64,000 bases of DNA from an uncultured Candidatus Saccharibacteria bacterium (lineage in GTDB: Bacteria > Patescibacteriota > Minisyncoccia > JAHISW01 > Tagabacteraceae). This document shows positions 1-64,000 of the stretch, one piece after another. The position numbers and the translations under genes were made by a program. The stretch lies in the NCBI GenBank assembly GCA_964601305.1, contig CAZRMW010000003.1, forward strand, positions 3,116 through 67,115, written 5' to 3'. The notes under the pieces were generated by a model that did not search any database, was not told the DNA's origin, and was given only the letters and a program-made list of their open reading frames with translations. How positions within the stretch are numbered: position 1 is the stretch's first letter; the number at the start of each line of letters is the position of its first letter.

Positions 1-24
1 GTGGAGGGGTAGAATGAGGGGAGT

Positions 25-2805
25 ATGGGTAAAAACGATATAAAACAGAAGATTCAAGAACTTGTTGATAAATACGACGAGGTTGTTAAAACTGGGGAAC
101 TAAAAAAATATACCGAAGAAGAAACAAAGAAAGATTTTATTTTGCCTTTATTCGAGATTTTGGGATGGGATGTTTTTAATAAAAAAGAAGTTTCTGCAGA
201 AGAAGGAATAAAATCAGCCGGTAGGGTTGATTATGGTTTTTATATAGATTCTAAGCCAAAATTTTATCTTGAGTGTAAGGCGCTCAAGGCTGATTTGCAC
301 GATGTAAAATTTGCTAAACAGTCAATTAGTTATTCGTGGAACAAAGGCGTTACCTGGGCGGTGTTAACGGATTTTGAGAGTATAAAAGTCTTTAACACAC
401 AAAATATTTCAGAAACTCTAGCAGGTAAAATGCTTTTTGAAATTCCATATAAGGAATTTGTAGATAGACTTGATCAATTACAACTACTTTCTAAAGATTC
501 TTTTGAAAAAGGACTAATAAATGAATACGCTACGAAGCACGGAAAGATGCTTCAGAAAGTTTCTATTACTTCTGTTTTGTCAAAAGATTTAAATGAATGT
601 AGAGACATTTTAATTGAGGAACTTTCAGCTGCAAACGAAGGATTAGAAATAAGCGATGAGTTATTGGATGAAGGGGTTCAAAAACTTTTAGACAGGTTAA
701 TTTTTATAAGAGTGGCAGAAGACAGAGGAATTATAGACCCACCTGTTTTAAAAGCCATGATTCGACAATGGCAAACCGGGAGAAAGAAAGGGGAAGAACT
801 TTTTGAATCTATGGTTTCTAAATTTAGAGAGCTGGACGACGAATTTAACTCAAATTTATTTACAGAACATCCATTTGAAAAATGGAAAGATTTTGGAGGC
901 GGAGCAACAGAAAAGGTGGTGAAAAAACTATATGGAAAAGAAGGCTATTATGAATATGATTTTAAAGCGGTGCCCGCTGATATTTTGGGAGCTGTTTATG
1001 AAAATTATTTAGGGTATCGTTTGTCTCAAGCTAAAAAGGGAACAAGATTAGGTAAAGATTCAAAAAAGAGAAAGGAACAGGGGATTTATTATACTCCAAC
1101 TTTTATAGTGGACTACATTGTGGAAAATGCCCTAAAACCAGTTTTAGACAAGTGTAAAAGTGTAAATGACTTAAATAAAATAAAAGTTTTAGATCCGGCT
1201 TGTGGTTCGGGGTCCTTTCTCTTGAAAGCGTTAGAAACTATTTATGAAAAACACGTGGAGTTTGGAAATACTGCAGATGAATCTATGGTAAAAGCCACTA
1301 TTTTGACGAGTAACATCTATGGAGTTGATTTAGATGAACAGGCAATAGAAATTGCTAGATTAAATTTACTATTAAGTGCTTTAACAAGCCAAAGAAAACT
1401 TCCTCTTTTGGATAAAAATATTAAAAATGGAAATTCTTTAATTTCTGGTACAGACGAAGAGCTTAAAAAATATTTTGGTGAAAATTATAGAGACAAAAAG
1501 CCATTTAATTGGGAGGAAGAATTTCCAGAAGTTTTTGCACAGGGTGGTTTTGATGTGATTATAGGCAACCCGCCGTATGTTTCCTATTACTCAAAACAAG
1601 CCCAAAAAATTGACAAAGAGGTAGAAAATTTTTTAAGAAATAAATACGAATTTTTGGATGACGGGAAAGGAAAAATGAGAATTAATTCAGTTATGTTTTT
1701 CTTAGAGAGAGCCTGCTTTCTTTTAAAAAAAGAGGGGATATTTTCATATATTATTGATTTAAATATCCACGAAAACCCATTTAAGAGTATTAGGAAATTT
1801 ATTTCTGAAAATATGAGAATTAATGAGGTTGTTAGTGGCATAACTGCCTTTGATGGTATTGGTAGCGGTCAGGTGATATTGAATGCAAGTAAATCTAACA
1901 ACAAAAATTGTGATGTAAAAATTAAGAACAATATAGATGGAAAAGTTAGGACAATAAAATATGAGGATTTGATAAAAGATAAAAATTTTTCGTGGGAAAA
2001 AGAAGAAAACGAAGAGCTTATAAACAAAATAGAAAGAAATACAATTCAATTAGGAGATTTGGTGAAAATAAATACTGGTGTTGCTGTTTATGCTACAAAA
2101 GAAGGAAAAGAAACGTTTATTAGGGATAAAAAATGCGAAAAATGTTATCCTTTTTTGATTGGAGGTAAGTCTATACATTTTTCTTATTGTGTTCCTCTGT
2201 ATAATAAATATTTATTGTATGACAAAAGTTTGGAAAAGGATTTTAATGATAAATTTGATGAAGAATATTTTAAAAAACAGGGCTCCCACCAAAGACCTTT
2301 TAATTTACGAAAAAAGGAAGAATATGATAGACCTAAAATAATTATTAGACAATCTGATGTTAAGCTAACAGCCACTTTCACAAAGGAACTAATGTATGGC
2401 AATTATTCTTTGTTTAATTTATATGACAAAGAGAATAACGCAAAAATCCTAAAGTTTTTACTTGGCTTAATTAATTCAAAGTTATTAACTTACTATGCTA
2501 TAAAAAAGAACATAGTTTTAATTAGTCCTGGCAAAACACCACAAATACGCAGCGGACAGAGAGGGCCGATAGGATTAAAACAATTACCAATTGTTAAAAC
2601 AGATTCAGAGCAACAGAAAACAATAATTAGTTTGGTGGATAAGATGCTCGAACTAAATAAAGAATTACAAAACGAAGTGGAAAATTCTAACAAGTGGGAA
2701 TCAATAAAAAAAGAAATAGAAAGGACGGACAAAAAAATTGACGAGGAGGTTTATAGATTGTGTGGATTAACAGAGGAAGAGATTAAGATTGTGGAAAATG
2801 AGTAA
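25..2805 (+). CDS. Type IIG restriction-modification enzyme (fused N-terminal PD-(D/E)xK endonuclease, gamma-class N6-adenine DNA methyltransferase and C-terminal target-recognition domain; Eco57I/MmeI-like)
   Basis: The N-terminus (EETKKDFILPLFEILGWDV ... YIDS ... ECK) matches the HsdR-N/type IIG PD-(D/E)xK nuclease domain. MTase motif I is DPACGSGSFLL and motif IV is IIGNPPYV. A long C-terminal region is consistent with a TRD. The 926-aa length is typical of MmeI-family enzymes. Confidence 0.8.
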   Translation: MGKNDIKQKIQELVDKYDEVVKTGELKKYTEEETKKDFILPLFEILGWDVFNKKEVSAEEGIKSAGRVDYGFYIDSKPKFYLECKALKADLHDVKFAKQSISYSWNKGVTWAVLTDFESIKVFNTQNISETLAGKMLFEIPYKEFVDRLDQLQLLSKDSFEKGLINEYATKHGKMLQKVSITSVLSKDLNECRDILIEELSAANEGLEISDELLDEGVQKLLDRLIFIRVAEDRGIIDPPVLKAMIRQWQTGRKKGEELFESMVSKFRELDDEFNSNLFTEHPFEKWKDFGGGATEKVVKKLYGKEGYYEYDFKAVPADILGAVYENYLGYRLSQAKKGTRLGKDSKKRKEQGIYYTPTFIVDYIVENALKPVLDKCKSVNDLNKIKVLDPACGSGSFLLKALETIYEKHVEFGNTADESMVKATILTSNIYGVDLDEQAIEIARLNLLLSALTSQRKLPLLDKNIKNGNSLISGTDEELKKYFGENYRDKKPFNWEEEFPEVFAQGGFDVIIGNPPYVSYYSKQAQKIDKEVENFLRNKYEFLDDGKGKMRINSVMFFLERACFLLKKEGIFSYIIDLNIHENPFKSIRKFISENMRINEVVSGITAFDGIGSGQVILNASKSNNKNCDVKIKNNIDGKVRTIKYEDLIKDKNFSWEKEENEELINKIERNTIQLGDLVKINTGVAVYATKEGKETFIRDKKCEKCYPFLIGGKSIHFSYCVPLYNKYLLYDKSLEKDFNDKFDEEYFKKQGSHQRPFNLRKKEEYDRPKIIIRQSDVKLTATFTKELMYGNYSLFNLYDKENNAKILKFLLGLINSKLLTYYAIKKNIVLISPGKTPQIRSGQRGPIGLKQLPIVKTDSEQQKTIISLVDKMLELNKELQNEVENSNKWESIKKEIERTDKKIDEEVYRLCGLTEEEIKIVENE

Positions 2806-2867
2806 GTTAAAAACAGAAGTATTTTAATAGTTGTTTTTTTAATCCAAAGATAACCTTAAATTAGTCC

Positions 2868-2895
2868 TTGACAGCTTTGTTTATAAGCCTATAAT
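2868..2895 (+). promoter_or_regulatory. sigma70-like promoter (TTGACA-N16-TATAAT) upstream of the small-gene trio
   Basis: TTGACA at 2868-2873 and TATAAT at 2890-2895 match the consensus, with a 16-nt spacer. No SD precedes the ATG at 2941. Confidence 0.5.
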
Positions 2896-2940
2896 TAAAT
2901 TAGGTTTTTTTATTTTTTTATCATAACTCATAATAATTAC

Positions 2941-3339
2941 ATGAAAAACAAAGATCCGTTAAAAGTATTGTTGGTAGATGAAAAACAAGGTGTTGATTTT
3001 TCTTTACTTGCAAATTTGTTAAAACACTTTGTAATAATAAGCAAAGAAAGTAAAGAAATAGAATTTTTAGCACCCTTTTATGGTTTGAAGAACAAAGATC
3101 GAATTTTAATTGTATTGTTTGCTACCAAAGCAAGAGCTGAATTATTTAACAAGGATGAAAAATTGTCTCAAAAAGAGATAATAAATTTAGGAGTGATGCC
3201 AGAAGGAAGTGTAAAAGCTGATTTGAAAGGTCTTTTTGACAAAAAAAAGATAAAAAAAGATGGTGTGAAATATTATATTCCCGTATATCTTTTGAATAAA
3301 TTACTGGGAGAAATAAAAACACCTAAAGATGACAAATAA
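2941..3339 (+). CDS. hypothetical protein (first of three consecutive genes sharing a paralogous ~70-aa domain)
   Basis: ORF of 132 aa. The segment RILIVLFATKARAELF ... GVKYYIPVYLL resembles NFTLIVAFLCEGQVGK in the 3375 ORF and VFVAIVFFLANGKK in the 3786 ORF. Confidence 0.45.
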   Translation: MKNKDPLKVLLVDEKQGVDFSLLANLLKHFVIISKESKEIEFLAPFYGLKNKDRILIVLFATKARAELFNKDEKLSQKEIINLGVMPEGSVKADLKGLFDKKKIKKDGVKYYIPVYLLNKLLGEIKTPKDDK

Positions 3340-3374
3340 AGAGAAATTGATAATTTTAAAATAAAAATAATATT

Positions 3375-3782
3375 ATGAACCAACAAAAAATCAACAAACA
3401 AATTCTGGAGCGACTTGAAAAAATTGAATTACTTATTTTTAAATCGAAGAAAAAAAATAATACAAAACACAAAGATTTTACTGACCTAACAAAGATTAAT
3501 TTTGATTTAAATACTAGAGCCTTTTTTAAAAGATATGGTAAAAATTTAACTGGTCCCAAAAATTTTACTTTAATTGTGGCTTTTTTATGCGAAGGACAAG
3601 TTGGGAAAAGTATCTTGGCAGAAGATATTATAAATTGTTGGAATAAGAACTTTGTTTTTTTGGGAGGTAAAAAACTTACCTCAGGAACTTTTGGGACACG
3701 TGCAAAAGAAAAAGAGTGGATAGATTCTAAGAAATACAGATTTTACGAACTTACATCAAAATGGCAAGAAATATTTAGTTAA
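3375..3782 (+). CDS. hypothetical protein (paralogous domain family, second member)
   Basis: ORF of 135 aa. It carries the shared hydrophobic IV.FL..G ... GKK ... G ... Y pattern seen in its neighbours. Confidence 0.45.
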   Translation: MNQQKINKQILERLEKIELLIFKSKKKNNTKHKDFTDLTKINFDLNTRAFFKRYGKNLTGPKNFTLIVAFLCEGQVGKSILAEDIINCWNKNFVFLGGKKLTSGTFGTRAKEKEWIDSKKYRFYELTSKWQEIFS

Positions 3783-3785
3783 AAA

Positions 3786-4499
3786 ATGAAGTTGCCTCAA
3801 AATATAACAGGCTTTCTTAAACAGCTTCCCCTTAAGAAAATGAAAGGGGAAGAAGTTTTTGTTGCAATAGTTTTTTTCTTAGCAAATGGTAAAAAAAATA
3901 AAGAAATTGAAACTAAAAATGTAAAATCTAAGTGGAGTAAAACACTAATAGGGAAGAAATATAATCCTGCGTTTTCAAATCGTGCCCAAGGGAATTTAAA
4001 CCCTTGTAGTAAAGGTCAAATGTGCTTAACCAGTGAAGGTTTTGATTATATCGAATCTTTGTTTCAATCCGTGTCGTTGTTTAGCACAGGGCTTAAGGTT
4101 TTCACAAAAGGTAGTTCGCATTCGTTTGACAAATTTATTCGTAGTGTTTTTAAAAAAGCAACAAAAAATATTGATGTAGCAGATACATACGTGTCTGGGG
4201 CTATTTTTGATAACCTCTTAGACGAGGCGTCAAAAGATGTACCTATTCGGTTTCTTTACGGTAATGATGTAGGTGGATTTATTTCGAAGTCTAAGCGATT
4301 TGCTAGAGAATATAGTTTTAACGCAAAGCAAAGTAGTATATTTCACGATCGTTTTATTGTAGTTGATGACAAAGGGTACATTATGGGTCCATCACTCAAA
4401 GATGCAGCAGATAAAAAACCGGCTACGCTAGTTGTCTTAGGTAGTGTTGACTCTAAGAAATTAATCAATCTCTTTTTGGGATTATGGGGTAGTAAATAA
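3786..4499 (+). CDS. hypothetical protein with N-terminal paralogous domain and C-terminal degenerate PLD-like (HxK-type) motif
   Basis: ORF of 237 aa. The C-terminal FHDRFIVVDDKGYIMGPS matches the phospholipase-D/nuclease HxK(x)4D(x)6G-S spacing, with R in place of K and the S shifted by one. Confidence 0.45.
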   Translation: MKLPQNITGFLKQLPLKKMKGEEVFVAIVFFLANGKKNKEIETKNVKSKWSKTLIGKKYNPAFSNRAQGNLNPCSKGQMCLTSEGFDYIESLFQSVSLFSTGLKVFTKGSSHSFDKFIRSVFKKATKNIDVADTYVSGAIFDNLLDEASKDVPIRFLYGNDVGGFISKSKRFAREYSFNAKQSSIFHDRFIVVDDKGYIMGPSLKDAADKKPATLVVLGSVDSKKLINLFLGLWGSK

Positions 4500-4542
4500 A
4501 AAAATAGCTGGAGATTTAATAGAAAAATAAAAAAATAAATTT

Positions 4543-5079
4543 ATGAAAAAGGTTTTTTTAATTATATTTATAGCTTTTGTTGTTTGGGTTGTTTTAGGTT
4601 TTGTTGTGAGCAAAAAGGAAAATATGGAAATTACAAATTTTGATGATTGTGTATCTGCTGGTAATCCAATAATGGAAAGTTATCCCCAGCAGTGCCGAGC
4701 TGATGGAAAATTATTTGTTCAAAACATTGGCAATGAGCTGGAAAAAACTAACATCATTAGGTTAGATTCTCCTCGCCCGAATCAAATTATAAAAAGTCCG
4801 CTTGCTATAGAGGGCCAAGCTAGGGGAACTTGGTTTTTTGAAGGAGATTTTCCTGTAATCCTTACAGATTGGGACGGTAGAATTATTGCCGAAGGCTATG
4901 CTACGGCGCAAAGCGAATGGATGACAGAAGATTTTGTAGAATTTAAGGGGATCTTAGAATTTGAAAAACCAAACTATGGTGAAAGTGGGGTATTGATTTT
5001 GAGAAAAGATAATCCTTCTGAACTACCTGAGCATGACGATGCACTAGAAATTCCAATTTTGTTTTCTGTGTTAAAATAA
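4543..5079 (+). CDS. secreted or membrane-anchored protein with a Gmad2-like immunoglobulin-like domain
   Basis: An N-terminal hydrophobic helix is present. The segment GTWFFEGDFPVILTDWDGRIIAEGYATAQSEWMTEDFVEFKG resembles the Gmad2 (GerMN-associated) Ig-like domain. Confidence 0.5.
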   Translation: MKKVFLIIFIAFVVWVVLGFVVSKKENMEITNFDDCVSAGNPIMESYPQQCRADGKLFVQNIGNELEKTNIIRLDSPRPNQIIKSPLAIEGQARGTWFFEGDFPVILTDWDGRIIAEGYATAQSEWMTEDFVEFKGILEFEKPNYGESGVLILRKDNPSELPEHDDALEIPILFSVLK

Positions 5080-5080
5080 T

Positions 5081-5110
5081 ATTCTTATATTCTCAAGAAT
5101 ATGAGAATAT
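5081..5110. repeat. palindromic site ATATTCTCAAGAATAT (copy 1 of the ATATTCTnAAGAATAT palindrome flanking the tspO locus)
   Basis: The 16-bp palindrome core sits at about 5087-5102 with extended partial symmetry. A second copy at 5929-5962 has one central difference. Confidence 0.5.
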
Positions 5111-5136
5111 ACTAAAATAAATTCACAAGAAAAGTT

Positions 5137-5577
5137 TTAATTTAATATCCAAAGAAAATAATTTAGGACTCCGGCGAAGGTTACCCAGGCGAGGTAGGGA
5201 ACTAAGAGAAGGCCGGCTAGTTTACGCGCTTTATAGAATTTGAATATTAAAACTAAGATTAAAATCCAGAGAACTATAAGATCTAAAAAAGCATAAAAAG
5301 GGCTTTTTAATCCAAAAAATAAAACAGACCACAACCCGTTGAAAAACAGATGTACAAAGAAAAGTACTTTGTGTTTCCAGACTAGGTACAAAGCAATTCC
5401 CATCAAAGCGTAGAGTGTAATCCAAACCGGAGAGAATATCCAGCTTGGCGGATTGAAAAAGGGTTTCTCTAGGTTTTGGTACCAGGTAGATGATACTACT
5501 GGGCTGGTAAAAAAAGCTCCCCCTATCCCAACAAGCTGGCAAATCAAGATTGAAAAAATAAGTTTGGTAATTTTCAT
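5137..5577 (-). CDS. tspO: TspO/MBR family tryptophan-rich sensory protein
   Basis: The protein is 146 aa, multi-TM and Trp-rich. The signature WYQNLEKPFFNPPSWIFSPVWITLYALMGIALYLVW is present. Confidence 0.75.
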   Translation of the reverse strand: MKITKLIFSILICQLVGIGGAFFTSPVVSSTWYQNLEKPFFNPPSWIFSPVWITLYALMGIALYLVWKHKVLFFVHLFFNGLWSVLFFGLKSPFYAFLDLIVLWILILVLIFKFYKARKLAGLLLVPYLAWVTFAGVLNYFLWILN

Positions 5578-5640
5578 ATACTATAATTTTAACAAAAAAT
5601 TGTGTTAAAATAAATTTATAAAATTAAATTAAAAAATTTA

Positions 5641-5816
5641 TGGAGTTGAAAAAAAGTTTAACGACAAAAGAGAAGATTAGGAGGAATTTTATTTTTGCAG
5701 CGTTAGCTGCCATAGTGGCGGTTTTTCTGGCAAAAAACGATTTTGCTGCCATTCTTCTTTTAGCAATTGGTATTGTATATGGAGTAATCGTTGCCCAAAA
5801 TTATCTAAAAAAATAA
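5641..5816 (+). CDS. small hydrophobic protein (58 aa)
   Basis: This ORF (MELKKSLTTKEKIRRNFIFAALAAIVAVF...) is not in the ORF track because it is shorter than 60 aa. A hairpin plus T-run terminator follows it at about 5851-5902. Confidence 0.35.
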
Positions 5817-5850
5817 ACACATATTGATTATATCTTGGCCAAATAATTGC

Positions 5851-5902
5851 TCTATTGTAGTCATTTCAGCCCTGATTTGACTACAATAGGGTGTTTTTTG
5901 CT
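5851..5902 (+). terminator. intrinsic terminator (CTCTATTGTAGTCA...TGACTACAATAGG followed by a T-run)
   Basis: A 13-bp stem is followed by GTGTTTTTTGCTGTTTTG. Confidence 0.5.
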
Positions 5903-5928
5903 GTTTTGTGCGGGAAATAACATTCTAA

Positions 5929-5962
5929 TATTCTTAAGAATATTAGAATGTTATTATAAGGT
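5929..5962. repeat. perfect 34-bp palindrome AACATTCTAATATTCTTAAGAATATTAGAATGTT (copy 2, same core ATATTCTTAAGAATAT)
   Basis: It was read directly from the sequence. It lies 840 bp from copy 1, and the two bracket tspO plus the small ORF. Confidence 0.5.
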
Positions 5963-6091
5963 AAAAAGCTGTTGATTTAGCAATTGCGGGTAGGTAAAAT
6001 AAATTTATGTCCGAAAAGAAGATAGAAAAAAATATGAAACCGACTGTTTTTGAGAAAATATTAGAGTTTGCATGAAAACTAAAAAACAAAA

Positions 6092-6481
6092 ATGACATCG
6101 GATTTTATTAAAAAACAGATAAGGTTATACAAAACATTTGATAGTTGTTTTTGTTTTGCTTTACAAGAGAATGTTTATTTTAATGCCGATGGCTTAAACC
6201 ACATCCTGTATTATAGAAGAAGGCCACGAAAACATTCGGAAAAACATTATAGAGCGAGTTTAATAAAACACATAAAAGAAGTTATTGAAAATTCAAAAAC
6301 AGCGGTTAAAGAAATAAAATCTGATAATCCTCTTGTTGTAACTTGGAGCTTAGAGTATAAAATAGTAGATAAGAAGGACAATTTTAAATGTATTGTAAAA
6401 GTTGTTTTAAAAAAGAAAGGAGATGGCAAAATTTATTTTTTGAGTGTAATGAGCAACAAAACAAAAAAACCCAAAACCTAG
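6092..6481 (+). CDS. hypothetical protein
   Basis: ORF of 129 aa that is basic at the C-terminus. I recognise no family. Confidence 0.4.
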   Translation: MTSDFIKKQIRLYKTFDSCFCFALQENVYFNADGLNHILYYRRRPRKHSEKHYRASLIKHIKEVIENSKTAVKEIKSDNPLVVTWSLEYKIVDKKDNFKCIVKVVLKKKGDGKIYFLSVMSNKTKKPKT

Positions 6482-6495
6482 GTTTGGATTGTTTT

Positions 6496-6557
6496 GTGTG
6501 TTCATTGCTAGCTTAAGAATTCTTTAGCTAGGGAGGGGCTTTCGCCCATGAACACAC
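6496..6557. repeat. nested inverted-repeat structure (outer GTGTGTTCAT/ATGAACACAC; inner CTAGCTTAAGAATTCTTTAGCTAG; GGGGCTTTCGCCC)
   Basis: It was read directly from the sequence. It lies between the 6092 ORF and the DUF2779 gene, and no T-run follows it. Confidence 0.4.
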
Positions 6558-6651
6558 CTACATATTAACTATTAAAGAACAAAAAGTCAAGAGTTATCCA
6601 CATAAAATTAAAATAATAAAAAACTAAGGGGCTATAAATAAAAACTGATCC

Positions 6652-8145
6652 ATGCAAATAACCAAGACTGATTATTTGGAATATACTTACTGTAGGAAAA
6701 ATCTTTGGCTTAAGAAACACAAGTCGGAGCTTTTTGAGGGTGTGGAGCTTTCTGATTTTGAAAAGAAAATTATTGAAGAGGGGAACATTGCCGACGAGGA
6801 AGCGAGGAATTTGTTTGCGGGCGGGGTTTTGGTTGAGTCTGTTGGGCAAAAAGCTGTTAGCGATACAAAAAAAATATTGGAGGAACAGGGGAAAACTGAA
6901 ACGATTTTTCAAGCTACTTTTAGCGAAAACGTTTTTTATATCAGAGCGGATGTTCTTAAATACAATAATGTGTTGGGAGGCTGGGAGTTGTACGAGGTTA
7001 AAGCTTCTAACGATGTTAAGTTAAAAGTACCTCATCATTATGTAAACGATTTGGCTTTTCAGAAATTGGTAATAGAAAAAACTGGGATTAAAATTGTTAA
7101 ATCAAGCGTTATTCATTTAAACAAGAGGTATCGCAAGATGGGCGAGATTAATCACCAAGAGCTTTTTGTGTTTGCTGATCTTACAAACGAAGTGAATGAA
7201 GCGCAGGAAAAAGTTCAGCAGCAAATGCTAGATATTAAACAATACTTAAGTATGGATGAAGAAAAAGGTTGTGAGTGTTTGTCTCGTGGAACTAATAGCC
7301 AATGCACAACTTTTAAATATTCAAACCCTAAGGTTCCCGAATATTCGGTGCATGATATTTGTCGAATTGGGGCAAGTAAAAAGATTTTTTATGACTGGAT
7401 TGATAGAGGCATTTATTCGCTTGATGATATTGATAATCCAGAGGTGCTTACTGGAGCTAAACTAGCTCAATACAATGCTTGTATGAAGGGCAAAGCTCTT
7501 ATTGATAAGGAAAATATTAAAAAAGAGCTGGAAAAATTGGTTTTCCCATTGCAGTTTTTTGATTATGAGGGATTTGTTAGTGCTATCCCTGCGTTTGATA
7601 ATTTTGGTCCATATGAGCAAATTCCGTTTCAATATTCACTTCATGTGATGAAAGAAGATGGAAGTATAACTCATAAGGAGTTTTTGATAACTGAACCATC
7701 TGGAGACTTGACGCTTCCGCTTGTTCTGCAAATGAAAAAAGATATCGACCCTAAGGGGACCGTTGTTTCTTGGTATAAAACCTATGAAAAACAAAGAAAT
7801 GAAAAGCTTGCCAAATTGCATCCCGAGCATGCTGATTTCTTAAACGAGATAAATGAAGGAATGTACGATCTTATGCATATTTTCTCAAAGAATTATTATG
7901 TCGATCCTGCTTTTAAAGGTAGTGCAAGCATAAAGAAAGTTTTGCCTGTTCTTGTACCAGAACTGTCTTACGCTAATATGAATATCTCAAAAGGAGATCA
8001 AGCAAGCGAAAGATGGGAAAAAATGATTTCAGATAATAGTTCTAAGGATGAAAAAGAAAAGATTGCTAAGGATTTGCTTGAATATTGTAAACTCGATACT
8101 TTGGCGATGGTTAAAATTTATGAAAAACTGAAAGATTTGAGCTAG
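6652..8145 (+). CDS. DUF2779-family protein: Cas4-like PD-(D/E)xK nuclease with Fe-S cysteines and a C-terminal RNase-H-like domain
   Basis: The N-terminus MQITKTDYLEYTYCRKNLWLKKHK is typical of DUF2779. An ELYEVK (ExK) motif is present. Cys arrangement is one N-terminal Cys plus CECLSRGTNSQC, as in Cas4-like 4Fe-4S nucleases. The C-terminal half carries FDYEGF. Confidence 0.7.
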   Translation: MQITKTDYLEYTYCRKNLWLKKHKSELFEGVELSDFEKKIIEEGNIADEEARNLFAGGVLVESVGQKAVSDTKKILEEQGKTETIFQATFSENVFYIRADVLKYNNVLGGWELYEVKASNDVKLKVPHHYVNDLAFQKLVIEKTGIKIVKSSVIHLNKRYRKMGEINHQELFVFADLTNEVNEAQEKVQQQMLDIKQYLSMDEEKGCECLSRGTNSQCTTFKYSNPKVPEYSVHDICRIGASKKIFYDWIDRGIYSLDDIDNPEVLTGAKLAQYNACMKGKALIDKENIKKELEKLVFPLQFFDYEGFVSAIPAFDNFGPYEQIPFQYSLHVMKEDGSITHKEFLITEPSGDLTLPLVLQMKKDIDPKGTVVSWYKTYEKQRNEKLAKLHPEHADFLNEINEGMYDLMHIFSKNYYVDPAFKGSASIKKVLPVLVPELSYANMNISKGDQASERWEKMISDNSSKDEKEKIAKDLLEYCKLDTLAMVKIYEKLKDLS

Positions 8146-8148
8146 GTC

Positions 8149-8176
8149 TTGACAAACTTGCTTTTGGGAGTATAAT
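8149..8176 (+). promoter_or_regulatory. consensus sigma70-like promoter (TTGACA-N16-TATAAT)
   Basis: TTGACA is at 8149-8154 and TATAAT at 8171-8176. It drives the structured RNA listed next. Confidence 0.55.
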
Positions 8177-8182
8177 GGAAAA

Positions 8183-8494
8183 CAGGAAGATTGAAAAAGA
8201 AATTTTTTGTTGGTAATACTTTCAAAAGACCCCCGGAAAGGTTTTCTTTTGTGGTATTACTGAGACAAAGACAAATTTTAAGTTTGTTAAGTGATATCTG
8301 GTACCATCCCCGGAAAGGAAAAACCAGAGTTTTATAAAGACCCCCGGAAAGGTAAACCTTTGTAAAGTCATTAGTAGATATGCAATGTGAGAGATTGTAT
8401 ACTAACAAGCAAAAAATTTAGTCTAAAAATCTTCTTTTTCTAGTGGAAAAGGGCAGGTGTCTAATCACAGACTACCTGCCCTGTTTGTTTTTTG
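8183..8494 (+). ncRNA. candidate structured RNA or cis-regulatory leader (~310 nt) ending in an intrinsic terminator, upstream of dut
   Basis: A consensus promoter sits upstream. Three CCCCGGAAAGG-containing hairpins occur at about 8229, 8309 and 8341, each flanked by complementary arms (GGTAATAC/GTATTAC, CAAAAGA/TCTTTTG, CTGGT/ACCAG, AAAGG/CCTTT). The 5-prime and 3-prime ends are complementary (AAATTTTTTG/CAAAAAATTT). The terminator GGGCAGGT...ACCTGCCC plus a T-run is at 8451-8494. No ORF explains the region. Confidence 0.4.
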
Positions 8495-8584
8495 TAAGCA
8501 AGTATGTTATAAATATCTTGGATTTGTTTAGTGTAGATGAAGTTTGAAAATTTAATTTAATCAAACAGATAAGAGGAGGTATTT

Positions 8585-9136
8585 ATGTTGATATATATTG
8601 CTCTTATTATTGTGGTTGCTGGTTTTTCTTTGATGTTTCTGTTGTTTGTTTTGGAGCTTGGCAAAAGATTGAGAAAGTTGGAAAAAGAGCAAGAAGAAAA
8701 TATTTTAGAACTTTGTATAGCGCCGGTAAATAAAAAAGTTGAAGAAATAAAATTTTTAAGAAGGATGACCTCCGGAGCCGTTGGCTACGATATAATAGCA
8801 AACGAAAGAGTGATTGTCCCTGTGGGGCAGTCAAAAACCATAAAAACAGGTTTTGCTACTGCTTTTACTGAAGGCTTTGAAGCAGCTATCAGAGGAAGAA
8901 GTGGGCTCGAAGCAAGATTTCACATGCTTAAACTTGGAGGAACAATAGACCCAGACTATAGGGGCGAATGGATAATTACACTTCTTAATTTGGGTTTAAA
9001 GCTTTATGAAATAAAAAAAGGAGACAGGGTTGCGCAAGTTGTTTTTCGCAAAGTTTATTTTCCAAAAATGAAAATAGTGAATAAATTACCAGACACAAAA
9101 AGAGCAGGAGGCGGATTTGGAAGCACAGGGAAATAA
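8585..9136 (+). CDS. dut: dUTP diphosphatase (dUTPase); the true start may be the internal ATG at 8765, preceded by an AAGGA SD
   Basis: dUTPase motifs are present: AVGYDI, GTIDPDYRGE and RAGGGFGSTGK. The first 60 aa of the long ORF are hydrophobic and coiled-coil and may be an extension or an artefact. Confidence 0.8.
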   Translation: MLIYIALIIVVAGFSLMFLLFVLELGKRLRKLEKEQEENILELCIAPVNKKVEEIKFLRRMTSGAVGYDIIANERVIVPVGQSKTIKTGFATAFTEGFEAAIRGRSGLEARFHMLKLGGTIDPDYRGEWIITLLNLGLKLYEIKKGDRVAQVVFRKVYFPKMKIVNKLPDTKRAGGGFGSTGK

Positions 9137-9332
9137 AACAAGAGAAAAATTAGACGCCATAAAAGGGATTGAGATCAGGTGTTTTAAATGCAACAAAATT
9201 ATCGGGAAAATTCAAAACGGGAGCTTAATTTCAAAGGGCGTTTCTTATATCTGTTATTTGTGTAGATCTAAACTAGAAAAAACTCAAAGAGAAGATTCTT
9301 TTGGATTTTTTGGTATGAAAAATCCTTTTTGA
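9117..9332 (+). CDS. small zinc-ribbon protein (CxxC...CxxC)
   Basis: The sequence CFKCNK ... CYLC is present, and the ORF overlaps the dut stop by 20 nt. Confidence 0.35.
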   Translation: MEAQGNKTREKLDAIKGIEIRCFKCNKIIGKIQNGSLISKGVSYICYLCRSKLEKTQREDSFGFFGMKNPF

Positions 9333-9424
9333 CAATAAATACTCAGAAAGGTTTAAAAGCCTGCGGCTTTGTGTCGCGGTTTTTTTGTTTTATTAACAAG
9401 AAATGCTAAAATAAATTTATTTGC

Positions 9425-9453
9425 TATTGACAGATAGATAGTGGTATGTTAGT
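9425..9453 (+). promoter_or_regulatory. sigma70-like promoter (TTGACA-N17-TAGTAT)
   Basis: It lies upstream of the 9515 small ORF. Confidence 0.4.
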
Positions 9454-9514
9454 ATTTAGGAAGACTTGAATCATTAAAAGCCCTAAACCTTTCGGGTCGG
9501 GCAAGGAGGAAAAA

Positions 9515-9670
9515 ATGGCTTTAAAGTGTCAGGATTGCAGAGGGGAATTGGATCTAGGGAAAGAAACTCAGGTAAAAAAAATTGAAGGAAGTTTTACTAA
9601 ATCAGTTGTTCCATGCAGAAAGTGTGGGAAATGGTATACCTTGCAAGGAGAGCTAGTGGAAGTGAAGTAA
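9515..9670 (+). CDS. small zinc-ribbon protein (51 aa; CQDC...CRKC)
   Basis: The protein is MALKCQDCRGELDLGKETQVKKIEGSFTKSVVPCRKCGKWYTLQGELVEVK. A strong SD (AAGGAGG) sits 6 nt upstream. It is absent from the ORF track because it is shorter than 60 aa. Confidence 0.45.
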   Translation: MALKCQDCRGELDLGKETQVKKIEGSFTKSVVPCRKCGKWYTLQGELVEVK

Positions 9671-9678
9671 TTTCTCTT

Positions 9679-10764
9679 TTATTTTTTCCCTATTTTCAAG
9701 CTTTTATAACTCGTTTTTTTGACGAATTGAGGTTCGTCCCAGAGCCCTGCGTCTTGCAGGGCTTTTTTCATTTTTGCATTATCAAAACTAGTTCTTTCTT
9801 GCAAAACTCGTGTTAAATAGCCGTTTTCTCCAAAAACACGCTCTATATGCTCCTGGTCCATAAAGGCGTTTATAGAGCCCTGGAGAGCCTTTATTTGCTT
9901 ATTATTTTGGCTATTTTGCTCTTTTAGCGATAAATACTGGTTTATAAGGTTTTCCACCTCTTTTTCGTCTATTTTTTCCTTGTCTTTGGCATATAAATGC
10001 ATAAACATCGGGCATTTTTTTTGGTATCCACACCAGTCGCAAAGAGCCGATGGGGTAGGGATGAATTCCTCTTCTTTTCCTATTATGTTTTCAATTTCAT
10101 TTATAATTTCTAAAATTTCTTTTTTTGTGTTTTCTAAATCTTCGGGGTTTCTTTGTGTTTGGATTTTTTCATTATGTTTCAAAAAGTAGAGAGACAATTT
10201 TATGTTTTCGGGTTTTATATGTGGCCATTTTTTTAGTAGTCCAAGATTATAAATAGAAAGCTGAAGATCTTTATCTAATATATCTTGAGAGGGGATTCTT
10301 TTAGCAGTTTTATAATCTATGATTTCGTAAGTATCGTTTTTAGGGTCTTTGTCTATTCGGTCTATGATACCCGAAAGTATGTGCTCCTCTCCATTTTTTT
10401 CGTCTTTAATTGGTACTCCGAAGAAAGACTCAAGCTCTAGGGGATTGAAGTTCCAGGGGAGATTTTTTTTGTAAAAATTTTTTATTATAGTTACACCTTC
10501 TTTGAAGTGCGCATCTGTGTGTTCGGGTGGCAGGTTTTCTATTTCTTTTACCGACTTATACCAAACGTCGGAAAATATATTTATTAATTCATCGATGGTG
10601 GGGTAGAGGGGAGTGCGCTCAAATATACGTTTTAATATAGAGTGCACTATCGTACCAAAAACAGCCTCGACAGACTTCGGGGTTTTTATCTTGTCTAGCG
10701 TTTGGTATTTAAATTTTAGTGGACAAGTTTTATATGTATTTAGCGCTGAATAAGAAACTCTCAT
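9679..10764 (-). CDS. PD-(D/E)xK nuclease superfamily protein (Cas4/RecB-like exonuclease with Fe-S cluster cysteines)
   Basis: The N-terminus carries YKTCPLKFKY, the core IIDYKT motif is present, and the C-terminus carries CDWCGYQKKCP (3 Cys), giving the Cas4/AddB-type 4-Cys arrangement. Confidence 0.7.
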   Translation of the reverse strand: MRVSYSALNTYKTCPLKFKYQTLDKIKTPKSVEAVFGTIVHSILKRIFERTPLYPTIDELINIFSDVWYKSVKEIENLPPEHTDAHFKEGVTIIKNFYKKNLPWNFNPLELESFFGVPIKDEKNGEEHILSGIIDRIDKDPKNDTYEIIDYKTAKRIPSQDILDKDLQLSIYNLGLLKKWPHIKPENIKLSLYFLKHNEKIQTQRNPEDLENTKKEILEIINEIENIIGKEEEFIPTPSALCDWCGYQKKCPMFMHLYAKDKEKIDEKEVENLINQYLSLKEQNSQNNKQIKALQGSINAFMDQEHIERVFGENGYLTRVLQERTSFDNAKMKKALQDAGLWDEPQFVKKTSYKSLKIGKK

Positions 10765-10870
10765 AGAAGTATCTTAGCAGGAGACTCCGATGCTTCGATC
10801 GAAGCAGGCTGTGGATAACTCAAACTAATAAACGACGCACAATATACCTTTTGCGACACTGGGCAAGAAA

Positions 10871-10935
10871 AATAAAACCGGCGGAGTGTGTTGCTACTAC
10901 CCTGCCGGCTTGCCTCGCTTGGCGAGGTTTGTTTT
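10871..10935 (-). terminator. intrinsic terminator for the 10971-11372 gene (tandem GC hairpins CCTCGCCAAGCGAGG and CCGGCAG...CCGCCGG followed by a T-run on the minus strand)
   Basis: Read on the reverse complement: ...CCGGCAGGGTAGTAGCAACACACTCCGCCGGTTTTATTTTT. Confidence 0.5.
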
Positions 10936-10970
10936 ACTTTTCAACGATTTATTTCTATTTTAGAGGTACC

Positions 10971-11372
10971 CTAGGTACTCTCTTTTTCTTTCTTAAGTGC
11001 GCCTAACGGATATTTTCTACCGCTATGAAATTTTTTTGTAAATTTTCCAGGATCTCCAAAAACCGCTGAACATTGATTGCACTCAAAAACTGGTTTGTAC
11101 CTAGCAAACACCTTCCGAAGAGAGGGATCTTCTAAAATACCTGAAATTCTATATGCGGTGTTTTTTCTTTCTTCGCTTTCAATATCGTTTCCCTGATTAC
11201 CACAAACTGGGCAAACAAAATCCATATCTGCTGCAGTTTTCTTTTTTATTGGTGGGGATTTATATCTTATATTTTTTCCCCACCACGAAGGTTCTCCCAT
11301 TGGGCTCATATTAAATCTCCTTTTTTCTGTTGAGTTAAATTTCTCAAATTCTAAAAATAGAGTAGCACACAC
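10971..11372 (-). CDS. hypothetical zinc-ribbon protein
   Basis: CPVCGNQGN ... CNQC motifs are present. The protein is 133 aa. Confidence 0.45.
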   Translation of the reverse strand: MCATLFLEFEKFNSTEKRRFNMSPMGEPSWWGKNIRYKSPPIKKKTAADMDFVCPVCGNQGNDIESEERKNTAYRISGILEDPSLRKVFARYKPVFECNQCSAVFGDPGKFTKKFHSGRKYPLGALKKEKEST

Positions 11373-11422
11373 TACCCCACTTTGTAAACGGAAAAATTTT
11401 GCTACTGAATTAATTACTGAAT

Positions 11423-11722
11423 TTATTCAGTAGCAGGAGTTGCGCCTTCAAATGTTGGCACTACTGTTTCTGGAAGCACTTCCCCGGTGTCTTTTATTCT
11501 TTCCATATTTTCTACAAAAGCTAGCCATATATAGTTATAAAACGCTCCCCACACAAAAGTTGCAGGCTCTTTTAGATAATCGTTCCAAATAGTTTTTGTG
11601 CCATTCCAAATAAATCCGAGATTGTTTTGAACAGTTTCGCTATTCCAAACACTTCTTAAGTCAATATTAAAATACCCCAAAACTACCACAGCGACTATTA
11701 TGATAAGAATTATTTTTATCAT
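11423..11722 (-). CDS. hypothetical small membrane-anchored protein
   Basis: An N-terminal TM helix is present. The protein is 99 aa. Confidence 0.45.
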   Translation of the reverse strand: MIKIILIIIVAVVVLGYFNIDLRSVWNSETVQNNLGFIWNGTKTIWNDYLKEPATFVWGAFYNYIWLAFVENMERIKDTGEVLPETVVPTFEGATPATE

Positions 11723-11742
11723 AGTTATATTATATCAAACTA

Positions 11743-13092
11743 TTATAAGTATGACAGTGGATTAAGATATGCTTTTTTGTCTGCTATTGGCACAATAGCA
11801 TTTTTGCAATTTATACTATGAGTAAATTTTGTTATTTTTACACCTTGTGTGGCATACACAGTAAAATGCAAATGTGGCCCTGTGGCATAGCCTGTGGCAC
11901 CGCTGTACCCAATTACTTGCCCTGTAGCTACACTTTGTCCTTCACTTACTTTTATCAATGACAGATGCGCATAAAGCGTAGAAAGTCCATTTCTGTGTTC
12001 GATTAAGACCCATTTCCCGTAGGAATAACATCCTTTTACTGCATCGGTGTTCCCTACACCTTTTATAACTCCTCCAGAAGCAGCTTTTACTTCCATACCC
12101 ACACTGGCTCTAAAATCTAATCCAGTATGCCCTGAGCCATTGTAAATTTGAGAGTTTTTTGTGGCAAATGGCGTGTTTCCAAAAAATTGAGTAATACAGT
12201 TTTTGGCTCCTCCCCCACCATCCCAACAAGATTTTGGTGAAGGGTCCGACATTGGCCACGTAAGCACACCAGAGCCAACGGAAGGCAAACTATTTGGATC
12301 TATTTCTATTCTTAATTCGGCTTCAAGGCTTTGAAGTTCTCTTTCAAAAGCTTCCTTTTTTTCTAATTGCTCGTTCCTTAGTTTTTTATAATTGCTTTCT
12401 TTATTTTTTGTAACTGTAAGTAAATAATTTTTATTTTTTTTGTTGTTTTCTGCAATCTGTTTTTGGTCTCCAAGTTTTACGGTAAGGGTTTCTAGATTAT
12501 TTTTCTCCTGTCTTTTTTGGGACTGTTTTTCTTCGTAAGTTTCTTTAAGCTCTTTTAATTCTTCAAGACCTACGTTTATGTCTTTTTGTAGGTAATCCAT
12601 TTGCTCTAAATTGCTAAAGAACTCAGACAAACTGTCGTGTTTTAAAAGAATTTCTAAAAGTGTCTGGGCTTCTTCCTCGTTTAACTCTCGAAGAATTTCA
12701 GCTAAAGAATCTTTGGAGGTTTTTATTTGGTTATTTTTGTTTTCTATTTCTATGCCTAGTTTTTCTATAGACAGCCCAGTGGCATCTATTTGTTTGTTTG
12801 TAAGATTTATTTCAGATTTTAGTTTGTTTGCAGTGGATTGTAGTTGATAGATTTGGTTTTTAAGAGTTTTAGATTCTTTTGTGGTTTTTGCTATTTCCTT
12901 TTCGTATTTTTCTATTTCCGCTTCTATTTTTTCTATTTCTTGCCCTTTGATATTTATTTTGTTTTGAAGTTCCACAACTTTTTCTTCAGAAAAAACTATT
13001 CCAACTGGGTAATCAAAAAAAATACCGAGCAAAAAAACGGCAATTATAAAAAGTATAAATTTGTTTTTATTTCGATAAAATTTCTTTTGCAT
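11743..13092 (-). CDS. M23-family peptidoglycan DD-metalloendopeptidase with an N-terminal coiled coil (EnvC/LytM-like)
   Basis: A long coiled-coil region is followed by HTGLDF and GPHLHF, the M23 zinc motifs. Confidence 0.8.
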   Translation of the reverse strand: MQKKFYRNKNKFILFIIAVFLLGIFFDYPVGIVFSEEKVVELQNKINIKGQEIEKIEAEIEKYEKEIAKTTKESKTLKNQIYQLQSTANKLKSEINLTNKQIDATGLSIEKLGIEIENKNNQIKTSKDSLAEILRELNEEEAQTLLEILLKHDSLSEFFSNLEQMDYLQKDINVGLEELKELKETYEEKQSQKRQEKNNLETLTVKLGDQKQIAENNKKNKNYLLTVTKNKESNYKKLRNEQLEKKEAFERELQSLEAELRIEIDPNSLPSVGSGVLTWPMSDPSPKSCWDGGGGAKNCITQFFGNTPFATKNSQIYNGSGHTGLDFRASVGMEVKAASGGVIKGVGNTDAVKGCYSYGKWVLIEHRNGLSTLYAHLSLIKVSEGQSVATGQVIGYSGATGYATGPHLHFTVYATQGVKITKFTHSINCKNAIVPIADKKAYLNPLSYL

Positions 13093-14524
13093 AGTTTAGT
13101 CTTTTTAAGCATTCTTCTTTGCCTAAAATCTCGGCTACAGCAAATGGCTCCGGAGATTTTTCAAGCCCAGTTAAAGATACTCTAAGAGGCCACAATACAT
13201 TACCTCTCCCCTCTTTTTCTGCATATTCCCAAACAGCTTTTTTAATATTTTCTTTAGAAAAAGAAGAGCTTTTTGCTTTGGAGAGAAGCCCTATAAGTTT
13301 GTCTAAATGCTCTTGGGTGTTTTCTCTAGTATCTTTTTTCCACACAAGAGAAGTTGCTTGATATGGCGGAAGCTTAAAAATAAAATCAACGTTTTTGTTT
13401 ATATCTGAGAGGGTTGTAAGTCTTTCTTTTTCTAGTTCAACAATTTTTTCCCATTTTTCTGAATTATTTTCTGCAAGTTTTTTTTGCTCAGTATTTAAAT
13501 ACTGAATTACTTCAGTAGTAAGTTTTTTGGTGTTTTTTGTTTTAATATATTCTTTATTAAACCAATTTAGTTTTTCTATATTAAAAACAGCTCCACCTTT
13601 TTGCACTTTAGAAAGAGAAAATATTTTAATTAATTCTTTAATGCTTATTATTTCTTTGTTGTCTCCCGGGTTCCAGCCTAAAAGCACCATAAAATTAACC
13701 AAAGCTTCGGGTAAGTACCCCACTCTTTTGTATTCGTTTATGGATGTTGCCCCATGTCTTTTGGAGAGTTTAGATTTGTCTGAGCCTAAAATAAGGGGTA
13801 TGTGGGCGTATTTTGGAGGTTTTGCGCCTAGCGCCTTTTGAATTAAAATTTGTTTTGGGGTATTTGGAATACCGTCTTCTCCACGAATTACATGTGTTAT
13901 TTTCATCTTCCAGTCGTCTACAACAACAGCAAAATTATAAAGAGGCGTATCAAGATTTTTTGCTATAGATACATCGCCTATTGTATTTCCTTCAAACTCA
14001 ATGCCTCCTCGCACCATGTCATTAAATTTAATTTTTTCGTTTGTTCCTTTTATCCGTATAATCCCTTTGTTTTCGAATTTCGAATTTCGAATTTCGTGCT
14101 TATGTTCGCATATATGCCGAGGTGCTTCTTTGTTTGCCATCTGTTTGTTTTTTTCCTCTTCAAGCTCTTCTTTGGTGTGATTACAATAAAAAGCCTTCTT
14201 TTCTCTGAGAAGTTTTTTAATGTATTTTTTATAAATTTCTGTTCTTTCGCTTTGTCTGTAAAATTCATCATATTTTATTCCTAGCCAATCTAGCCCATCT
14301 AAAATATCTTCTTCAAATTCTTTTGTGGATCTTTCTTTGTCTGTATCTTCAGATCGAAAAATAAGTTTACCGTTGCTTTGGCGCGCAAAAATATAATTAA
14401 AAAGGGCTGTGCGAGCACTTCCTATATGAAAAGGCCCTGTTGGGCTAGGTGGGAATCTGACTTTAGTTCTCCCGCCTAGGCGGATAAATTTAAATAAATT
14501 AAACATTTTATTTTGAATGCTCAA
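13067..14524 (-). CDS. gltX: glutamate--tRNA ligase
   Basis: The HIGH motif PTGPFHIGSART and the KLSKR (KMSKS) motif are present. A Cys/His zinc-site region is also present. Confidence 0.9.
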   Translation of the reverse strand: MSIQNKMFNLFKFIRLGGRTKVRFPPSPTGPFHIGSARTALFNYIFARQSNGKLIFRSEDTDKERSTKEFEEDILDGLDWLGIKYDEFYRQSERTEIYKKYIKKLLREKKAFYCNHTKEELEEEKNKQMANKEAPRHICEHKHEIRNSKFENKGIIRIKGTNEKIKFNDMVRGGIEFEGNTIGDVSIAKNLDTPLYNFAVVVDDWKMKITHVIRGEDGIPNTPKQILIQKALGAKPPKYAHIPLILGSDKSKLSKRHGATSINEYKRVGYLPEALVNFMVLLGWNPGDNKEIISIKELIKIFSLSKVQKGGAVFNIEKLNWFNKEYIKTKNTKKLTTEVIQYLNTEQKKLAENNSEKWEKIVELEKERLTTLSDINKNVDFIFKLPPYQATSLVWKKDTRENTQEHLDKLIGLLSKAKSSSFSKENIKKAVWEYAEKEGRGNVLWPLRVSLTGLEKSPEPFAVAEILGKEECLKRLNYAKEILSK

Positions 14525-15638
14525 GAGCTATATTTATTATTTGTTGAGCTATTTTTCTAGCTGCGTCTGGTTTAGCAAATCCGCTCGCTGCCTTGCTCAT
14601 TTCCGTGAGCTTTTTTTTGTCGCTAAAAATTCTATTTATTTCTGAAAGTAAAACATTTGGAGAAAGATTTGTTTCCTCTATCACCTCACAGGCTCCTGCT
14701 TTGCTAAAGCTGTAAGCGTTTTCTCGTTGGTGGTTTTGAGCAGAATTTTTAATGGGGATAACAATAGATGGCAATCCCCAAGCTGATATTTCATAAATTG
14801 CAGATCCACCTGCTCTGGAAATAACTATATCGGCCACGCTTGCAGCACTTTTCAACTTAGAGTCGTCTAAGTAAGGATATAATCTGTATCTGTTTTTAAA
14901 TTCTGATTTGTTTAAAACTACACCCAGTCTTGATTTTGTTTCTTGTTCGTTTTTTACCCCACACTGATGTATTATTTGAAAATTTTTCACCAGTTCGCTA
15001 GAAATATCTACGAGGATATTGTTTATTTTTTGTGCGCCTTGAGAGCCGCCAAGTACAAGAATAGTCGGGGTGCCAGTTTCCATATTTAGTATTTCTCTAG
15101 CCTGTTCAGGGTTCGTTTTTAAAATAGTTTTTCTTACAGGAGTGCCAGTAAGGGCTACTTTTTCTTTTGGAAAAAATTTAGCAGCTTCATTAAACGAAAT
15201 TGCAATACTTTTTGCAAATTTACCTGCCCACTTGTTTACCTTGCCAGGGATGGTGTCTGATTCGTGTATAACAACAGGAATGCGAAAAATTCTTGCAGCC
15301 AAAATTACAGGAAAACTCGCATAACCACCTTTTCCAAAAACAACGTCTGGCATTTCTGAATAGACCATGGCCATTGCTTTAAAAACACCGATTATTGTTT
15401 TGAAAAAATCGGTAATATTTAACAAAGAAAAATACCTACGTATTTTACCTGCGTATATTTTTTTGTATACTATGTTTTCTATCCTTAGAAGCTCGCTATC
15501 GTATGGGGAATCGGACATAAAAACTAACTTTGGTTCTATAAGGCGCTCTTCTTCAGAGAGTTGATAAATAGCTTCCGCCGTGGCTATTATTGGGTAAAAA
15601 TGCCCGCCTGTGCCACCTCCTGTAAATAAAATTTTCAT
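14508..15638 (-). CDS. murG: UDP-N-acetylglucosamine--N-acetylmuramyl-(pentapeptide) pyrophosphoryl-undecaprenol N-acetylglucosamine transferase
   Basis: The N-terminus is MKILFTGGGTGGHFYPIIA. Length and fold fit MurG. Confidence 0.9.
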   Translation of the reverse strand: MKILFTGGGTGGHFYPIIATAEAIYQLSEEERLIEPKLVFMSDSPYDSELLRIENIVYKKIYAGKIRRYFSLLNITDFFKTIIGVFKAMAMVYSEMPDVVFGKGGYASFPVILAARIFRIPVVIHESDTIPGKVNKWAGKFAKSIAISFNEAAKFFPKEKVALTGTPVRKTILKTNPEQAREILNMETGTPTILVLGGSQGAQKINNILVDISSELVKNFQIIHQCGVKNEQETKSRLGVVLNKSEFKNRYRLYPYLDDSKLKSAASVADIVISRAGGSAIYEISAWGLPSIVIPIKNSAQNHQRENAYSFSKAGACEVIEETNLSPNVLLSEINRIFSDKKKLTEMSKAASGFAKPDAARKIAQQIINIALEHSK

Positions 15639-15640
15639 AT

Positions 15641-16729
15641 TTAATTATATTTAGATATATTTAAAACTATTCCAATTTCCATAAACGTAAGTGCTAGTGC
15701 TGTTCCCCCTTGAGATATAAAAATTAGAGGCAACCCGGTAAGTGGCATAAGGCCGACTATGGCAAACATATTTATGAAAGATTGAACTATTATCAGTATA
15801 CCAATTCCGGAAGCAAAAAGTCTACCAAACATATCTGGTGCTCGAGCACCAATAGACAGGCACTTGTAAAAGAAAAACAAGAACAACAAAACCAACGAGA
15901 GCGTACCCACAAAGCCAAATTCTTCACCTACTACAGCAAAAATAGAGTCACCGGTTGGTTCGGGTAAGTAATTGAATTTGGAAACACCTTCACCAAAACC
16001 ACTACCCCAAATACCCCCAGAGCCCATAGCAATCTTCACTTGGTTTATTTGGTATCCTTCACCTTGCAAGTCGTGGGAGCTATCTAAAAACACATTTATT
16101 CTAGACATTAAGTATGGCTTGGTATATAGAAGCGCAAAAATTACCAGTAGACCCAGAAGTATTACAAAAAATACATGAGAAATTTTTCCACCGGCAATGA
16201 AAAAGAGAAAAAGGCCCGTAATACAAATTACACCAAGGGTGCCGATGTCTGGTTGTAAAATTAAGGTTACACTTACAATTCCCAAAGTAATTAAAAAAGG
16301 CAGTAAGCCTGATTTAAACCTCCTAATCCTTCGCTGATTTTTAGACATTAAAGAGCTTAAATACAAAATAAAAGCAAATTTTAATAGCTCTGATGGTTGA
16401 AAAGAAAAGAACCCTAGCGAAAGCCATCTCGTGGCACCTCCGTGCTCAAAACCAAACTGTGGAGTAAAAACTAGAAGCATCAACACAAAACTAAAAAGAA
16501 AAATTGGTAGAGCCCAAGTACGCCATTTTTTATAATAAAGTCGGCTTGAAAATAAAAACAAAATAAGCCCTAATCCCCCACCTTTTAATATTTGATTTAG
16601 GAGTGTATTGTAAGAGTTTTTGTCTGTTCTTGCAGCAAGCCCTAAGGAAGCAGAAGCTAAAACAAAAAAACCAAAAAAGACCAAAGTTAAAGCAGTTATT
16701 AAAAAAACTTTATCATATTTTTTAATCAT
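15641..16729 (-). CDS. ftsW: SEDS-family peptidoglycan glycosyltransferase (FtsW/RodA)
   Basis: The protein is polytopic with conserved FtsW/RodA motifs. It lies in the mur cluster. Confidence 0.85.
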   Translation of the reverse strand: MIKKYDKVFLITALTLVFFGFFVLASASLGLAARTDKNSYNTLLNQILKGGGLGLILFLFSSRLYYKKWRTWALPIFLFSFVLMLLVFTPQFGFEHGGATRWLSLGFFSFQPSELLKFAFILYLSSLMSKNQRRIRRFKSGLLPFLITLGIVSVTLILQPDIGTLGVICITGLFLFFIAGGKISHVFFVILLGLLVIFALLYTKPYLMSRINVFLDSSHDLQGEGYQINQVKIAMGSGGIWGSGFGEGVSKFNYLPEPTGDSIFAVVGEEFGFVGTLSLVLLFLFFFYKCLSIGARAPDMFGRLFASGIGILIIVQSFINMFAIVGLMPLTGLPLIFISQGGTALALTFMEIGIVLNISKYN

Positions 16730-18332
16730 CTCTTGTTTTTTTTCTAATCACTTTTCCTTCGGACGCTTTTGTTAGGCTATTTTCTGCAAGGGTTAATGCT
16801 CCATTTACAAAGACATAAGGAATACCATTGGGAGCGCCATTTATTTCAATAGGGTTGAAAACTACGATATCAGCAAAACTCCCTTCTTCTAAGGTTCCTC
16901 TGTTGTTTATGTTAAGAGTTTGAGCGGGCAACCCTGTCATTTTGTAGACAGCTGTTTCCCAGCGTAGATTGTTTTTGTTTATTACAAAATCTCGCAAAGC
17001 TTTTGGAAATGCTCCAAACGATCTGGGGTGTGGAGTACCTTGGTGTTGATGAATTTTGCTGTAGCCGATACCGTTAGACGAAACCATGGAATAAGGTTTT
17101 TTACTGAGAATATCTATATTTTTTTCTAAAACAGTGTTGTTAAAAATTGTAGCTCTAAATTCGCTAGTTTCTAGAATACTAAGTAGTGTTTCTTCTTCGC
17201 TAAGTCCAGTGTTTTGGCTTATTTGGTTAATACTTTTTCCAATAATTCTTTTTTGTTTTGCTGATGCAATAATAATTTTTTCGTAGTGCAAAGTAAGCGT
17301 TTCAAGGTGATCAATTAAGGCTTGTTTGTTGTTCTTGTCTTTTAAAATTTTTATTTTTCCTTCTTTGTTTTCCCTTAAAAACCATATGGGTAAAAATTCT
17401 GCCAGATTAGAGCCTGTACTTGTATAAGGGAAAAAATCACAGGATATTTTTAAACCCTCTTTCTGTGCTTGTCCTACCATATCGAGAGCTTTTTCAAATT
17501 CCCCCCAAGCTTTTTTCCCCAAGGCTTTTAGGTGTGCAATGTGGCTTTTTATTTTTGTTTCTCTCGCAAGGCTTATAATTTTGGAAACAGATGGTAATAA
17601 ATCGCTACCCTCGTTTGTTATGTGGTAAGAAACTAGAGTGTTTTTTTGTGCAACTGTGTTGAAGAGTTTTAAAAGTTCTTTTTTAGAATTTTCGTACGAA
17701 TATTGGGTGCCAAAATTTACTGAAAGTCCAAAAGAGCCATCTTCTAAAGATTTTTCTAAAAGGTTGTTTATTTTTTCCAACTCTTCTTTGCTTGCTTGAG
17801 GTTTGTTTCCTAAAATATTTTTTCTAAGTGTTTCGTGTCCAACAAATGTTGCAAAATTTATGCTTAGTTTTTTTTCTTCTACTTCGTCTAAAAATTCCTT
17901 CGTAGATTTCCAGTTTGTATTTATTTGAGACACATCGAGCCACATACTTAAAGGCTCCAAAGACTCCTTTTTTATTATCGGAGAAAGAGATGAGCCGCCG
18001 TGTCCGCCTATTATGGTTGTTATTCCTTGTCTCAAAAAACTTTCTTGAGTTGGCTCAGAAAAGATAGTCCAATATTTATCTGAATGAGTAGTAATATCTA
18101 TGAAGCCTGGAGATATGTATAGGTCAGTTGCATCTAGCACAAGATCTGCTTTTTCGTTTTTAAGATCTCCAATTTTTTCTATCTTCTCTTTTTTTATACC
18201 CAAGTCGGCTTGGTATGGCGCCTTGTTTCCGGTGCCATCTACTATAAAACCATTTTTAATTATGGTTGAATATTTCATCCTACAAGAATTATCACCATGC
18301 CAACAATGGCACAAACTATACCAATAATCCAA
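16722..18332 (-). CDS. N-acyl-D-amino-acid deacylase (D-aminoacylase) family amidohydrolase; likely start at the internal Met (MKYSTIIKNG, ~18278)
   Basis: The segment IKNGFIVDGTG ... ISPGFIDITTHSD is the D-aminoacylase N-terminal signature. The internal start would give an ATGA overlap with mraY. Confidence 0.7.
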   Translation of the reverse strand: MDYWYSLCHCWHGDNSCRMKYSTIIKNGFIVDGTGNKAPYQADLGIKKEKIEKIGDLKNEKADLVLDATDLYISPGFIDITTHSDKYWTIFSEPTQESFLRQGITTIIGGHGGSSLSPIIKKESLEPLSMWLDVSQINTNWKSTKEFLDEVEEKKLSINFATFVGHETLRKNILGNKPQASKEELEKINNLLEKSLEDGSFGLSVNFGTQYSYENSKKELLKLFNTVAQKNTLVSYHITNEGSDLLPSVSKIISLARETKIKSHIAHLKALGKKAWGEFEKALDMVGQAQKEGLKISCDFFPYTSTGSNLAEFLPIWFLRENKEGKIKILKDKNNKQALIDHLETLTLHYEKIIIASAKQKRIIGKSINQISQNTGLSEEETLLSILETSEFRATIFNNTVLEKNIDILSKKPYSMVSSNGIGYSKIHQHQGTPHPRSFGAFPKALRDFVINKNNLRWETAVYKMTGLPAQTLNINNRGTLEEGSFADIVVFNPIEINGAPNGIPYVFVNGALTLAENSLTKASEGKVIRKKTRDD

Positions 18333-19327
18333 AAACGCATTACAACTTTGTATGAAGGCCAGCCAAGTGCTTGAAAATGATGATGAATGGGTGCCGCTTT
18401 AAAAACTTTTTTACCTCTAGTTTTTTTAGAAAAGATTTGAATAATGTCTGACGCAGTTGTGGCGGCTAGCGGAAAAGCAATAATAGGTAAAACCAAAACA
18501 GAGTCTGTAAAAAAGGCAATCACGGTTAGCGTGGCAGTGAGGCCAAGCATACCTGTTTCGCTCATATAAAATCTTGCTGGAGGAATATTAAACCACAAGA
18601 ATGCTAAAATTGCGCCAGTAACAACAGCGCAAAAAGTAGCTAAGTCTATTTGGTTTTGAAAAAATGCTATCCCAGTGTACGCAGCAAAAATAGAAGCCAT
18701 AATACCTCCAGAAAGCCCGTCTAATCCATCAATTACTCCTCCGCTAAATACAGCAAGCATTACTATTATAAAAAATGGAATAAAAAGTAGACCAATATCG
18801 AAATGCCCTACAAAAGGAACAAAAACACCACTAATACCAAGTTTGTAAAAAAACCACCACCCGCCAATAAAACCAATTAGTGCCACAAGTAAAATTCTTT
18901 TGGTTAAACTAAGACCACCACCTATATACTTACCTTTTCCGCGAACCTGTAAAATATCGTCTACGAGACCTATTAAAGAAGCCGAGATAAGAGCAAAGAA
19001 AGGAAGCCAGGTTTGAGATCTGCTTAAGAAATTTAGTTTTTCAGTAAATTCTCCAGGAAAAATTTTAGAAATAAATAAAAACAAAAAACTTACAATAAGT
19101 ACGCTGGCCCAAATTACTATACCACCCATTCGTGGAGTTTTGTTTTCTTCGCCTTTTTGTAATTTACTTACCACTGTGGCGTGTTCTCCACTAAGCGCTT
19201 TTTTGCCTACAGTTTTCTTCCACGCCTTGTATTTATATAAGTAATGCGTCAAAAAAGGTGTGAGCCAAATTGCCACAAAGAAAGTAAAAGCAGATAAGCC
19301 AAATACTTTTAAAATATTTAGTCCCAT
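18275..19327 (-). CDS. mraY: phospho-N-acetylmuramoyl-pentapeptide-transferase
   Basis: The protein has 10 TM segments, the DD motifs and PIHHHFQ. Confidence 0.9.
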   Translation of the reverse strand: MGLNILKVFGLSAFTFFVAIWLTPFLTHYLYKYKAWKKTVGKKALSGEHATVVSKLQKGEENKTPRMGGIVIWASVLIVSFLFLFISKIFPGEFTEKLNFLSRSQTWLPFFALISASLIGLVDDILQVRGKGKYIGGGLSLTKRILLVALIGFIGGWWFFYKLGISGVFVPFVGHFDIGLLFIPFFIIVMLAVFSGGVIDGLDGLSGGIMASIFAAYTGIAFFQNQIDLATFCAVVTGAILAFLWFNIPPARFYMSETGMLGLTATLTVIAFFTDSVLVLPIIAFPLAATTASDIIQIFSKKTRGKKVFKAAPIHHHFQALGWPSYKVVMRFWIIGIVCAIVGMVIILVG

Positions 19328-19758
19328 TATTTTTTAATAAAATTTTCTATATGTTTAATAAACTTGTTAAAATCGTCTAGGTCTTTTTTTATGGTAGACA
19401 AAATTTCTTCTGGTTCAACTTTCCAATATAAGTGTACTAATCTATTTCTATATCCAGCCATGCCCTTTATTTTTTCAGCAAAATTTTCTGGGATTACTTC
19501 GTATTTTCCAAGAGATAAAATAACTTGAGTGTAGTCTTTTTTCTTTCCGTTTGTAGGAATTCTAGCTAAAATATGAGTGCCGATTGTTAAAACAGCTTCC
19601 AAAGCCACTCTCAAATGAAAACATGCCAAAGAATAATTATCTTGGTTTTTTGTAAATTCTTTTGCGCTCATCTTCTCAAATTTTTCTAATTCCAAAATAG
19701 AGGCCCGAATATCTGCTATTCTTTCAATAATTTTTTCTTTGTTTAGATTTTTGATCAT
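19327..19758 (-). CDS. hepT: HepT-like HEPN-domain toxin (DUF86, nucleotidyltransferase-substrate-binding family)
   Basis: The R-x4-H HEPN motif YRNRLVHLY is present. The protein is 143 aa and sits immediately downstream of an MNT gene. Confidence 0.7.
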   Translation of the reverse strand: MIKNLNKEKIIERIADIRASILELEKFEKMSAKEFTKNQDNYSLACFHLRVALEAVLTIGTHILARIPTNGKKKDYTQVILSLGKYEVIPENFAEKIKGMAGYRNRLVHLYWKVEPEEILSTIKKDLDDFNKFIKHIENFIKK

Positions 19759-19775
19759 TTTTATTTTTATATAAA

Positions 19776-20339
19776 TTAAGATTGAGACGAAATAGCTAGT
19801 ACTCCCTTAAAGTACTCGTCTATAAAAAATTTATAGTCTCTATAATGATTAATAATTTTTTCTTTAAAGTTGAATGAATTTTCTAAGTTTTTTGTATAAA
19901 TTAATTCTCCTTCAGAAATGATTCGAAACTGAAAATGAAGAGGCACTTCTTCTACAAAGACTAAGTCAATTTTCTTGCCACCAAAACAAGTTGTTAGTTC
20001 AGAAAAAATATTTCCGTAGATTTTTCCTTTTCTTTCTTTTTTTGGCAAACCTTTTTCAAATATTATACCAATATCAAAATCACTTTCTGGGTGTGTGTCG
20101 CCAGAAATTTGAGAGCCAAAAAAATAAATATCAGATAAGCTGTATTTTTCAGCAATTATCTTTAACTCTTTTTTATTAAATTTTATTGCCATACCTACAT
20201 TATGCCCTAAATTAAAAAAATTTAAAACACAAAAAACCTTGACATTTGAATATTTTTGTGATAATTTTTGAAACAGAAATTTATATAGATTTAAAATGTT
20301 AAAAATATTGAAGGAGGTGCTAAGTGGCTGAAGAAACAA
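19776..20339 (-). CDS. mntA: MntA-like minimal nucleotidyltransferase antitoxin; probable true start at the internal ATG ~20192 (MAIKFNKKEL...)
   Basis: The GS-x9-D-x-D motif YFFGSQISGDTHPESDFDIGI is present. The upstream part of the long ORF overlaps a plus-strand promoter. Confidence 0.7.
   Translation of the reverse strand: MFLQPLSTSFNIFNILNLYKFLFQKLSQKYSNVKVFCVLNFFNLGHNVGMAIKFNKKELKIIAEKYSLSDIYFFGSQISGDTHPESDFDIGIIFEKGLPKKERKGKIYGNIFSELTTCFGGKKIDLVFVEEVPLHFQFRIISEGELIYTKNLENSFNFKEKIINHYRDYKFFIDEYFKGVLAISSQS
20239..20266 (+). promoter_or_regulatory. sigma70-like promoter for the 20324 gene (TTGACA-N16-ATAATT; the alternative GATAAT gives N15)
   Basis: TTGACA is at 20239-20244. It is followed by a GGAGGT SD and a GTG start. 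Confidence 0.45.
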
Positions 20340-20815
20340 AAAAGGCGATTGTTGAAGAGCTATTTGCCGAAGGAATGACGAGCCCTATAGAAATTCGTAA
20401 AAAGACGGGATTTAGTTATGGATATGTTAGAAACATTGTCTCTGATATTAAGAGTCCGGGAAGTTTTAAAAAAAGTCGAGAGAAATATTTTAAGACAAAA
20501 AAAGGACAGAGTGTAAGGAAAAGGGCAATAGATAAATGGAGAGGAAACAACCCGGACAAGGTAAGAGCTCATAGGAAAAAATGGAGAAATAATAATCCAG
20601 ATAAAGTAATGGTGCAAAACAACAAAAGATACAGAAACAGACAAGAAGAAACTATCCCGACAGCAGATAATCGTTATCAAGAGTGGACTGTCGAAGAGAT
20701 AAAATTTCTCGAAAAAAATAAAGAAAAAAACACAATAAAAGAAATGGCCCTGGCTTTAAACAGAACTTATGGAGGGGTGAATGGAGCACTTACACGCTTC
20801 AACCTTCGTGCTTAG
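20324..20815 (+). CDS. hypothetical protein with an N-terminal HTH-like region and internal tandem repeat (KWRGNNPDKV / KWRNNNPDKV)
   Basis: It has a GTG start with a strong SD. A 36-nt tandem duplication lies inside the gene. Confidence 0.5.
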   Translation: MAEETKKAIVEELFAEGMTSPIEIRKKTGFSYGYVRNIVSDIKSPGSFKKSREKYFKTKKGQSVRKRAIDKWRGNNPDKVRAHRKKWRNNNPDKVMVQNNKRYRNRQEETIPTADNRYQEWTVEEIKFLEKNKEKNTIKEMALALNRTYGGVNGALTRFNLRA

Positions 20816-20898
20816 GTCAAAGCATACAAGCTCCCACAGAAAAGTTTTTTCTGCGGGAGTAAAAATTTACTTAATTTTAAATTTGGAAAATACAAATT

Positions 20899-21816
20899 TT
20901 ATTTTACAAATGTTTTGTGTAAGGTTTTTACATCTTCAAATCTTCCTTCAAGAGAAGATCCGAGTATTGTAATTATAACTGGGTTTGCTAAGCCCCTATT
21001 TACAACTACGGACAAATTGCCTCCTGCTGTGTCGCTAAATCCAGTTTTGCCACCAAGTAGCACTGGCAAATCAAAGATAATTTTGTTGGTGTTTTTAAAC
21101 TCTTTGCCATTTAAGATTATTTTTTCTCTAGACGTAGCTTCTAATATGTTTGGATAATTTTTGAGCATATAAGCCATCATACTTGTCATATCTTTGCAGG
21201 AACCAAAATTGCTGGCCACAGTGTCGTTTTCTAAATCCAAACCAGATGTATTTTGAAAAGAAGTTTGGTTTAATTGCATTTCCCCTGCTTTTCTATTCAT
21301 AAGTTTTACAAATTTTGTATCTGTAATCTCATTTCCTTCTCTTAGAGACGAAGCTACAGCAAAGGCAGCATCGTTTGACGAAGAAATAAGCATGGCTTTT
21401 AGGATATCGTTTAGTTGCCACCTTGCCCCTACGTCTAGTCCGTTGTCTCCTTCTTTTAGTAGCGCTTCTTTAGAAATTAATACAGTAGTAGATTCTAGTA
21501 AATTTTCCTTAGCCGTAATTGCCGTCATAATTTTTGTTAAGCTGGCAAGCGGAAGCCTTTTGTTTAGATTTTTTTCAAAAACAAATTTATTTTCTGAAAC
21601 ATCAAAAACACATCCAGATGTCGCTTCTATTTCTATATTTATTTTTGGCGACAATTCTGCCGTTTCTTTTTTATTTATCGATTCAGAAACATTTGCTAAA
21701 GTCTTATCTTTATTTTTGGAATATTGTGGAGCAATAAAGTTTAATCCAGCCAAAAAAACCAAAGCCAAAACAACCTTCAAGATATCTTTTAAAAAATTCG
21801 TTTTTTCTTTGCTCAT
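20899..21816 (-). CDS. D-alanyl-D-alanine carboxypeptidase (serine-type, peptidase S11/PBP5-like)
   Basis: SLTK (SxxK), SSSN (SxN) and KTG motifs are present. An N-terminal signal/TM is present. Confidence 0.8.
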   Translation of the reverse strand: MSKEKTNFLKDILKVVLALVFLAGLNFIAPQYSKNKDKTLANVSESINKKETAELSPKINIEIEATSGCVFDVSENKFVFEKNLNKRLPLASLTKIMTAITAKENLLESTTVLISKEALLKEGDNGLDVGARWQLNDILKAMLISSSNDAAFAVASSLREGNEITDTKFVKLMNRKAGEMQLNQTSFQNTSGLDLENDTVASNFGSCKDMTSMMAYMLKNYPNILEATSREKIILNGKEFKNTNKIIFDLPVLLGGKTGFSDTAGGNLSVVVNRGLANPVIITILGSSLEGRFEDVKTLHKTFVK

Positions 21817-21822
21817 TATTCT

Positions 21823-22359
21823 TTATTCCTGTGGGTTGTTTATAATTTCTAAAATTTCTTTGTAGTGTTTTGTGTAGCTTGGCAGATCTTCTTTTTCTTT
21901 AATCCCCAAATATTGAAATAAAAGAAGAGAGGGGGTATAAACATAAGTTCGTTTGTCTTTTGGGTTTGGTTTTCTTTCAATTAGACCTTTTATTAGAAGG
22001 TTTCTCAAAGTAAATCCGGCATTAACCCCTCTTATATAGTCTATTTCCGATTTGCTTACATCTTCTTTGTATAAAATTATTGCTAGTGTTTCTAGCCCTG
22101 CTTGGCCGAGTTTTTTATCTAACTCATTTTTTGCCAACTCTTTACAAAACTTTGCAGAGTCTGAAGAAGTACCTAACATTATTTTGCCATTTTCTCTTAT
22201 TAAAACAAGTCCGCGGTTTTTTAGTTTTTCATCTAGTTCTTTCAAGGCTTCTTTTATCTCTTTTTCTTTTACACCCAAAACTTTTGCAAGCTTGTTTGTG
22301 TTTTGTGGTTCCCCTGCCAAAAAAAGGAGAGCCTCGATATCTTTTGTTAGATCATTCAT
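21823..22359 (-). CDS. scpB: segregation and condensation protein B
   Basis: The ScpB-type N-terminus LLFLAGEP is present. The protein has the winged-helix tandem organisation and is 178 aa. Confidence 0.85.
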   Translation of the reverse strand: MNDLTKDIEALLFLAGEPQNTNKLAKVLGVKEKEIKEALKELDEKLKNRGLVLIRENGKIMLGTSSDSAKFCKELAKNELDKKLGQAGLETLAIILYKEDVSKSEIDYIRGVNAGFTLRNLLIKGLIERKPNPKDKRTYVYTPSLLLFQYLGIKEKEDLPSYTKHYKEILEIINNPQE

Positions 22360-22367
22360 TTTACTGG

Positions 22368-23102
22368 TTACTCGTTATTTGTTACTTTACTAATATGTAT
22401 TTCTCCAAAATCTTCCCCTTGTTTTACAATTATAAATCCCCTTTTGGTTAATTCAAGAAGAGCTAAAAAACTCACAACAAGATCTACTTTTTGGCACTCT
22501 TTGTTTTTGTTGTGTGTATCAGAAAAGCACAGCGAAACTTTATCTTCGATTCTCTTTATAAGACTATCTATTTTTTGTTCCAAACTTATAGTCTTTTTAA
22601 CTTTTACTTCTGGTAATTTTGGTTTTGGTGGTGGAATTTTTCCCAGAGCGTTTTGTAAAGCAATTTCTAAATTTGTTTGAGACAAATCTTTCGGCTTAAT
22701 TTGTAATTGATCTAATGGTAAAATATTTTCTATTTGATAAAAAGAAGGTCTGCTAAATATTACATTTTTACCAAAAATTTTTTCGAGATCTTTTGAAATA
22801 TTTCTAAATTTTTTGTAAAGTTTTAATTTTTCTTCCAAGTCTTCTATTTCTGTCTCTTCTTCGTCTGTAAGTTTTAAAGATGGCATTAAAGAGCGGGATT
22901 TTATGAGCATAAGAGTTGCTGCTACAACGACAAAAGAAGCAACCTCTTCTGTGGGAAACTGCTCTATTTTTTTTATGTAGTCTAAGTATTGATCTGCAAT
23001 TTCTGAAAGTGAAAGTTCGTTTATAGAGAGCTTTTTCTTGTCTATAAGATCTACAAGCACTTCAAACGGCCCATTAAATTTTTCAGTCTGTATATTATAC
23101 AT
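22368..23102 (-). CDS. scpA: segregation and condensation protein A
   Basis: The N-terminus FNGPFEVLVDLIDKKKLSINELSLSEIADQYLDYI is typical of ScpA. Confidence 0.85.
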   Translation of the reverse strand: MYNIQTEKFNGPFEVLVDLIDKKKLSINELSLSEIADQYLDYIKKIEQFPTEEVASFVVVAATLMLIKSRSLMPSLKLTDEEETEIEDLEEKLKLYKKFRNISKDLEKIFGKNVIFSRPSFYQIENILPLDQLQIKPKDLSQTNLEIALQNALGKIPPPKPKLPEVKVKKTISLEQKIDSLIKRIEDKVSLCFSDTHNKNKECQKVDLVVSFLALLELTKRGFIIVKQGEDFGEIHISKVTNNE

Positions 23103-23121
23103 ATGCTCATTATAGCAGAAA

Positions 23122-23348
23122 ATAAAAAATCCCCGGAGTATTTAGTTATACCCCGAGGAATGTCCTTCAACTTCTCCGCAAGCAGCGGACACATACCGCT
23201 TGGGAAAATCCCTGTATTTGAATCTTGTCCGGGCCGGGAAGTCGCCTTGGACAGAAAGTGCTGAAACTGCCGGAATCGAACCGGTATCCCCTCCAAAACA
23301 CAGAGGTCTCTTGCCCATTAAGAAATTCATCCTCTCAATCACTTTCTA
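23122..23348 (-). ncRNA. candidate GC-rich structured RNA (~225 nt) immediately upstream of scpA; class unknown (independent sRNA or terminator-containing leader)
   Basis: A perfect-consensus promoter (TTGACA-N16-TATAAT) lies on the minus strand at 23355-23382. An intrinsic terminator (GGGGUAU...AUACUCC then GGGGAUUUUUUAUUUU) ends ~20 nt before the scpA ATG. GC content is about 50% against a ~32% background. It contains the tRNA T-arm-like CCGGUUCGAUUCCGG. Only spurious overlapping ORFs cover it. Confidence 0.45.
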
Positions 23349-23354
23349 CTCTCT

Positions 23355-23382
23355 ATTATACACATACAAAATATTTTGTCAA
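23355..23382 (-). promoter_or_regulatory. consensus sigma70 promoter (TTGACA-N16-TATAAT) on the minus strand
   Basis: On the plus strand, tgtcaa is at 23377-23382 and attata at 23355-23360. Confidence 0.55.
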
Positions 23383-23780
23383 CCCCTCACCTTTGCAAAG
23401 TTTTTATTCATAAAAAATACTATCAAAGGTGAGGGGTCAAGAGGTGAAATTTGAGAGCAAATTGGGAAATAAAAGTGGAACCTATTTAACGCGATAGCAG
23501 TGGATAGGTTCCATTGACAGAATTTTAAAGAAATGTTATCCATAAAACTATGGAAAATTTAATTATGAAATATAGAACAAATATTACCAAAGGTCTTAAT
23601 GGCTGGGATATTTCTGTGTGCGGAAATATGCATTTCGTGCCAGAAAATCAATATATTGGGCAAAACAGGTTAGAAACTTGAGTTAACAAACAAACTAAGT
23701 ATTTAAGGTGTCTTGCTCAACAGAGTAAGGCATTTTTAGATTTTAAGGTCTAAAAAAGTTCTTTAACAATAAAATAAATA

Positions 23781-23826
23781 AACCCTATCTGAGGGAGATC
23801 GGATCTCCCTCAGATACAAAAGGAGG
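23781..23826 (+). promoter_or_regulatory. repeat cassette copy 1: AAACCCTATCTGAGGGAGATCGGATCTCCCTCAGATAcAAAAGGAGG (31-bp perfect palindrome plus SD) directly upstream of the MFS transporter gene
   Basis: The identical 45-nt sequence recurs at 25034-25080, with one mismatch just before the SD. Confidence 0.55.
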
Positions 23827-23833
23827 CTTAAGA

Positions 23834-25015
23834 ATGGGGCGTGAAGATATGAAAAGAAATATATTACTGTATAAATGGTATGCAGTTTTGAGTGAACCGG
23901 TTTTTTGGGGACCAACCATTATTCTCTTTATACAAAATGCTGGGAAAATGAGTTTGCCAGAAATCTATTTGATGGAAGCAATTGTGTTGGGATTTATGGT
24001 CTTGTTAGAAATACCATCAGGAGCCTTAGCAGATATTGTTGGAAGAAAGAAAACAATTCTTACCGGTCAGTTTTTTGTTTTAATAAGTGTGATACTTTTA
24101 GCATTTATTAATTCATCAACAGATGTTTGGATTTCTAATTTTGTCTGCATGATAGGAATGGTGTGTCGTTCTGGAGCAGATTCTGCACTTCTGTATGACT
24201 CACTAAAAGAAATTGGCAGAGAGATTGATTATCAAGAAATACAAGGCAATGCTTTGGGAAATAAGTTGTTAGCTTATGCTTTTTGTTCTTTGGTGGTTGG
24301 ATTTCTTTCAGAGATAGACTTGAGACTACCGTTTTTTCTTGCCATCCCTTGGGTAGCCACTTCTTGTTTTTTAATTTTCTGTTTTAAAGAACCGGTTTAT
24401 ACTCAAAAATTTAGTTTTAAAAAACAAGCAGACTTAATGAAAACAAGTATAAGGTTTGTTTTAAACAGTAGGCCTGTTAAGTGGATCATTATTTTTGTAG
24501 TTTTAATATCTGTTTCTTCACAGATTTGGTTTTATAGCTATAATCTATATTTCGAACTAGTAAATCTTGGATTAAGGTATTACGGAATTATTTTTTTCTT
24601 ATTAAATATCATTGCTTGTTTTTTTAGTCGCAATGCATATAAAATAGAAAAAAAATTTAACGAACAACTATGTATTGTTAGCATGATTTTGCTTATAGGG
24701 ATCCCTGTTTTGTTGATGGGATTGATTGTTATAAAAGAGATAGTTATTTTGGTGTTGCTACAAAATGTAGTCCGTGGTTTTATGGAGCCATTTTGGGGAG
24801 GATTTTTAAACAAACATATAGATACTGAAAACAGGGCGACTGTTATATCAATTAAGTCAGCTTTTGGTGGTTTTGTAGCTATCGTTTCTTATTCTTTGTT
24901 TGGATTTATTTTAGAAATTTGGACATTAACCTTTTGTTTACAAGCTCTCGGAATAACGGTGTTGTTTTTTGGAGTAATTATGGTTGTGTGGTATAGAAAA
25001 ATTTTCAAACCCTAA
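23834..25015 (+). CDS. MFS-type transporter
   Basis: The protein has ~12 predicted TM helices and an MFS-like D-R/K motif region (GALADIVGRKK). Confidence 0.7.
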   Translation: MGREDMKRNILLYKWYAVLSEPVFWGPTIILFIQNAGKMSLPEIYLMEAIVLGFMVLLEIPSGALADIVGRKKTILTGQFFVLISVILLAFINSSTDVWISNFVCMIGMVCRSGADSALLYDSLKEIGREIDYQEIQGNALGNKLLAYAFCSLVVGFLSEIDLRLPFFLAIPWVATSCFLIFCFKEPVYTQKFSFKKQADLMKTSIRFVLNSRPVKWIIIFVVLISVSSQIWFYSYNLYFELVNLGLRYYGIIFFLLNIIACFFSRNAYKIEKKFNEQLCIVSMILLIGIPVLLMGLIVIKEIVILVLLQNVVRGFMEPFWGGFLNKHIDTENRATVISIKSAFGGFVAIVSYSLFGFILEIWTLTFCLQALGITVLFFGVIMVVWYRKIFKP

Positions 25016-25033
25016 ACCCAAACTTAACTCAAA

Positions 25034-25080
25034 AAACCCTATCTGAGGGAGATCGGATCTCCCTCAGATATAAAAGGAGG
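25034..25080 (+). promoter_or_regulatory. repeat cassette copy 2 (palindrome TATCTGAGGGAGATCGGATCTCCCTCAGATA plus AAAAGGAGG SD) directly upstream of the GNAT gene
   Basis: It is an exact repeat of the 23781-23826 element. Confidence 0.55.
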
Positions 25081-25084
25081 AGAA

Positions 25085-25672
25085 ATGGAAACGAAAAAAC
25101 AAAGAATAATTTTTTTGGAAGGAAAGAAGGTTGTTTTAAGACCGCTAAACAAAAAAACAGATTTGGAAAATGTTACGAAATGGATAAATGACCGAGAAGT
25201 TGTGCAATATTTGCAAGCATTTTTACCAAAAACTTTCCAAGAAGAGAAAGAGTGGCTTAGCAGAAAAAACGATGAAAAAAATATTGTTTTAGCTATAGAA
25301 ACAACCAAGGGAATTCATATTGGAAGCCTGGGTCTACATAACATTGATTCAATACATAGAGTTGTTACGTTTGGAATTATGATAGGAGAAAAAGAGTATT
25401 GGGGAAAAAGATATGGTACAGAGGCCCTGATGCTACTTCTTGAATATGCATTTAACACTTTGAATTTAAGAAAAGTTTGTTTAGATGTGTTTGCTTTCAA
25501 TAACCGCGCAAAAAAAGTCTATGAAAAATGTGGATTTAAAAAAGAAGGTGTCATGAAAGAACACCATTATGTAAACGGTAAATACATAGATGTTGTTTTT
25601 ATGGCAGTTTTTAAAAAAGACTTTCTCAAAATCTGGGAGAAATATTTAACTAGTGAGGTTGAACCTCGCTAG
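25085..25672 (+). CDS. GNAT-family N-acetyltransferase (RimJ/RimL-like)
   Basis: The N-terminal motif RIIFLEGKKVVLRPL ... DLENVTKWINDREVVQYL is RimJ/L-like. An acetyl-CoA binding region is present. Confidence 0.8.
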   Translation: METKKQRIIFLEGKKVVLRPLNKKTDLENVTKWINDREVVQYLQAFLPKTFQEEKEWLSRKNDEKNIVLAIETTKGIHIGSLGLHNIDSIHRVVTFGIMIGEKEYWGKRYGTEALMLLLEYAFNTLNLRKVCLDVFAFNNRAKKVYEKCGFKKEGVMKEHHYVNGKYIDVVFMAVFKKDFLKIWEKYLTSEVEPR

Positions 25673-25674
25673 TT
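25648..25674. repeat. 27-nt exact repeat AACTAGTGAGGTTGAACCTCGCTAGTT (copy 1, supplies the last 8 codons and stop of the GNAT gene)
   Basis: An identical copy lies at 56716-56742 in an intergenic region. It is an imperfect palindrome and can form a hairpin. Confidence 0.6.
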
Positions 25675-25687
25675 ATTGAAAAAATAA

Positions 25688-25754
25688 AAGGTACAAAGTT
25701 AAGCGACCCCGCCTAAGGCGGACAAGCGCATATTTTGTACCTTTTTTTATTTTG
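25688..25754 (+). terminator. intrinsic terminator (AAAGGTACAAA...TTTGTACCTTT followed by a T-run, with an inner CCGCCTAAGGCGG hairpin)
   Basis: It was read directly from the sequence. Confidence 0.55.
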
Positions 25755-25916
25755 TCTGTAAATTTTTACGTTAACGTTGGAATTTAAAACTTCGTTTTAT
25801 TTTTATGTTTTTATCTACAAAAATCACACAACTGTGGTTATCGCCAGTTATAGGTGATTTTATTTTACAAGCAAAAAACTTTATAAAGCTTCTTTTTTGT
25901 GGTTCGAGAGTTTTGT

Positions 25917-27305
25917 CTATTGTTTGTTAATTTTAATTCCCAGTTCTTTGAGTTGTTCATCGCTGATTTCTGCTGGGGCGTCTACCATTAGGTCCCGCCC
26001 ATCGCCTGTTTTTGGAAAAGCAATTACTTCACGAATGTTTGGCTCGTTTTGTAGTATGGCAATAAGTCTGTCCATACCAAAAGCTATCCCCCCATGCGGT
26101 GGCGCGCCAAACTCAAGGGCTTTTAGCATATGCCCAAAATCTTTTTCTATATTTTCTTCGCTATGGCCTATTATTTCCAGCACAGCTTTTAGTGCCTTCG
26201 GATTATGGTTTCTAATACTTCCTCCGCCAATTTCAAAACCATTTAGCACTATGTCGTATTGAGCGGCAATAATGCCTTCTATATTTTTCTTTTCCATTAA
26301 ATCTTTTTCAGATTCGGGTATTGCTGCAGAAAATGGATTGTGTGTAAAAGTCCACTTATCGTTTTTATCTTTCTCAAAGAAAGGAAAATCTACTATCCAG
26401 CAAAAAGCTAGTTCGTCTTCCTCGTTTTCTCTCAAATCTGGCCTGTCTGTGCCATATTTTTCTATTGCATCTTTGTAAGAAATTCTTGGGAAAGGAACTT
26501 CTTTTATTTTCTTTTCTGGATATAGTTTTTTTACCATATCTATCATAAGTTTTTCGTTTAATGCCATTGCACCCTCTCTACCAACAAAAGACATTTCCAT
26601 ATCTAGCTGAGTAAACTCTGGTTGTCTATCTCCTCTTGTGTCTTCATCTCTGAGGCATTTGGCAAACTGAAAATACTTTTCAAACCCAGACACCATAAGA
26701 AGCTGTTTAAACTGTTGTGGAGCCTGTGGGAGCGCATAGAACTTGCCTTTTTGTAGCCTAGAAGGCACTACATAGTCTCTTGCGCCCTCTGGAGTAGCTT
26801 TGGTAAGCAGGGGTGTTTCTATTTCTATAAAACCTTCTTCAGACAGCAAATTTCTCAAAAAACGGAAAACTTCGTGGCGCATTTTAATATTTTTTTGTAG
26901 TCGTGATCTTTTGAGATCCAGATAGCGATATTTTAGTCGCACTTCTTCGTTTACATCTCGGCCATCTTGGTCTAATTCAAAGGGAGGGGTATCTGAACTG
27001 TTTAAAATTACAAGACTATTTGCTTTTAATTCTATTTTTCCAGTTTCAATTTCATCGTTTACCATGTCTTCTGGGCGATCTTTTATTTCTCCAGTTATTT
27101 CTATGGAGTCGTTGGTTCTTAAGGTGTTTGCTATTTTTAATACTTCTTTGTTTGCGGGAGTAAAAACTACTTGCAAAACACCCGTGGCATCAACAAAGTC
27201 TATAAAAATTAGTTTGCCATGATCTCGCCTAGTTCCAACCCAACCATTAACTTTTACTTCTTCCCCCACATTTTCGGGGGTATTTTTAATATAAATCCTT
27301 TCCAT
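25917..27305 (-). CDS. aspS: aspartate--tRNA ligase, compact form lacking the bacterial GAD insertion
   Basis: An N-terminal OB anticodon-binding domain is present. The class II motif RDEDTRGDRQPEFTQLDMEMSF is AspRS-specific (QPEFTQ). The 462-aa length is archaeal-type. Confidence 0.8.
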   Translation of the reverse strand: MERIYIKNTPENVGEEVKVNGWVGTRRDHGKLIFIDFVDATGVLQVVFTPANKEVLKIANTLRTNDSIEITGEIKDRPEDMVNDEIETGKIELKANSLVILNSSDTPPFELDQDGRDVNEEVRLKYRYLDLKRSRLQKNIKMRHEVFRFLRNLLSEEGFIEIETPLLTKATPEGARDYVVPSRLQKGKFYALPQAPQQFKQLLMVSGFEKYFQFAKCLRDEDTRGDRQPEFTQLDMEMSFVGREGAMALNEKLMIDMVKKLYPEKKIKEVPFPRISYKDAIEKYGTDRPDLRENEEDELAFCWIVDFPFFEKDKNDKWTFTHNPFSAAIPESEKDLMEKKNIEGIIAAQYDIVLNGFEIGGGSIRNHNPKALKAVLEIIGHSEENIEKDFGHMLKALEFGAPPHGGIAFGMDRLIAILQNEPNIREVIAFPKTGDGRDLMVDAPAEISDEQLKELGIKINKQ

Positions 27306-27308
27306 ATT

Positions 27309-28922
27309 TTATTTTTGACTTATAGGTAATTCTATATAAAATGTAGAGCCTTTGTTTTCTCCTGGAGACTCTGCCCATATTTTTCCATTATGGTCTTCCA
27401 TAATTTTTTTTGCAACATATAGCCCCAATCCAGACCCATCTGTGTGAAGCTTGGAAATATCGGAAGACCGTGTAAATTTTTGGAAGATTTTTATCATAGT
27501 GTCTTTCGATATACCTACTCCAGAATCTTGTATTTTTACTAAGCAAACATTTTTTTCTTTATCTGTGCTTAGAAATACTTTTACAAAACCTTTTTGCGTG
27601 TATTTTATGGCATTGTCTATGATATTTGAAACAACCTGAATTACTTTATTTTTATCTGCTTTTACATTGCAAGATTGTTTATCACAACTAAAACTAAGTT
27701 TAATAATTTCTGCTTTTTTGTTGTTTGCTATAAAATCTTCTGTAAGTTTTTTAACAGCATCTTTTAGATCAAACTCCATAAAGTCGTATTTCATCCTTCC
27801 CATTTCTATACGGCTAATATTTAGGAAATCTTCTATCATGTTTACAACTCTCTGGCTTGCTTCAAAAATTTTCTCAATAGTTTCTTTTGTTTGCCCTTTA
27901 AGTTCGCCAAAATCTCCTTCGATAAGCATAGAAGAATAACCCTTTATGGCAGTAAGGGGTGTTCTAAGTTGGTGAGATGCGATAGAAAGAAACTCTGACT
28001 TTGCTTCGTCTAATTTTTTTAGCTCTGTGTTTGCTATCTTTAGTCTTTTTGAAGCTTGCGCCAATTCCTCTTTTATTCTAACTTCTTCTACAACCCCCCT
28101 AACGAGCATGTAGCCAAAAAATGCAACTAAACCAAAAATAGAAAATTTTAAAACGTACTCAGTGCTAGTTGTCGATAAAAAGGCGTCTATTAAGAGAAAA
28201 ACGGAAATAATAATACTAAGCATTTCAACAGCAATAACTTTTATATTCATTAGTTGGTGCTTGGTAATGGCATATACAATGAAGCCCGTCATTATCATAG
28301 AGGTGGCTTGCCCCAACCAGTTGAAATCAAAAATACCAAAAGTTGGAAGAATTAGGTTTGTAGTGTTGCCAATTATAGATGGAATAAAAATACCAGGAAG
28401 GATTACTTTTAATTGTGTTTTGAGTAGTCCTGTGCTTTCTTTTATCTTTTTGTAAAGTACTAAAAAAATTGCAAGAAAATACAGTATAAAATATACATTA
28501 TAAACTAAATAATATGTTCCCCAGAGAATGGTTTTTTCCTGCCCAGGTACAATTTGTACTCCGGTAATGACTAGGTTTTTAATGCTAGTTAAAATTAAAA
28601 TTGTAAAAACTGGCCCCCACAAAAGAATTTTAAGAATCCTTGATATGTTTAATTCCCCTGTGGGGAAACCTATAGAAAAACACAAAAGTGTTGGTGGAAT
28701 AAATATAGCAACATCGTACAAAATAATGGCCCACCACAAAGACAAATCTATCGAGGATGAGATTCTATAAAAAAACATAGTTAGAGACCACATAGCCACC
28801 GAAAGAACAAAATAAATAAACCATCTGTTTTCTTTTTGATATCTGTTTCTAAAAAAGACAACAGCGCCCAAAATTAGATTAACAAAAAGGGCTGTGATTA
28901 ATAAGATGCTTTGGTAGTCCAT
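27309..28922 (-). CDS. membrane sensor histidine kinase
   Basis: The N-terminal domain is multi-TM. The H-box SHQLRTPLTAIKGYSSML and an HATPase N/G-box region (DSGVGIS) are present. Confidence 0.8.
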   Translation of the reverse strand: MDYQSILLITALFVNLILGAVVFFRNRYQKENRWFIYFVLSVAMWSLTMFFYRISSSIDLSLWWAIILYDVAIFIPPTLLCFSIGFPTGELNISRILKILLWGPVFTILILTSIKNLVITGVQIVPGQEKTILWGTYYLVYNVYFILYFLAIFLVLYKKIKESTGLLKTQLKVILPGIFIPSIIGNTTNLILPTFGIFDFNWLGQATSMIMTGFIVYAITKHQLMNIKVIAVEMLSIIISVFLLIDAFLSTTSTEYVLKFSIFGLVAFFGYMLVRGVVEEVRIKEELAQASKRLKIANTELKKLDEAKSEFLSIASHQLRTPLTAIKGYSSMLIEGDFGELKGQTKETIEKIFEASQRVVNMIEDFLNISRIEMGRMKYDFMEFDLKDAVKKLTEDFIANNKKAEIIKLSFSCDKQSCNVKADKNKVIQVVSNIIDNAIKYTQKGFVKVFLSTDKEKNVCLVKIQDSGVGISKDTMIKIFQKFTRSSDISKLHTDGSGLGLYVAKKIMEDHNGKIWAESPGENKGSTFYIELPISQK

Positions 28923-29974
28923 ATATTTTTTATATTATCTAAATATTTTTTTGGATATATTTTACTTTGTCTTTGATAATTTTTTCTTTTAAAATTTAAC
29001 TTCGCGCTAAGTTCTCCAGATTTTTCTATAATCTCGTTGCTTAGCTCCCCTAACTCATATTTTGGTAGATCATTTGTGGCTGCTATTATTAATGTTTCTC
29101 CCAAACAAGAAAAGATATCGTGTTTTTCTGCAAGCCCCATATTGAAATGGCAATTGATATTTTCTGTTGACAATACTCCCCCGTCAATTACTAAAACATC
29201 GTTTCTTTGCTTGAGGACTTCTGGTGATATATCTGTCGGCTGTGCATCGTCTACGATAATTGCCCCAGACATTAAATCTTCTGGTGTAATTAGTGCTTCA
29301 GGGGCGCTTGTAGCAGCTATAATTAATTCCGCATTTTTGATATCTTTAATCTGATGGGAAACTTTTACTTTTGTGTTTGGCTGGTTTTCTTTTATGTTTT
29401 TTAGGGCTTTTTCTAGCAGGTCTCCTTTTCTTTGAAGATCTATAAGAAGAATATTTTTAATACCTTTGCTTGCAAGGTACCTTGCAGAGTTTGAGCCTAT
29501 TGAACCAGCGGCGCCTACCACTGCAAGTGTAATTTTGTTTTTATCTAAATTAAAATCTTTCAAGGCTCTTAATGCGCAAGAGCAAACATTGTAAGAAGTA
29601 AATGCATGGCCTGGAGTGATTCTTATATTAACTTTATCTTTTATTAGTTTTCCACCAGCAGTTACAGATGAAGTAAGCGCTCCTAGGCCGACTATCTTGG
29701 CTCCCATTTTTTCTGCTTTATTTATTGCGTCTACTATTCTTTTTTGTGCTAGTTTTCGACGCTCTAGCATTTGTTTGGCTGTTAGGGGTATACCTATTAT
29801 CCATCCTTTTATTTCTTCGTTGTTTTTTTCAAGCCCCGTTATCTTTGAAACTACTATAGGTGGCCAGTGCAAACACCAAAATTCTACCAACTTTTTAGGT
29901 AAATATTTGGTAAATTTGAATTTTCTGTGGACATCTGTATAGTCCCTAGAATGTACTAAAAACGCAAATTTCAT
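28898..29974 (-). CDS. NAD(P)-dependent oxidoreductase of the acyl-ACP reductase (AAR)/shikimate-DH-like family
   Basis: The following is compared from memory against cyanobacterial AAR. FAFLVHSRD ... WPPIVVSKITG ... ITPGHAFTSYNVC ... ITLAVVGAAGSIGSNSARYL resemble AAR motifs (IGHLTS ... APPQIVDEITV ... TGNTHTAYVIC ... VAVVGATGDIGSAVCRWL). Confidence 0.5.
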   Translation of the reverse strand: MKFAFLVHSRDYTDVHRKFKFTKYLPKKLVEFWCLHWPPIVVSKITGLEKNNEEIKGWIIGIPLTAKQMLERRKLAQKRIVDAINKAEKMGAKIVGLGALTSSVTAGGKLIKDKVNIRITPGHAFTSYNVCSCALRALKDFNLDKNKITLAVVGAAGSIGSNSARYLASKGIKNILLIDLQRKGDLLEKALKNIKENQPNTKVKVSHQIKDIKNAELIIAATSAPEALITPEDLMSGAIIVDDAQPTDISPEVLKQRNDVLVIDGGVLSTENINCHFNMGLAEKHDIFSCLGETLIIAATNDLPKYELGELSNEIIEKSGELSAKLNFKRKNYQRQSKIYPKKYLDNIKNIWTTKASY

Positions 29975-29989
29975 AGCCTTTATTATACA

Positions 29990-30628
29990 CTACCTCAATG
30001 TTTTGTATAAGTTTTCTATTATTTTCTTCATATATTCAGCACCCTCTTCTGGAGTTAAATCATTAGGAAGATGAAAGATATTCCCAAATTTTATTTGGTA
30101 TCTTTTGCAAAAACCATTTTCCTTCATCTTAAAAACAACTGGTAAAATTCTTACATTAGTTTTTAAAGCTAAATAAGAAGCACCTCTTTTAAATGGACAT
30201 ATTTCTTTTTCACGACAAACCCTACCTTCGGGGTGTAGAAAAACAACCCCATTGTTTTTAATAATGTTTTCCGGTTCTTTTAATGCAATATCCAAACCTT
30301 TGCCCCTAATAGCCGGAAAGACTCCAAATGTTTTGTAAACTAATTTTATAAAACCAATCTTAAAAAGAAGGTTCACAAAAGGATTATTAAAAAAATTGTT
30401 TTCTCCCATTATTTTTATTGGGTGGAGCTTGGATCTTAGGGACATTGCACCTCCCATAGCAAAGGTATCTAAAGAAAATTTATGGTTTCCGATAATAAGT
30501 AGTGGGCCGGACAGATTTTTTATTTTTTCTGGATTTACAACTTCGAACTTAAAAAAAATCTTGAAGAGAATCTTCATTAATCCAGTTACGAGTATTTTTT
30601 GTGTCCACTTAGAAAAAAAATCTTTCAT
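29990..30628 (-). CDS. plsC: lysophospholipid/1-acyl-sn-glycerol-3-phosphate acyltransferase family protein
   Basis: The HxxxxD motif GNHKFSLD and the PEGR motif (LHPEGRVCRE) are present. Confidence 0.7.
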   Translation of the reverse strand: MKDFFSKWTQKILVTGLMKILFKIFFKFEVVNPEKIKNLSGPLLIIGNHKFSLDTFAMGGAMSLRSKLHPIKIMGENNFFNNPFVNLLFKIGFIKLVYKTFGVFPAIRGKGLDIALKEPENIIKNNGVVFLHPEGRVCREKEICPFKRGASYLALKTNVRILPVVFKMKENGFCKRYQIKFGNIFHLPNDLTPEEGAEYMKKIIENLYKTLR

Positions 30629-30678
30629 TATAAATATATTGACTTAATTTTTATATTTTCTACAATATGTAGATACCT

Positions 30679-30751
30679 GCCCCGTTAGCTCAGCTGGTAG
30701 AGCAGCTCCCTTTTAAGGAGACGGTCGGGGGTTCGAATCCCTCACGGGGTA
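30679..30751 (+). tRNA. tRNA-Lys (anticodon UUU)
   Basis: A hand-folded cloverleaf gives acceptor GCCCCGT/ACGGGGT, D-arm GCTC/GAGC, anticodon stem GCTCC/GGAGA with loop CTTTTAA (U33, A37), T-arm GGGGG-TTCGAAT-CCCTC and discriminator A. No CCA is encoded. Confidence 0.85.
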
Positions 30752-30765
30752 CAAAACAAAATATT

Positions 30766-31824
30766 TTATATCCCTTCTTTTTTCAACTCTTCTATCAGTT
30801 TTTTACTTTTTCTAGAAAGATTTTTGGGTAATTCTACCTTTATTTTTACCATTAAATCTCCTCTACTACTTGTGCTGATCGGTACACCCTTTTTCTTTAC
30901 TCTTAAAATTTCTCCAGTATTTACTCCTGTAGGAATTTTGAGCTCTATATTTCCATCTAATGTTTCTATTTTTCTTTTACCCCCAAGAAGTGCTTCGGAA
31001 AGAGGAATGCTTAAATCTAATGTTAGATTGTTCCCTTCTCTTTTGAAAGTAAAATCTTCCTTTACATGTATTTTTATATACAAATCTCCGGCTACTCCAC
31101 CAGTTATGGCTTCACCTTTTTGGACGAGCTTTATCATTTCCCCATTGTAAATTCCCGCGGGCACATCTATAACTATTTCTTCTGGTTTTTTAACTATTCC
31201 TTCTCCACGACAGGCTTTACATTTTTTGGAAGGAATTTTGCCAGAACCTATACATTTGGAGCATGTTTTTACAGAAGTAAAAGCACCGAAAAAAGATTGC
31301 TTGGTTTCATTTATTTTTCCTGCACCATTACAATATTTACAGGTATTAAAAGCGGCATCTGGCGCGGCCCCATTCCCTTTGCAGTCTTCACAAAAAGCAT
31401 GTTTTGTAAGAAGAACTTTTCTTGTTGTTCCAAAAATAGACTCTCTAAAAGATAGTTCAAGATCTATAGCAATGTCTCTCCCTCTTCTTTTTTGTCTACC
31501 TCCTCCACCAGAAAAACCAAATATATCTCCAAACATATCTCCTAAGTTTGAAAAGTCTGCGGATTGAAATCCACTAAAATCGAATCCACCTCCTGGCTGT
31601 CCACCTCCTGCACCACTAAAAACCTGGCCATACCTGTCGTATTCAGATCTCCTTTGTTCGTTTCCTAAAATATAATATGCCTCGTTTATTTCTTTAAACT
31701 TTGCTTCGTCCCCACCTTTTTTGTCTGGGTGGTATTTGTGTGCTAGCTTTCGGTAAGCCTTCTTAAGCTCTTCTTTGGAAGAGCTTTTATTAACACCTAA
31801 AACTTGATAATAATCTTTACTCAT
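30766..31824 (-). CDS. dnaJ: chaperone DnaJ
   Basis: The J-domain (YYQVLGV ... HPDK), a G/F-rich linker and four CxxCxGxG zinc-finger repeats are present. Confidence 0.9.
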
Positions 31825-33760
31825 CTTTTTTATCTTTGCTTGCCTCGTCTTCAGACGAGTCTTCGTTTTTGTTGTCGTCTACTTCTTTGTATTCTGCATC
31901 TTTTACAGTATCATCTTTTGGAGCTTCGTCTGTTTTTGGTGCTTCTGTTGCTGGCCCTGCATCTTTATACATCTCTGCGCCAATTTTTTGAATTTCAGAA
32001 GATAGTACTTCGGTTTTAGATTTTATTTCAGCTATATCGTTTTTGTCTTTTATATCTTTTAATTCTTTTATTTTTTCTTCAATATTTTTCTTAACGTTTT
32101 CATCTAATTTGTCTCCCGCATCTTTCATAGCTTTTTCTGCTGTGTAAACTAAAGTATCTGCAGTATTTTTTATTTCCAAATCTTCTTTTTTCTTTTTGTC
32201 TTCTTCTGCGTGTGCTTCTGCATCTTGTTTCATTTTTTCTATCTCTTCTTTAGATAAATCCGAAGAAGCTTCTATTCTAATAGATTGCTCTTTGTTTGTT
32301 GCTTTATCTTTTGCTTTTACACTCAAAATGCCGTTTGCATCTATATCAAACATTACTTCAACTTGTGGCACGCCACGTGGTGCTGGTGGAATACCATCCA
32401 AGATAAATCTGCCAAGTGTCCTGTTGTCGTTTGCCATACCTCTTTCCCCTTGAAGTACATGTATTTCTACAGAGCCCTGATTGTCTTGGGCAGTAGAAAA
32501 AACCTGCGACCGAGAAACAGGTACAGTGGTATTTTTTTCTATTGTTTTCGTCATTACGCCACCTAGCGTCTCCAATCCTAAAGACAAAGGTGTCACATCG
32601 AGAAGAAGAACATCCTTTACATCTCCTTGTAAAACTCCTGCTTGAATGGCTGCTCCAGAGGCTACAACTTCATCTGGATTAATAGATTTGTTCGGTTCTT
32701 TATTAAAGAGTTCTTTTACGGCATTTTGTATGGCAGGCATTCTTGTTTGTCCACCAACTAAAATTATTTCGTCTATATCAGAAATTTTAAAACCAGCAGC
32801 ATCTACTGCTTCTTTTGTAATTTTTACAGACCGGTCTATATATTCACTTACTAAGTCTTCCAATTTTGATCTAGATAGTTTTAGTAGCAAATGTTGTGGT
32901 CCGTTTTCGTTTGAAGTAATAAAAGGTATATTTATTTCGGTTTCTACTGTGCTTGAAAGTTCGTGCTTTGACTTTTCTGCAGCTTCTTTTAGACGCTGAA
33001 GCGCTAATTGATCTTTAGAAATATCTATACCGCTTTCTTTTTTAAATTCATTTATAATCCAATCTATTATTTTTTGATCTAAATCGTCTCCACCCAAATG
33101 TGTATCTCCGTCGGTAGACTTTACTTCTATAACATCGTCGCCAACTTCGAGAACTGACACATCAAATGTTCCACCACCAAAATCATAAACAACAATTTGT
33201 TCATTTTTCCTTTTATTAAATCCATATGCTAGAGCTGCCGCTGTAGGTTCGTTTAAAATTCTTTTTACTTTAAAACCTGCAATTTCTCCTGCATCTTTGG
33301 TGGCCTTTCTTTGGCTGTCGTTGAAGTAGGCCGGTACTGTAATAATAGCTTCTTCTATTTTTTCTCCCACTCTGCTTTCGGCATCTTTTTTAAGTTTTTG
33401 TAAAAACATAGCAGAAATTTCTGCTGGCCTGTGCCATTTGTCTCCCATTTTTAGCTCCACTCCATCGCCACTGCCGCTTCGCAGTTCGTATGGCAAAAGC
33501 TCTTTATCTTTTTGTATTTCTTCGTCAGAAAATTTTCTACCAATAAGTCTTTTGGCAGAAAAAATAGTATTTTGAGGGTTTGTAATTGCCTGTCTTTTTG
33601 CCAAGAGTCCTACCACCCTCTCTCCTGCTTTTGAAACACCAACAATAGAAGGTGTGGTTCTACCTCCTTCGTCGTTTTCTAAAATTTTTGGTTCACCACC
33701 CTCTACAATAGCCATTGCTGAGTTTGTTGTACCTAAGTCTATTCCTAATATTTTTGACAT
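31817..33760 (-). CDS. dnaK: chaperone DnaK (Hsp70)
   Basis: The N-terminal signature [17 protein letters not shown] and Hsp70 motifs throughout are present. An acidic C-terminus is present. Confidence 0.95.
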
Positions 33761-33776
33761 AATTTTTTATAAATTT

Positions 33777-34262
33777 TTATTTGCTAATTTTTACTTTTGC
33801 AGCTCTTAAAATTTTACCGTTTAAAACGTATCCTTTTTGAATCTCTTCTACAATTTCCCCTTCTTTCAAATCTGATTTCACTTCTTCTACTGATTCATGG
33901 AAAATTGGATTAAACTTTTCGCCTCCCGTTTTTATTATTTCAAGCCCATTTTTCTCTAAAATGCTTAGCAGTTGAGATTTTATTAAATCAAAACCTTTGT
34001 CATATTCATTTTTTAGGGCAATATCAAAACTATCTAAAACGATTAAAATTTCAGTAATTAAAAGCTGGTTAGAAAATTTCGAAAACTTAGACCTCTTTTC
34101 TTCTTCCTCTTTTCTAGCGTTTATAAAATCAGCTTTTGCTCTTTGCCATCCATCTAAATACTCGTTTTTTTCCTTTTGGCATTTTTTCAGCTGACTTTTC
34201 AGTTTTTTAAGTTTGTCGTCCTCGTTTTCATTTTCTAGTTCAATTTGAATATCATCAGACAT
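33777..34262 (-). CDS. grpE: nucleotide exchange factor GrpE
   Basis: A coiled-coil N-terminus and a GrpE C-terminal beta domain are present. It sits in operon order with dnaK. Confidence 0.8.
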   Translation of the reverse strand: MSDDIQIELENENEDDKLKKLKSQLKKCQKEKNEYLDGWQRAKADFINARKEEEEKRSKFSKFSNQLLITEILIVLDSFDIALKNEYDKGFDLIKSQLLSILEKNGLEIIKTGGEKFNPIFHESVEEVKSDLKEGEIVEEIQKGYVLNGKILRAAKVKISK

Positions 34263-34333
34263 ATTAGTGTTTAGTGTTTAGGGACTAGTGTTTAGGAAAC
34301 TTTTTCTAATCACCAATTACTAGTGGCTAATAC

Positions 34334-34804
34334 CTAGCGCTTGCTCCATTGTGCAGCTTTTCTTGCTTTCTTTAGTCCAAACTTTCTTCTTTCTTTCGCT
34401 CTAGGGTCTCTTGTTAGGAAACCTTCCGGTTTTAATATTAGCCTAAATTCTGGATTGAATTTAAGGAGTGCCCTGCTTATCCCCAATCTTATTGCTCCAG
34501 CTTGCGAACTAATTCCGCCTCCCTTTACTTTTACGCTTATAAAAAAGTTTTTTAAAACTTCAACTTTTTTAAGAGGGGCTTTTACTGTATCTCGAAGCTC
34601 TTTAATTGGTAGATAAGTTAACATTGCTTTGTCGTTTATTAAAACATCTCCTTTTTTGCCTTCAGTGGGTTTCTCAAAAAGCCTCACTCTTGCAACAGAG
34701 CTTTTTCTCCTTCCCACAGCTTCAAAGTACTTTCCGCCAGCTGGCGAATTTTTCTTCTTTCTTGCCCCGCTCGGCGGGGTTGTTTTTTCTTTTTTTTCTG
34801 GCAT
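34334..34804 (-). CDS. rpsI: 30S ribosomal protein S9 with a ~25-aa N-terminal extension containing an in-frame GC-rich palindromic element
   Basis: GRRKSSVARV ... the C-terminal AAQWSKR is the S9 signature. The extension [18 protein letters not shown] is encoded by the GC-rich hairpin GCCCCGCTCGGCGGGGT at 34763-34779. Confidence 0.85.
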   Translation of the reverse strand: MPEKKEKTTPPSGARKKKNSPAGGKYFEAVGRRKSSVARVRLFEKPTEGKKGDVLINDKAMLTYLPIKELRDTVKAPLKKVEVLKNFFISVKVKGGGISSQAGAIRLGISRALLKFNPEFRLILKPEGFLTRDPRAKERRKFGLKKARKAAQWSKR

Positions 34805-34806
34805 AT

Positions 34807-35166
34807 TTATGCAAATTTAATATTTTTTAACATCTCTTTTCTCAATTTGTTTTTTGGAAGCATTCCTCTTACAACTTTCAAAAACAACTTGTTTGGATCG
34901 TTTTTAAGCATTGTTTCAAACTTAATTGTCTTTAAACCGCCAGGATATCCAGAAAATCTCTTGTACTCTTTATCGTTTAATTTGTTTCCAGACAACTTTA
35001 TTTTCTCGACATTAGATATTTTTACTTCTACTTTTGGAGCAATGTTTGGCTGAAAACTCGGACTATTTTTCCCACGCAAAATTATCGCTACCTCGGATGC
35101 CAGCCTACCAAGTATTTTACCCTCTGCATTTATTTCATATAAATTCTTTTCCATGGTTTTACACAA
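34807..35166 (-). CDS. rplM: 50S ribosomal protein L13
   Basis: Protein-level resemblance to L13 (segment EINAEGKILGRLASEVAIILRGK). The start is probably at the internal MEKNLYE. Confidence 0.85.
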   Translation of the reverse strand: MCKTMEKNLYEINAEGKILGRLASEVAIILRGKNSPSFQPNIAPKVEVKISNVEKIKLSGNKLNDKEYKRFSGYPGGLKTIKFETMLKNDPNKLFLKVVRGMLPKNKLRKEMLKNIKFA

Positions 35167-35506
35167 ATTCGATCACAGCCATTTTACTGCCATCTCCTTT
35201 TCTTGGATTGGTTTTTATAATCCTTGTATAGCCGCCAGTCCTTTTTTTATATCTCGGGGCAATATCTTCAACCAGTTTTTTTACTGAATTTTTGGTAAAA
35301 CTTTCAGCCAAAATACGTCTATTAGCAACGGTATCTTTTCTTGCCTTTGTAATCATTTTTTCTATCTTTGGTCTTAATTCTTTTGCTTTTGCTTCGGTTG
35401 TTTCTATTTTTTCACTCAAAACAAGACTGTTAAGCAACGAATTTATAAGCGCCCTTCTTTGGTCTTTGGTTCTTCCTAATTTTCTTATTTTACTGCCGTG
35501 TTTCAT
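35159..35506 (-). CDS. rplQ: 50S ribosomal protein L17
   Basis: Protein-level resemblance to L17 (segment MKHGSKIRKLGRTKDQRRALINSL). Confidence 0.85.
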   Translation of the reverse strand: MKHGSKIRKLGRTKDQRRALINSLLNSLVLSEKIETTEAKAKELRPKIEKMITKARKDTVANRRILAESFTKNSVKKLVEDIAPRYKKRTGGYTRIIKTNPRKGDGSKMAVIEFV

Positions 35507-35595
35507 AATTCAGCTTCCAGTACTCAGCTTTCAGCTTTCAGACTATTTAATCACTTTGTTTGTTGTCTGTCTACTGATGGCTGGTAGCTGGCTAC

Positions 35596-36630
35596 TTATT
35601 TTAATATTAATCCAAAATTACCTAAGGCTCTTCTTATTTCGTTTAGAGCTTTTTCTCCCAACCCATCTATGCTCAAAAGATCTTCTTCTTTCTTTCTTGT
35701 TAATCCACCCACTGTTCGTATACCAGCCTTTGACAAAGCATTTATCGTTCTACTAGATAGATTTATATCTTCTACCCTTGTTTTTAGAAAGTCTTCTTCT
35801 TCCTTTCCTTTGTCTTCTTCTTTATCTTCTTCTTCCTTTTGCTTAGCCATCTCTTTTTCCTCTTCTTTTCTGATTTTTGCCATTTTTGCTTCTTCTTGTT
35901 TGAATTTTGACTCTTCTATTATTTTTTCTGATTCATCTTCAGAAATACCAACAACAGCACTTAATTGTTTTATTAAAGTTCTTATAGAATTTTCTAAAGC
36001 TTCTCTTGGAGAAATACTTCCATCTGTTTCAATAAGAAATCTTATTTTATTGTAGTCTGTTCTGTCTCCAACACGCATGTTTTCTACTTCGTAATTTACC
36101 CTCTTCACTGGTGTAAACATGGCGTCTAGCATTAAAACCCCAGTTTCTACTTTTTCTTTTTTCAAAACCTCTCTTGGCACATACCCCAAACCTTTTTCTA
36201 CCGTTATCTCTATGTTTAGTTTAGATTTTTTGTCTGTTAAATTTGCAATTACTAAATCTTTATTTAAAATCTCAAGCTGTGACGGAGCTTTGAAGTCTCC
36301 AGCCGAAACCTTTGTAACACCCTTTGCTTCCAAAGTAGCCTTGACAGGTTCCCCGCTCTCTAGATTGAACCTCATTTTTTTAATATTTAAAAGCACGGCA
36401 ATAACATCTTCCTTAATACCTTCCATTGTTGAAAATTCGTGGTTAACGCCGTCTATTTTTACCATAGTTACTGCGGCACCAGGCAAAGAAGAAAGAATAA
36501 CTCTTCTTAGAGAATTTCCTAAAGTGTGCCCATAGCCAGCATAAAGACCCTCCATTTCGTATGTTCCTTTGTTATCTTCCTCCAAAATTATCTTCGGTCT
36601 TGATGGTAAAATTATTTCAAAATTTGACAT
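35596..36630 (-). CDS. rpoA: DNA-directed RNA polymerase subunit alpha
   Basis: An N-terminal dimerisation domain and an acidic linker are present. The C-terminal domain carries DLLSIDGLGEKALNEI. Confidence 0.9.
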   Translation of the reverse strand: MSNFEIILPSRPKIILEEDNKGTYEMEGLYAGYGHTLGNSLRRVILSSLPGAAVTMVKIDGVNHEFSTMEGIKEDVIAVLLNIKKMRFNLESGEPVKATLEAKGVTKVSAGDFKAPSQLEILNKDLVIANLTDKKSKLNIEITVEKGLGYVPREVLKKEKVETGVLMLDAMFTPVKRVNYEVENMRVGDRTDYNKIRFLIETDGSISPREALENSIRTLIKQLSAVVGISEDESEKIIEESKFKQEEAKMAKIRKEEEKEMAKQKEEEDKEEDKGKEEEDFLKTRVEDINLSSRTINALSKAGIRTVGGLTRKKEEDLLSIDGLGEKALNEIRRALGNFGLILK

Positions 36631-36665
36631 AATATATTTTTTAATTTTAATAATTTATAAAAATT

Positions 36666-37286
36666 TTATCTTGAATAAAAACCAATAACTGAATTTAAAT
36701 TAACTCCTGTTTCTGTTTCTTCAAGTACTGGTGTTTTTACGACTTCGCCAGTTTTTGAAACTTTGTCTAACTTAAGCCATGTTGGTGTATTATATTTTTT
36801 AAGATAAATATCCATATCTGAAAAAACTTTTTTGCCTTCACTCTCTTTTCTTGTAGAAATTTTGTCCCCAACTTTTACTTGTCTTGACGGAATATCTGTT
36901 TTTCTGCCATTTACACAAATATGCCCATGGCCTACTACTTGCCTTGCTATACTTCTAGATTTTGTTAATCCTAGCCTGTAAACAACATTATCTAGCCTAG
37001 ATTCTAAAAGAGAAAGAATAAGAGCTCCTGTATTTGAACCACTTTTGTTCATAGCCTTTCTTACATAGCCTTCAAATTGCTTTTCCCTCAGGCCATACAT
37101 AAACTTTAGTTTTTGTTTTTCTTTTAGTTGCAGACCGTACTCTGAAAGCATTTTAAATCTTTTTGCTCTTTTTCCTGGCGGGTAAGACTTTCGCGTAGTT
37201 GGACATTTGGCAGTAAAACACTTCTCTTCTTTTAAGAAAAGTTTTTGCCCCGCTCGTCTACAAGTTTTACATTTTGTTGTACTCAT
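36666..37286 (-). CDS. rpsD: 30S ribosomal protein S4
   Basis: An N-terminal zinc motif (CKTCRR ... C...C) and an S4 RNA-binding domain are present. Confidence 0.9.
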   Translation of the reverse strand: MSTTKCKTCRRAGQKLFLKEEKCFTAKCPTTRKSYPPGKRAKRFKMLSEYGLQLKEKQKLKFMYGLREKQFEGYVRKAMNKSGSNTGALILSLLESRLDNVVYRLGLTKSRSIARQVVGHGHICVNGRKTDIPSRQVKVGDKISTRKESEGKKVFSDMDIYLKKYNTPTWLKLDKVSKTGEVVKTPVLEETETGVNLNSVIGFYSR

Positions 37287-37288
37287 AT

Positions 37289-37723
37289 TTATACTCTTCT
37301 TGGTTTTTTAGCCTTTGGACCATTGTGTGGAATTGGTGTGGTGTCCTTTAGCGAAATAATATCAAAACCTTTGTTTCCAAATGTTCTAATTGCTGATTCA
37401 CGACCACCCCCCACACCTTTTACTTCTATTGCTATTTCTTTTACTCCTATTTTAATCGCTTTTTCCCCTATAAGATCTGCTACTCTTGAAGCTGCAAAAG
37501 GAGTAGCTTTTTTAGCTCCTCTAAAACCAAGGTTACCGGCTGAGGCCCACATAACTGTATTTCCAGCTCTGTCTGTAAAAGTAACTCGTGTATTATTGTA
37601 AGTGGCTTCTATATATACATTGCCCTCCGAAAGTTTTTTCTTGGGAATACGATTAAGAGCCCTCGCCTTCATTTCAGCGCTCATTCCCCCACCTTTTTCT
37701 TTTATAATTCTTTTTTTACCCAT
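37289..37723 (-). CDS. rpsK: 30S ribosomal protein S11
   Basis: Protein-level resemblance to S11 (segment GNVYIEATYNNTRVTFTD ... ASRVADLIGEKA). Confidence 0.9.
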   Translation of the reverse strand: MGKKRIIKEKGGGMSAEMKARALNRIPKKKLSEGNVYIEATYNNTRVTFTDRAGNTVMWASAGNLGFRGAKKATPFAASRVADLIGEKAIKIGVKEIAIEVKGVGGGRESAIRTFGNKGFDIISLKDTTPIPHNGPKAKKPRRV

Positions 37724-37728
37724 ATTTA

Positions 37729-38112
37729 TTATTTTTTATCAGCCTTTCTTCTTCCGCTAGTCATCGTCCTACGACCCTTGTAAGATCTATTTGTTCTAGA
37801 ATTTGTCTTTGTTCTTTGACCTCGTACTGGTAGCTGTCTAGAATGCCTACCTCCTCTGTAGGTTTTTATATCTTTTAATCTCTTTATATTACCCAAAACA
37901 TCTCTTCTTAAATCTGCCTCTATTCTTTCTTTTTCTACCAAAAGTCTGATTTTGTTTTCTTCTTCTGAAGTAAGATCTTTTACTTTTTTGTCAAAAGGAA
38001 CTTTTACTTCTGTAAGAATTTTTTGCGCGCTAACTTTGCCTATTCCATAAAAATAAGTAAGAGCAATCTCTAATCTTTTGTTTTCTGGTATGTTTACTCC
38101 TGATATTCGCAT
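37729..38112 (-). CDS. rpsM: 30S ribosomal protein S13
   Basis: The N-terminus [25 protein letters not shown] and a basic C-terminus are present. Confidence 0.9.
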
Positions 38113-38299
38113 GTGTTTAAAATTAACGAGCGAAGCGAGTATAATTTTTTACACCCCGCCCTTTTATATCTTTTCTTGGTTTTTAATTATTACTATTTTT
38201 AATACTCATATTCTTTATTTGCAATACCTCGCTTCTGTGTATAAGGGCGGGGTAAAGGTTTGCCTACGAAATTTTTTACAAAATTTCGGGCAATTCGCT
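38113..38299 (+). repeat. ~187-bp repeat element copy 1 filling the rpmJ-rpsM intergenic gap (internal long-range inverted repeat CACCCCGCCC...GGGCGGGGT; promoter-like TTTAAA-N18-TATAAT; 3-prime hairpin GCCTACGAAATTTT..AAAATTTCGGGC)
   Basis: It aligns end-to-end at about 75-80% identity with 41668-41858. It begins at the nucleotide after the rpsM start codon. Confidence 0.6.
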
Positions 38300-38416
38300 T
38301 TACTTCTGTCTTTGTTTGTGTTTAGGATTTTTTCGGCAAATAACCACAACTCGACCCCTGCGTCGCGTCATTTTGCAATCCTTACAAATTTTTTTAACTG
38401 ATACTCTAACTTTCAT
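38300..38416 (-). CDS. rpmJ: 50S ribosomal protein L36
   Basis: The reverse-complement ORF encodes [38 protein letters not shown], which is 38 aa. It is not in the ORF track because it is shorter than 60 aa. Confidence 0.85.
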
Positions 38417-38420
38417 GTTT

Positions 38421-38636
38421 TTAAAATCTTCTATTTATCCTGCCCTTTCCCCCATACTCGCTCATTTCTACTTGAACTTTGTCTCCTACTAAAACTTTTA
38501 TCCTATACATCCTCATTTTCCCCGAAAGATGGGCTAAAATTTCTTCTTTCGTGTCGTCTAATATTACTCTAAAAGTGGTGTTGGGTAGAGCTTCTGTAAC
38601 TCTTCCCATAAGAACATTTATATCTTTTTTGGGCAT
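38421..38636 (-). CDS. infA: translation initiation factor IF-1
   Basis: An S1-like fold is present. [24 protein letters not shown] ... [14 protein letters not shown] is the IF-1 signature. Confidence 0.9.
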
Positions 38637-39060
38637 TTATTAAATATCATTAAAAATTTGCCAATATTAATATGGCTTATTTGAAATAGTAGCAAAAATA
38701 GCCCTAAAGTGTCAAGGCTTTTTAGCCTTAAAATATTCAAACCACCTAAATCTAGGGCTAGATTTAGGTGGTTTAGCCCTAATTCACCACAAAAACACAT
38801 AAATCTCCTGTTTTTCTTATATAACAGAACTAATGAAAACTCCTAGATAATATGGCCATACAATAATAGCAAGCACCCCTTTCCAAAAAGAAAGTTGTAA
38901 AAACCCTATTGTAAACAGCCATCCTGTAAACCAAGAAAAAACCGTAAGGCTTTCATTTTTAATTTTTATTTTTTGCATGTTTTTATTGTATCACATTCTT
39001 ATTGATTTTTAAAAAATATATGTTATTTTATCCTTAGATTAAAAATACTATAGGAGGAAA

Positions 39061-39234
39061 AAAATGGAAATTTTGAGTGCTCTAGGTGTTGTTTTTGCAA
39101 TGATTGCTGGATTGTTTTTACCACGCCTTATCGGAACCATTCTCTTAGGAGTAATAGTTGGTGGAGGAGGTTGGTGGTTTTTGTTTGCCCCATTAGCTGT
39201 ACTTGCTCTTATTGTAGATTTATTTACACTTTGA
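39061..39234 (+). CDS. small hydrophobic protein (57 aa)
   Basis: The protein is MEILSALGVVFAMIAGLFLPRLIGTILLGVIVGGGGWWFLFAPLAVLALIVDLFTL. A GGAGG SD sits upstream. A bidirectional terminator follows. Confidence 0.3.
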   Translation, partial: KMEILSALGVVFAMIAGLFLPRLIGTILLGVIVGGGGWWFLFAPLAVLALIVDLFTL

Positions 39235-39254
39235 TATGTTTTTGTTTTTAAAGA

Positions 39255-39277
39255 CCCCCGGAATTCCGGGGGTTTTA
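39255..39277. terminator. bidirectional intrinsic terminator (perfect palindrome CCCCCGGAATTCCGGGGG flanked by A and T runs)
   Basis: It was read directly from the sequence. It shares the 5-prime half AAAGACCCCCGGAA with the hairpins at about 8229 and 8341. Confidence 0.6.
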
Positions 39278-39279
39278 AT

Positions 39280-40017
39280 TTAAAAAATAAATTTTAGACC
39301 AAAAGTTAACAAAACCCCAAGCAAAAAGACCAAAAAATACGCAATAGATCGAAAAAAATTTGTCTCTTTTTTGATTTCCGGCACCAAGTCTGAAGCTGCA
39401 ATATAGATAAACCCACCAGCAGCAAATGGAAGCAAATAAGGAATAACACTCTCTAAAGAAAGAGAAATAAAATAGCCCACTATTCCACCAAACACCACAC
39501 TAAGCGCCACTAAATAATTCATAATTAGGGCTTTCGTTTTTTTAAACCCTGCATAAATAAGCACGCCAAAATCCCCAATCTCTTGTGGTATTTCGTGCAA
39601 GGCTACAGCAAGAGTGGTTACCACTCCTAACTTTACATCAATCACAAAGGCTGCCGCTATCACGAGCCCATCTATAAAATTATGCACGCCATCTCCCAAA
39701 AGATTTATGTATCCAAAAGTATGCACTTTGCATTGCCCATCGTGGCAATGTCTCCAATGAAAGACCTTTTCTATAAAAAAGAAAAAAACAAAAGCCCCGA
39801 GTGTTGTTAAAAACAGGATTTCGCCGCTAATTTCTTCGGCAGCTTCTGGCAGTAGATGTAAAAATGCTCCACCCATCATTGTTCCAGCAGAGAGAGAAAC
39901 TAGAAATAAAACAATTTTAGAAAGTAATTTTTCTTTAAAAAACAAAAAGAACAAGGCTACCCAAACTGCCAAGCTTATACAAAAAGTGGCAACAATAATA
40001 CTAGTTAAAATGGACAT
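39280..40017 (-). CDS. zupT: ZIP-family zinc transporter (ZupT-like)
   Basis: The protein has 8 TM segments. The motifs HNFIDGLVIAAAF and HEIPQEIGDFGVL are present. Confidence 0.8.
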   Translation of the reverse strand: MSILTSIIVATFCISLAVWVALFFLFFKEKLLSKIVLFLVSLSAGTMMGGAFLHLLPEAAEEISGEILFLTTLGAFVFFFFIEKVFHWRHCHDGQCKVHTFGYINLLGDGVHNFIDGLVIAAAFVIDVKLGVVTTLAVALHEIPQEIGDFGVLIYAGFKKTKALIMNYLVALSVVFGGIVGYFISLSLESVIPYLLPFAAGGFIYIAASDLVPEIKKETNFFRSIAYFLVFLLGVLLTFGLKFIF

Positions 40018-40145
40018 AATTTTATTTTACCTGTCCACAATACCGACTGCAAGCATAGCAAATTGACACAACAAGATGTTTTTAGTATATTTTTATTAGA
40101 AGCAAAAAATAAATAAAAAAATCTAAAAATGAAAGGGTAGCAAAC

Positions 40146-40340
40146 ATGCAAGAAAAGTCATATTTTTATTTGGTCAAACATCCAGGAGACACAGTGAAAA
40201 TGGGGAAAATTGCTAGACTTCTTAGGCAAAGATACTGCGCTATTTATGTGAGAAGTGAATATGGAGATAGAGTATACAAAACCATCGTGCCCATTCCCAA
40301 AGATTTTATGAAAAAATACAGCATTATTGATTGGCATTAA
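40146..40340 (+). CDS. hypothetical small protein
   Basis: ORF of 64 aa followed by a hairpin plus T-run terminator. I prefer it over the antisense ORF 40158-40358. Confidence 0.35.
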   Translation: MQEKSYFYLVKHPGDTVKMGKIARLLRQRYCAIYVRSEYGDRVYKTIVPIPKDFMKKYSIIDWH

Positions 40341-40413
40341 TTTTTTCGATAAAAACAAAGACTCGCTCAGATTTTACTATCCAGCGAGTCTTTTTTATTG
40401 CAAAAGTTTTAAG

Positions 40414-41667
40414 TTAGTTAACTATTTCTTCAATTCTTATTTTAGATTCTTTTTCTGGAAAAAATCTCCACCATGATGGACTAAACACAATAGAAGCATG
40501 GTCTATAGCCGGATAATTTTTAAATACTTCTTCTAGTCTTTCTGGCGAAGCTATAAGAGCTTCTTTTAGCTTAGCTTCGTCTAGTATCCAAACAAAATTT
40601 GCATTACCACTAAGCTTGAAAACCATACTCTGTTTTTCTTTGTCTAGGCTTATCAAATCAAAATCTAATTTTTCTAAATTATTTATTTTTACTTTTCCTA
40701 ACATATCTTCGCCTAAATATTTTCCTACTAAAATTTTAGACAAAATATTTTCTGGAATGAGAACGGCATAAAGTGTACCAGTTTCTTTTATTTTAAATTC
40801 TGGGTTTGTAGAAATTAAGTCTGTGCTATTTTGAGCTTCGTTTTCAGAAAAAGTAATTTGAATAGCGCCACTATAAAGTAAAAATCCTTCGGGTTTTTTC
40901 TCTACAGCCTTTTCAAGAAGCGCTGTTCTTATGGATGCTTCTAGAGAATTTTTTAAATTATTAAAATCACTGTCGCTAACTACTGGTACTTCCCCACTAA
41001 AACCTCCTGCCATAGTGGTTTTACTTCTAGCATAAAATTTTTCATAGCGAGGCCCGCCCTTAAATCCAGGAATAGTAAAATCAGTAAGCTCTTTGTTATA
41101 TTCTTCTCCTGGTTTGTCTGCATATACTACTGCTTCTATCGAGCTCGGTTGCACCTCTCCATCGATTATTTTTGCCCCAGGAACTATTATTGATTTTTTG
41201 ATACGATAAATTTTTCCATCTGGGGCTTCAAATCTTGTGGTAGCAATAAGTTTTTGAGACTTTGAGCTAAAACTATTATAAACAACGATTGTACCACTTG
41301 CTTTGGTGGCAATATTTTTTACACCAGTGGCTTGTGTGGAATTTTCTTTGGTAACTTTTATTTCCATTGTTTCAAATGGCACATCAAAAAACGCTGTTTT
41401 ACCAGACTTTACAAGAGTATCTATACTAACAACTTCCTGATGAAGAGTAATTTGAATAATGGCTTTAGCAAAAAATCCTACTGTTTTTGCAGATAAAACA
41501 ACAACAAGAAACAAAACAACTAGACCAAAAATTATCTTTCCTTTTTTCATTTTTTTAAACAAATCATTGTCACGATTCTTTCTTACTCTTTTTATCGGCT
41601 CATCGAAAAAGTCTCTTTTTTTCTTTCCTTTTTTTATTATAATATCTTCTATTTTTGGTTTAGGCAT
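40414..41667 (-). CDS. hypothetical membrane-anchored protein (basic N-terminus, single TM, large extracytoplasmic domain)
   Basis: The protein is 417 aa. An N-terminal Lys-rich segment precedes a TM helix. I recognise no family. Confidence 0.5.
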   Translation of the reverse strand: MPKPKIEDIIIKKGKKKRDFFDEPIKRVRKNRDNDLFKKMKKGKIIFGLVVLFLVVVLSAKTVGFFAKAIIQITLHQEVVSIDTLVKSGKTAFFDVPFETMEIKVTKENSTQATGVKNIATKASGTIVVYNSFSSKSQKLIATTRFEAPDGKIYRIKKSIIVPGAKIIDGEVQPSSIEAVVYADKPGEEYNKELTDFTIPGFKGGPRYEKFYARSKTTMAGGFSGEVPVVSDSDFNNLKNSLEASIRTALLEKAVEKKPEGFLLYSGAIQITFSENEAQNSTDLISTNPEFKIKETGTLYAVLIPENILSKILVGKYLGEDMLGKVKINNLEKLDFDLISLDKEKQSMVFKLSGNANFVWILDEAKLKEALIASPERLEEVFKNYPAIDHASIVFSPSWWRFFPEKESKIRIEEIVN

Positions 41668-41858
41668 GCTTGAAAATTAATGAACGAAGTGAATATAATT
41701 TTTTGCACCCCGCCCTCTTAATATTTTTTCTTAATTGTTAATCTTTATTATTTTTATACCTATTTTTTAATTACAAATCCCTGCTCTTGTGTGTGAGGGC
41801 GGGGTAAAGGTTTGCCTACGAAATTTTAAATAAAATTTCGGGCAATTCTTCTTTATTT
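41668..41858 (+). repeat. ~190-bp repeat element copy 2 (TTGAAA-N18-TATAAT promoter-like box, CACCCCGCCC...GGGCGGGGT inverted repeat, 3-prime hairpin plus U-rich tail), beginning right after the start codon of the 40414-41667 gene
   Basis: It is a paralogue of 38113-38299 with the same orientation, antisense to the flanking minus-strand genes. Confidence 0.6.
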
Positions 41859-41860
41859 TA

Positions 41861-43060
41861 TCATTTTAAATACTTGTTTGCAAAAAGCGCAGAAAGCAAA
41901 AGTGAAAAATCAGATTCACTCAATCCTTTACTTTTATTATCGAAATATCCTCCCAAGGAATAAGGAGACAACAATTTTATAGCAAAATGTTTTTTAAAAA
42001 TTGTTAAATTTGCAAAATCTGGACTTTCAATTCTTTTTTCTAGTTTTTTAAGCAATGTTGGCATCTTTTTTTCACTAAACATTGGCGAGGAAAGTTCGCA
42101 TAAAAAAAGATTTTGAGGTAAAAATCTATCTTTAGCTATCTCTATCAAAAGACCTCCTAAAGATTTTTGCCACTCATCTAAGGCTTTGCTAACAACTAGG
42201 TCTACCTTCTTAAAAACATCATCTTTCAAGTCCTTTCGCTGATATTTTAAAAACAAAGACCTTGCGTCCACCAAGCTTTTTCCAAAAGTTTTAGCGATAC
42301 TGTCTATAAAAAAATTCTCTCCTTTCGGAAATGAATTAACTTCTTCTATGATTCCATTTCTCATTATAAAAATATCTGTAATTTCTCCACTGATATCTAC
42401 AACCACAGCTCCCTCTTTCATGTTTGCAACTCCACTTAGGATTTTAAAAACAACAAATGGAAAACTGTGAAAAAAAACACTACCCTCGTGTATCTGAGGT
42501 AAAGCCTGTTCTTTAATTTTTTCTTTCAGAGATCCTTGCGACAAACTAAAATATGAAAACATTTCTAGACTGCCGACTTCTTTGTTTAAAAAATTATTTA
42601 CTTCGTATCCATTTAGATTTGCTTTTAAAGGTGTTTTTTCTATAAAGACGTCTTCTTCTTTTTCTTTTTCGTGGGGGATTTTACTTCCCCATTCAAGCCC
42701 AAAACGATGTGCTTCGTCATCTATAAGTTCTTCCATAAAACTTTCGTTTATTTTAAAATTTTTCTCTCGAATAGTTTTTGTTATTCTAGTTTGCGCAATA
42801 TACCAAGGTGCAGAAAAAACACACATAGCCATATCTATATTTTTGTTAGGAGAACTTTTTTCTAAAAAACTAAAAAGAGAAACGATGCTTCTTTCTACAA
42901 AAGGCCATGATGCAGAAAAATTCTTTTCTTTTGGAAAACTTATTTGCTCTCTTTTACTAGATAAAATTGTTGGCTTTCCTTTTGTTTGTTTTTGTAACAA
43001 AAGTGCGCCAATAGACGAGCTGGCAATATCAAAAATAGCAATAGTTTTATCTTTACTCAT
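41861..43060 (-). CDS. hypothetical protein, possibly actin-like ATPase fold (PilM/FtsA-like)
   Basis: The N-terminus IAIFDIASSSIGALLL resembles the phosphate-1 motif of PilM/FtsA. The assignment is weak. Confidence 0.35.
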   Translation of the reverse strand: MSKDKTIAIFDIASSSIGALLLQKQTKGKPTILSSKREQISFPKEKNFSASWPFVERSIVSLFSFLEKSSPNKNIDMAMCVFSAPWYIAQTRITKTIREKNFKINESFMEELIDDEAHRFGLEWGSKIPHEKEKEEDVFIEKTPLKANLNGYEVNNFLNKEVGSLEMFSYFSLSQGSLKEKIKEQALPQIHEGSVFFHSFPFVVFKILSGVANMKEGAVVVDISGEITDIFIMRNGIIEEVNSFPKGENFFIDSIAKTFGKSLVDARSLFLKYQRKDLKDDVFKKVDLVVSKALDEWQKSLGGLLIEIAKDRFLPQNLFLCELSSPMFSEKKMPTLLKKLEKRIESPDFANLTIFKKHFAIKLLSPYSLGGYFDNKSKGLSESDFSLLLSALFANKYLK

Positions 43061-43084
43061 TACTTATATTGTATCACAAGTATT

Positions 43085-44839
43085 TTATTCTAGTATAGCT
43101 TTTATGCGTCTTACTCCGGCAGAGCTAGACTGCTCTTTTTTTATTTTAAACTTTCCAAGCTCACCAGTATTTTCTACATGTGGCCCAGAGCAAATCTCCT
43201 GACTAAAACTATCTATTCCATAAACCTTAACTTTATCCCCATAATCAAATGTGCCATGTGCGCCACTTTCCCGAGCCTTTTCTATTGTCATTTCCTCACA
43301 AACTATTTTTATCTCTTTTTCTATCACTTCGTTTACTAATTTTTCTACTTCTTGTTTTTGTTCATCTGTAAGTTTTTCTGAATGCGAAAAATCAAATCGC
43401 AGTCTTTCTGCAGTAATGTTGCTCCCTTTTTGTACCACATGGTCTCCCAAAACTTTTCTTAAAGCTGCTAAAAGCAAGTGCGCTGCTGTGTGGAGCTTCT
43501 TCGTGTCTTCTGAGGTGTCTGCCAGTCCGCTTTTAAATTTGCCCGCGGACGCTGTGCGTGAGAGTTCTTGATGTTTAGCCATTTCTTCTTCGAACTCTTT
43601 TGTGTCTACAGAGACACCTTTTTCTTCTGCTAGCTCTTCTGTCATTTCGAGCGGGAATCCGTAAGTAGAAAAAAGCACAAACGCATCTTTGCCAGAAATA
43701 ATTTTATCAGCTCCCAGCTTTTCAAATTGTTTTAGACCTTTTTCTAAAGTTTCTCTAAACTTTTTTTCTTCATTGTTTAGTTCTTCTAAAATTGTTTGCT
43801 CGTCGCTCCTGTCATACCAATCAACTCCTCTATAGATTTCAAAAACTTTTTCTGCAACACCACTTGTAAAATTATTTTCTATACCCAATTTTCTTCCACG
43901 CACAATTGCTCGCCTAATTAATCTCCTTAAAATATATCCCTGGTCAACATTTGAAGCATGTACACCATCCATAATTATAAACACACTTGCTTTTATGTGG
44001 TCTGCAATTATTCGCATTGCGCTTGTGGTATCTTTGTTTTCGTCATATTTTTTTCCAGAAAGCTCCTCAATTTTTTTGATTATATTTTCAAAAAGATCTG
44101 TTTTGTAGTCGTCGTCTAACCCGTTCATTATTGCAGTAGTCCTTTCAAGTCCCATTCCAGTATCAATGTTTTGCTGAGCAAGTTTTTTGTATTTCCCATC
44201 AGAGTTCTTGTTGTACTGCATAAAAACATTGTTCCAAACCTCCACCCATCTGTCGTCTTCTGGGTCAAAATTTTCAGGCACTTTTTCTACACCGCCAGTC
44301 CAGTAAAAAATTTCGCTGTCTGGTCCACATGGTCCAGTTTGTCCTGCTGGCCCCCACCAGTTTTCTTTCTTGTCGAGTTTTGCAATCTTGCTTTCTGGTA
44401 TACCTAAATCTATCCAAATCTTATAGGCTTCTTCGTCAAAAAGAGCATTCTCATCTCCTTCAAATACAGATACCGCTAAAAGATTTTTATCTAGCCCTAA
44501 CCATTTTTTATCAGTCAAAAATTCCAAACTCCACTCTAAAGACTCTTTTTTAAAGTAGTCTCCAAGCGACCAATTGCCAAGCATTTCAAAAAAAGTATGG
44601 TGAGTTTTATCACCCACTTCATCTATGTCTATGGTTCTTATACACTTCTGAACATCTGCTAATCTATTGCCTTCTGGGTGTTTTTCGCCCAAAAGATACG
44701 GTACCAGTGGATGCATACCTGCACTTATGAAAAGAGTTGTCGGATCGTTTTCTGGCAACAAAGAAGACGAGGGTATTATTGCATGCCTTTTTTCTTTAAA
44801 AAAATCTAAAAATTTTTGCCTTACTTCACTTGATGTCAT
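43085..44839 (-). CDS. alaS: alanine--tRNA ligase, compact form (catalytic, tRNA-recognition and editing domains; no C-Ala domain)
   Basis: The N-terminus RQKFLDFFKEKRHAIIPSSSLLPENDPTTLFISAGM is typical of AlaRS. The editing-domain HTAAHLL and CSGPHV motifs are present. The protein is 584 aa. Confidence 0.8.
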   Translation of the reverse strand: MTSSEVRQKFLDFFKEKRHAIIPSSSLLPENDPTTLFISAGMHPLVPYLLGEKHPEGNRLADVQKCIRTIDIDEVGDKTHHTFFEMLGNWSLGDYFKKESLEWSLEFLTDKKWLGLDKNLLAVSVFEGDENALFDEEAYKIWIDLGIPESKIAKLDKKENWWGPAGQTGPCGPDSEIFYWTGGVEKVPENFDPEDDRWVEVWNNVFMQYNKNSDGKYKKLAQQNIDTGMGLERTTAIMNGLDDDYKTDLFENIIKKIEELSGKKYDENKDTTSAMRIIADHIKASVFIIMDGVHASNVDQGYILRRLIRRAIVRGRKLGIENNFTSGVAEKVFEIYRGVDWYDRSDEQTILEELNNEEKKFRETLEKGLKQFEKLGADKIISGKDAFVLFSTYGFPLEMTEELAEEKGVSVDTKEFEEEMAKHQELSRTASAGKFKSGLADTSEDTKKLHTAAHLLLAALRKVLGDHVVQKGSNITAERLRFDFSHSEKLTDEQKQEVEKLVNEVIEKEIKIVCEEMTIEKARESGAHGTFDYGDKVKVYGIDSFSQEICSGPHVENTGELGKFKIKKEQSSSAGVRRIKAILE

Positions 44840-44995
44840 TGCTTAAAATAATATTACAGAACGCTATTTTTTTCAATTCTTTTTTCTGTTTGTTTCCCAA
44901 ATACACATTTGTTCGCGATCGCGGAAAAAATGGTATTTGATAAAATTCACAAAATAAAAAAGCCACCCATGAAGGCAGCTTTTTTTTATTTTTCA

Positions 44996-45538
44996 TTACT
45001 TCTGTTCTAGAAGCTTTTTAAAAATCTTTGAAGCGAATTCTTTTTTTTCTTTTTCGTCTTTCTTTTTTTTGTAATGTCTCGTTAATTCAAAATCCCAACC
45101 CACATAGCTTTGATAATTTTCTACAGCATTGATCCAAGAATTAATTTTTTCAATTTCATTTGACTCCAAAGCAATAGAAAAAGCGTTTTCTATAAGACTT
45201 TCTGGTTTGTATTTATAAAATTCAAGAAGATTTTTTGCTTTCTTTTTTGCTTCCGCAAGTTTGTATTCAGGAAGGATGTCTATCCAAGAAGGAATGTAAA
45301 TTAAAAAAGCCAACAACCCTAAAAATAAAAATACACCAAAGGAAACATTTCCTTTAAAACCAGTTAAATCCAATATAATTATTATCAAAAGAATTAAAAC
45401 ACAAAACAGAAAAAATATTATGATAGTGCCTGACCACTTTTTATTTGTATAAAACAATCTTGCAATATCCTCTTGAAACTTATTCAATTCTTTCCCTTTT
45501 TTCTTTTCAGGTTTTAACGCCATCGGTCCTTTAGTCAT
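44996..45538 (-). CDS. hypothetical membrane protein (tandem paralogue of 45531-46046)
   Basis: N-terminal TM helices are present. The segment ILPEYKLAEAKKKAKNLLEF ... EKINSWINAVENYQ is shared with its neighbour. Confidence 0.5.
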   Translation of the reverse strand: MTKGPMALKPEKKKGKELNKFQEDIARLFYTNKKWSGTIIIFFLFCVLILLIIIILDLTGFKGNVSFGVFLFLGLLAFLIYIPSWIDILPEYKLAEAKKKAKNLLEFYKYKPESLIENAFSIALESNEIEKINSWINAVENYQSYVGWDFELTRHYKKKKDEKEKKEFASKIFKKLLEQK

Positions 45539-46046
45539 TTTCCCTCTCCTTAGTTTTCAAAATCATTGCTTCCAAGGCAATTTTTGCCTCAACAGCATCT
45601 CTTATAAGTTCTTCTCTTTTTGATTCTAATTCGGAAAGTTTTTCTAAGACCTTTACTCTTTTTGTGTATTTTTGAGCCATTTCAATCCAAGTCCTAATTT
45701 TTTCATAATCTTTCTTTTTTAAAACTCTTTCTAACGAATCATATAAAAAAGGGTCGTGTTTACCAAATTCGTCAATTCTCTTTGCCTCTTTTATAAGCTG
45801 ATCTAATTTGTATTCCGGAAGATAGTTCTTCCAATCTCTCCCGCACACAAGAGGAATTATGGTAACTAAAAAAATAAAAAGTCCCGAGAAAAAATACATA
45901 ATATCATCTTTCCCGTTGAATCCAAAAACAGTGATGACTAAAAGCAGAAAAGAAACAAGGATCAAGCAAGCTGTAATTCTTGGATATTTATAATCCAATT
46001 TGGCAAAAAAAGTTCTAAATTTTCCTAACTCGTTTTCTTTTTTCAA
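45531..46046 (-). CDS. hypothetical membrane protein (tandem paralogue)
   Basis: The segment YLPEYKLDQLIKEAKRIDEF ... EKIRTWIEMAQKYTK is shared with its neighbour. Confidence 0.5.
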   Translation of the reverse strand: MKKENELGKFRTFFAKLDYKYPRITACLILVSFLLLVITVFGFNGKDDIMYFFSGLFIFLVTIIPLVCGRDWKNYLPEYKLDQLIKEAKRIDEFGKHDPFLYDSLERVLKKKDYEKIRTWIEMAQKYTKRVKVLEKLSELESKREELIRDAVEAKIALEAMILKTKEREND

Positions 46047-46549
46047 GGTAGTCCTCCTTCAATTTTTGGCTGATAAGAAATCATTACTATAACAACTACC
46101 GCCAAAATCATTCCAGTAAAGTTCACCCAGTTAAAAGTCATTGGTTGAAAATTTTTAGGAAAAAATTTGTGCCCCCAAAATGAAACTAAATAAGCAACTA
46201 CACCCCCAAGATTTACTACCGTGAGCGCAATTCCTGGATGAGGACAGGTTGCAGGATTCATAGATTGAATAACAAAGATATTTCCCGTGCTTCCAACAAC
46301 GAAAGCTAAGATAAACAGAACAATCAATGGCCAGCCTTGTGGAATATAGCTTATAAGTGGGTTAGATGAAATTCCTCCCCAAAATAAAAATCCCAGGAAA
46401 CATCCGCAAAACCATACAATAAACACCCCTTCGATTTTTACTCCAAATTTACCAACTAAAATTGGCACAAGGACCAAAAAAGGAACAAACGTAATCATTC
46501 CTCCCAAAGCTTTCACTATCCAATGCCATTCTTTTGCAAATTCTAACAT
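46043..46549 (-). CDS. hypothetical integral membrane protein
   Basis: The protein is 168 aa with 4-5 TM segments. Confidence 0.5.
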   Translation of the reverse strand: MLEFAKEWHWIVKALGGMITFVPFLVLVPILVGKFGVKIEGVFIVWFCGCFLGFLFWGGISSNPLISYIPQGWPLIVLFILAFVVGSTGNIFVIQSMNPATCPHPGIALTVVNLGGVVAYLVSFWGHKFFPKNFQPMTFNWVNFTGMILAVVVIVMISYQPKIEGGLP

Positions 46550-46747
46550 CTTTCACCTCCGTGTATTTTCTTATATTAAATTTACAAAAAACTTACTTAT
46601 TCATACATAAAACAAATTTTGTCAAAAGTCAAGCTAAATATAGTAGCTCTGTTGTTTATTTTTAAAAAATGTATAGATCATGCGGTCGCAGAAAGTATAC
46701 AAACCCAATTCTATCCAATCCCAGTATGTGTTGAAAAAACAAGATAA

Positions 46748-46790
46748 AAAAACCCGGGGCGCCTCCACGCCACGGGTTTTTTTTATCTAA
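46748..46790 (-). terminator. intrinsic terminator (A-run, ACCCGGGGCGCCTCCACGCCACGGGT, T-run; bidirectional)
   Basis: It lies directly after the stop of the 46783-47259 gene. Confidence 0.55.
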
Positions 46791-47259
46791 TTTTACGAGA
46801 TTTCTTTTCTTCCGGGAAGGTGATCGAGTGAATGACCATCGCCTTGCGAGGAGATATCCCCTCCATGCCTTTTACCAGTCGGCCAGAGACCTTAATCTCG
46901 TGTAGACCAACATGTTGGCGAAGCCTTTCGTGCAAGGCTTCAAAAGAGCCTAACACCTCTTCCGGAATCCCTGCTCGCCCGTTTTCCACAAAAATTTTGT
47001 GTCCTTTGGCCTTAAATCCAGCCAAAACTTCTTCGGAAGTTCCAACAACAAGCCGATCCGACACAAGAAGGTATCCCATGAGAAACTTAAAATTACTTTT
47101 CTCATGAAGGTGAAAATGGCCGTAAACCGGAACGATCTTTTGCACTAAAATTGTTCTAGTCAGCATTGCATCGGGTTCTGATTGATCGGAAAAAGGATCG
47201 GCAGTTAAAAAAGCGAGAACCACATAAATTGTTGCTAAGATAGCTATTCCTTTTGCCAT
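46783..47259 (-). CDS. hypothetical secreted protein, GC-rich gene (~50% GC)
   Basis: An N-terminal signal/TM is present. Its composition is strongly atypical for the window. Confidence 0.4.
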   Translation of the reverse strand: MAKGIAILATIYVVLAFLTADPFSDQSEPDAMLTRTILVQKIVPVYGHFHLHEKSNFKFLMGYLLVSDRLVVGTSEEVLAGFKAKGHKIFVENGRAGIPEEVLGSFEALHERLRQHVGLHEIKVSGRLVKGMEGISPRKAMVIHSITFPEEKKSRKIR

Positions 47260-47585
47260 GTGTATGCTCCCTTCAGTTTTTCCAGTTCATCTTCTGCTTT
47301 CATTGTTTCCTCTGGATCGAGAAAACCGCTGGAAATATGAGTTTCGAGTCTTTCTATCTCAGGATCTCCGGCCCAAAGTGGTTCAGGTTCCAAGTTTTCA
47401 CAAACCCTCACCATCTCAATATTTTCCCCAGGGCACTCACTCTCAGGAAGCCTAGTGTTTTTTCCACAAAGTCCCTGGACAAACCAATAGCTTTTTTGCA
47501 TAAATCGGTAGCTCCAACAAAAGAAGCTAAGAATTTTTTTAATCATTGTATTCCTCCCTTCCGAAGTGGATTTGCCGGAGCCCAA
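47244..47585 (-). CDS. hypothetical protein, GC-rich gene
   Basis: It has the same atypical composition and carries Cys-rich CxxxN ... C..E motifs. Confidence 0.35.
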   Translation of the reverse strand: MGSGKSTSEGRNTMIKKILSFFCWSYRFMQKSYWFVQGLCGKNTRLPESECPGENIEMVRVCENLEPEPLWAGDPEIERLETHISSGFLDPEETMKAEDELEKLKGAYTWQKE

Positions 47586-47777
47586 ACGCCCCGCCCCTCA
47601 AAGATAAATTTATACCACAGGCTCTCAAAAAAATTTTTCATTTCGTTCCTCCCTTGCCTGACCCGAAGGGTTTAGAAGGCTCAAAAAATTATAAAAATTT
47701 TATATCAAATATTCTGCTTTCAATTTACATCATTTCTACCATTTTGTCAAGACCTAAAATTCAAAAAACCAAATTTA

Positions 47778-47805
47778 GCAAATACTCGCGATCGCGAGTA
47801 TTTGC
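47778..47805. terminator. bidirectional terminator palindrome GCAAATACTCGCGATCGCGAGTATTTGC followed by a T-run (contains GCGATCGC)
   Basis: It lies directly after the mnmA stop. Confidence 0.5.
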
Positions 47806-47812
47806 TGTTTTT

Positions 47813-48892
47813 TTATTTTATTGTCCCACCTCCCAGCATTGTGTCCCCTTCATAAATTACAAGAGATTGCCCCGAAGCCACCCCCACCTGCCCTTCCTCA
47901 AAAACAACTTTAATTTGCATCGACATCGGGTGTCGATGTATTCTACATTTTTGCAGTGGTTGCCTGTATCTAATTCTTGCTAGATAGTTTTTTAATAAAT
48001 CGGGAGTTTCCCCTAAAGTCCAATTTATATCTTTTATTTCCGCTTTCTTCTTCAAGTATTCACCGATGTCGGACATCGGTGAAACTACTAAAATATTTTT
48101 CTTTATATTTTTTTCTACTATATACATTGGTGCTTCTTTCCCGCTCAAACCGAACCCGTGCCTCTGGCCAATTGTATAATACTGTACTCCTCTATGTTCC
48201 CCTATTTGATTTCCCTTATCATCAAAAATTTTTCCTGGTTTTGGTTTTATATAATTTTTTAAAAATTCCTCCATATTGAACTCCCCCACAAAACAAAGTC
48301 CTTGGCTATCTTTTTTCTCTGCCACTGGCAAGCCAAACTTTTTAGCCATGTCTCGCACTTCTGTTTTTTGGTAATCTCCAAGCGGGAACAAACAGTGCTT
48401 TAGTTGCTCCTGCCCAAGCGTCCATAAAAAATAACTCTGATCCTTGCTCTTATCCTCCGCAAGCTCTAATCTGTTGGAAGTCGGACCTCCAACAGATACA
48501 ATTTTTACGTAGTGACCTGTGGCGATTTTATCTGCTCCTATTTCTCGAGCTTTTTTTAGAAACAAATCAAACTTTATATGCTTGTTGCACATAATATCTG
48601 GGTTTGGAGTTCGCCCTTCTTTGTATTCGGCTATCATATAGTCGATAATGTGTTTTTTGTACTCTTTAGAAAAATCAAATGTATAAAAAGGAATGTCTAA
48701 CATGGCACACACACGCATAGCGTCCCTTCTGTCTTCTCGCCAAGTGCAAGGAATGCCTGTTGGATACCATCCACGAATAAACACGCCAGACACATTGTAG
48801 CCTTGTTTTTTAAGCATCGCGGCAGTAGTAGAGCTATCTACCCCACCACTCATACCAACAAATATTTTTTGGGTTTTATCTTGACTTTTCAT
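47813..48892 (-). CDS. mnmA: tRNA-specific 2-thiouridylase MnmA
   Basis: The PP-loop SGGVDSS, the catalytic Cys region and the C-terminal RIRYRQ ... GGGTI are present. The gene contains two in-frame GC-rich palindromes. Confidence 0.85.
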   Translation of the reverse strand: MKSQDKTQKIFVGMSGGVDSSTTAAMLKKQGYNVSGVFIRGWYPTGIPCTWREDRRDAMRVCAMLDIPFYTFDFSKEYKKHIIDYMIAEYKEGRTPNPDIMCNKHIKFDLFLKKAREIGADKIATGHYVKIVSVGGPTSNRLELAEDKSKDQSYFLWTLGQEQLKHCLFPLGDYQKTEVRDMAKKFGLPVAEKKDSQGLCFVGEFNMEEFLKNYIKPKPGKIFDDKGNQIGEHRGVQYYTIGQRHGFGLSGKEAPMYIVEKNIKKNILVVSPMSDIGEYLKKKAEIKDINWTLGETPDLLKNYLARIRYRQPLQKCRIHRHPMSMQIKVVFEEGQVGVASGQSLVIYEGDTMLGGGTIK

Positions 48893-48955
48893 AATATTAC
48901 TGCTATGATAGCATGAATAGAATTTTTGAAAACACCTAAAAAAGGAGATTAAAAA

Positions 48956-49303
48956 ATGTACAACTACTTTCTATCTTTTCTTTGGAAACTGACTTTTACT
49001 GATGAACAAGAAGCCCTGGTTGAAATGAAGCTTATGGCAGTACATAAAAGCAAAAGAGATCCTCTAGCCTTTCCTACCCATGAAGATATTGAACTATTCC
49101 GCGAGCATCTTTTTTCAAAAGTTCGTTTGGCTGGCTTTAAACCAAAAGACTTAGAAAAAATCGGGGGGATTAGTTGTATCGATAAAAAATTTTACGATGG
49201 ATTTGTTATGACAAACAGAAAAGAAAGCCGACTTTTCCCAATAAGATCAAAGTCATGTGACACTTTTATATTTACAGAAGCATCCATTTTCCCTCAGAAA
49301 TGA
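48956..49303 (+). CDS. hypothetical protein
   Basis: ORF of 115 aa. A terminator hairpin CCCCCACAAATTTTTTGTGGGGG plus T-run follows at about 49326-49358. Confidence 0.4.
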   Translation: MYNYFLSFLWKLTFTDEQEALVEMKLMAVHKSKRDPLAFPTHEDIELFREHLFSKVRLAGFKPKDLEKIGGISCIDKKFYDGFVMTNRKESRLFPIRSKSCDTFIFTEASIFPQK

Positions 49304-49356
49304 AATGATTGTTTTATTCTGAAAACCCCCACAAATTTTTTGTGGGGGTTTCTTTT

Positions 49357-50562
49357 TTATCTATTTTTCCTTACTTGTTTTATTGCAAATCTATGCGCTT
49401 CAGCATCTACTTTTAAAAACAAATCTTTTTGTGCAGAAAACATTTCTCGTACAGATTTTTTAAGTTTGGCGCTAAAAATTATATTATAATCTTTAGCCGA
49501 AGATTGTGAGTGCTTCCCTGCTTTAGAAATACCAACTACTGGTATTTCTAGATTAACATTTTTTAAAATTTTTAAAAAAGTATTTACTTGTTGCCTTCCC
49601 CCATCTACCACAATTATGTCTGGGTATTGCCATTCTTTGTGTTTTAGTCTTCTTTCTAAAACTTCTCTAAGTGCCCCTGTGTCGTCTCCCACTCCAGCAC
49701 TTTTTATTTTAAAAAGTCTATAATCTTTTTTACTAGCTTTTCTGTTTATAAAAACTGCCATCGATCCATAAACATCTCCCTTCCCAAATTGAGAAATATC
49801 ATAGCCTTCTATTCGCATAGTACATATTTTATGCGATCGCATTATTTGTGTACTATGTGGTATTAAAACGATGTCGTCTAAAAACTTCCTGTTAGTTTTT
49901 GGGTTTTTGCTCTTTAAAAATCTTATAAGCCCACGGATTATTTTTTTATATTCTTTAGAGTTTATTTCCCTTGTACACACTCCAGCACATAATCCAATCT
50001 GATTGTGGAAGCAGGGCTTACCCCCCTCGGCGGGGCTTGCCAGAGGCACGCATGTACTGTACGGATAAATTCTCCTTGCTACACTCAAAATATTTTTTAA
50101 TTCTCTTACGCTCTGAAATGGCCCCACTAAATTTTTTGGCTTCCCCGCCGAGCGGGGTAAACCATATTTTTTTAAGTCTCTTTCGCGAACTACCACGGGC
50201 TTGGGGAAATCTTTATTCATATTAAAAAACAAATAGACAAAACTTTTGTGGTCTTTGTCTTTTATATTGTATTTTGGCCAATACTTTTTAATTAAATTAT
50301 TCTCAAGCACCGCCGACTCCAGCAAATTGTTGGTCTCTACAAAAGAAACTTTCTCTACCTCCCCCACAAACTGTTCCACCGGCCTTCTGTTGGAGGTCCG
50401 ACTTCCAACAGATAGAAAGTAGGAGGAGATGCGGGTTTTTAGGTTGGCTGCGCGGCCGACATATATTACCTTTTTCTTTTTATTTAAAAACAAATAAACC
50501 CCTGTCTTTTTTGGCAGTTTTTTCAAAAAATCCTTATTTTTATTGACTTTTATTGACTTCAT
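49357..50562 (-). CDS. uvrC: excinuclease ABC subunit C, short form (GIY-YIG domain plus RNase-H-like endonuclease domain; no (HhH)2)
   Basis: The N-terminal GIY-YIG is GVYLFLNKKKKVIYVGRAANLKTRISSYF. The C-terminal DAEAHRFAI is present. The protein is 401 aa. It contains two CCCCGCYSGGCGGGG hairpin elements. Confidence 0.75.
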   Translation of the reverse strand: MKSIKVNKNKDFLKKLPKKTGVYLFLNKKKKVIYVGRAANLKTRISSYFLSVGSRTSNRRPVEQFVGEVEKVSFVETNNLLESAVLENNLIKKYWPKYNIKDKDHKSFVYLFFNMNKDFPKPVVVRERDLKKYGLPRSAGKPKNLVGPFQSVRELKNILSVARRIYPYSTCVPLASPAEGGKPCFHNQIGLCAGVCTREINSKEYKKIIRGLIRFLKSKNPKTNRKFLDDIVLIPHSTQIMRSHKICTMRIEGYDISQFGKGDVYGSMAVFINRKASKKDYRLFKIKSAGVGDDTGALREVLERRLKHKEWQYPDIIVVDGGRQQVNTFLKILKNVNLEIPVVGISKAGKHSQSSAKDYNIIFSAKLKKSVREMFSAQKDLFLKVDAEAHRFAIKQVRKNR

Positions 50563-50581
50563 ATTTTTGAGTTAAAAATAT

Positions 50582-50609
50582 TTGACAAATTATTTGGTTG
50601 CTATACAAT
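50582..50609 (+). promoter_or_regulatory. sigma70-like promoter (TTGACA-N16-TACAAT) on the plus strand in the uvrC-uvrA intergenic region
   Basis: It is antisense to both flanking genes. A hairpin plus T-run terminator lies ~70 nt downstream. Confidence 0.4.
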
Positions 50610-50615
50610 AAACAG

Positions 50616-50686
50616 AGATATCCTTCTTCTGGGGTTGAAGGGTTCATGGTTAAGGGGGGCAACCGTTTGCCCCCCTTTTTTTTATT
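50616..50686 (+). ncRNA. candidate ~70-nt small RNA (promoter to GGGGGGCAACCGTTTGCCCCCC plus U9 terminator)
   Basis: A consensus-like promoter and a strong intrinsic terminator are present. An internal hairpin CCUUC...GAAGG is present. There is no ORF. Confidence 0.3.
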
Positions 50687-53195
50687 TCAGATACCCTTTT
50701 AAATATTCCCCTGTGTGGGAATTTTTATTTTGGGCAACTTCTTCTGGTGTACCTTTTGCCACAAGTTTACCACCTTTATCTCCCCCATCTGGCCCCAAGT
50801 CTATTATATAATCCGCTACTTTTACAATGTGCATGTTGTGCTCAATTACTACTACCGTGTTTCCTTTTTCTACTATTTTTTGTAACACATCTAAAAGCAT
50901 TTTTATATCGTCGTAGTGCAAGCCAGTAGACGGCTCGTCCAGCAGATAAACAGCATTTCTTACAAATGGCTTGCTAAGCTCTTTGGCAAGTTTTATTCTC
51001 TGTGCCTCTCCACCACTAAGCGTAGTTGCTGGTTGGCCAAGCTTTATGTATCCAAGCCCTACATCTTTTAGCACTTTCAGCTTGTCTGAAATGGTATAAA
51101 TATCTTTAAAAAATTCATATGCTTCTTCCACTGTCATTTTTAAAACATCTGAAATATTTTTGTCTCTGTGTTTTACTTCTAAAGTTTCTCTATTAAATCT
51201 TTTTCCTTGACACACATCGCACCCCACAGACACCGCCGGCAAAAAATGCATCTCTACCAAATTAAATCCCACACCATCGCATGCTTCGCATCTTCCGCCT
51301 GGTTTGTTGAATGAAAATCTCCCTGCTCTGTACCCTCTTTCACGTGCGTCTTCAAGCTCCGCGAAAAACTCACGAATAGGTGTCCAAATACCTGTATAAG
51401 TAGCCGGGTTGGAGCGTGGACTTCTACCAATTGGTGATTGGTTTATTTCTATAACTCTACTTAAATATTCTAATCCCAAAATTTTTCCTACATTTTTAAA
51501 GCCAACATCCCTTCTTTTATAGTTTACATTCGCTAAATTTTTATGAAGTACCTCATAAAGCAAGCTACTCTTGCCACTCCCAGACACACCCGTAAGACAC
51601 ACCAATTTTTTTAGTGGTATATCTATATTTACATTTTTTAAATTATTTACTTTAGCGCCAATTATTTGCACTTTTTCGTGTATCTTTTTACGCCTTTCTG
51701 GAAGATCTATTTTTTGCTTGCCTACCAAATAATCTATGGTTGAAGATTTTTTATTTTTTAAGGCTTTACTAATCTCCTCGTTTACTACCACCTCGCCCCC
51801 ATGCCTTCCAGGGCCAGGGCCAAGATCTACCAAATGGTCGGACTCCATAATAGTTCTCTCGTCGTGCTCTACCACTATTACAGTGTTTCCAGCTTTTTTT
51901 AATTCTTTAAGAGTTTTTATTAGTCTTTTGTTGTCGCGCTCGTGTAAGCCTATTGTTGGCTCATCTAAAACATAGAGCGTTCCTGCGAGCTTGGAGCCGA
52001 TTTGGGACGCGAGGCGTATTCTTTGCGCTTCGCCACCGCTAAGCGTAGATGCTTTTCTGTCGAGTGTCATATACTCTAGGCCTACTTCTAAAAGAAACCC
52101 TAACCGAGAAATAATTTCTCTGAGAGGTTCTTTGGCAACGCTATTTTCTTTTTTATTTAGCTTGCTTTCTAAATTTATAAAAAATTCATAAGCCTCTGTG
52201 ATATTTTTAGAAATTATATCGTGAATATTTTTGTTAGAGATTTTTACAGAAAGCGCTTCTTCTTTTAGCCTTTTACCTTTACATGCTGGACACTTTTCTT
52301 TTGTAAAAAAATCTTGCATACCTAAACCCGAACATGCCTCGCACGCTCCATGTGGACTATTGAAAGAAAATAGCCGTGGCTCAATTTCTGGAAAAGCAAA
52401 TTCGTCTTTAGGGCAATTCCATTTTGAAGAATATAATTTTTCTTCGCTTAAAAATTTTGCTACCACTAATCCCTTGCTATAATTGAGTGCGTCTTCTACT
52501 GCTTCCGTAAGCCTAGAAATATCTTTAGGTTGGACTTTATCTATTAAAATTTCTATGTCGTGCTTTTTGTTTTTGGTTAGATTTATCTGATCGTGAAGAG
52601 AATGCTTTTTGCCATCTACCCTTGCTTCTTCATACCCTTTGTCTAAAAAATCATAAAGAAGCTGATAATACTCCCCTTTTCTACCTCTAACTACTGGAGA
52701 AAATATCGACACAAAACCTGCTTTCTCTTTGTTGGCTCGTTTTATTATAGAGTCTACAATTTCTTGCGCGCTCATTTTTTTTATTTTGCCTCCACATTTT
52801 GGACAATAAACAACCCCGATTCTTGCATAAAGCACACGCAAATAATCATAAATTTCTGTAAGAGTAGCCACTATAGAACGCGGGTTTCTTCCATGCGCTT
52901 TTTGATTTATAGCAATTGCTGGAGAAAGGCCTTCAATGTCGTCTACATCTGGCCTATCGGATTGACCCAAAAACTGTCTTGCGTATGGCGACAAAGATTC
53001 TATATATCTTCTTTGTCCTTCCACAAAAATAGTATCGAAAGCAAGAGAGGACTTTCCGCTTCCAGACACACCAGTAAATACTATCAGCTTATCTTTTGGA
53101 ATCTCTAAGCTGATGTCTTTCAAATTGTGCACTCTAGCACCTTTTATTTTTATTTTTCTTGCCCCGCTCGGCGGGGTTTTATTTTCCTTTTTCAT
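50682..53195 (-). CDS. uvrA: excinuclease ABC subunit A
   Basis: Two ABC ATPase modules ([17 protein letters not shown]) and Cys4 zinc fingers are present. The N-terminus [14 protein letters not shown] is encoded by the same GC-rich 24-mer as in rpsI. Confidence 0.9.
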
Positions 53196-55041
53196 TCTTT
53201 TTGTCTATATTCAAAAATCTTTCTATTTTCTTTTTTATGGTCTGTGGCTTTATGCCATGTTTTTTGTTGTATTCTAGCTGAATTTTTCTCCTTCTTTCAG
53301 TTTCCTCCACTGCCCTCTTTACCGATTTTGTCTTTTCGTCTGCATAAAGAATTACTCTTCCTGCACTGTTTCTAGCAGCACGACCTATTGTTTGAATAAG
53401 CGAAGTTTCGTTTCTTAAAAACCCTTCTCTATCTGCATCTAAAATTGCTACTAAAGATACTTCTGGTAAATCTAACCCTTCTCTAAGCAAGTTTACTCCC
53501 ACAAGCACATCAAACTTTCCTTCTCTAAAATTCGTAAGCGTATCGGCTCGCTCCAAAGTTTTTATATCGCTATGTATATATCTACACCTTATTTTCTTTC
53601 TCTTTAAAAAATCTGTAAGCTCTTCTGAGCTTCTTTTGGTAAGAGTTATCGCAAGCACTCTTTCATTTTTGGAAACGGTTTTCTCAATTTCTTCAAGCAA
53701 ATCATCAATCTGCGTTTTTTGCTTTTTGTTGGAAGCTAAGCTTCCAACAGATACAATTGGGGCGACTGGACGGATGAAAATTTTGGGATCCACTAGTCCT
53801 GTAGGGCGTATTACCTGCTCTACCACACCTTCTGAATTTTCTTTCTCAAAATCTGCTGGAGTAGCTGAAGTAAAAATAGTTTGGCCAATCCTCTGCTCGA
53901 ACTCTTTAAAATTGAGCGGCCTATTGTCTATTGCACTTGGGAGCCTCCATCCGTGCTCTACTAAAATATTTTTTCTGCTTTTGTCCCCAGCAAACATACC
54001 TCCAATTTGTGGTACAGCTAAATGAGATTCATCTATAATTGTTAAAAATTCATCTGGCAATCCAAAATATGAAAGAAGTGTTTCTGGAGGATCACCAGCA
54101 AATTTGCCAGTTAAGTGCCTAGAATAATTTTCTATGCCATGGCAATAGCCAACTCTGCCTATCATTTCTAAGTCATATTTTGTTCTTTTTTCAAGACGCT
54201 CTTCTTCAAGAAGTAATCCATTTTTTCTAAAATGTTTTAATCTTTCTTTTAGTTCATTTTTGATATCTTTAATTGCCCTTTTCCTTTCTGGTGCAGACAT
54301 TATAAAATGCTTTGGAGGAAAAATCACAACATCTTTTATGCCCTCTAACTTATGCTTTGTAAGTGGGTCGAATTTAATAATATTTTTAATTTTTTGATTT
54401 TCTAAAATTATTTTATAAGCAATATCTTCAGAAGCTGGCATAAATTCTATTTTATCGCCTCTCACCCTAAAATGCCCCCTCTTGAGGGAGATTGGGTTTC
54501 GCTCAAAATGTATTTTTATAAATTGCTTTATTAAGTCTTTGCGAGTAATCATTTTGCCTACTTCAAGCACTAAGCTAGATTTTAAATATCTTTCAGGAAC
54601 TCCAAGATTGTAAATACACGATACGGACGCTACGACTATTACATCTTTTCGGGTAAGGAGAGCAGAAGTAGCTTCGTGACGAAGTTTTTCTATTTCATCG
54701 TTTATCATTGCCTCTTTTTGTATATATGTATCAGTAATTGGAAGATATGCTTCTGGTTGATAATAATCGTAATAAGAGACAAAGTAGCAAACTTTGTTTT
54801 CTGGAAAAAAATTTTTGTACTCGCTATAAAGCTGTGCTGCCAAAGTTTTATTTGGTGCTATCACTAGTGTTGGTTTGCCAGTTTTTTCTATAATATTTGC
54901 TGTCGAAAAAGTTTTTCCGCTTCCTGTTACACCCAAAAGAGTCTGGTATCTTTTACCAGATTTTAGTCCTTTTGTAAGCTGATCAACCGCTTCTGATTGA
55001 TCTCCTGCTAATTTGAAACTTGAATGTAGTTTAAATTTCAT
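53179..55041 (-). CDS. uvrB: excinuclease ABC subunit B (start placed at [19 protein letters not shown]; the upstream in-frame ORF extension to 55218 is rejected)
   Basis: The helicase motif GVTGSGKTF, a beta-hairpin and a C-terminal UvrB/C domain are present. The N-terminus aligns with canonical UvrB starting at the internal Met. The extension reads through a GC-rich intergenic palindrome. Confidence 0.9.
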
Positions 55042-55065
55042 AATTTTTGATTTTAGTTTGCCTGC

Positions 55066-55093
55066 CCGCCTCAATGCGAAGCTTTGGGCGGGA
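55066..55093. repeat. GC-rich palindrome CCCGCCTCAATGCGAAGCTTTGGGCGGG in the uvrB 5-prime UTR
   Basis: It shares TGCCCGCCTC with the in-frame palindrome in xth (63722-63762). Confidence 0.45.
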
Positions 55094-55222
55094 ACATACA
55101 AAACTGACCCCGTTTGTTTATACTGGGGGTATATAAAAAATTTAGTTGTACAACCATATTGCCACGCACCAAACAAAAAAGCAACCCTCGGGGAGTTGCC
55201 TTTATTAACTTTTAGCACTTTT

Positions 55223-55600
55223 TTATTTCAAAAATTTTGCAATAGTTTTTCTTAGCAAACTTGAAAAACCAACAACTATTTTTTCTATAACCTCTTCTCT
55301 TGTTGGACAACCTGCAAGTCTTCTTGGGTCGCCCTCTTTAAATTCCAACCAGCCGTATTTAATACCATCTTCCTTACCTACAGCAATCCCTGTCTTTTGG
55401 TGGAACTCCGATCGATTCCTGTTTGGAATACCATCAACTATAAGTTCACAAACAATCGTTATCTCTCTAGTCTTTTCGTCTTCTTTAATTCTTACAATCT
55501 TAGCGTCACACCTATGAAAAGCATCGTTATCCCCATCATGAAATACTCTTTCTAAAACATCTCCCACTTTGACCTCGGAAAAATCTGAAAGAACAAACAT
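55223..55600 (-). CDS. hypothetical protein
   Basis: ORF of 125 aa followed by a terminator GCAACTCCCCGAGGGTTGC plus T-run on the minus strand. Confidence 0.4.
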   Translation of the reverse strand: MFVLSDFSEVKVGDVLERVFHDGDNDAFHRCDAKIVRIKEDEKTREITIVCELIVDGIPNRNRSEFHQKTGIAVGKEDGIKYGWLEFKEGDPRRLAGCPTREEVIEKIVVGFSSLLRKTIAKFLK

Positions 55601-55702
55601 GCAACCCTCCTTTTTTGTGGTAAAAGTATAGCTAAAATCTAACTAAGACCATAACACACCTCAAAATAAAAACAACCCTGTCATCCGACGGTGTACAGCC
55701 CA

Positions 55703-56674
55703 CTACTTCCCTAGATATTTTTTGCGGTTAGCTAGGTGCTGATTGTAAGTTTTTGCATAGTGAATTTTTCCATTTTTGTCTGAAAGATAAAACCAGTACC
55801 CCGTTTTTACTGGATTAAGAGCTGCTTCAAGCGCATTTAATCCCGGATTAGCAATCGGTCCTGGCGGAAGCCCTTTGTACAAATAAGTATTGTACGGTGA
55901 GTCTATTTTTAAATCCTTTGTTGTAAGTTGCAAGCTGTGCTTACCTATTATATACGGAAACACTGCGTCCACCTGAAGCGCCATATCCACATCTATCCTT
56001 TTCCAGAGTATGCCAGAAATTATTTCCATATCTTTTTTTACATAAGCCTCTTTCTCTAGAAGTGATGCCATTATCACAATATCTTTTTCTCTCATTTCTT
56101 CTGGCACTTTCTTTTCAAAAGTTTCTTGCATAATTTCTATCATTTTTTCTGTAGAAATATCCAGTGGAACAAAATATGTATCTGGAAAAAGATACCCCTC
56201 TAATTCTTTGTCCTTTATTTTAAAATCTTTAAATCCAAAACCTTTAAAAATTAATTCAATTTCCTCTATAGTAACGCCTTCTGGCAAAGTAACTCTGGCA
56301 AAATTATCTACCCCACCCGTCCTAGTAATTTCTCTAAAAAGCTTAGTGGCCGTAATCGGTCTTTCAAAAAAATACTCCCCTGCTTTTACATCTTCTCTGC
56401 TTCGAAGAAACCAACCATAAGTATCGAACCAAAAGGCACTACGAACTAAATTTTGTTCTTCAAAATCTGCAGCTACTTTTTTAAATGAAGTACCTTTCTC
56501 TATAGTAACAATTTGCTTGTCTGGGAAATTTGCCGGTGGCGCAATTGTGAAATACAAGAATAAAAAAGTTCCCACAAAAGCTATAAACACCAAAACAACC
56601 AAACCAAAAGTAATTCTTAGTTTAAACTGCATTTTTGACAAAAGATTTTCTATGATGTTTTTTAAATTTTCCAT
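55703..56674 (-). CDS. mltG: endolytic murein transglycosylase MltG (YceG-like)
   Basis: An N-terminal TM is present. The YceG signature is YNTYLYKGLPPGPIANPG. Confidence 0.8.
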   Translation of the reverse strand: MENLKNIIENLLSKMQFKLRITFGLVVLVFIAFVGTFLFLYFTIAPPANFPDKQIVTIEKGTSFKKVAADFEEQNLVRSAFWFDTYGWFLRSREDVKAGEYFFERPITATKLFREITRTGGVDNFARVTLPEGVTIEEIELIFKGFGFKDFKIKDKELEGYLFPDTYFVPLDISTEKMIEIMQETFEKKVPEEMREKDIVIMASLLEKEAYVKKDMEIISGILWKRIDVDMALQVDAVFPYIIGKHSLQLTTKDLKIDSPYNTYLYKGLPPGPIANPGLNALEAALNPVKTGYWFYLSDKNGKIHYAKTYNQHLANRKKYLGK

Positions 56675-56715
56675 TAAAACTAATTATACCACTTTACAAA
56701 ATTTAATACATAAAA

Positions 56716-56742
56716 AACTAGTGAGGTTGAACCTCGCTAGTT
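56716..56742. repeat. 27-nt exact repeat AACTAGTGAGGTTGAACCTCGCTAGTT (copy 2, intergenic)
   Basis: It is identical to 25648-25674. Confidence 0.6.
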
Positions 56743-56811
56743 GAATAGCTGGGAGGTTGGAGGGGTGGATAAAATAGCAAAAATCCTCAAACGCTAATAG
56801 CGCCCGAGGAT

Positions 56812-57408
56812 TTAGTTTTTTATAATTGCAACAACCCTAGGAATATTTACAGATTTTTTTGAAGAAACCCTTAAAGAACAAAACTTATCCATTAATCTGT
56901 GGCCAACCCATTCATAATCTACATATTTTCCAAAAAGGAGACTTTTCCCAATAAAATTAAGCCAATCACTCTCTGTTAACAACTTCGTACCAAGATAATG
57001 GTATGAATTTCCAGAGTTTAAAACAACCCCTTCTTTTTCTTCAGTTTCATACAAAAATTCAAGAATTTTTAATAAATTTTCGTTTGAAACAGAGCACCGA
57101 AAATCGATCATTGGTATATGAAAAATTTCCTTATCTATTTCTACTTTTGAAGATAAAGCTAGGGCATATCCATCTTTCAAACAATTATCAGTATATTCAA
57201 TAGCTCTACTCAAAATATCTTCTCTTCTCAACACAAAAACTCCCTCTGTCCTTGTTTCTCTATGGTAAAGTAGTCTGGAAACATAGGAAGAAATTTTTTT
57301 CTTTTTGCTTTTGCCAAAACGATATGTCTTAAATGTTAAATATGAAATTTGCGTATTTTTCAAAAGAAAGTATTGAACAGCTTCTATAATATTGTCGCCT
57401 ATTTTCAA
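56812..57408 (-). CDS. hypothetical protein (weak resemblance to archaeo-eukaryotic primase small-subunit motifs)
   Basis: HIPMIDFRC and LNSGNSYHYLG resemble AEP motifs I and II. The match is degenerate and the confidence is low. Confidence 0.3.
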   Translation of the reverse strand: MKIGDNIIEAVQYFLLKNTQISYLTFKTYRFGKSKKKKISSYVSRLLYHRETRTEGVFVLRREDILSRAIEYTDNCLKDGYALALSSKVEIDKEIFHIPMIDFRCSVSNENLLKILEFLYETEEKEGVVLNSGNSYHYLGTKLLTESDWLNFIGKSLLFGKYVDYEWVGHRLMDKFCSLRVSSKKSVNIPRVVAIIKN

Positions 57409-57528
57409 AGTAAACCTCCTTTTTTTCTTATCTTTAAATAAAAACTAACAAACTGAGCAAAAATGTAAAGTGTCAAGATTGTTTTAAAAAATTCAAAATG
57501 GTAATTTATTAGAAGAAAGATTAAATCC

Positions 57529-58077
57529 TTGAAAACTAACCCAAACAGGAAAATATGGAGGCAACAAATGTCAAAACCCAAACTTTATTTTGCGCATCCC
57601 GTAAATACTTACGGGAAACCGATTGAGGCTAAGATGTTGGAGTTGATTGAAATTGCTTTTCCGCAGTTTGAAATTGAAAATCCGAATCAGCCACACCACC
57701 AGATTGGCTACAAAAAATGGAAAGAACGAACTGGAAACGGAATGAGGTATTTTTATGAAGTAGTTTTGCCAAATTGTGAAGCCGGCTCTGTGGCAATGCC
57801 TTTTCTAGATAAAAAACTTGGCGCTGGAGTTGCTGGTGAAATAATTTGGTACCTTAAAAGAAATAAAAAAATATTTCTAATATCAGCTCCCGATTTGGAC
57901 TGGGTGAGACCGTTTTTCAAAGAGGAAAAGGATCTTCTCCTCCAGTGGGACAAACTCAGAAACAAAAGCGAAAGTGTCGGAAACAGCCTTGTTTTGAGTA
58001 TTAAAGATACCCGCAAAAGAACCTGGGAAGTTCTTTACAAAGAAATGAGAAAATACAGCGAAGCACACCTCGTATAA
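57529..58077 (+). CDS. hypothetical protein, nucleoside 2-deoxyribosyltransferase-like fold (probable start at MSKPKL, ~57568)
   Basis: LYFAHPVNTYG ... GAGVAGEIIWYLKRNKKIF resembles the NDT/DUF4406 flavodoxin-like family. The resemblance is weak. Confidence 0.35.
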   Translation: MKTNPNRKIWRQQMSKPKLYFAHPVNTYGKPIEAKMLELIEIAFPQFEIENPNQPHHQIGYKKWKERTGNGMRYFYEVVLPNCEAGSVAMPFLDKKLGAGVAGEIIWYLKRNKKIFLISAPDLDWVRPFFKEEKDLLLQWDKLRNKSESVGNSLVLSIKDTRKRTWEVLYKEMRKYSEAHLV

Positions 58078-58216
58078 AAAACACAAGAAAACCCGGAGAG
58101 CAATACGCTCTACTGGGTTTTTGTTTTTTTAACAAAGAACTCTAAACCAAAGATCCTTGTAGTGTCAATATTTTTTTAAAAAAACCAAAATGATATTCTA
58201 CTAGGAGAGTTTAATC

Positions 58217-59419
58217 TTGAACCTTGAAGCATCACTAAGCAGAACAAAAAGGAGGTCTGACTTGGAAATTTTAAAACCAAAAGAATATTTTTTGCTGTTT
58301 ATTGTTTTTTTTGCTGGAGTAATATCTATTGCTACAAGCAACAATCCTCTTGTATATGCCCAACTAATGATTTTGGCTTTTTGTCAAAATATTGCTTTTT
58401 CTTTGGTTAGTAGATCAAGAAACAGGGACAATAACAACTATCATTTAATCGCTGCTGTTGGAAGTAATGGTATCTGGTTTCTTACAATGTCTTATATGAT
58501 TAGCCAAGGTATGCCTATTTCTATGCTTGTTCCTTTTTTGTCTGGAACAACATTAGGAAGTCTTTATGGCGCACACATTTCAAAAAAAATAGAGTTTTGG
58601 ATAGGACTAACAGCAGATGCAACAAAAAATACTGCTCAAATATCTGAGTCTTCCTTCTTTAAAAAATATATATTGTTTTTATGTTTGGGAGCAATTGCTA
58701 TTTCTTATTTAGGCTTTTCTGAAAACACACAAAGTCTAGCTTGGCTTATGCTTCTCTCTTGTGTACAAAGTATCGGTTTTGGTCTGTCTAGTAGAGCTGG
58801 AAATAGAGGAAGCCAAAACTATTTTATTTTTACAAAAATATTTAGCATAACTTTTTGGTTTTTGACTTTTGGTTATCTTGTTACCAGAAATATGCCTCTT
58901 TCTCTATTTGTTCCCTACACCGTTGCAACTGTATTTGGAAGTATTACTGGAGCACAAGTTTCCATGAAAATTGAAAGATTTTTCGGCTTCAAGCCAGATG
59001 AACATGTTTCTATTGGAAGTGTTGAAAATATAGAATCTCTATTTAAAGAATGGTGGCTTTTTACAACGATAATCTTTGCTGGTTTTTGTTATATCATCTT
59101 CGCGCCTTCTTCGATAAAATTAGCTACGATGTTTTTTGGAACACTAATTTTTGCAACAGAATCCATGTCTTTTGCAATTGCAAGCAGAGCTGGAAACAGA
59201 GATAGTCTTTTTTATCACTTGTGTACAAGGCTCGTAAAAGGAACTGTTTGGTTTTTTACGATTGAATATACTGTTATTCATAATATGTCTATTGATATTT
59301 TGGTTCCTGTTGGACTAGGAATGGTTTTAGGAAGTGTGCTTGGACAAAAGATTGGTATGAAAATCGAAGAAAAAATTGGTGCTGTGATGGACATACCCAT
59401 GAAGCCCAAAAGAGTTTAA
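58217..59419 (+). CDS. integral membrane protein built from three tandem ~110-aa 4-TM repeats
   Basis: Three internal repeats share SRSRNRDNNNY / SRAGNRGSQNY / SRAGNRDSLFY, each followed by TM helices and a ...GAxxSxKIE motif. Confidence 0.55.
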   Translation: MNLEASLSRTKRRSDLEILKPKEYFLLFIVFFAGVISIATSNNPLVYAQLMILAFCQNIAFSLVSRSRNRDNNNYHLIAAVGSNGIWFLTMSYMISQGMPISMLVPFLSGTTLGSLYGAHISKKIEFWIGLTADATKNTAQISESSFFKKYILFLCLGAIAISYLGFSENTQSLAWLMLLSCVQSIGFGLSSRAGNRGSQNYFIFTKIFSITFWFLTFGYLVTRNMPLSLFVPYTVATVFGSITGAQVSMKIERFFGFKPDEHVSIGSVENIESLFKEWWLFTTIIFAGFCYIIFAPSSIKLATMFFGTLIFATESMSFAIASRAGNRDSLFYHLCTRLVKGTVWFFTIEYTVIHNMSIDILVPVGLGMVLGSVLGQKIGMKIEEKIGAVMDIPMKPKRV

Positions 59420-59493
59420 ATATAAAAACCCCGGGGAGCGTAATACTCTCTCGGGGTTTTAATTTATTTTTTCCAGTCATCCGACCGGAGACA

Positions 59494-62400
59494 CTATGCC
59501 GGGTTCGGCAGATAATCTTCCCAATTAAATGGACGTGGATTTGTTTCCACAAAATCTTTAATTACATCGTAAGGCAATACTCTCCAAAAAACAGGTCCGC
59601 TATCAGGGCCATCTACAGGAACGCCCAGAAAAGAGACTCCTGTATTATTTGGAGCAAAACCATTTTCCCCATAAGCGTCTGTATGGACTGCAGCTGGGGA
59701 CATTTGATAGATTGCATGGTCAGTACTAATTCCGCTAAAAAAATGCTTGTCTCCAAAAAATTTAAGGACAGGAAGTTTCCTGTTCCAAATTCTACTATAA
59801 TTTCCTCTTCGAAGATCTTTTTTAACATGTCCCTTTAGTGGATCGCCCCATCCAGCCATATTGGTGGGAGCGGAGCGAATTTCTATACCATATTCATGTT
59901 TCCCTTCTACAGAAATTATTCCCCAACCAATACAAGTTTTTCCGTACACGGGAGCGAGTACATGTTTGCCAATAAACTTTTTTTGATCTCTCCATTCATT
60001 TGTTTGAAGAAGAAGATCTCTCAATCTCATCGCATAAAGGGGACCTTCTATCATCTCTCCATCAGTAGTTCTGGCGAAATGATTTCCAGTACCAATATTT
60101 ATAAGGCCTATATTTCTGGAATCGTACCCTCCAAATTCTGGAACAGTAATCTCTCCAACACTGAGCACTCTTACTTTTGCACTTTGTGATCTTCTTAAAA
60201 TTGCGCTAAAAATATCTAAGTTCGGTTCTATATGCCTTTCCATCATTTGCATAAGCTGACTAAGTAAATAATCAGTCCCTCTTTTTTCAAACTGGTAAAG
60301 AGCCAATTTTCGAATTTCGTCAGCTGCTTGTAGAACATCTTCTTTCTTTCTCAAACTCATTGCTTGCCTCAAAAGATCTCCTGTATTTTTTTCTATACGA
60401 TCATACGACATTTCATGAGGGTGTGGTTCTGTACGATATTTTACATTTTGAGCCTGAGTAGGATCGTCTGGAGAAGCAAGAAAATGAATTGGCATATTAT
60501 TGCCTTCACAAAGACCCTGTTGTCTCATCATATGAAATACAGCTTCAGCCATACTTAAACGCACAGATACACCATTTACGTTTACCCAAAAGAATTCCTT
60601 AGATCTCCCCCCCCAATGGTGATCAGAGCAAATCATAAACCACAAATTCTTGGAGCTACGTGCATAAACAGCAGCCCCCTTAGTTTTTTTTGTTACCAAC
60701 GACTTAGGGTAATTTTTAAAAGCCTCAAGTGCTTTGACAGGAATCTCTTCAACATCAAGCACTCCATTACTACAACGCAACCTAATAACACCCGATTTAA
60801 ACATTCTGTTGTAAACTGCTTTCATAATGGGGTGATCTTTCGTTCTTAAAGAACTTCTTTGTGAACGAATAAACTCACCATCAATAGCTATAGGAGCCAC
60901 ACAAACACCCATAGAATCTCTCTGCCCATCATGGTCTATCTCACGACCAGTCATTCTTGTCTGAAGCGACCAAGGGTGACAAATTACGACCTGGTCAGGA
61001 TTTTTTTCTCTCAACACATCTGGCGCATAAGTATTAGCGTAATCGTTTAACAAGCCATCAGTTACCCTCAAATGAGAAGGTATATAAATTTTTATAAGTT
61101 TATCATTAATTTTTAAGTAACTCGTACCTTCTCCTATAACTTTGGAGTTAGGAATTGCGGATTCAATTTTTTGAACAACAACACTGTAAACATGTTTAAA
61201 AAATCTACGAGACTCCTGACTAGCAACATTGCTTACAATGGTAATGGAGCGCTGATATTCTAAGGACTCCAGTTCGATATTTTTTTCTCTAAGGTCTTTT
61301 CTGGCTTCTTTTGTATCTCCGTCGACACTAGCAATTTTACCCAGTTTGCTTTCGGCTTCTTTACAAGATTTTCTGAAAGTTTTAATTGCTTCATCTAGTC
61401 TTTTTTGCTCTCTTAACGTACAACGCCATATTTCCCAATATGTAACAGCAGAAATAAAGGCAAGCTCATTTGCACCAATAACAACAAAAACTGGCCCACT
61501 ATATTCAGGTCTTTCTGTTTTATTTTTTGTTTCTTCGGCTGGTATGGTAAAAACGTTGATCCACCCACCAAGAACATCATTAACCAATTCTTCTGTGGTT
61601 CTATAAGCAACTTTATCCAATGGCTTTTCTGTAATTATTCCTTTCACTATCTGCCTATAAATCTTGTCTTCAACAAGCTCTGGATTGATGTTGTCGCCCA
61701 AAATTTGAGCACGTGCTGTTTTTGCGGGCCCACCAGCTTTCTTTAGATCAAAACATAAAAAGTTGGTGATAATGACTGCAGAGTCTTTACGCATTTCAGC
61801 ATCACTAAGAGCTTTTCTTGCAGTATTCCCAACAATATCTGGTCCATGCATTAATCCAAAATTTGCACCATTTAACACAGTGGGTGCCCAATTTAAAGGG
61901 TCTTCTGTTTTTAATACATAAGGATTATTAAAGGTCGATTTAGGAATTTCAAAATTTGGTATACCACTAGTCAAATCCATTCTTCCTAAGCCTTTTAATT
62001 TTTTACCCATTAATTTTTTGCCTCTACCAGAGACTAGGCCACGGTGCCATTCAATTCTTTTTTTAATAAACTCTTGAGGCACATGCGGATAAACTGTCGT
62101 AAAATTTTCAATAATTTCTTCAGTTTTTTCACGCTCTAAATCTTGCCTAACAAAACCCTGAAGCGTACTGTTTAAAGCTTTTTGACGATTCGATAGTTTA
62201 ACAAAAATTAAATCATAAATTTTATTTTTAAACTTTCTCTTGTCTGGCCTGTTGTTTGGAAAGTCTTCCGTAATATTAGCGTGAAGTTTATCAATCCCAC
62301 CTTCTTCCAAAAGAATCCCAGTTTCAACGAGTTCCAAAATCCGAGCATTTACAGTTTTGCTCGGAGCTTTTTTCTTCTCCGCCGCCTCCTTCTTCGCCTT

Positions 62401-62775
62401 CTTTGCATCAGCTGTTTTTGTACTGGCGGGACGTTCTATGTCTAACACTCTCGCTATATTACTGGTCTGTGTTATATTTTCTAATCTATATTTTTTAGTA
62501 ATCTCTGAGACAGGCATTTTACTCTGATAGTCTTTTTTAAAATTCCTTTTTTTCTTTGCGCTCCATTGTGCCAAGATGCCTTTAGTGTCCATTTTAAGAC
62601 CCTCAAAATGTCCTCTTCGTTCAAATGCTTTTCTGACACTCTCTACTGTCCGACCAAAGCAACAACTTTTCTTATCCTTAACTGCTTTCTTCATCTTCTT
62701 ATATAAATCAGAGCGAGTTTTACATCCCTTCCTTATTCTTTTAAGTTCTACTTCATCATATTTTTTATATGCCAT
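59494..62775 (-). CDS. large hypothetical protein (1093 aa) with a lysine-rich N-terminus and no recognisable P-loop; GC content (~40-45%) elevated relative to flanks
   Basis: It is one long uninterrupted ORF with a basic N-terminal ~150 aa (KKAKKEAAEKKKAPSK). I recognise no family. Composition is atypical for the window. Confidence 0.55.
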   Translation of the reverse strand: MAYKKYDEVELKRIRKGCKTRSDLYKKMKKAVKDKKSCCFGRTVESVRKAFERRGHFEGLKMDTKGILAQWSAKKKRNFKKDYQSKMPVSEITKKYRLENITQTSNIARVLDIERPASTKTADAKKAKKEAAEKKKAPSKTVNARILELVETGILLEEGGIDKLHANITEDFPNNRPDKRKFKNKIYDLIFVKLSNRQKALNSTLQGFVRQDLEREKTEEIIENFTTVYPHVPQEFIKKRIEWHRGLVSGRGKKLMGKKLKGLGRMDLTSGIPNFEIPKSTFNNPYVLKTEDPLNWAPTVLNGANFGLMHGPDIVGNTARKALSDAEMRKDSAVIITNFLCFDLKKAGGPAKTARAQILGDNINPELVEDKIYRQIVKGIITEKPLDKVAYRTTEELVNDVLGGWINVFTIPAEETKNKTERPEYSGPVFVVIGANELAFISAVTYWEIWRCTLREQKRLDEAIKTFRKSCKEAESKLGKIASVDGDTKEARKDLREKNIELESLEYQRSITIVSNVASQESRRFFKHVYSVVVQKIESAIPNSKVIGEGTSYLKINDKLIKIYIPSHLRVTDGLLNDYANTYAPDVLREKNPDQVVICHPWSLQTRMTGREIDHDGQRDSMGVCVAPIAIDGEFIRSQRSSLRTKDHPIMKAVYNRMFKSGVIRLRCSNGVLDVEEIPVKALEAFKNYPKSLVTKKTKGAAVYARSSKNLWFMICSDHHWGGRSKEFFWVNVNGVSVRLSMAEAVFHMMRQQGLCEGNNMPIHFLASPDDPTQAQNVKYRTEPHPHEMSYDRIEKNTGDLLRQAMSLRKKEDVLQAADEIRKLALYQFEKRGTDYLLSQLMQMMERHIEPNLDIFSAILRRSQSAKVRVLSVGEITVPEFGGYDSRNIGLINIGTGNHFARTTDGEMIEGPLYAMRLRDLLLQTNEWRDQKKFIGKHVLAPVYGKTCIGWGIISVEGKHEYGIEIRSAPTNMAGWGDPLKGHVKKDLRRGNYSRIWNRKLPVLKFFGDKHFFSGISTDHAIYQMSPAAVHTDAYGENGFAPNNTGVSFLGVPVDGPDSGPVFWRVLPYDVIKDFVETNPRPFNWEDYLPNPA

Positions 62776-63048
62776 GTAGCACCTCTCTTTCTTTTTAAAC
62801 TGTCAAAGTTCATCCGCCTCCGGCGGGACCTTTATATATATTTTCAAGCTAAATTACTAAAGAGTAATCGCCTGTTTATACGGATATTTAAAGATATTTT
62901 AGCAAAACAAAACCAAGAATGTAATCTTGATTTTATAAAAATAATGTAGTCTATTTTAAAAAACTTATTAAAATTTTATTAAAAATTTAAAATGCCAAAC
63001 TCTTACGATCGTATGAGTTTGGCGAAAAGAAACACTGGTATTCTTCTG

Positions 63049-63891
63049 TTATTTTAAAGTCAATTCTATCGGACAATGGTCTGAACCCATAATGTCTGAT
63101 AAAATTTCCGTAGATTTTACGTTTTTTACAAATTCTTTGGATACGAAAAAATAATCAATCCTCCACCCTACATTTCTGTCTCTTGCTCTGCTTTTCATAT
63201 CCCAATATGTGTAAGCCTCTTTTTTGTCTGGATAAAAGTGGCGGAAAATATCTACATAACCTTTTTTAATAACTTGAGTTATCCACAGGCGCTCTATCGG
63301 TAAAAATCCAGTATGTTTTTCGTTTGCTTTTGGTCTAGCCAAATCTATTTCTTCGTGCGCCGTATTTACATCTCCACAAAAAATTATGCCTGCCCCGCCC
63401 GGCGGGGGTTTTTTTCTAAGTTTTTCGACATATTTTAAAAACGCATCATAAAAATCCATTTTATATTTAAGTCTTTCTGGTCCCATCCCCCCGTTTGGAA
63501 AATAAACATTTAGTAATACAAAATCTTTAAAATACAAAACAAGTATTCTTCCTTCTTTATCGAACTTTTCTATACCTATGCCGTACTCTACTTTTTTTGG
63601 CTGCTCTTTTGTGTAAACAGCTACACCACTATAACCTTTTTTAACTTCTGAAGATGAAAAATACGCATGGTACTTATCCACAACCCTAATTTCTTCTGAA
63701 AGTTGCGTCTCATTTGCTTTTGCCCGCCTCGACTCGCTGTCGTTTGTCGACGCGAGGCGGGTTTCTTGAAGGCACAAAATATCTGGATTTTGTTTTTTTA
63801 TAAATGGTAAAAGCAACTCTTTTTTGTGAAGAGCTCTTATGCCATTTATATTCCAAGAAATTATTTTCATAAATATTATAAACAAAATCAA
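63049..63891 (-). CDS. xth: exodeoxyribonuclease III (AP endonuclease); probable start at MKIISWNINGIRA
   Basis: WNINGIRA ... LCLQET ... CGDVNTAHEEIDLARPKANEKHTGF ... GSDHCPIEL are ExoIII motifs. Two GC-rich palindromic elements lie in frame (PPPGGAG, RLASTNDSESRRAKA). Confidence 0.8.
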   Translation of the reverse strand: MILFIIFMKIISWNINGIRALHKKELLLPFIKKQNPDILCLQETRLASTNDSESRRAKANETQLSEEIRVVDKYHAYFSSSEVKKGYSGVAVYTKEQPKKVEYGIGIEKFDKEGRILVLYFKDFVLLNVYFPNGGMGPERLKYKMDFYDAFLKYVEKLRKKPPPGGAGIIFCGDVNTAHEEIDLARPKANEKHTGFLPIERLWITQVIKKGYVDIFRHFYPDKKEAYTYWDMKSRARDRNVGWRIDYFFVSKEFVKNVKSTEILSDIMGSDHCPIELTLK

Positions 63892-64000
63892 AACAGTTTT
63901 TTACGTGCTTGTGAGGCTAAAGCCGAGCACTTTTCTAAATTCATAATTAAATTTAGAAAAAGTAAAAAATTGGTTTTGGTTTTGTTAAATTATGTTTTAC

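What the first reader, a model, noticed from the sequence alone, without database searches (positions are those of the whole stretch)
50029..50157. Two further copies of the CCCCGC-YSGG-CGGGG hairpin inside uvrC
ACCCCCCTCGGCGGGGCT lies at about 50029-50043 and CCCCGCCGAGCGGGG at about 50143-50157. Both are in frame, coding PAEGG and PRSAGKP. The uvrC gene also holds a GCGATCGC site at 49831-49842. Multiple insertions in one DNA-repair gene suggest the element tolerates or targets coding sequence.
Basis: seen in the sequence. Interest (0 to 1): 0.6.

Follow-up and report, generated by a model that had tools for sequence, protein, structure and literature searches.

The report
Tiny palindromic insertions inside uvrC
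Two copies of a 15-base G+C-rich hairpin sequence that is scattered through this tiny-genome (Patescibacteria) bacterium have been inserted in frame into loops of the DNA-repair gene uvrC, a miniature version of the repeated "REP-like" palindromes already known to sit inside repair genes in other bacteria.

Summary
CCCCCCTCGGCGGGG lies at 50021-50035, about 8 nt left of the stated position, and carries one stem mismatch. CCCCGCCGAGCGGGG lies at 50143-50157. Both sit inside a short uvrC (49357..50562, minus strand), coding SPAEGG and PRSAG.

The window holds five copies of CCCCGC-NNN-GCGGGG against 0 expected. All five are in ORFs: S9, UvrA, UvrC twice, and exonuclease III.

Codon alignment with the closest orthologues shows each uvrC copy is exactly five extra codons. 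None of 119 other UvrC homologues has them. Both fall in low-confidence loops of an AlphaFold model.

The same palindrome occurs at other loci in related and distant Patescibacteria. One side always carries a YTTR tetranucleotide, mostly TTTA or CTTG. The 15-mer has no stop codon in any of the six frames.

Best reading: a minimal, tagged, REP-like palindromic element, probably mobile as single-stranded DNA, that survives in permissive protein loops. No mobilising enzyme was found.

It fails the defining tests for canonical REP (GTAG/CGTC tag, RAYT), RPE and Ssn/NTS motifs. It does repeat the published pattern of intragenic REPs in uvrABC genes. I rate it a new variant of a known kind, of moderate interest.

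The parts
50143..50157 (.). Perfect copy of the 15-nt palindrome (CCCCGC-CGA-GCGGGG on the + strand). On the coding (minus) strand it reads CCC CGC TCG GCG GGG = PRSAG, UvrC codons 136-140.
   Evidence: It is five extra codons relative to L001. RNA hairpin -18.6 kcal/mol with flanks, z = -3.8. The AlphaFold block for residues 131-140 has mean pLDDT 57 and is coil.
50158..50161 (+). TAAA next to the 50143 copy. This is the TTTA tag when the element is read with a TCG loop on the minus strand.
50021..50035 (.). Degenerate copy (CCCCCC-TCG-GCGGGG, one stem mismatch). On the coding strand it reads (AG)C CCC GCC GAG GGG GG(T) = SPAEGG, UvrC codons 176-181, between the first two conserved cysteines (C171, C184).
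   Evidence: It is exactly five extra codons relative to L001 and L003, whose empty sites read AG^TAAACCA and GG^TAAACCA. pLDDT is below 50 for residues 176-183.
50017..50020 (+). CTTA tag 5' of the 50021 copy (TAAG on the coding strand, from the conserved Gly-Lys codons).
49357..50562 (-). Host gene: short uvrC (401 aa) with GIY-YIG, UvrC_M and RNase-H-like endonuclease domains and no C-terminal HhH region.
53162..53176 (.). Perfect copy with a CTTG tag on the + strand. It lies 2 nt after the uvrB stop codon and inside the UvrA N-terminal tail ([21 protein letters not shown]).
   Evidence: The L001 empty site reads AAC^CAAAAAATT.
34765..34779 (.). Perfect copy with a CTTG tag, in the Lys-rich N-terminal tail of ribosomal protein S9 (TPPSG). 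That tail is 18 aa longer than in L003.
63393..63407 (.). Perfect copy with a CCG loop and a CCTG tag, inside the exonuclease III (xth) gene, coding PPPGG.
   Evidence: There is a 4-residue gap at this point against Mth212 (PDB 3g91).
49831..49842 (.). ATGCGATCGCAT, an unrelated 12-nt palindrome containing GCGATCGC, in the variable linker of uvrC. It is not shown to be an insertion.

Best explanation
The two sequences are separate copies of a short repeated palindrome with a 6-bp G+C stem and a 3-nt loop (CCCCGC-YCG-GCGGGG). Each was added to the uvrC reading frame as a net 15-nt (5-codon) insertion.

The palindrome belongs to a family dispersed at low density in this genome and in other Patescibacteria. 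One side is always flanked by a YTTR tetranucleotide, mostly TTTA or CTTG.

I think it most likely works as a minimal REP-like, non-autonomous mobile element. The hairpin would form in single-stranded DNA. A trans-acting single-strand-specific nuclease or transposase (HUH/Y1-type or small GIY-YIG-type) would recognise it together with the adjoining tetranucleotide. It would then be copied next to the same tetranucleotide elsewhere.

The 15-mer is five codons long and has no stop codon in any of the six frames. Copies that land in surface loops or terminal tails are therefore simply translated and persist, while copies elsewhere are lost. In UvrC the two surviving copies sit in a linker after the GIY-YIG domain and in the variable loop between the first two conserved cysteines.

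Shown: repetition, precise in-frame insertion, the flanking tag, dispersal at non-homologous sites in related genomes, and loop location. Inferred: mobility through single-stranded DNA, the enzyme, and the absence of a host function.
For: **Repetition**
- Five copies against 0 expected in the window.
- They are 5 of the 9 G+C-rich 15-mers in the window.

**Insertion**
- Both uvrC copies are exactly +5 codons relative to L001 and L003.
- They are absent from 119 of the 120 best homologues.
- The UvrA, S9 and Xth copies are also extra residues.

**DNA-level rather than peptide-level identity**
- The same 15-mer is read in three frames and two orientations, giving PRSAG, PAEGG and PPSG.

**Dispersal**
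- The closest related genome (GCA_964590835.1) has the palindrome at other sites: the uvrB tail, fpg, U32, htpX, trpS and a tRNA spacer.
- About 20 Patescibacteria loci appeared in a truncated genome scan and about 27 low-G+C loci in a metagenome scan.

**Tag**
- All 8 copies in the window and in Patescibacteria genomes that were not selected by flank have YYTR on the same side relative to the asymmetric loop. That pattern has a frequency of 0.047 per site, so P is about 2e-11. Three other unselected hits (L062, L130, L154) lack it; two of them do not match the core and one is from a non-Patescibacteria genome.
- 118 hits in G+C-rich viral contigs show no such flank.
- At two sites the tetranucleotide already exists in the orthologous empty site.

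**Tolerance**
- Both uvrC inserts lie in low-pLDDT coil.
- 30 of 101 UvrC homologues have an expanded Cys-Cys loop. At least four of these hold a different palindrome, CCTGCCTGCCGGCAGGCAGG.

**Precedent**
- Tagged REPs and RPEs occur in frame within genes, notably uvrA, uvrB and other excision-repair genes (PMC3733652; PMC10969869).
- RAYT genes with their own flanking hairpins exist in Patescibacteria (L005, L110).
Against: - No candidate mobilising enzyme lies in the 64-kb window. There is no Y1 transposase and no small GIY-YIG gene.
- The Patescibacteria RAYTs I found are flanked by unrelated hairpins.
- I saw no presence/absence polymorphism: four other assemblies of the same population are identical at the hairpins.
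- The insert size is inconsistent. In two pseudo-tRNA fragments the tetranucleotide appears to come with the hairpin (19 nt net). In uvrC and uvrA it pre-exists and the net gain is 15 nt.
- In pheS the hairpin and its flanks are far better conserved than the rest of the gene. There is 1 third-position difference in 10 codons, against 53% elsewhere, between orthologues that are 70% identical (P about 0.007). This suggests constraint or homogenisation rather than neutral junk.
- Copy density is low for a REP family, about 1 per 13 kb.
Confidence: 0.55

Rival explanations
1. The hairpins are functional recognition sites for a site-specific single-stranded-DNA nuclease of the Ssn type, a small single-domain GIY-YIG protein. 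That enzyme would cut incoming or exposed ssDNA next to the hairpin, and so modulate recombination or natural transformation around the tagged genes. This is how NTS/dRS3 hairpins work with SsnA in Neisseria.
For: - The architecture is the same: a G+C-rich hairpin with an orientation-defining flank (PMC11893778).
- In three different species an intergenic copy lies 25-110 nt upstream of a small GIY-YIG gene. These are L017, L105 and the L118 group. L144 has one within 0.5 kb.
- The pheS copy is conserved at nucleotide level.
- Two of four small GIY-YIG genes examined lie next to a type IV pilus ATPase gene.
- Four of the five window copies are in repair genes.
Against: - The published SRM search motif has no match in the window or in the hairpin-bearing loci tested.
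- The reverse test failed: none of four further Patescibacteria small GIY-YIG loci has the hairpin within 5 kb.
- Those GIY-YIG genes look like mobile cassettes with their own terminal inverted repeats.
- There is no such gene in the window.
- I could not test whether these proteins belong to the Ssn clade (cd10448); NCBIfam gives no assignment.
Confidence: 0.15
2. The hairpins act at RNA level. They would be terminators of antisense transcripts, or stabilisers or pause sites in the mRNA, and would be kept by selection for that role.
For: - On the + (antisense) strand, 3 of the 5 window copies are followed by a T-run. The terminator scan picks up two of them (53162 and 63393).
- The hairpins are stable, -11 to -18.6 kcal/mol.
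- The pheS copy is conserved at nucleotide level.
Against: - The two uvrC copies have no T-run on either strand.
- By my count from the listed flanks, only about a quarter of the copies in other loci have T-rich tails.
- The T-runs are the complement of Lys-rich (AAA) tails, which is where insertions are tolerated anyway.
- The true terminators of this operon are different, longer hairpins (50652-50677, 49323-49351).
- Orientation relative to the gene is mixed, roughly 9 sense to 15 antisense.
Confidence: 0.1
3. The motif is a DNA uptake or self-recognition sequence for natural transformation. It would accumulate by biased uptake plus recombination, with the known bias of such sequences toward genome-maintenance genes.
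For: - Four of the five window copies, plus the L001 copy and the fpg copy in L039, are in repair genes.
- Uptake sequences are known to be biased toward genome-maintenance genes and to sit in less constrained parts of proteins (titles and abstracts of PMC2817400 and PMC2346458).
Against: - Density is about 1 per 13 kb, against roughly 1 per kb for DUS/USS (the latter figure is from memory).
- The copies arise as clean insertions, not by point substitution.
- The same motif is shared by distant Patescibacteria lineages and occurs in a Bacteroidota repeat, so it is a poor self-marker.
- Outside the window the repair-gene bias is weak.
Confidence: 0.05
4. This is not an element at all. Either Pro/Gly/Arg/Ala codons formed palindromes by chance or convergence, or the sequences are assembly artefacts.
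For: Pro, Gly and Ala codons are G+C-rich, and loops are often rich in Pro and Gly.
Against: - 0.00 copies are expected by shuffling.
- An identical 15-mer is read in different frames.
- The length difference from orthologues is exact.
- The flank is constant.
- The sequence is identical in four independent assemblies.
Confidence: 0.02

Closest known systems
Tagged repetitive extragenic palindromes (GTAG- and CGTC-tagged REPs), including their intragenic copies (Di Nocera et al. 2013, PMC3733652)
   Same: - A short G+C-rich stem-loop with an unpaired tetranucleotide at one end.
- Dispersed copies, some as inverted pairs.
- Some copies lie inside ORFs, in frame, in linkers or at termini.
- That paper reports intragenic REPs repeatedly in uvrA, uvrB, other excision-repair genes, recBCD and polA, sometimes twice in one gene.
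   Different: - The tag is YTTR (TTTA/CTTG), not GTAG or CGTC.
- The unit is 15 nt, or 19 with the tag, just below the 20-40 bp given for REPs.
- All five window copies are intragenic.
- Copy density is low.
- No RAYT was found.
- The host phylum is Patescibacteria, which that survey did not cover.
Rickettsia palindromic elements (RPEs)
   Same: Palindromic repeats inserted in frame into many unrelated, apparently functional genes of a reduced, A+T-rich genome. They add a peptide segment (PMC10969869).
   Different: RPEs are about 100-150 bp and encode a conserved peptide of tens of residues. Here the insert is 15 nt, and the peptide differs with frame and orientation.
Ssn nucleases and their NTS/dRS3/SRM hairpin repeats (Chenal et al. 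2025, PMC11893778)
   Same: - The hairpin core is closely alike (TTCCCGC-loop-GCGGGAA against CCCCGC-loop-GCGGGG), with flanks that define orientation.
- Some copies lie just upstream of small single-domain GIY-YIG genes.
   Different: - There is no match to the published SRM motif.
- The 5' flank is TTTA/CTTG rather than CGTCA.
- The association with GIY-YIG genes did not hold in four further loci.
- Intragenic copies are not described for NTS in the text I read.
G+C clusters of yeast mitochondrial genomes (from memory; the review PMC8811140 was listed but not read)
   Same: Short G+C-rich palindromes that spread in a very A+T-rich genome and are occasionally found inside protein-coding genes.
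   Different: They occur in an organelle, are longer (about 30-50 nt), and are mostly intergenic. I did not compare the sequences.
Type I-E CRISPR repeat (E. coli GTTCCCCGCGCCAGCGGGGATAAACC; from memory)
   Same: The stem is the same (CCCCGC/GCGGGG), followed by (A)TAAAC. The 50143 copy reads CTTCCCCGCCGAGCGGGGTAAACC.
   Different: These are single copies inside genes. There is no array, no spacers and no cas genes in the window, and the loop is 3 nt rather than 4. I treat the resemblance as coincidental.

Membership tests
REP (tagged repetitive extragenic palindromes, RAYT-associated) | Short G+C-rich palindrome able to form a stem-loop, repeated at many unrelated loci | tested here: met
   There are 5 copies against 0 expected. 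The hairpins fold at -11 to -18.6 kcal/mol. The genome of L001 holds at least 6 copies.
REP (tagged repetitive extragenic palindromes, RAYT-associated) | Unpaired tetranucleotide at one end fitting GTAG or CGTC | tested here: not met
   A constant tetranucleotide is present, but it is YTTR (TTTA, CTTG, CTTA, CCTG).
REP (tagged repetitive extragenic palindromes, RAYT-associated) | Predominantly extragenic, downstream of genes; 20-40 bp | tested here: not met
   All 5 window copies are inside ORFs. The unit is 15 nt, or 19 nt with the tag.
REP (tagged repetitive extragenic palindromes, RAYT-associated) | A RAYT (Y1/HUH transposase) gene in the genome, flanked by the same palindromes | tested here: inconclusive
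   There is no Y1_Tnp in the 64-kb window (tblastn), and the rest of the genome was not available. The RAYT-like genes in L005 and L110 are flanked by different hairpins.
Rickettsia palindromic elements | About 100-150 bp palindromic unit encoding a conserved peptide | tested here: not met
   The unit is 15 nt, and three different pentapeptides result depending on frame.
Rickettsia palindromic elements | In-frame insertion into otherwise intact genes | tested here: met
Ssn/SRM system | Repeat matches the SRM motif HGTCWYN(0-2)YYVSBRHN(0-5)WNVSBRGN(0-2)RNCYNB | tested here: not met
   The regex matches the Neisseria NTS but has 0 matches in the window and in 9 hairpin-bearing loci.
Ssn/SRM system | Small single-domain GIY-YIG (cd10448) gene flanked by the repeats | tested here: inconclusive
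   Three species have a copy 25-110 nt upstream of such a gene. None of 4 further GIY-YIG loci has one, and there is none in the window. I could not test cd10448 membership.
Ssn/SRM system | Sequence-specific cleavage of ssDNA next to the hairpin | not testable with these tools
   This needs purified protein and oligonucleotides.
DNA uptake sequences (DUS/USS) | Hundreds to thousands of copies, about one per kb | tested here: not met
   There are 5 copies in 64 kb.
DNA uptake sequences (DUS/USS) | Bias toward genome-maintenance genes | tested here: inconclusive
   Four of 5 window copies are in repair genes (post hoc P about 5e-4). Elsewhere only 2-3 of about 22 host genes are.
Intrinsic terminator | Hairpin followed by a U-tract on the transcribed strand at a gene end | tested here: not met
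   The uvrC copies lie mid-gene with no T-run on either strand. The real terminator-like hairpins of the operon are at 50652-50677 and 49323-49351.
CRISPR repeat | Array of regularly spaced direct repeats with unique spacers | tested here: not met
   The five copies are 122 nt to 15 kb apart, in mixed orientation, inside conserved genes.
HIP1 (cyanobacterial GCGATCGC) | Hyper-abundance of GCGATCGC, about one per kb | tested here: not met
   There are 3 copies in 64 kb. That is an excess over the 0.08 expected but far below HIP1 density, and one copy is the centre of a terminator stem.

The most novel reading that the evidence does not exclude
This would be a third class of tagged palindromic repeat, YTTR-tagged, 15+4 nt, and the smallest described. 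It would have colonised protein-coding genes across the Patescibacteria. It would not be junk: it would be maintained at nucleotide level as a single-stranded-DNA signal, for example for a site-specific ssDNA nuclease, that governs recombination or transformation of the excision-repair genes in which it is concentrated.
Probability: 0.15. Interest if true: 0.7.

Novelty: new variant of a known kind. Interest (0 to 1): 0.5.

Why it matters
- **Size limit.** If this is a mobile element, it pushes down the lower size limit for a dispersed bacterial repeat that still shows site preference. The unit is a 15-nt hairpin plus a 4-nt tag.
- **Protein evolution in CPR bacteria.** It shows that part of the loop-length variation in Patescibacteria proteins is written by palindromic DNA rather than by selection on the protein. 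UvrC, UvrA, UvrB, Xth, PheS and S9 are examples.
- **The link to repair genes.** It independently repeats, in a very distant phylum, the unexplained published observation that intragenic REPs favour uvrABC and other repair genes. That makes the question easier to study by comparative analysis.
- **Practical consequence.** These inserts can mislead alignment, start-codon calling and domain-boundary calling in genomes assembled from metagenomes.

Tried and rejected
- **RAYT link.** tblastn with the L005 Y1 transposase found nothing in the window. The RAYT-like genes in L005 and L110 carry unrelated flanking hairpins.
- **Ssn/SRM link.**
  - The published motif gives 0 matches.
  - Four further small GIY-YIG loci lack the hairpin.
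  - NCBIfam gives no family assignment for these proteins.
- **Population polymorphism.** Four other assemblies of the same population are 99.9-100% identical and keep both hairpins. The only indel is an unrelated 15-nt one at about 59318-59333.
- **Structured RNA.** Rfam finds only tRNAs in the window and in four hairpin loci.
- **Variant with a 4-nt loop.** None found.
- **Viral contigs.** 118 of 120 hits are in G+C-rich contigs with no constant flank. This served only as a control.
- **Neighbouring genes.** All-against-all clustering of ORFs near the hairpins found no recurrent neighbour except the small GIY-YIG genes.
- **Literature.** Searches for palindromic insertions in the Candidate Phyla Radiation or Patescibacteria returned nothing relevant.
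- **Own genome.** I could not obtain genome-wide copy number or orientation statistics.
Full report
**1. What is there**

The window is A+T-rich, about 34% G+C. The region around 50 kb carries uvrB (53179..55218), uvrA (50682..53195) and a short uvrC (49357..50562), all on the minus strand. The best homologues are annotated as Patescibacteria, Parcubacteria or Paceibacteria proteins.

The two reported sequences are present. CCCCGCCGAGCGGGG is at 50143-50157, exactly as stated. CCCCCCTCGGCGGGG is at 50021-50035, about 8 nt left of the stated position, with one stem mismatch. On the coding strand they read PRSAG (codons 136-140) and SPAEGG (codons 176-181).

The pattern CCCCGC-NNN-GCGGGG with at most one mismatch occurs five times in the window, against 0.00 in 100 dinucleotide shuffles. 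These five make up more than half of the nine G+C-rich 15-mers in the window, where 1.2 are expected. The other three copies lie in:
- the N-terminal tail of ribosomal protein S9 (34765);
- the N-terminal tail of UvrA, 2 nt after the uvrB stop codon (53162);
- an exonuclease III gene (63393).

Four independent assemblies from other samples carry identical copies, which rules out an assembly artefact.

**2. They are insertions**

I aligned the window's uvrC codon by codon with its closest orthologues, L001 (68% identical protein) and L003 (60%). Each hairpin corresponds to exactly five extra codons.

In a 39-sequence alignment most orthologues lack both segments. Among the 120 best UvrC homologues only the window's protein has a pentapeptide that this 15-mer can encode.

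The other copies behave the same way.
- UvrA minus PPSGA has the same N-tail length as L001, within one residue.
- S9 has an 18-residue longer N-tail than L003. It contains TPPSG and also SPAGG, which comes from a second, unrelated palindrome, CGCCAGCTGGCG.
- The Xth copy coincides with a 4-residue gap against Mth212, PDB 3g91.

The same 15-mer is read in three frames and both orientations, giving PRSAG, PAEGG and PPSG. What is conserved is therefore the DNA, not a peptide.

**3. Why the gene survives**

The 15-mer is five codons long and contains no stop codon in any of the six frames; this can be read directly from the sequence.

An AlphaFold2 model of the UvrC has mean pLDDT 82. Both inserts fall in coil with low confidence: residues 176-183 are below 50, and the block 131-140 averages 57.

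The second site lies between the first two of four invariant cysteines, C171 and C184. From memory, these cysteines bind an iron-sulphur cluster in UvrC. This loop is a general soft spot. Of 101 homologues, 71 have 5-6 residues there and 30 have 9-27.

In four orthologues for which I fetched DNA, the expansion is a different G+C-rich palindrome. It is perfect in L008 (CCTGCCTGCCGGCAGGCAGG) and decayed in L005, L006 and L007. L008 also has a 15-nt palindrome, CCCGCC-AGA-GGCGGG followed by CAAG, in another uvrC loop. Palindrome-derived loop expansions are thus common in Patescibacteria UvrC.

**4. The family elsewhere**

L001 is from GCA_964590835.1. It has the palindrome in the C-terminal tail of UvrB, at a position not homologous to the window's uvrB/uvrA copy.

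I scanned species-representative genomes for the tagged motif. Several more of those loci came from the L001 genome: fpg, a U32 peptidase, the end of htpX, trpS and a tRNA spacer. A metagenome scan added about 27 low-G+C loci.

Host genes outside the window are mostly translation genes, as expected for these genomes. They include pheS, trpS, metS, L5, L25, miaB-like twice, trmD and ksgA, plus fpg, tatD and others.

One insertion, in pheS, is shared by orthologues that are only 70% identical. Their third-codon-position identity is 47% overall. Yet the ten codons spanning the hairpin and its flanks differ at one third position plus one loop base (P about 0.007). That points to constraint, homogenisation or repeated insertion at the same site.

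**5. The flank**

The 3-nt loop is asymmetric (YCG against CGR), so each copy has an orientation. Read with the YCG loop, every copy that was not selected by its flank has YYTR immediately 5'. These are the five in the window, L001, L059:2581 and L105:1683. The flanks are CTTG, CTTG, CTTA, TTTA, CCTG, TTTA, TTTA and TTTA.

That pattern covers 4.7% of positions in the window, so eight of eight has P about 2e-11. The pattern was chosen after seeing the data, but the margin is large. Three further unselected hits lack the tag, but they are not clean members of the Patescibacteria family. L062 is from a gammaproteobacterial MAG and has a different loop (TAA), and L130 and L154 each have a mismatch in a stem arm.

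Hits to the bare 15-mer in G+C-rich viral contigs show no such flank.

Whether the tetranucleotide is target or cargo is unresolved.
- At the second uvrC site the empty sites of L001 and L003 already read ^TAAACCA, from conserved Gly-Lys codons. At the uvrA site L001 reads ^CAAA. The net gain at both is 15 nt.
- In degenerate tRNA 5' halves in L017 and L118 the tetranucleotide is extra relative to the intact tRNA, so the net gain is 19 nt.

Selection for frame would retain only net-15 events inside genes. That could reconcile the two observations, but it is inference.

**6. Mechanism**

The anatomy is that of a tagged REP: a short G+C-rich hairpin, a fixed tetranucleotide on one side, dispersed copies and occasional inverted pairs. 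Inverted pairs occur in L025 pheS and in the L118 intergenic region. The two uvrC copies are also inverted, with their tags facing outward.

REPs of the GTAG class are thought to be moved as single-stranded hairpins by RAYT transposases. The CGTC/NTS class is bound and cut as ssDNA by small GIY-YIG Ssn nucleases (PMC3733652, PMC11893778). My best explanation is therefore a minimal REP-like element handled in trans by an enzyme of one of these kinds.

I could not find that enzyme.
- The window has no Y1 transposase and no small GIY-YIG gene.
- Patescibacteria RAYT-like genes have their own, different flanking hairpins.
- Three species have a copy 25-110 nt upstream of a small GIY-YIG gene.
- Four further loci with such genes have none.
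- The published Ssn-related motif does not match.

**7. Rival functions**

*Antisense termination.* This fits three window copies that are followed by T-runs on the + strand, but not the uvrC copies and not most copies elsewhere.

*DNA-uptake signal.* This fits the bias to repair genes but not the density, the insertion mode or the cross-lineage sharing.

The bias itself is striking in the window. Four of five copies fall in uvrA, uvrC (twice) and xth, which together cover 10% of the sequence. The P value is about 5e-4, but the category was chosen post hoc (gene content). The nearest relative adds uvrB and fpg. In the wider sample the bias is weak, at 2-3 of about 22 host genes.

It matches a published and unexplained pattern. 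Di Nocera et al. found intragenic REPs repeatedly in uvrA, uvrB, other excision-repair genes, recBCD and polA. Sometimes there were two in one gene, and sometimes these were the only tagged genes in a genome.

**8. Classification and verdict**

The element fails the defining tests for several families.
- Canonical REP: wrong tag, intragenic, no RAYT shown.
- RPE: too small.
- SRM: no motif match.
- DUS: density too low.
- Terminator and CRISPR repeat: wrong context and no array.

In anatomy and behaviour it most resembles an intragenic tagged REP. I rate it a new variant of a known kind.

Targeting of coding sequence as such is not shown.

Interest is moderate. The phenomenon has precedents. 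What is new is the very small size of the unit, the new tag, the spread through Patescibacteria and the repeated association with excision-repair genes.

Noticed in passing
window 44915-44922, 47788-47795 (within 47778-47805), 49833-49840: GCGATCGC occurs 3 times against 0.08 expected. The copy at 47788 is the centre of a 28-nt perfect palindrome, GCAAATACTCGCGATCGCGAGTATTTGC, directly after the mnmA stop codon; it looks like a bidirectional terminator. The copy at 49833 is ATGCGATCGCAT, in the variable linker of uvrC.
   Followed up: partly
window 63723-63761 (xth ORF 63049..63891, minus strand): There is a second, different palindromic insert in the exonuclease III gene. It is a 39-nt inverted repeat, CCCGCCTCG...CGAGGCGGG, which coincides with a 13-residue gap against Mth212 (PDB 3g91).
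   Followed up: partly
window 34735-34746: The 12-nt palindrome CGCCAGCTGGCG, coding SPAGG, lies in the same S9 N-terminal tail as the 34765 hairpin. The tail is 18 residues longer than in the L003 orthologue.
   Followed up: partly
L008:10130-10144 and L008:10494-10513; L005, L006 and L007 at the equivalent uvrC loop: Other Patescibacteria uvrC genes carry other palindromes in the same soft loops: CCTGCCTGCCGGCAGGCAGG (LPAGRPA) and CCCGCCAGAGGCGGG followed by CAAG (PARGGQA). Thirty of 101 UvrC homologues have an expanded Cys-Cys loop.
   Followed up: partly
L017:3520-3580 and 730-790; L118:6880-6945: Degenerate duplicated 5' halves of tRNA genes (Phe, Leu, Lys) lie upstream of small GIY-YIG genes that are followed by the intact tRNA. 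Their D-loops contain the CCCCGC hairpin or the CCTGCC palindrome as extra sequence.
   Followed up: partly
L105:3950-4250, L284:5001-5320, L288:5001-5320, L289:4990-5300: Small GIY-YIG genes (about 85-100 aa) in Patescibacteria are bracketed by inverted repeats, ATGCCCAGTAA...TTACTGGGTATG. The final ATG is the start codon of the next gene, so these look like cassettes inserted at start codons. Two of four lie directly upstream of a PilB/T2SSE pilus ATPase gene.
   Followed up: no
L005:4040-4800; L110:7180-7880: RAYT-like Y1 transposase genes in Patescibacteria are flanked by their own hairpins: AGAACGAC-TTGCGAT-GTCGTTCT on both sides in L005, and a CAGAGGGT...ACCCTCTG doublet in L110.
   Followed up: partly
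L010:2350-2400 and L079:6550-6600 (Bacteroidota MAG): The same 19-mer, TTTACCCCGCTCGGCGGGG, forms the core of a longer repeated palindrome (CCTTCATGGT...ACCATGAAGG) in a G+C-rich Bacteroidota genome.
   Followed up: no
window about 9136-9679: Gene orientation converges here (+ strand genes up to 9136, minus strand genes from 9679) and the GC skew changes sign. This fits a replication terminus.
   Followed up: no
window about 59318-59333 (ORF 58217..59419, + strand): A 15-nt in-frame indel (TTCCTAAAACCATTC present in the window, absent in L280) is the only length difference over 21 kb between two assemblies of the same population. It is not a palindrome.
   Followed up: partly
window 38109-38302 and about 41670-41860: A stretch of about 195 nt is repeated at 82% identity between two intergenic regions. 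It showed up as a secondary BLAST hit.
   Followed up: no
window 50652-50677 and 49323-49351: Long G/C-tract hairpins flanked by A- and T-runs (AAGGGGGGCAA...TTGCCCCCCTT and AAACCCCCACAAA...TTTGTGGGGGTTT) lie between uvrA and uvrC and after uvrC. Three independent assemblies (L281-L283) begin about 110-115 nt beyond the first hairpin, inside the 3' end of uvrA.
   Followed up: no

Follow-up and report, generated by a model that had tools for sequence, protein, structure and literature searches.

Two GC-rich palindromes inserted in frame in the xth gene of a Patescibacteria genome resemble REP-type repeats

Intragenic REPs, many of them located in UvrABC and other repair genes, are described for Proteobacteria, Verrucomicrobia, and Rickettsia in PMC3733652. 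In REPs, stem length is 5-13 bp and loop length 2-20 nt, and a fraction of them is found within ORFs as in-frame peptides (PMC3733652; Di Nocera et al. 2013). PMC3733652 also describes cleavage by RAYT at GTAG and classes some RPEs as CGTC REPs, and in-frame RPEs are described in PMC10969869. In-frame palindromes of the REP type in repair genes thus have a precedent, which the first-pass annotation of the present locus did not mention; the literature was also searched for such elements in Patescibacteria/CPR and no relevant report was found. Patescibacteria genomes are tiny and streamlined, and mobile DNA is usually said to be scarce in them. We analyzed a 64-kb stretch of Patescibacteria DNA (the window) in which the xth gene holds two GC-rich palindromes (inserts A and B). 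On balance, these palindromes are probably insertions of short GC-rich hairpin repeat DNA of the REP/RPE type in AT-rich Patescibacteria coding sequence.

The xth product was found to belong to the exodeoxyribonuclease III family (Xth/ExoA), based on (i) a full-length match to NCBIfam TIGR00633 (1.7e-92, 309.6 bits; curated cut-off 99); (ii) a PDB match to Mth212 (3g91, 8.5e-89); and (iii) the presence of all residues invariant in a 62-sequence alignment (e.g., N9, E36, D167, N169, H172, D239, D264, and H265). Both palindromes reported by the first-pass annotation were confirmed in place and in frame, with one correction: the longer palindrome had been assigned to 63722-63762, and each end proved to be one base off (true span 63723-63761). 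Insert A forms a hairpin of CCCCGC, loop CCG, and GCGGGG, with positions 63392-63408 reading GCCCCGCCCGGCGGGGG, and in the minus-strand frame of xth it codes for KK-PPPGGAG-IIFCGDVN. Insert B is composed of 9-bp arms, CCCGCCTCG and CGAGGCGGG, around a 21-nt centre, and codes for LCLQET-RLASTNDSESRRA-KANE in the same frame. Both palindromes recur in this gene in L001-L004, four independent assemblies, and are thus not assembly artefacts. Insert B begins two residues past the invariant Glu36 of LCLQET, a residue equivalent to the metal-binding catalytic glutamate in ExoIII/APE1.

Table 1. Coordinates of xth, its two inserts, and related hairpins in the window
Feature	Position	Strand	Description
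xth (exodeoxyribonuclease III) CDS	63049..63870	-	273 aa; holds inserts A and B
Insert A (family copy, 3 mismatches to the 20-mer)	63389..63408	+	Hairpin at 63393-63407; codes PPPGGAG
Insert B (GC-rich imperfect palindrome, 39 nt)	63723..63761		13-codon in-frame insertion between LCLQET and KANE
uvrB-leader GC-stem hairpin	55065..55092		CCCGCC, 16-nt loop, GGCGGG
uvrA N-terminus, exact canonical copy	53158..53177	+	CTTGCCCCGCTCGGCGGGGT; in frame, KTPPSGARK
uvrC family copy, 3 mismatches	50142..50161	-	In frame, LPRSAGK; +6 aa compared with closest orthologue
uvrC family copy, 3 mismatches	50017..50036	+	One stem pair broken; in frame, ASPAEGGK; +5 aa
rpsI (S9) N-terminal extension, exact canonical copy	34761..34780	+	In frame; codes 11-residue segment
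Intergenic family copy	10909..10928	+	CTTGCCTCGCTTGGCGAGGT; double-sided C-G to T-A change, stem kept

The two segments were compared with the best 120 matches to Xth, which are Patescibacteria proteins 58-70% identical to the query. In this alignment, the columns corresponding to RLASTNDSESRRA and PPPG were filled by the query only, with 119 of 119 orthologues empty at both sites; segments of equal length, which orthologues would generally be expected to have if these were ordinary features of the family, were looked for and not observed. Insert A was found to lengthen the protein by 4 aa relative to most orthologues and by 6 aa relative to the closest one, while the gain at insert B was exactly 13 aa, which equals the length of the 39-nt palindrome. 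Alignment to Mth212 (3g91) likewise placed gap-opposed query segments of 13 aa and 4 aa exactly at the insert sites. When modeled by AlphaFold2, insert B was coil of low confidence (pLDDT ~53) and insert A was coil flanked by helix 131-153 and strand 161-168. Judged by these alignments, both palindromes are lineage-specific in-frame insertions, as had been proposed, and both are predicted to fall in loops or coil between secondary-structure elements; the gaps in the structure alignment and the modeled coil also agree with the earlier view that these sites are short loops in canonical ExoIII/ExoA. Loop length at the insert positions was found to vary in a few other orthologues. Two orthologues, P0023 and P0033, have their own inserts at the same loop (PKTPKGARTG and PKPSKDGRA, respectively) in which no clear palindrome was detected at the DNA level and which may be decayed or unrelated, and P0033 has an in-frame insert of 105 nt, different from insert B, with 13-nt inverted repeats at its ends.

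Insert B, which is stop-free in all six frames, was calculated to fold at -15.1 kcal/mol (z = -4.1), with none of 200 shuffles as good. Its proposed relationship to a hairpin in the uvrB leader was borne out by the arm TGCCCGCCTC, which is common to the leader hairpin (55063-55072) and insert B (63721-63730); the leader hairpin also shares GCCTGCCC with insert A. The uvrB start codon was set at 55041 because the NCBIfam match begins at ORF residue 61, which puts the leader hairpin 24-51 nt upstream of it. Insert B proved to be single-copy when the window, related low-GC loci totalling 290 kb, and the viral collection were searched; the viral-collection matches to the arms of insert B and to GCCTGCCCGCC..GGCGGG were confined to loci of 46-66% G+C and were read as chance. 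The single-copy status of insert B in everything searched would fit a local origin of this insert, and possibly of the uvrB-leader hairpin, by template switching or snap-back synthesis at a pre-existing short inverted repeat or by nested insertion and duplication. Also in line with such an origin, the left arm of insert B has a tandem-like CTCGA-CTCGC and an asymmetric bulge, as slippage predicts, and insert B and the leader hairpin share 10 nt only. We nonetheless regard a local origin as rather unlikely, as (i) insert B has a G+C content of 77% in a genome of 34% G+C and so is not buildable from local sequence; (ii) its boundaries (TTG then CCCGCC; GGCGGG then TTT) mirror those of the dispersed unit described below; (iii) the 10-nt TGCCCGCCTC match is very unlikely by chance, with ~0.01 expected in the window by a rough estimate from base composition; and (iv) the 105-nt insert of P0033 indicates that longer palindromic inserts occur in the Xth gene family. 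Insert B is best described as a longer, single-copy palindrome whose arms and flanks are related to those of the dispersed unit; it may be akin to that unit yet represent an event of its own.

Beyond what the first-pass annotation had recognized, the shorter palindrome was found to belong to a dispersed family with members in uvrA, uvrC (two), rpsI, and other Patescibacteria. The family unit of ~18-21 nt consists of CTTG, a 6-bp stem of CCCCGC and GCGGGG enclosing the 3-nt loop TCG, and a terminal T; it is stop-free in all six frames, and its net lengths are mostly multiples of three. Six copies within three mismatches of the 20-mer were observed in the window compared with 0.00 expected, and all except one intergenic copy are intragenic. 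Insert A is one copy of this dispersed unit, for which the net insertion is usually 18 nt. The significance of its hairpin derives from membership in the repeated family rather than from its own folding energy, which was unexceptional inside its own GC-rich 31-mer (z = -0.95). Overall, nine GC-rich hairpins with a stem of at least 6 were counted in the window versus 0-3 in ten dinucleotide shuffles, in which no stem was longer than 6. When the whole window was scanned with Rfam at the gathering threshold, one tRNA only was detected, and the hairpins fell outside known RNA families.

The rpsI and uvrA copies are identical over 24 nt. The latter is located just past the uvrB stop codon, and the uvrA N-terminus is 8-10 aa longer than that of the syntenic UvrA of L091 and L093. 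A position within a 5′-UTR, with a mis-called start, was considered for both copies and rejected: no ATG, GTG, or TTG was found between the hairpin and the conserved S9 core in rpsI, and a non-canonical start would be needed in uvrA. Both are treated as coding, subject to the caveat on N-terminal REPs given in PMC3733652. The two uvrC copies are mutually inverted with conserved UvrC coding sequence between them; at the loop of the copy at 50017, 22-27 of 120 orthologues have inserts of their own. The double change from C-G to T-A, which preserves pairing in the stem, was identified in two independent family copies.

When GTDB representative genomes, to which the source genome does not belong, and metagenomes were scanned, the exact 20-mer was also found in low-GC DNA; the records are titled Saccharibacteria, Tagabacteria, Parcubacteria, and Patescibacteria. 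Matches were filtered by the G+C content of the locus, and those in high-GC DNA (~32 of 41 genome and ~23 of 39 metagenome matches) were excluded, since a GC-rich 20-mer is expected there by chance; a single viral-collection match, at 71% G+C, was likewise read as chance. Seventeen independent exact 20-mers were identified in low-GC DNA, with flank similarity of at most ~1-2 nt. Copies were detected, at non-homologous sites, in frame in L4, TrpRS, Fpg, IscU, KsgA, and MiaA, as well as adjoining tRNAs, and five of the six possible reading frames of the unit were found to be used in real genes. For L4 of a Tagabacterium, the site was empty in 117 of 120 orthologues; an 84%-identical sister reads AAA GAA CCC/AAA ACA at the empty site, while the filled allele has ACC CCG CCG AGC GGG GCA, a net gain of 18 nt. 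Filled and empty states of L4 were polyphyletic at one codon. The TrpRS copy corresponds to an exact 6-aa gap relative to PDB 6dfu. TTG was present on both sides of the 15-nt palindrome in 5 of the 17 copies (TTR in 9 of 17), which may reflect a 3-nt target duplication or a target preference. The variation in loop length among a few Xth orthologues might suggest that the xth segments are ordinary lineage-specific loop expansions, with the palindromy coincidental or an assembly artefact. This explanation is scarcely credible and is effectively refuted by the repeat-family evidence, i.e., the excess of family matches in the window over expectation, the 24-nt identity of the rpsI and uvrA copies beyond chance, the agreement of the four assemblies, and the exact 20-mer in other Patescibacteria genes.

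The presence of the exact 20-mer in lineages titled as different classes raises the question of whether it is a recognition signal of a conserved Patescibacteria DNA-handling system, such as an uptake-sequence-like tag, accumulated by biased uptake and recombination and not by transposition. Within coding DNA, USS/DUS occupy permissive frames and stretches of low protein conservation, and they number hundreds to thousands of copies per genome (~1 per kb). The copies described here resemble them in frame and location, and the element is itself an inverted repeat. We consider such a signal very unlikely, however, as the copies are fixed-length net insertions and not point-mutational matches, no uptake receptor was linked to them, and their density of ~0.1 per kb (~1 per 10 kb) in the window is low. 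In keeping with this low density, no additional diverged copies of the unit were detected in 226 kb of carrier loci, each 8-kb locus having one.

Certain properties of the copies could point instead to selected cis-elements, i.e., structures in the mRNA near gene starts (rpsI, uvrA, and the uvrB leader) that modulate translation or stability, or intrinsic terminators of antisense transcription that would otherwise enter these minus-strand genes. Three elements lie within ~50 nt of a start codon, the stem is retained by a double change in two copies, and the L4 copy of P0124, which is decayed, has four changes, each of them C-to-T on the sense strand, so that G-U pairing in the mRNA is retained. 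Moreover, four of the window copies (34761, 53158, 63389, and 10909), read on the + strand and hence antisense to the genes, are followed by T-rich runs and resemble intrinsic terminators. The T-runs in the window are attributed to Lys-rich (AAA) coding flanks, and the hairpins of other genomes are not followed by a T-run; the antisense-terminator idea was rejected on this ground. Selection as cis-elements in general is distinctly unlikely, given that the copies occur in both orientations and in five frames, that neither their host genes nor their positions are related, that some adjoin tRNAs, that orthologues lack the hairpins, and that old copies accumulate changes about as fast as their flanks.

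The best reading of these data is that the element is a REP-like, non-autonomous palindrome tolerated in coding DNA. The unit is gained at new sites that are empty in orthologues, and old copies decay or retain the stem via paired changes. Its survival in genes is explained by the stop-free six frames, a net length that is usually a multiple of three, and flexible peptides; the encoded Pro/Gly/Ser/Ala/Arg segments are small and placed in loops or termini. The element would be selfish or neutral and not serve xth. Spread probably depends on a trans-acting enzyme that recognizes the single-stranded hairpin and a 5′ tetranucleotide; the likeliest candidate is an HUH/Y1 tyrosine transposase (IS200/RAYT kind) whose gene would lie in another part of the genome. 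TnpA Y1 of IS200/IS605 acts on single-stranded hairpins and cleaves at or targets a tetra- or pentanucleotide beside the hairpin. Its insertion leaves no large target duplication, and its excision is precise. Precise excision would be consistent with the polyphyly of filled and empty alleles of L4. In contrast to these systems, no transposase of any kind was detected in the 64-kb window (Pfam/NCBIfam on about 20-25 ORFs). The sole Y1 gene observed is in the syntenic relative L091, which encodes a PF01797 Y1_Tnp/RAYT-like protein; this gene has its own hairpin on both sides and a third copy in frame within its own CDS. As the hairpin sequence of L091 differs, this gene is connected to the family only by analogy; a tblastn search of the 64-kb window with the L091 protein found no match.

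Like REPs, the copies are short GC-rich stem-loops with a conserved tetranucleotide at one end, and the unit fits REP dimensions (20-40 bp, stem 5-13 bp, loop 2-20 nt) at the lower size limit, while insert B has a 9-bp stem and a length of 39 nt. Six copies were counted in 64 kb; REPs are dispersed in tens of copies. The coding copies, five of the six, are located in uvrA, uvrC, and xth as well as rpsI, in parallel to the concentration of intragenic REPs in UvrABC/repair genes reported in PMC3733652. The copies differ from REPs in several respects. First, CTTG forms the conserved end (CAAG when read from the opposite strand), with no GTAG/CTAC or CGTC/GACG at the ends; insert B carries CGTC internally only. 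Second, the unit is very short, and the copies are singletons, whereas head-to-head inverted dimers (REPIN) are regarded as the mobile unit of REPs. Third, five of the six window copies and most elsewhere are intragenic, while REPs are mostly downstream of genes. Fourth, REPs are accompanied by a cognate RAYT flanked by the same REP, and no such gene was detected in the window. Finally, Patescibacteria are absent from the phyla listed in the available text of PMC3733652. The tag and the lack of dimers count against REP-type mobility, as do the single-copy status of insert B in all data searched and the identity of the 20-mer across classes, which is unusual for vertically inherited REPs and would call for either horizontal transfer or an enzyme whose specificity is very conserved.

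Other palindromic elements were similar in part. RPEs are also palindromic repeats that sit in frame in various unrelated housekeeping genes, in a genome that is small and AT-rich, and add a tolerated peptide (PMC10969869), and the copies here are likewise in-frame insertions; they differ in size and family, as RPE-1-type elements are ~100-150 bp, encode 30-50 aa, and are restricted to Rickettsia, whereas the present units are 18-39 nt, encode 6-13 aa in a Patescibacteria host, and have no sequence similarity to RPEs. The GC clusters of yeast mitochondria (e.g., GC42; PMC4478555) are GC-rich hairpin mobile units of a very AT-rich genome, with stems more constrained than loops, a putative short target-site duplication, and interspecies horizontal exchange, but are mostly intergenic elements of ~30-50 nt in an organelle, for which an RNA-mediated route has been proposed; in the present family, TTG is likewise often found on both sides of the palindrome. 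MITEs derive from an IS, have terminal inverted repeats and a target-site duplication, and typically measure 50-500 bp. The unit is far below this size range, consists as a whole of one inverted repeat, may have a 3-nt duplication in its TTG flanks, and is not known to derive from an IS.

A more far-reaching version of the REP-like reading, which we hold only as a tentative possibility, is that a single ~20-nt hairpin unit is currently active across several Patescibacteria classes, identical via horizontal spread or a dedicated conserved enzyme, and prefers a few permissive loops of essential and repair proteins (UvrA, UvrC, Xth, Fpg, L4, S9, and TrpRS), where it repeatedly inserts site-specifically into, or is precisely excised from, the same codon. 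If true, this would be the smallest mobile element known to alter protein sequences routinely, and an independent, tractable case of the unexplained association of REPs with NER genes.

As intragenic REPs in UvrABC are already described for other phyla in PMC3733652, the present finding is a new example of a known habit, i.e., palindromes of the REP/RPE type that settle in protein-coding, often DNA-repair, genes. For annotation, the 6-13-aa segments of the PPSGA type are insertions and not family features, and they should be masked in CPR protein alignments, phylogenies, and structure predictions. The 20-nt palindromic repeat is present in ribosomal proteins, an aminoacyl-tRNA synthetase, and most excision-repair genes; therefore, coding sequence is the main refuge of such elements when intergenic space is scarce. 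Furthermore, the concentration of REPs in UvrABC and repair genes, as set out in PMC3733652, recurs here in an unrelated phylum with an unrelated sequence, which argues that the association with repair genes is not fortuitous and provides a second system for testing why palindromes concentrate in repair genes.

The two GC-rich palindromes of the exonuclease III gene xth were found where the first-pass annotation had placed them, except that the coordinates of the long one had extended one base too far on either side, and both palindromes are present in four independent assemblies of this gene. The window averages ~34% G+C, and its minus strand holds nearly all genes right of ~10 kb. In the xth frame, the short palindrome (insert A) encodes PPPGGAG directly before IIFCGDVN, and the long palindrome (insert B) encodes RLASTNDSESRRA between LCLQET and KANE; insert B also has the arm TGCCCGCCTC in common with the uvrB-leader hairpin, as had been noted. 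Alignment to Mth212 (PDB 3g91) revealed 13 and 4 extra query residues exactly at the palindrome sites. When the protein was compared with its 119 closest homologues from a 5.8-billion-protein search, all of them Patescibacteria Xth of 58-70% identity and mostly 253-258 aa in length vs 273 aa in the window, the columns of RLASTNDSESRRA and PPPG were found to be filled by the query alone. Insert B is exactly 13 codons, the length of its palindrome, and its removal leaves the ...QET-KANE... of every orthologue; insert A adds 4 aa relative to the common LRKK-G-KK-IIFCGD and 6 aa relative to the closest orthologue. All invariant residues of a 62-sequence Xth alignment are kept. In an AlphaFold2 model (mean pLDDT 81.6), insert B (pLDDT ~53) is predicted as coil after strand 31-35 and insert A as coil between helix 131-153 and strand 161-168, in agreement with the loop positions that had been proposed. 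Because both sites are filled in the query alone, equally long segments are not general among the 119 closest homologues. Judged by these alignments, both palindromes are in-frame insertions, which confirms the original observation and supports its interpretation.

A hairpin census identified nine GC-rich hairpins in the window compared with 0-3 in shuffled sequences, and a CCCCGC/GCGGGG stem with a 3-nt loop was common to four of the nine. The corresponding 20-mer, CTTGCCCCGCTCGGCGGGGT, had six matches in the window at up to 3 mismatches (0.00 expected). Between the rpsI and uvrA copies, sequence identity extends over 24 nt. Relative to orthologues, (i) the two uvrC copies are gains of 5 and 6 aa vs the closest of 120 UvrC orthologues; (ii) the UvrA N-terminus exceeds that of two syntenic relatives by 8-10 aa; and (iii) the rpsI copy is part of an N-terminal extension beyond the conserved core of S9, and no alternative start codon follows the copy. 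Insert B, and it alone, may have arisen locally, as no second copy was found in the sequences searched; however, its G+C content, its boundaries, and a 10-nt match to the uvrB-leader hairpin place it in one pool with the other GC-rich palindromes.

Coordinates of the palindromes, repeat copies, and associated features in the window and in related loci
Feature	Position	Strand	Details
xth, exodeoxyribonuclease III	63049-63870	-	TIGR00633 1.7e-92; Mth212 (PDB 3g91) 8.5e-89
Short palindrome GCCCCGCCCGGCGGGGG	63392-63408		hairpin proper 63393-63407
Long palindrome, 39 nt	63723-63761		9-bp arms CCCGCCTCG / CGAGGCGGG
uvrB-leader hairpin	55065-55092		24-51 nt upstream of uvrB start
Family copy	34761		exact; rpsI, coding an 11-residue peptide
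Family copy	53158		exact; uvrA N-terminus, coding KTPPSGARK
Family copy	63389		xth insert A
Family copy	50017		uvrC, coding ASPAEGGK
Family copy	50142		uvrC, coding LPRSAGK
Family copy	10909		intergenic
uvrC	49357-50562
PD-(D/E)XK nuclease gene	9679-10764
Gene orientation switch	~9100-11000	+ to -	cumulative GC skew peak ~10 kb
Intergenic module	38120-38300	-	upstream of gene 37729-38112, next after rpmJ
Intergenic module	41665-41850	-	upstream of 417-aa ORF 40414-41667
Block between yceG and xth	56812-62775		AEP-like primase (56812-57408); ORFs of 182, 400, and 1093 aa
Type IIG restriction-modification fusion	25-2805		left end; 926 aa, Eco57I/MmeI-like
L083, exact 20-mer	181-200		exact junction of two glycosyltransferase genes
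L035 (titled Saccharibacteria), exact 20-mer	6165-6184		directly adjoining tRNA-Pro 5' end
L035, second GC hairpin	7420-7449		GCCTGCCCGCC..GCGAAGC..GGCGGG; overlaps start of tRNA-like sequence uncalled by ARAGORN
L062, region with the 20-mer	1044-1100		D-loop of truncated tRNA-Lys duplicate, just upstream of intact tRNA-Lys
L091 (GCA_030648925.1), PF01797 gene	4033-4790		228 aa; between yceG and uvrB
L006, Xth orthologue P0033	4582-5487

Other features of the window were also recorded. The intergenic copy and the nuclease gene both fall within the region of orientation switch, which looks like a replication terminus. Two related intergenic modules of ~185 nt each consist of a conserved GAATTGCCCGAAATTTT..AAAATTTCGTAGGCAA hairpin, then ACCCCGCCC, ~90 nt of poorly conserved AT-rich sequence, and GGGCGGGGTG, and end in a conserved AAAAAATTATAYTC..TTAATTTT leader ahead of ATG; they matched no Rfam family at gathering threshold, and their 9-bp GC stem resembles those of the coding hairpins. 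The block between yceG and xth may be an integrated element; its 182-, 400-, and 1093-aa ORFs had no Pfam match, and the latter two also no NCBIfam match.

A scan of 185,579 species genomes recovered the exact 20-mer at 41 loci. About 32 of these are in DNA of 56-75% G+C, a composition in which chance matches to a GC-rich 20-mer are expected. Low-GC DNA accounts for nine, of which seven are in records titled Patescibacteria (three contigs, one MAG), Saccharibacteria (two contigs), Tagabacteria, and Parcubacteria. A metagenome scan added further exact copies. After de-duplication, 17 independent exact copies in low-GC DNA had flanks unrelated past 1-2 nt; therefore, what is repeated is a unit of ~20 nt at non-homologous sites. 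Copies were found in frame in the genes of ribosomal protein L4 (TPPSGAS), TrpRS (an exact 6-aa gap vs PDB 6dfu), Fpg, a NiFe-hydrogenase-like protein, IscU (LAPLGGV, opposite orientation), KsgA (ACPARRG), a MiaB-MiaA fusion (NPAERGK), and a CAP-domain protein. Copies occur in both orientations, and all but one of the six possible frames are represented in genes, with TPPSGA(S/R) the commonest product. At the glycosyltransferase junction, the upstream frame stays open across the 20-mer, and the downstream gene could start at a GTG on the 3' edge of the 20-mer. A role of the hairpins as selected RNA elements or terminators was suggested by antisense-strand T-runs behind four window copies and by the placement of copies near start codons, but copies in other genomes occur without T-runs, in both orientations and at arbitrary positions. 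Identity across classes would be explained if the 20-mer were an uptake-signal-like tag, a reading opposed by a density about ten-fold too low and by the fixed length of the inserted copies.

The L4 gene provided an empty-site comparison. The segment is absent from 117 of 120 orthologues, and an 84%-identical sister has the empty allele (...AAA ATA AAA GAA CCC / AAA ACA AAA) vs the filled ...AAA TTA ACC CCG CCG AGC GGG GCA AGC TTC GCA AAG ACA AAG, a net gain of 18 nt. This codon is also filled in two more orthologues, each of which shares ~71% identity with all other sequences. One of these has CCTCGC...GCGAGG, a paired substitution on both sides that preserves the stem; the window's intergenic copy shows this variant too. 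The other has four C-to-T changes. The filled state is polyphyletic among empty lineages of equal distance, which implies that the unit either inserted at this site more than once or was precisely lost more than once. Evidence from stem covariation is modest (2 cells, matched by 22 of 500 shuffles). At two further loops, orthologues P0167, P0187, P0141, P0191, and P0226 carry small inserts (PAPSASRR, LAPSASR, PAKGGQ, SAKGGSASGG, STKGGSASGR), whose peptide composition suggests GC-rich palindromic DNA.

All six frames of the 20-mer and of inserts A and B are free of stop codons. Net insert lengths were 18, 18, 18, 15, 12-18, and 39 nt. The peptides have a high content of Pro, Gly, Ser, Ala, and Arg and lie at loops or termini wherever structure is known or modelled. 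Different palindromic inserts occupy the same permissive loops in other orthologues: the second UvrC site is filled in 22-27 of 120 (e.g., TGCCTGCCCGCCGGTAGGCAGGGC and TTTGCCGGCGGGCAAA in the syntenic relatives L091 and L093, respectively), and Xth residue ~153-159 in seven. The Xth orthologue P0033 has a 105-nt (35-aa) in-frame insert at residue ~101 with ends that form 13-nt inverted repeats, CCCCATTAGAAGC ... GCTTCTAACGGGG; by this structure, it is a putative longer MITE/RPE-like coding palindrome within the Xth family. The window UvrC and all 120 closest Patescibacteria orthologues are just ~380-420 aa vs the 574-position NCBIfam model, and Pfam recorded GIY-YIG, UvrC_M, and RNase-H-like domains with none beyond them in the window protein; thus, the C-terminal part is apparently absent.

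In-frame palindromic repeats are known as RPEs in Rickettsia (PMC10969869) and as intragenic GTAG- and CGTC-tagged REPs of several phyla (PMC3733652). The family belongs with these REP/RPE-type coding palindromes. Its unit has the anatomy of REPs, with the tetranucleotide CTTG at the 5' end followed by a short, perfect hairpin and a short tail, and TTG is often on both sides; unlike the REPs described, it has CTTG as its tag, is very short, occurs as singletons, is mostly intragenic, and is hosted by Patescibacteria, a phylum (Patescibacteria/CPR) for which no report of such elements was found in the literature searched. We consider it highly probable that the inserts are in-frame insertions of a dispersed REP-like repeat. 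In the mechanism proposed, the steps demonstrated are (i) insertion of a short, fixed unit into new sites; (ii) its dispersal in multiple copies; (iii) its identity across distant hosts; (iv) decay of old copies or their change with the stem preserved; and (v) filtering of copies to permissive frames and loops. We infer a mobilizing agent, for which a Y1/RAYT enzyme is the candidate. The E. coli RAYT is described in PMC3733652 to bind REPs as single-stranded DNA and cut at the tag. L091 has the gene order yceG, Y1_Tnp, pilin-like gene, uvrB, uvrA, uvrC, and its Y1 protein matched the REP-associated tyrosine transposase model at 1.3e-8, under the model's cut-off. A hairpin, AGAACGAC-TTGCGAT-GTCGTTCT, was found on both sides of this gene, and a third, loop-inverted copy is in frame within its coding sequence (NSQNDIASRSDVE); thus, RAYT-like enzymes and in-frame hairpin copies co-occur in the phylum. 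The L091 hairpin differs in sequence from the window unit, and no Y1/RAYT-like gene was found in the 64-kb window. By analogy, a Y1/RAYT enzyme is a possible though somewhat doubtful agent of spread, and the whole explanation, repeat and agent together, is moderately likely.

Five of the six coding copies in the window fall in three genes, uvrA, uvrC, and xth, that account for 11% of coding DNA (P ~1e-4); when the ascertained xth copies are left out, three of four are in uvrABC (P ~0.004). The excess could also result from simple clustering within 49-64 kb (P ~0.003), and only one of nine coding contexts outside the window is a repair gene (Fpg). The window repeats the pattern of intragenic REPs, whose concentration in UvrABC and other repair genes was doubted to be fortuitous by the authors of PMC3733652. 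Two features are worth follow-up: that the unit is identical across classes, and that it recurs in repair genes.
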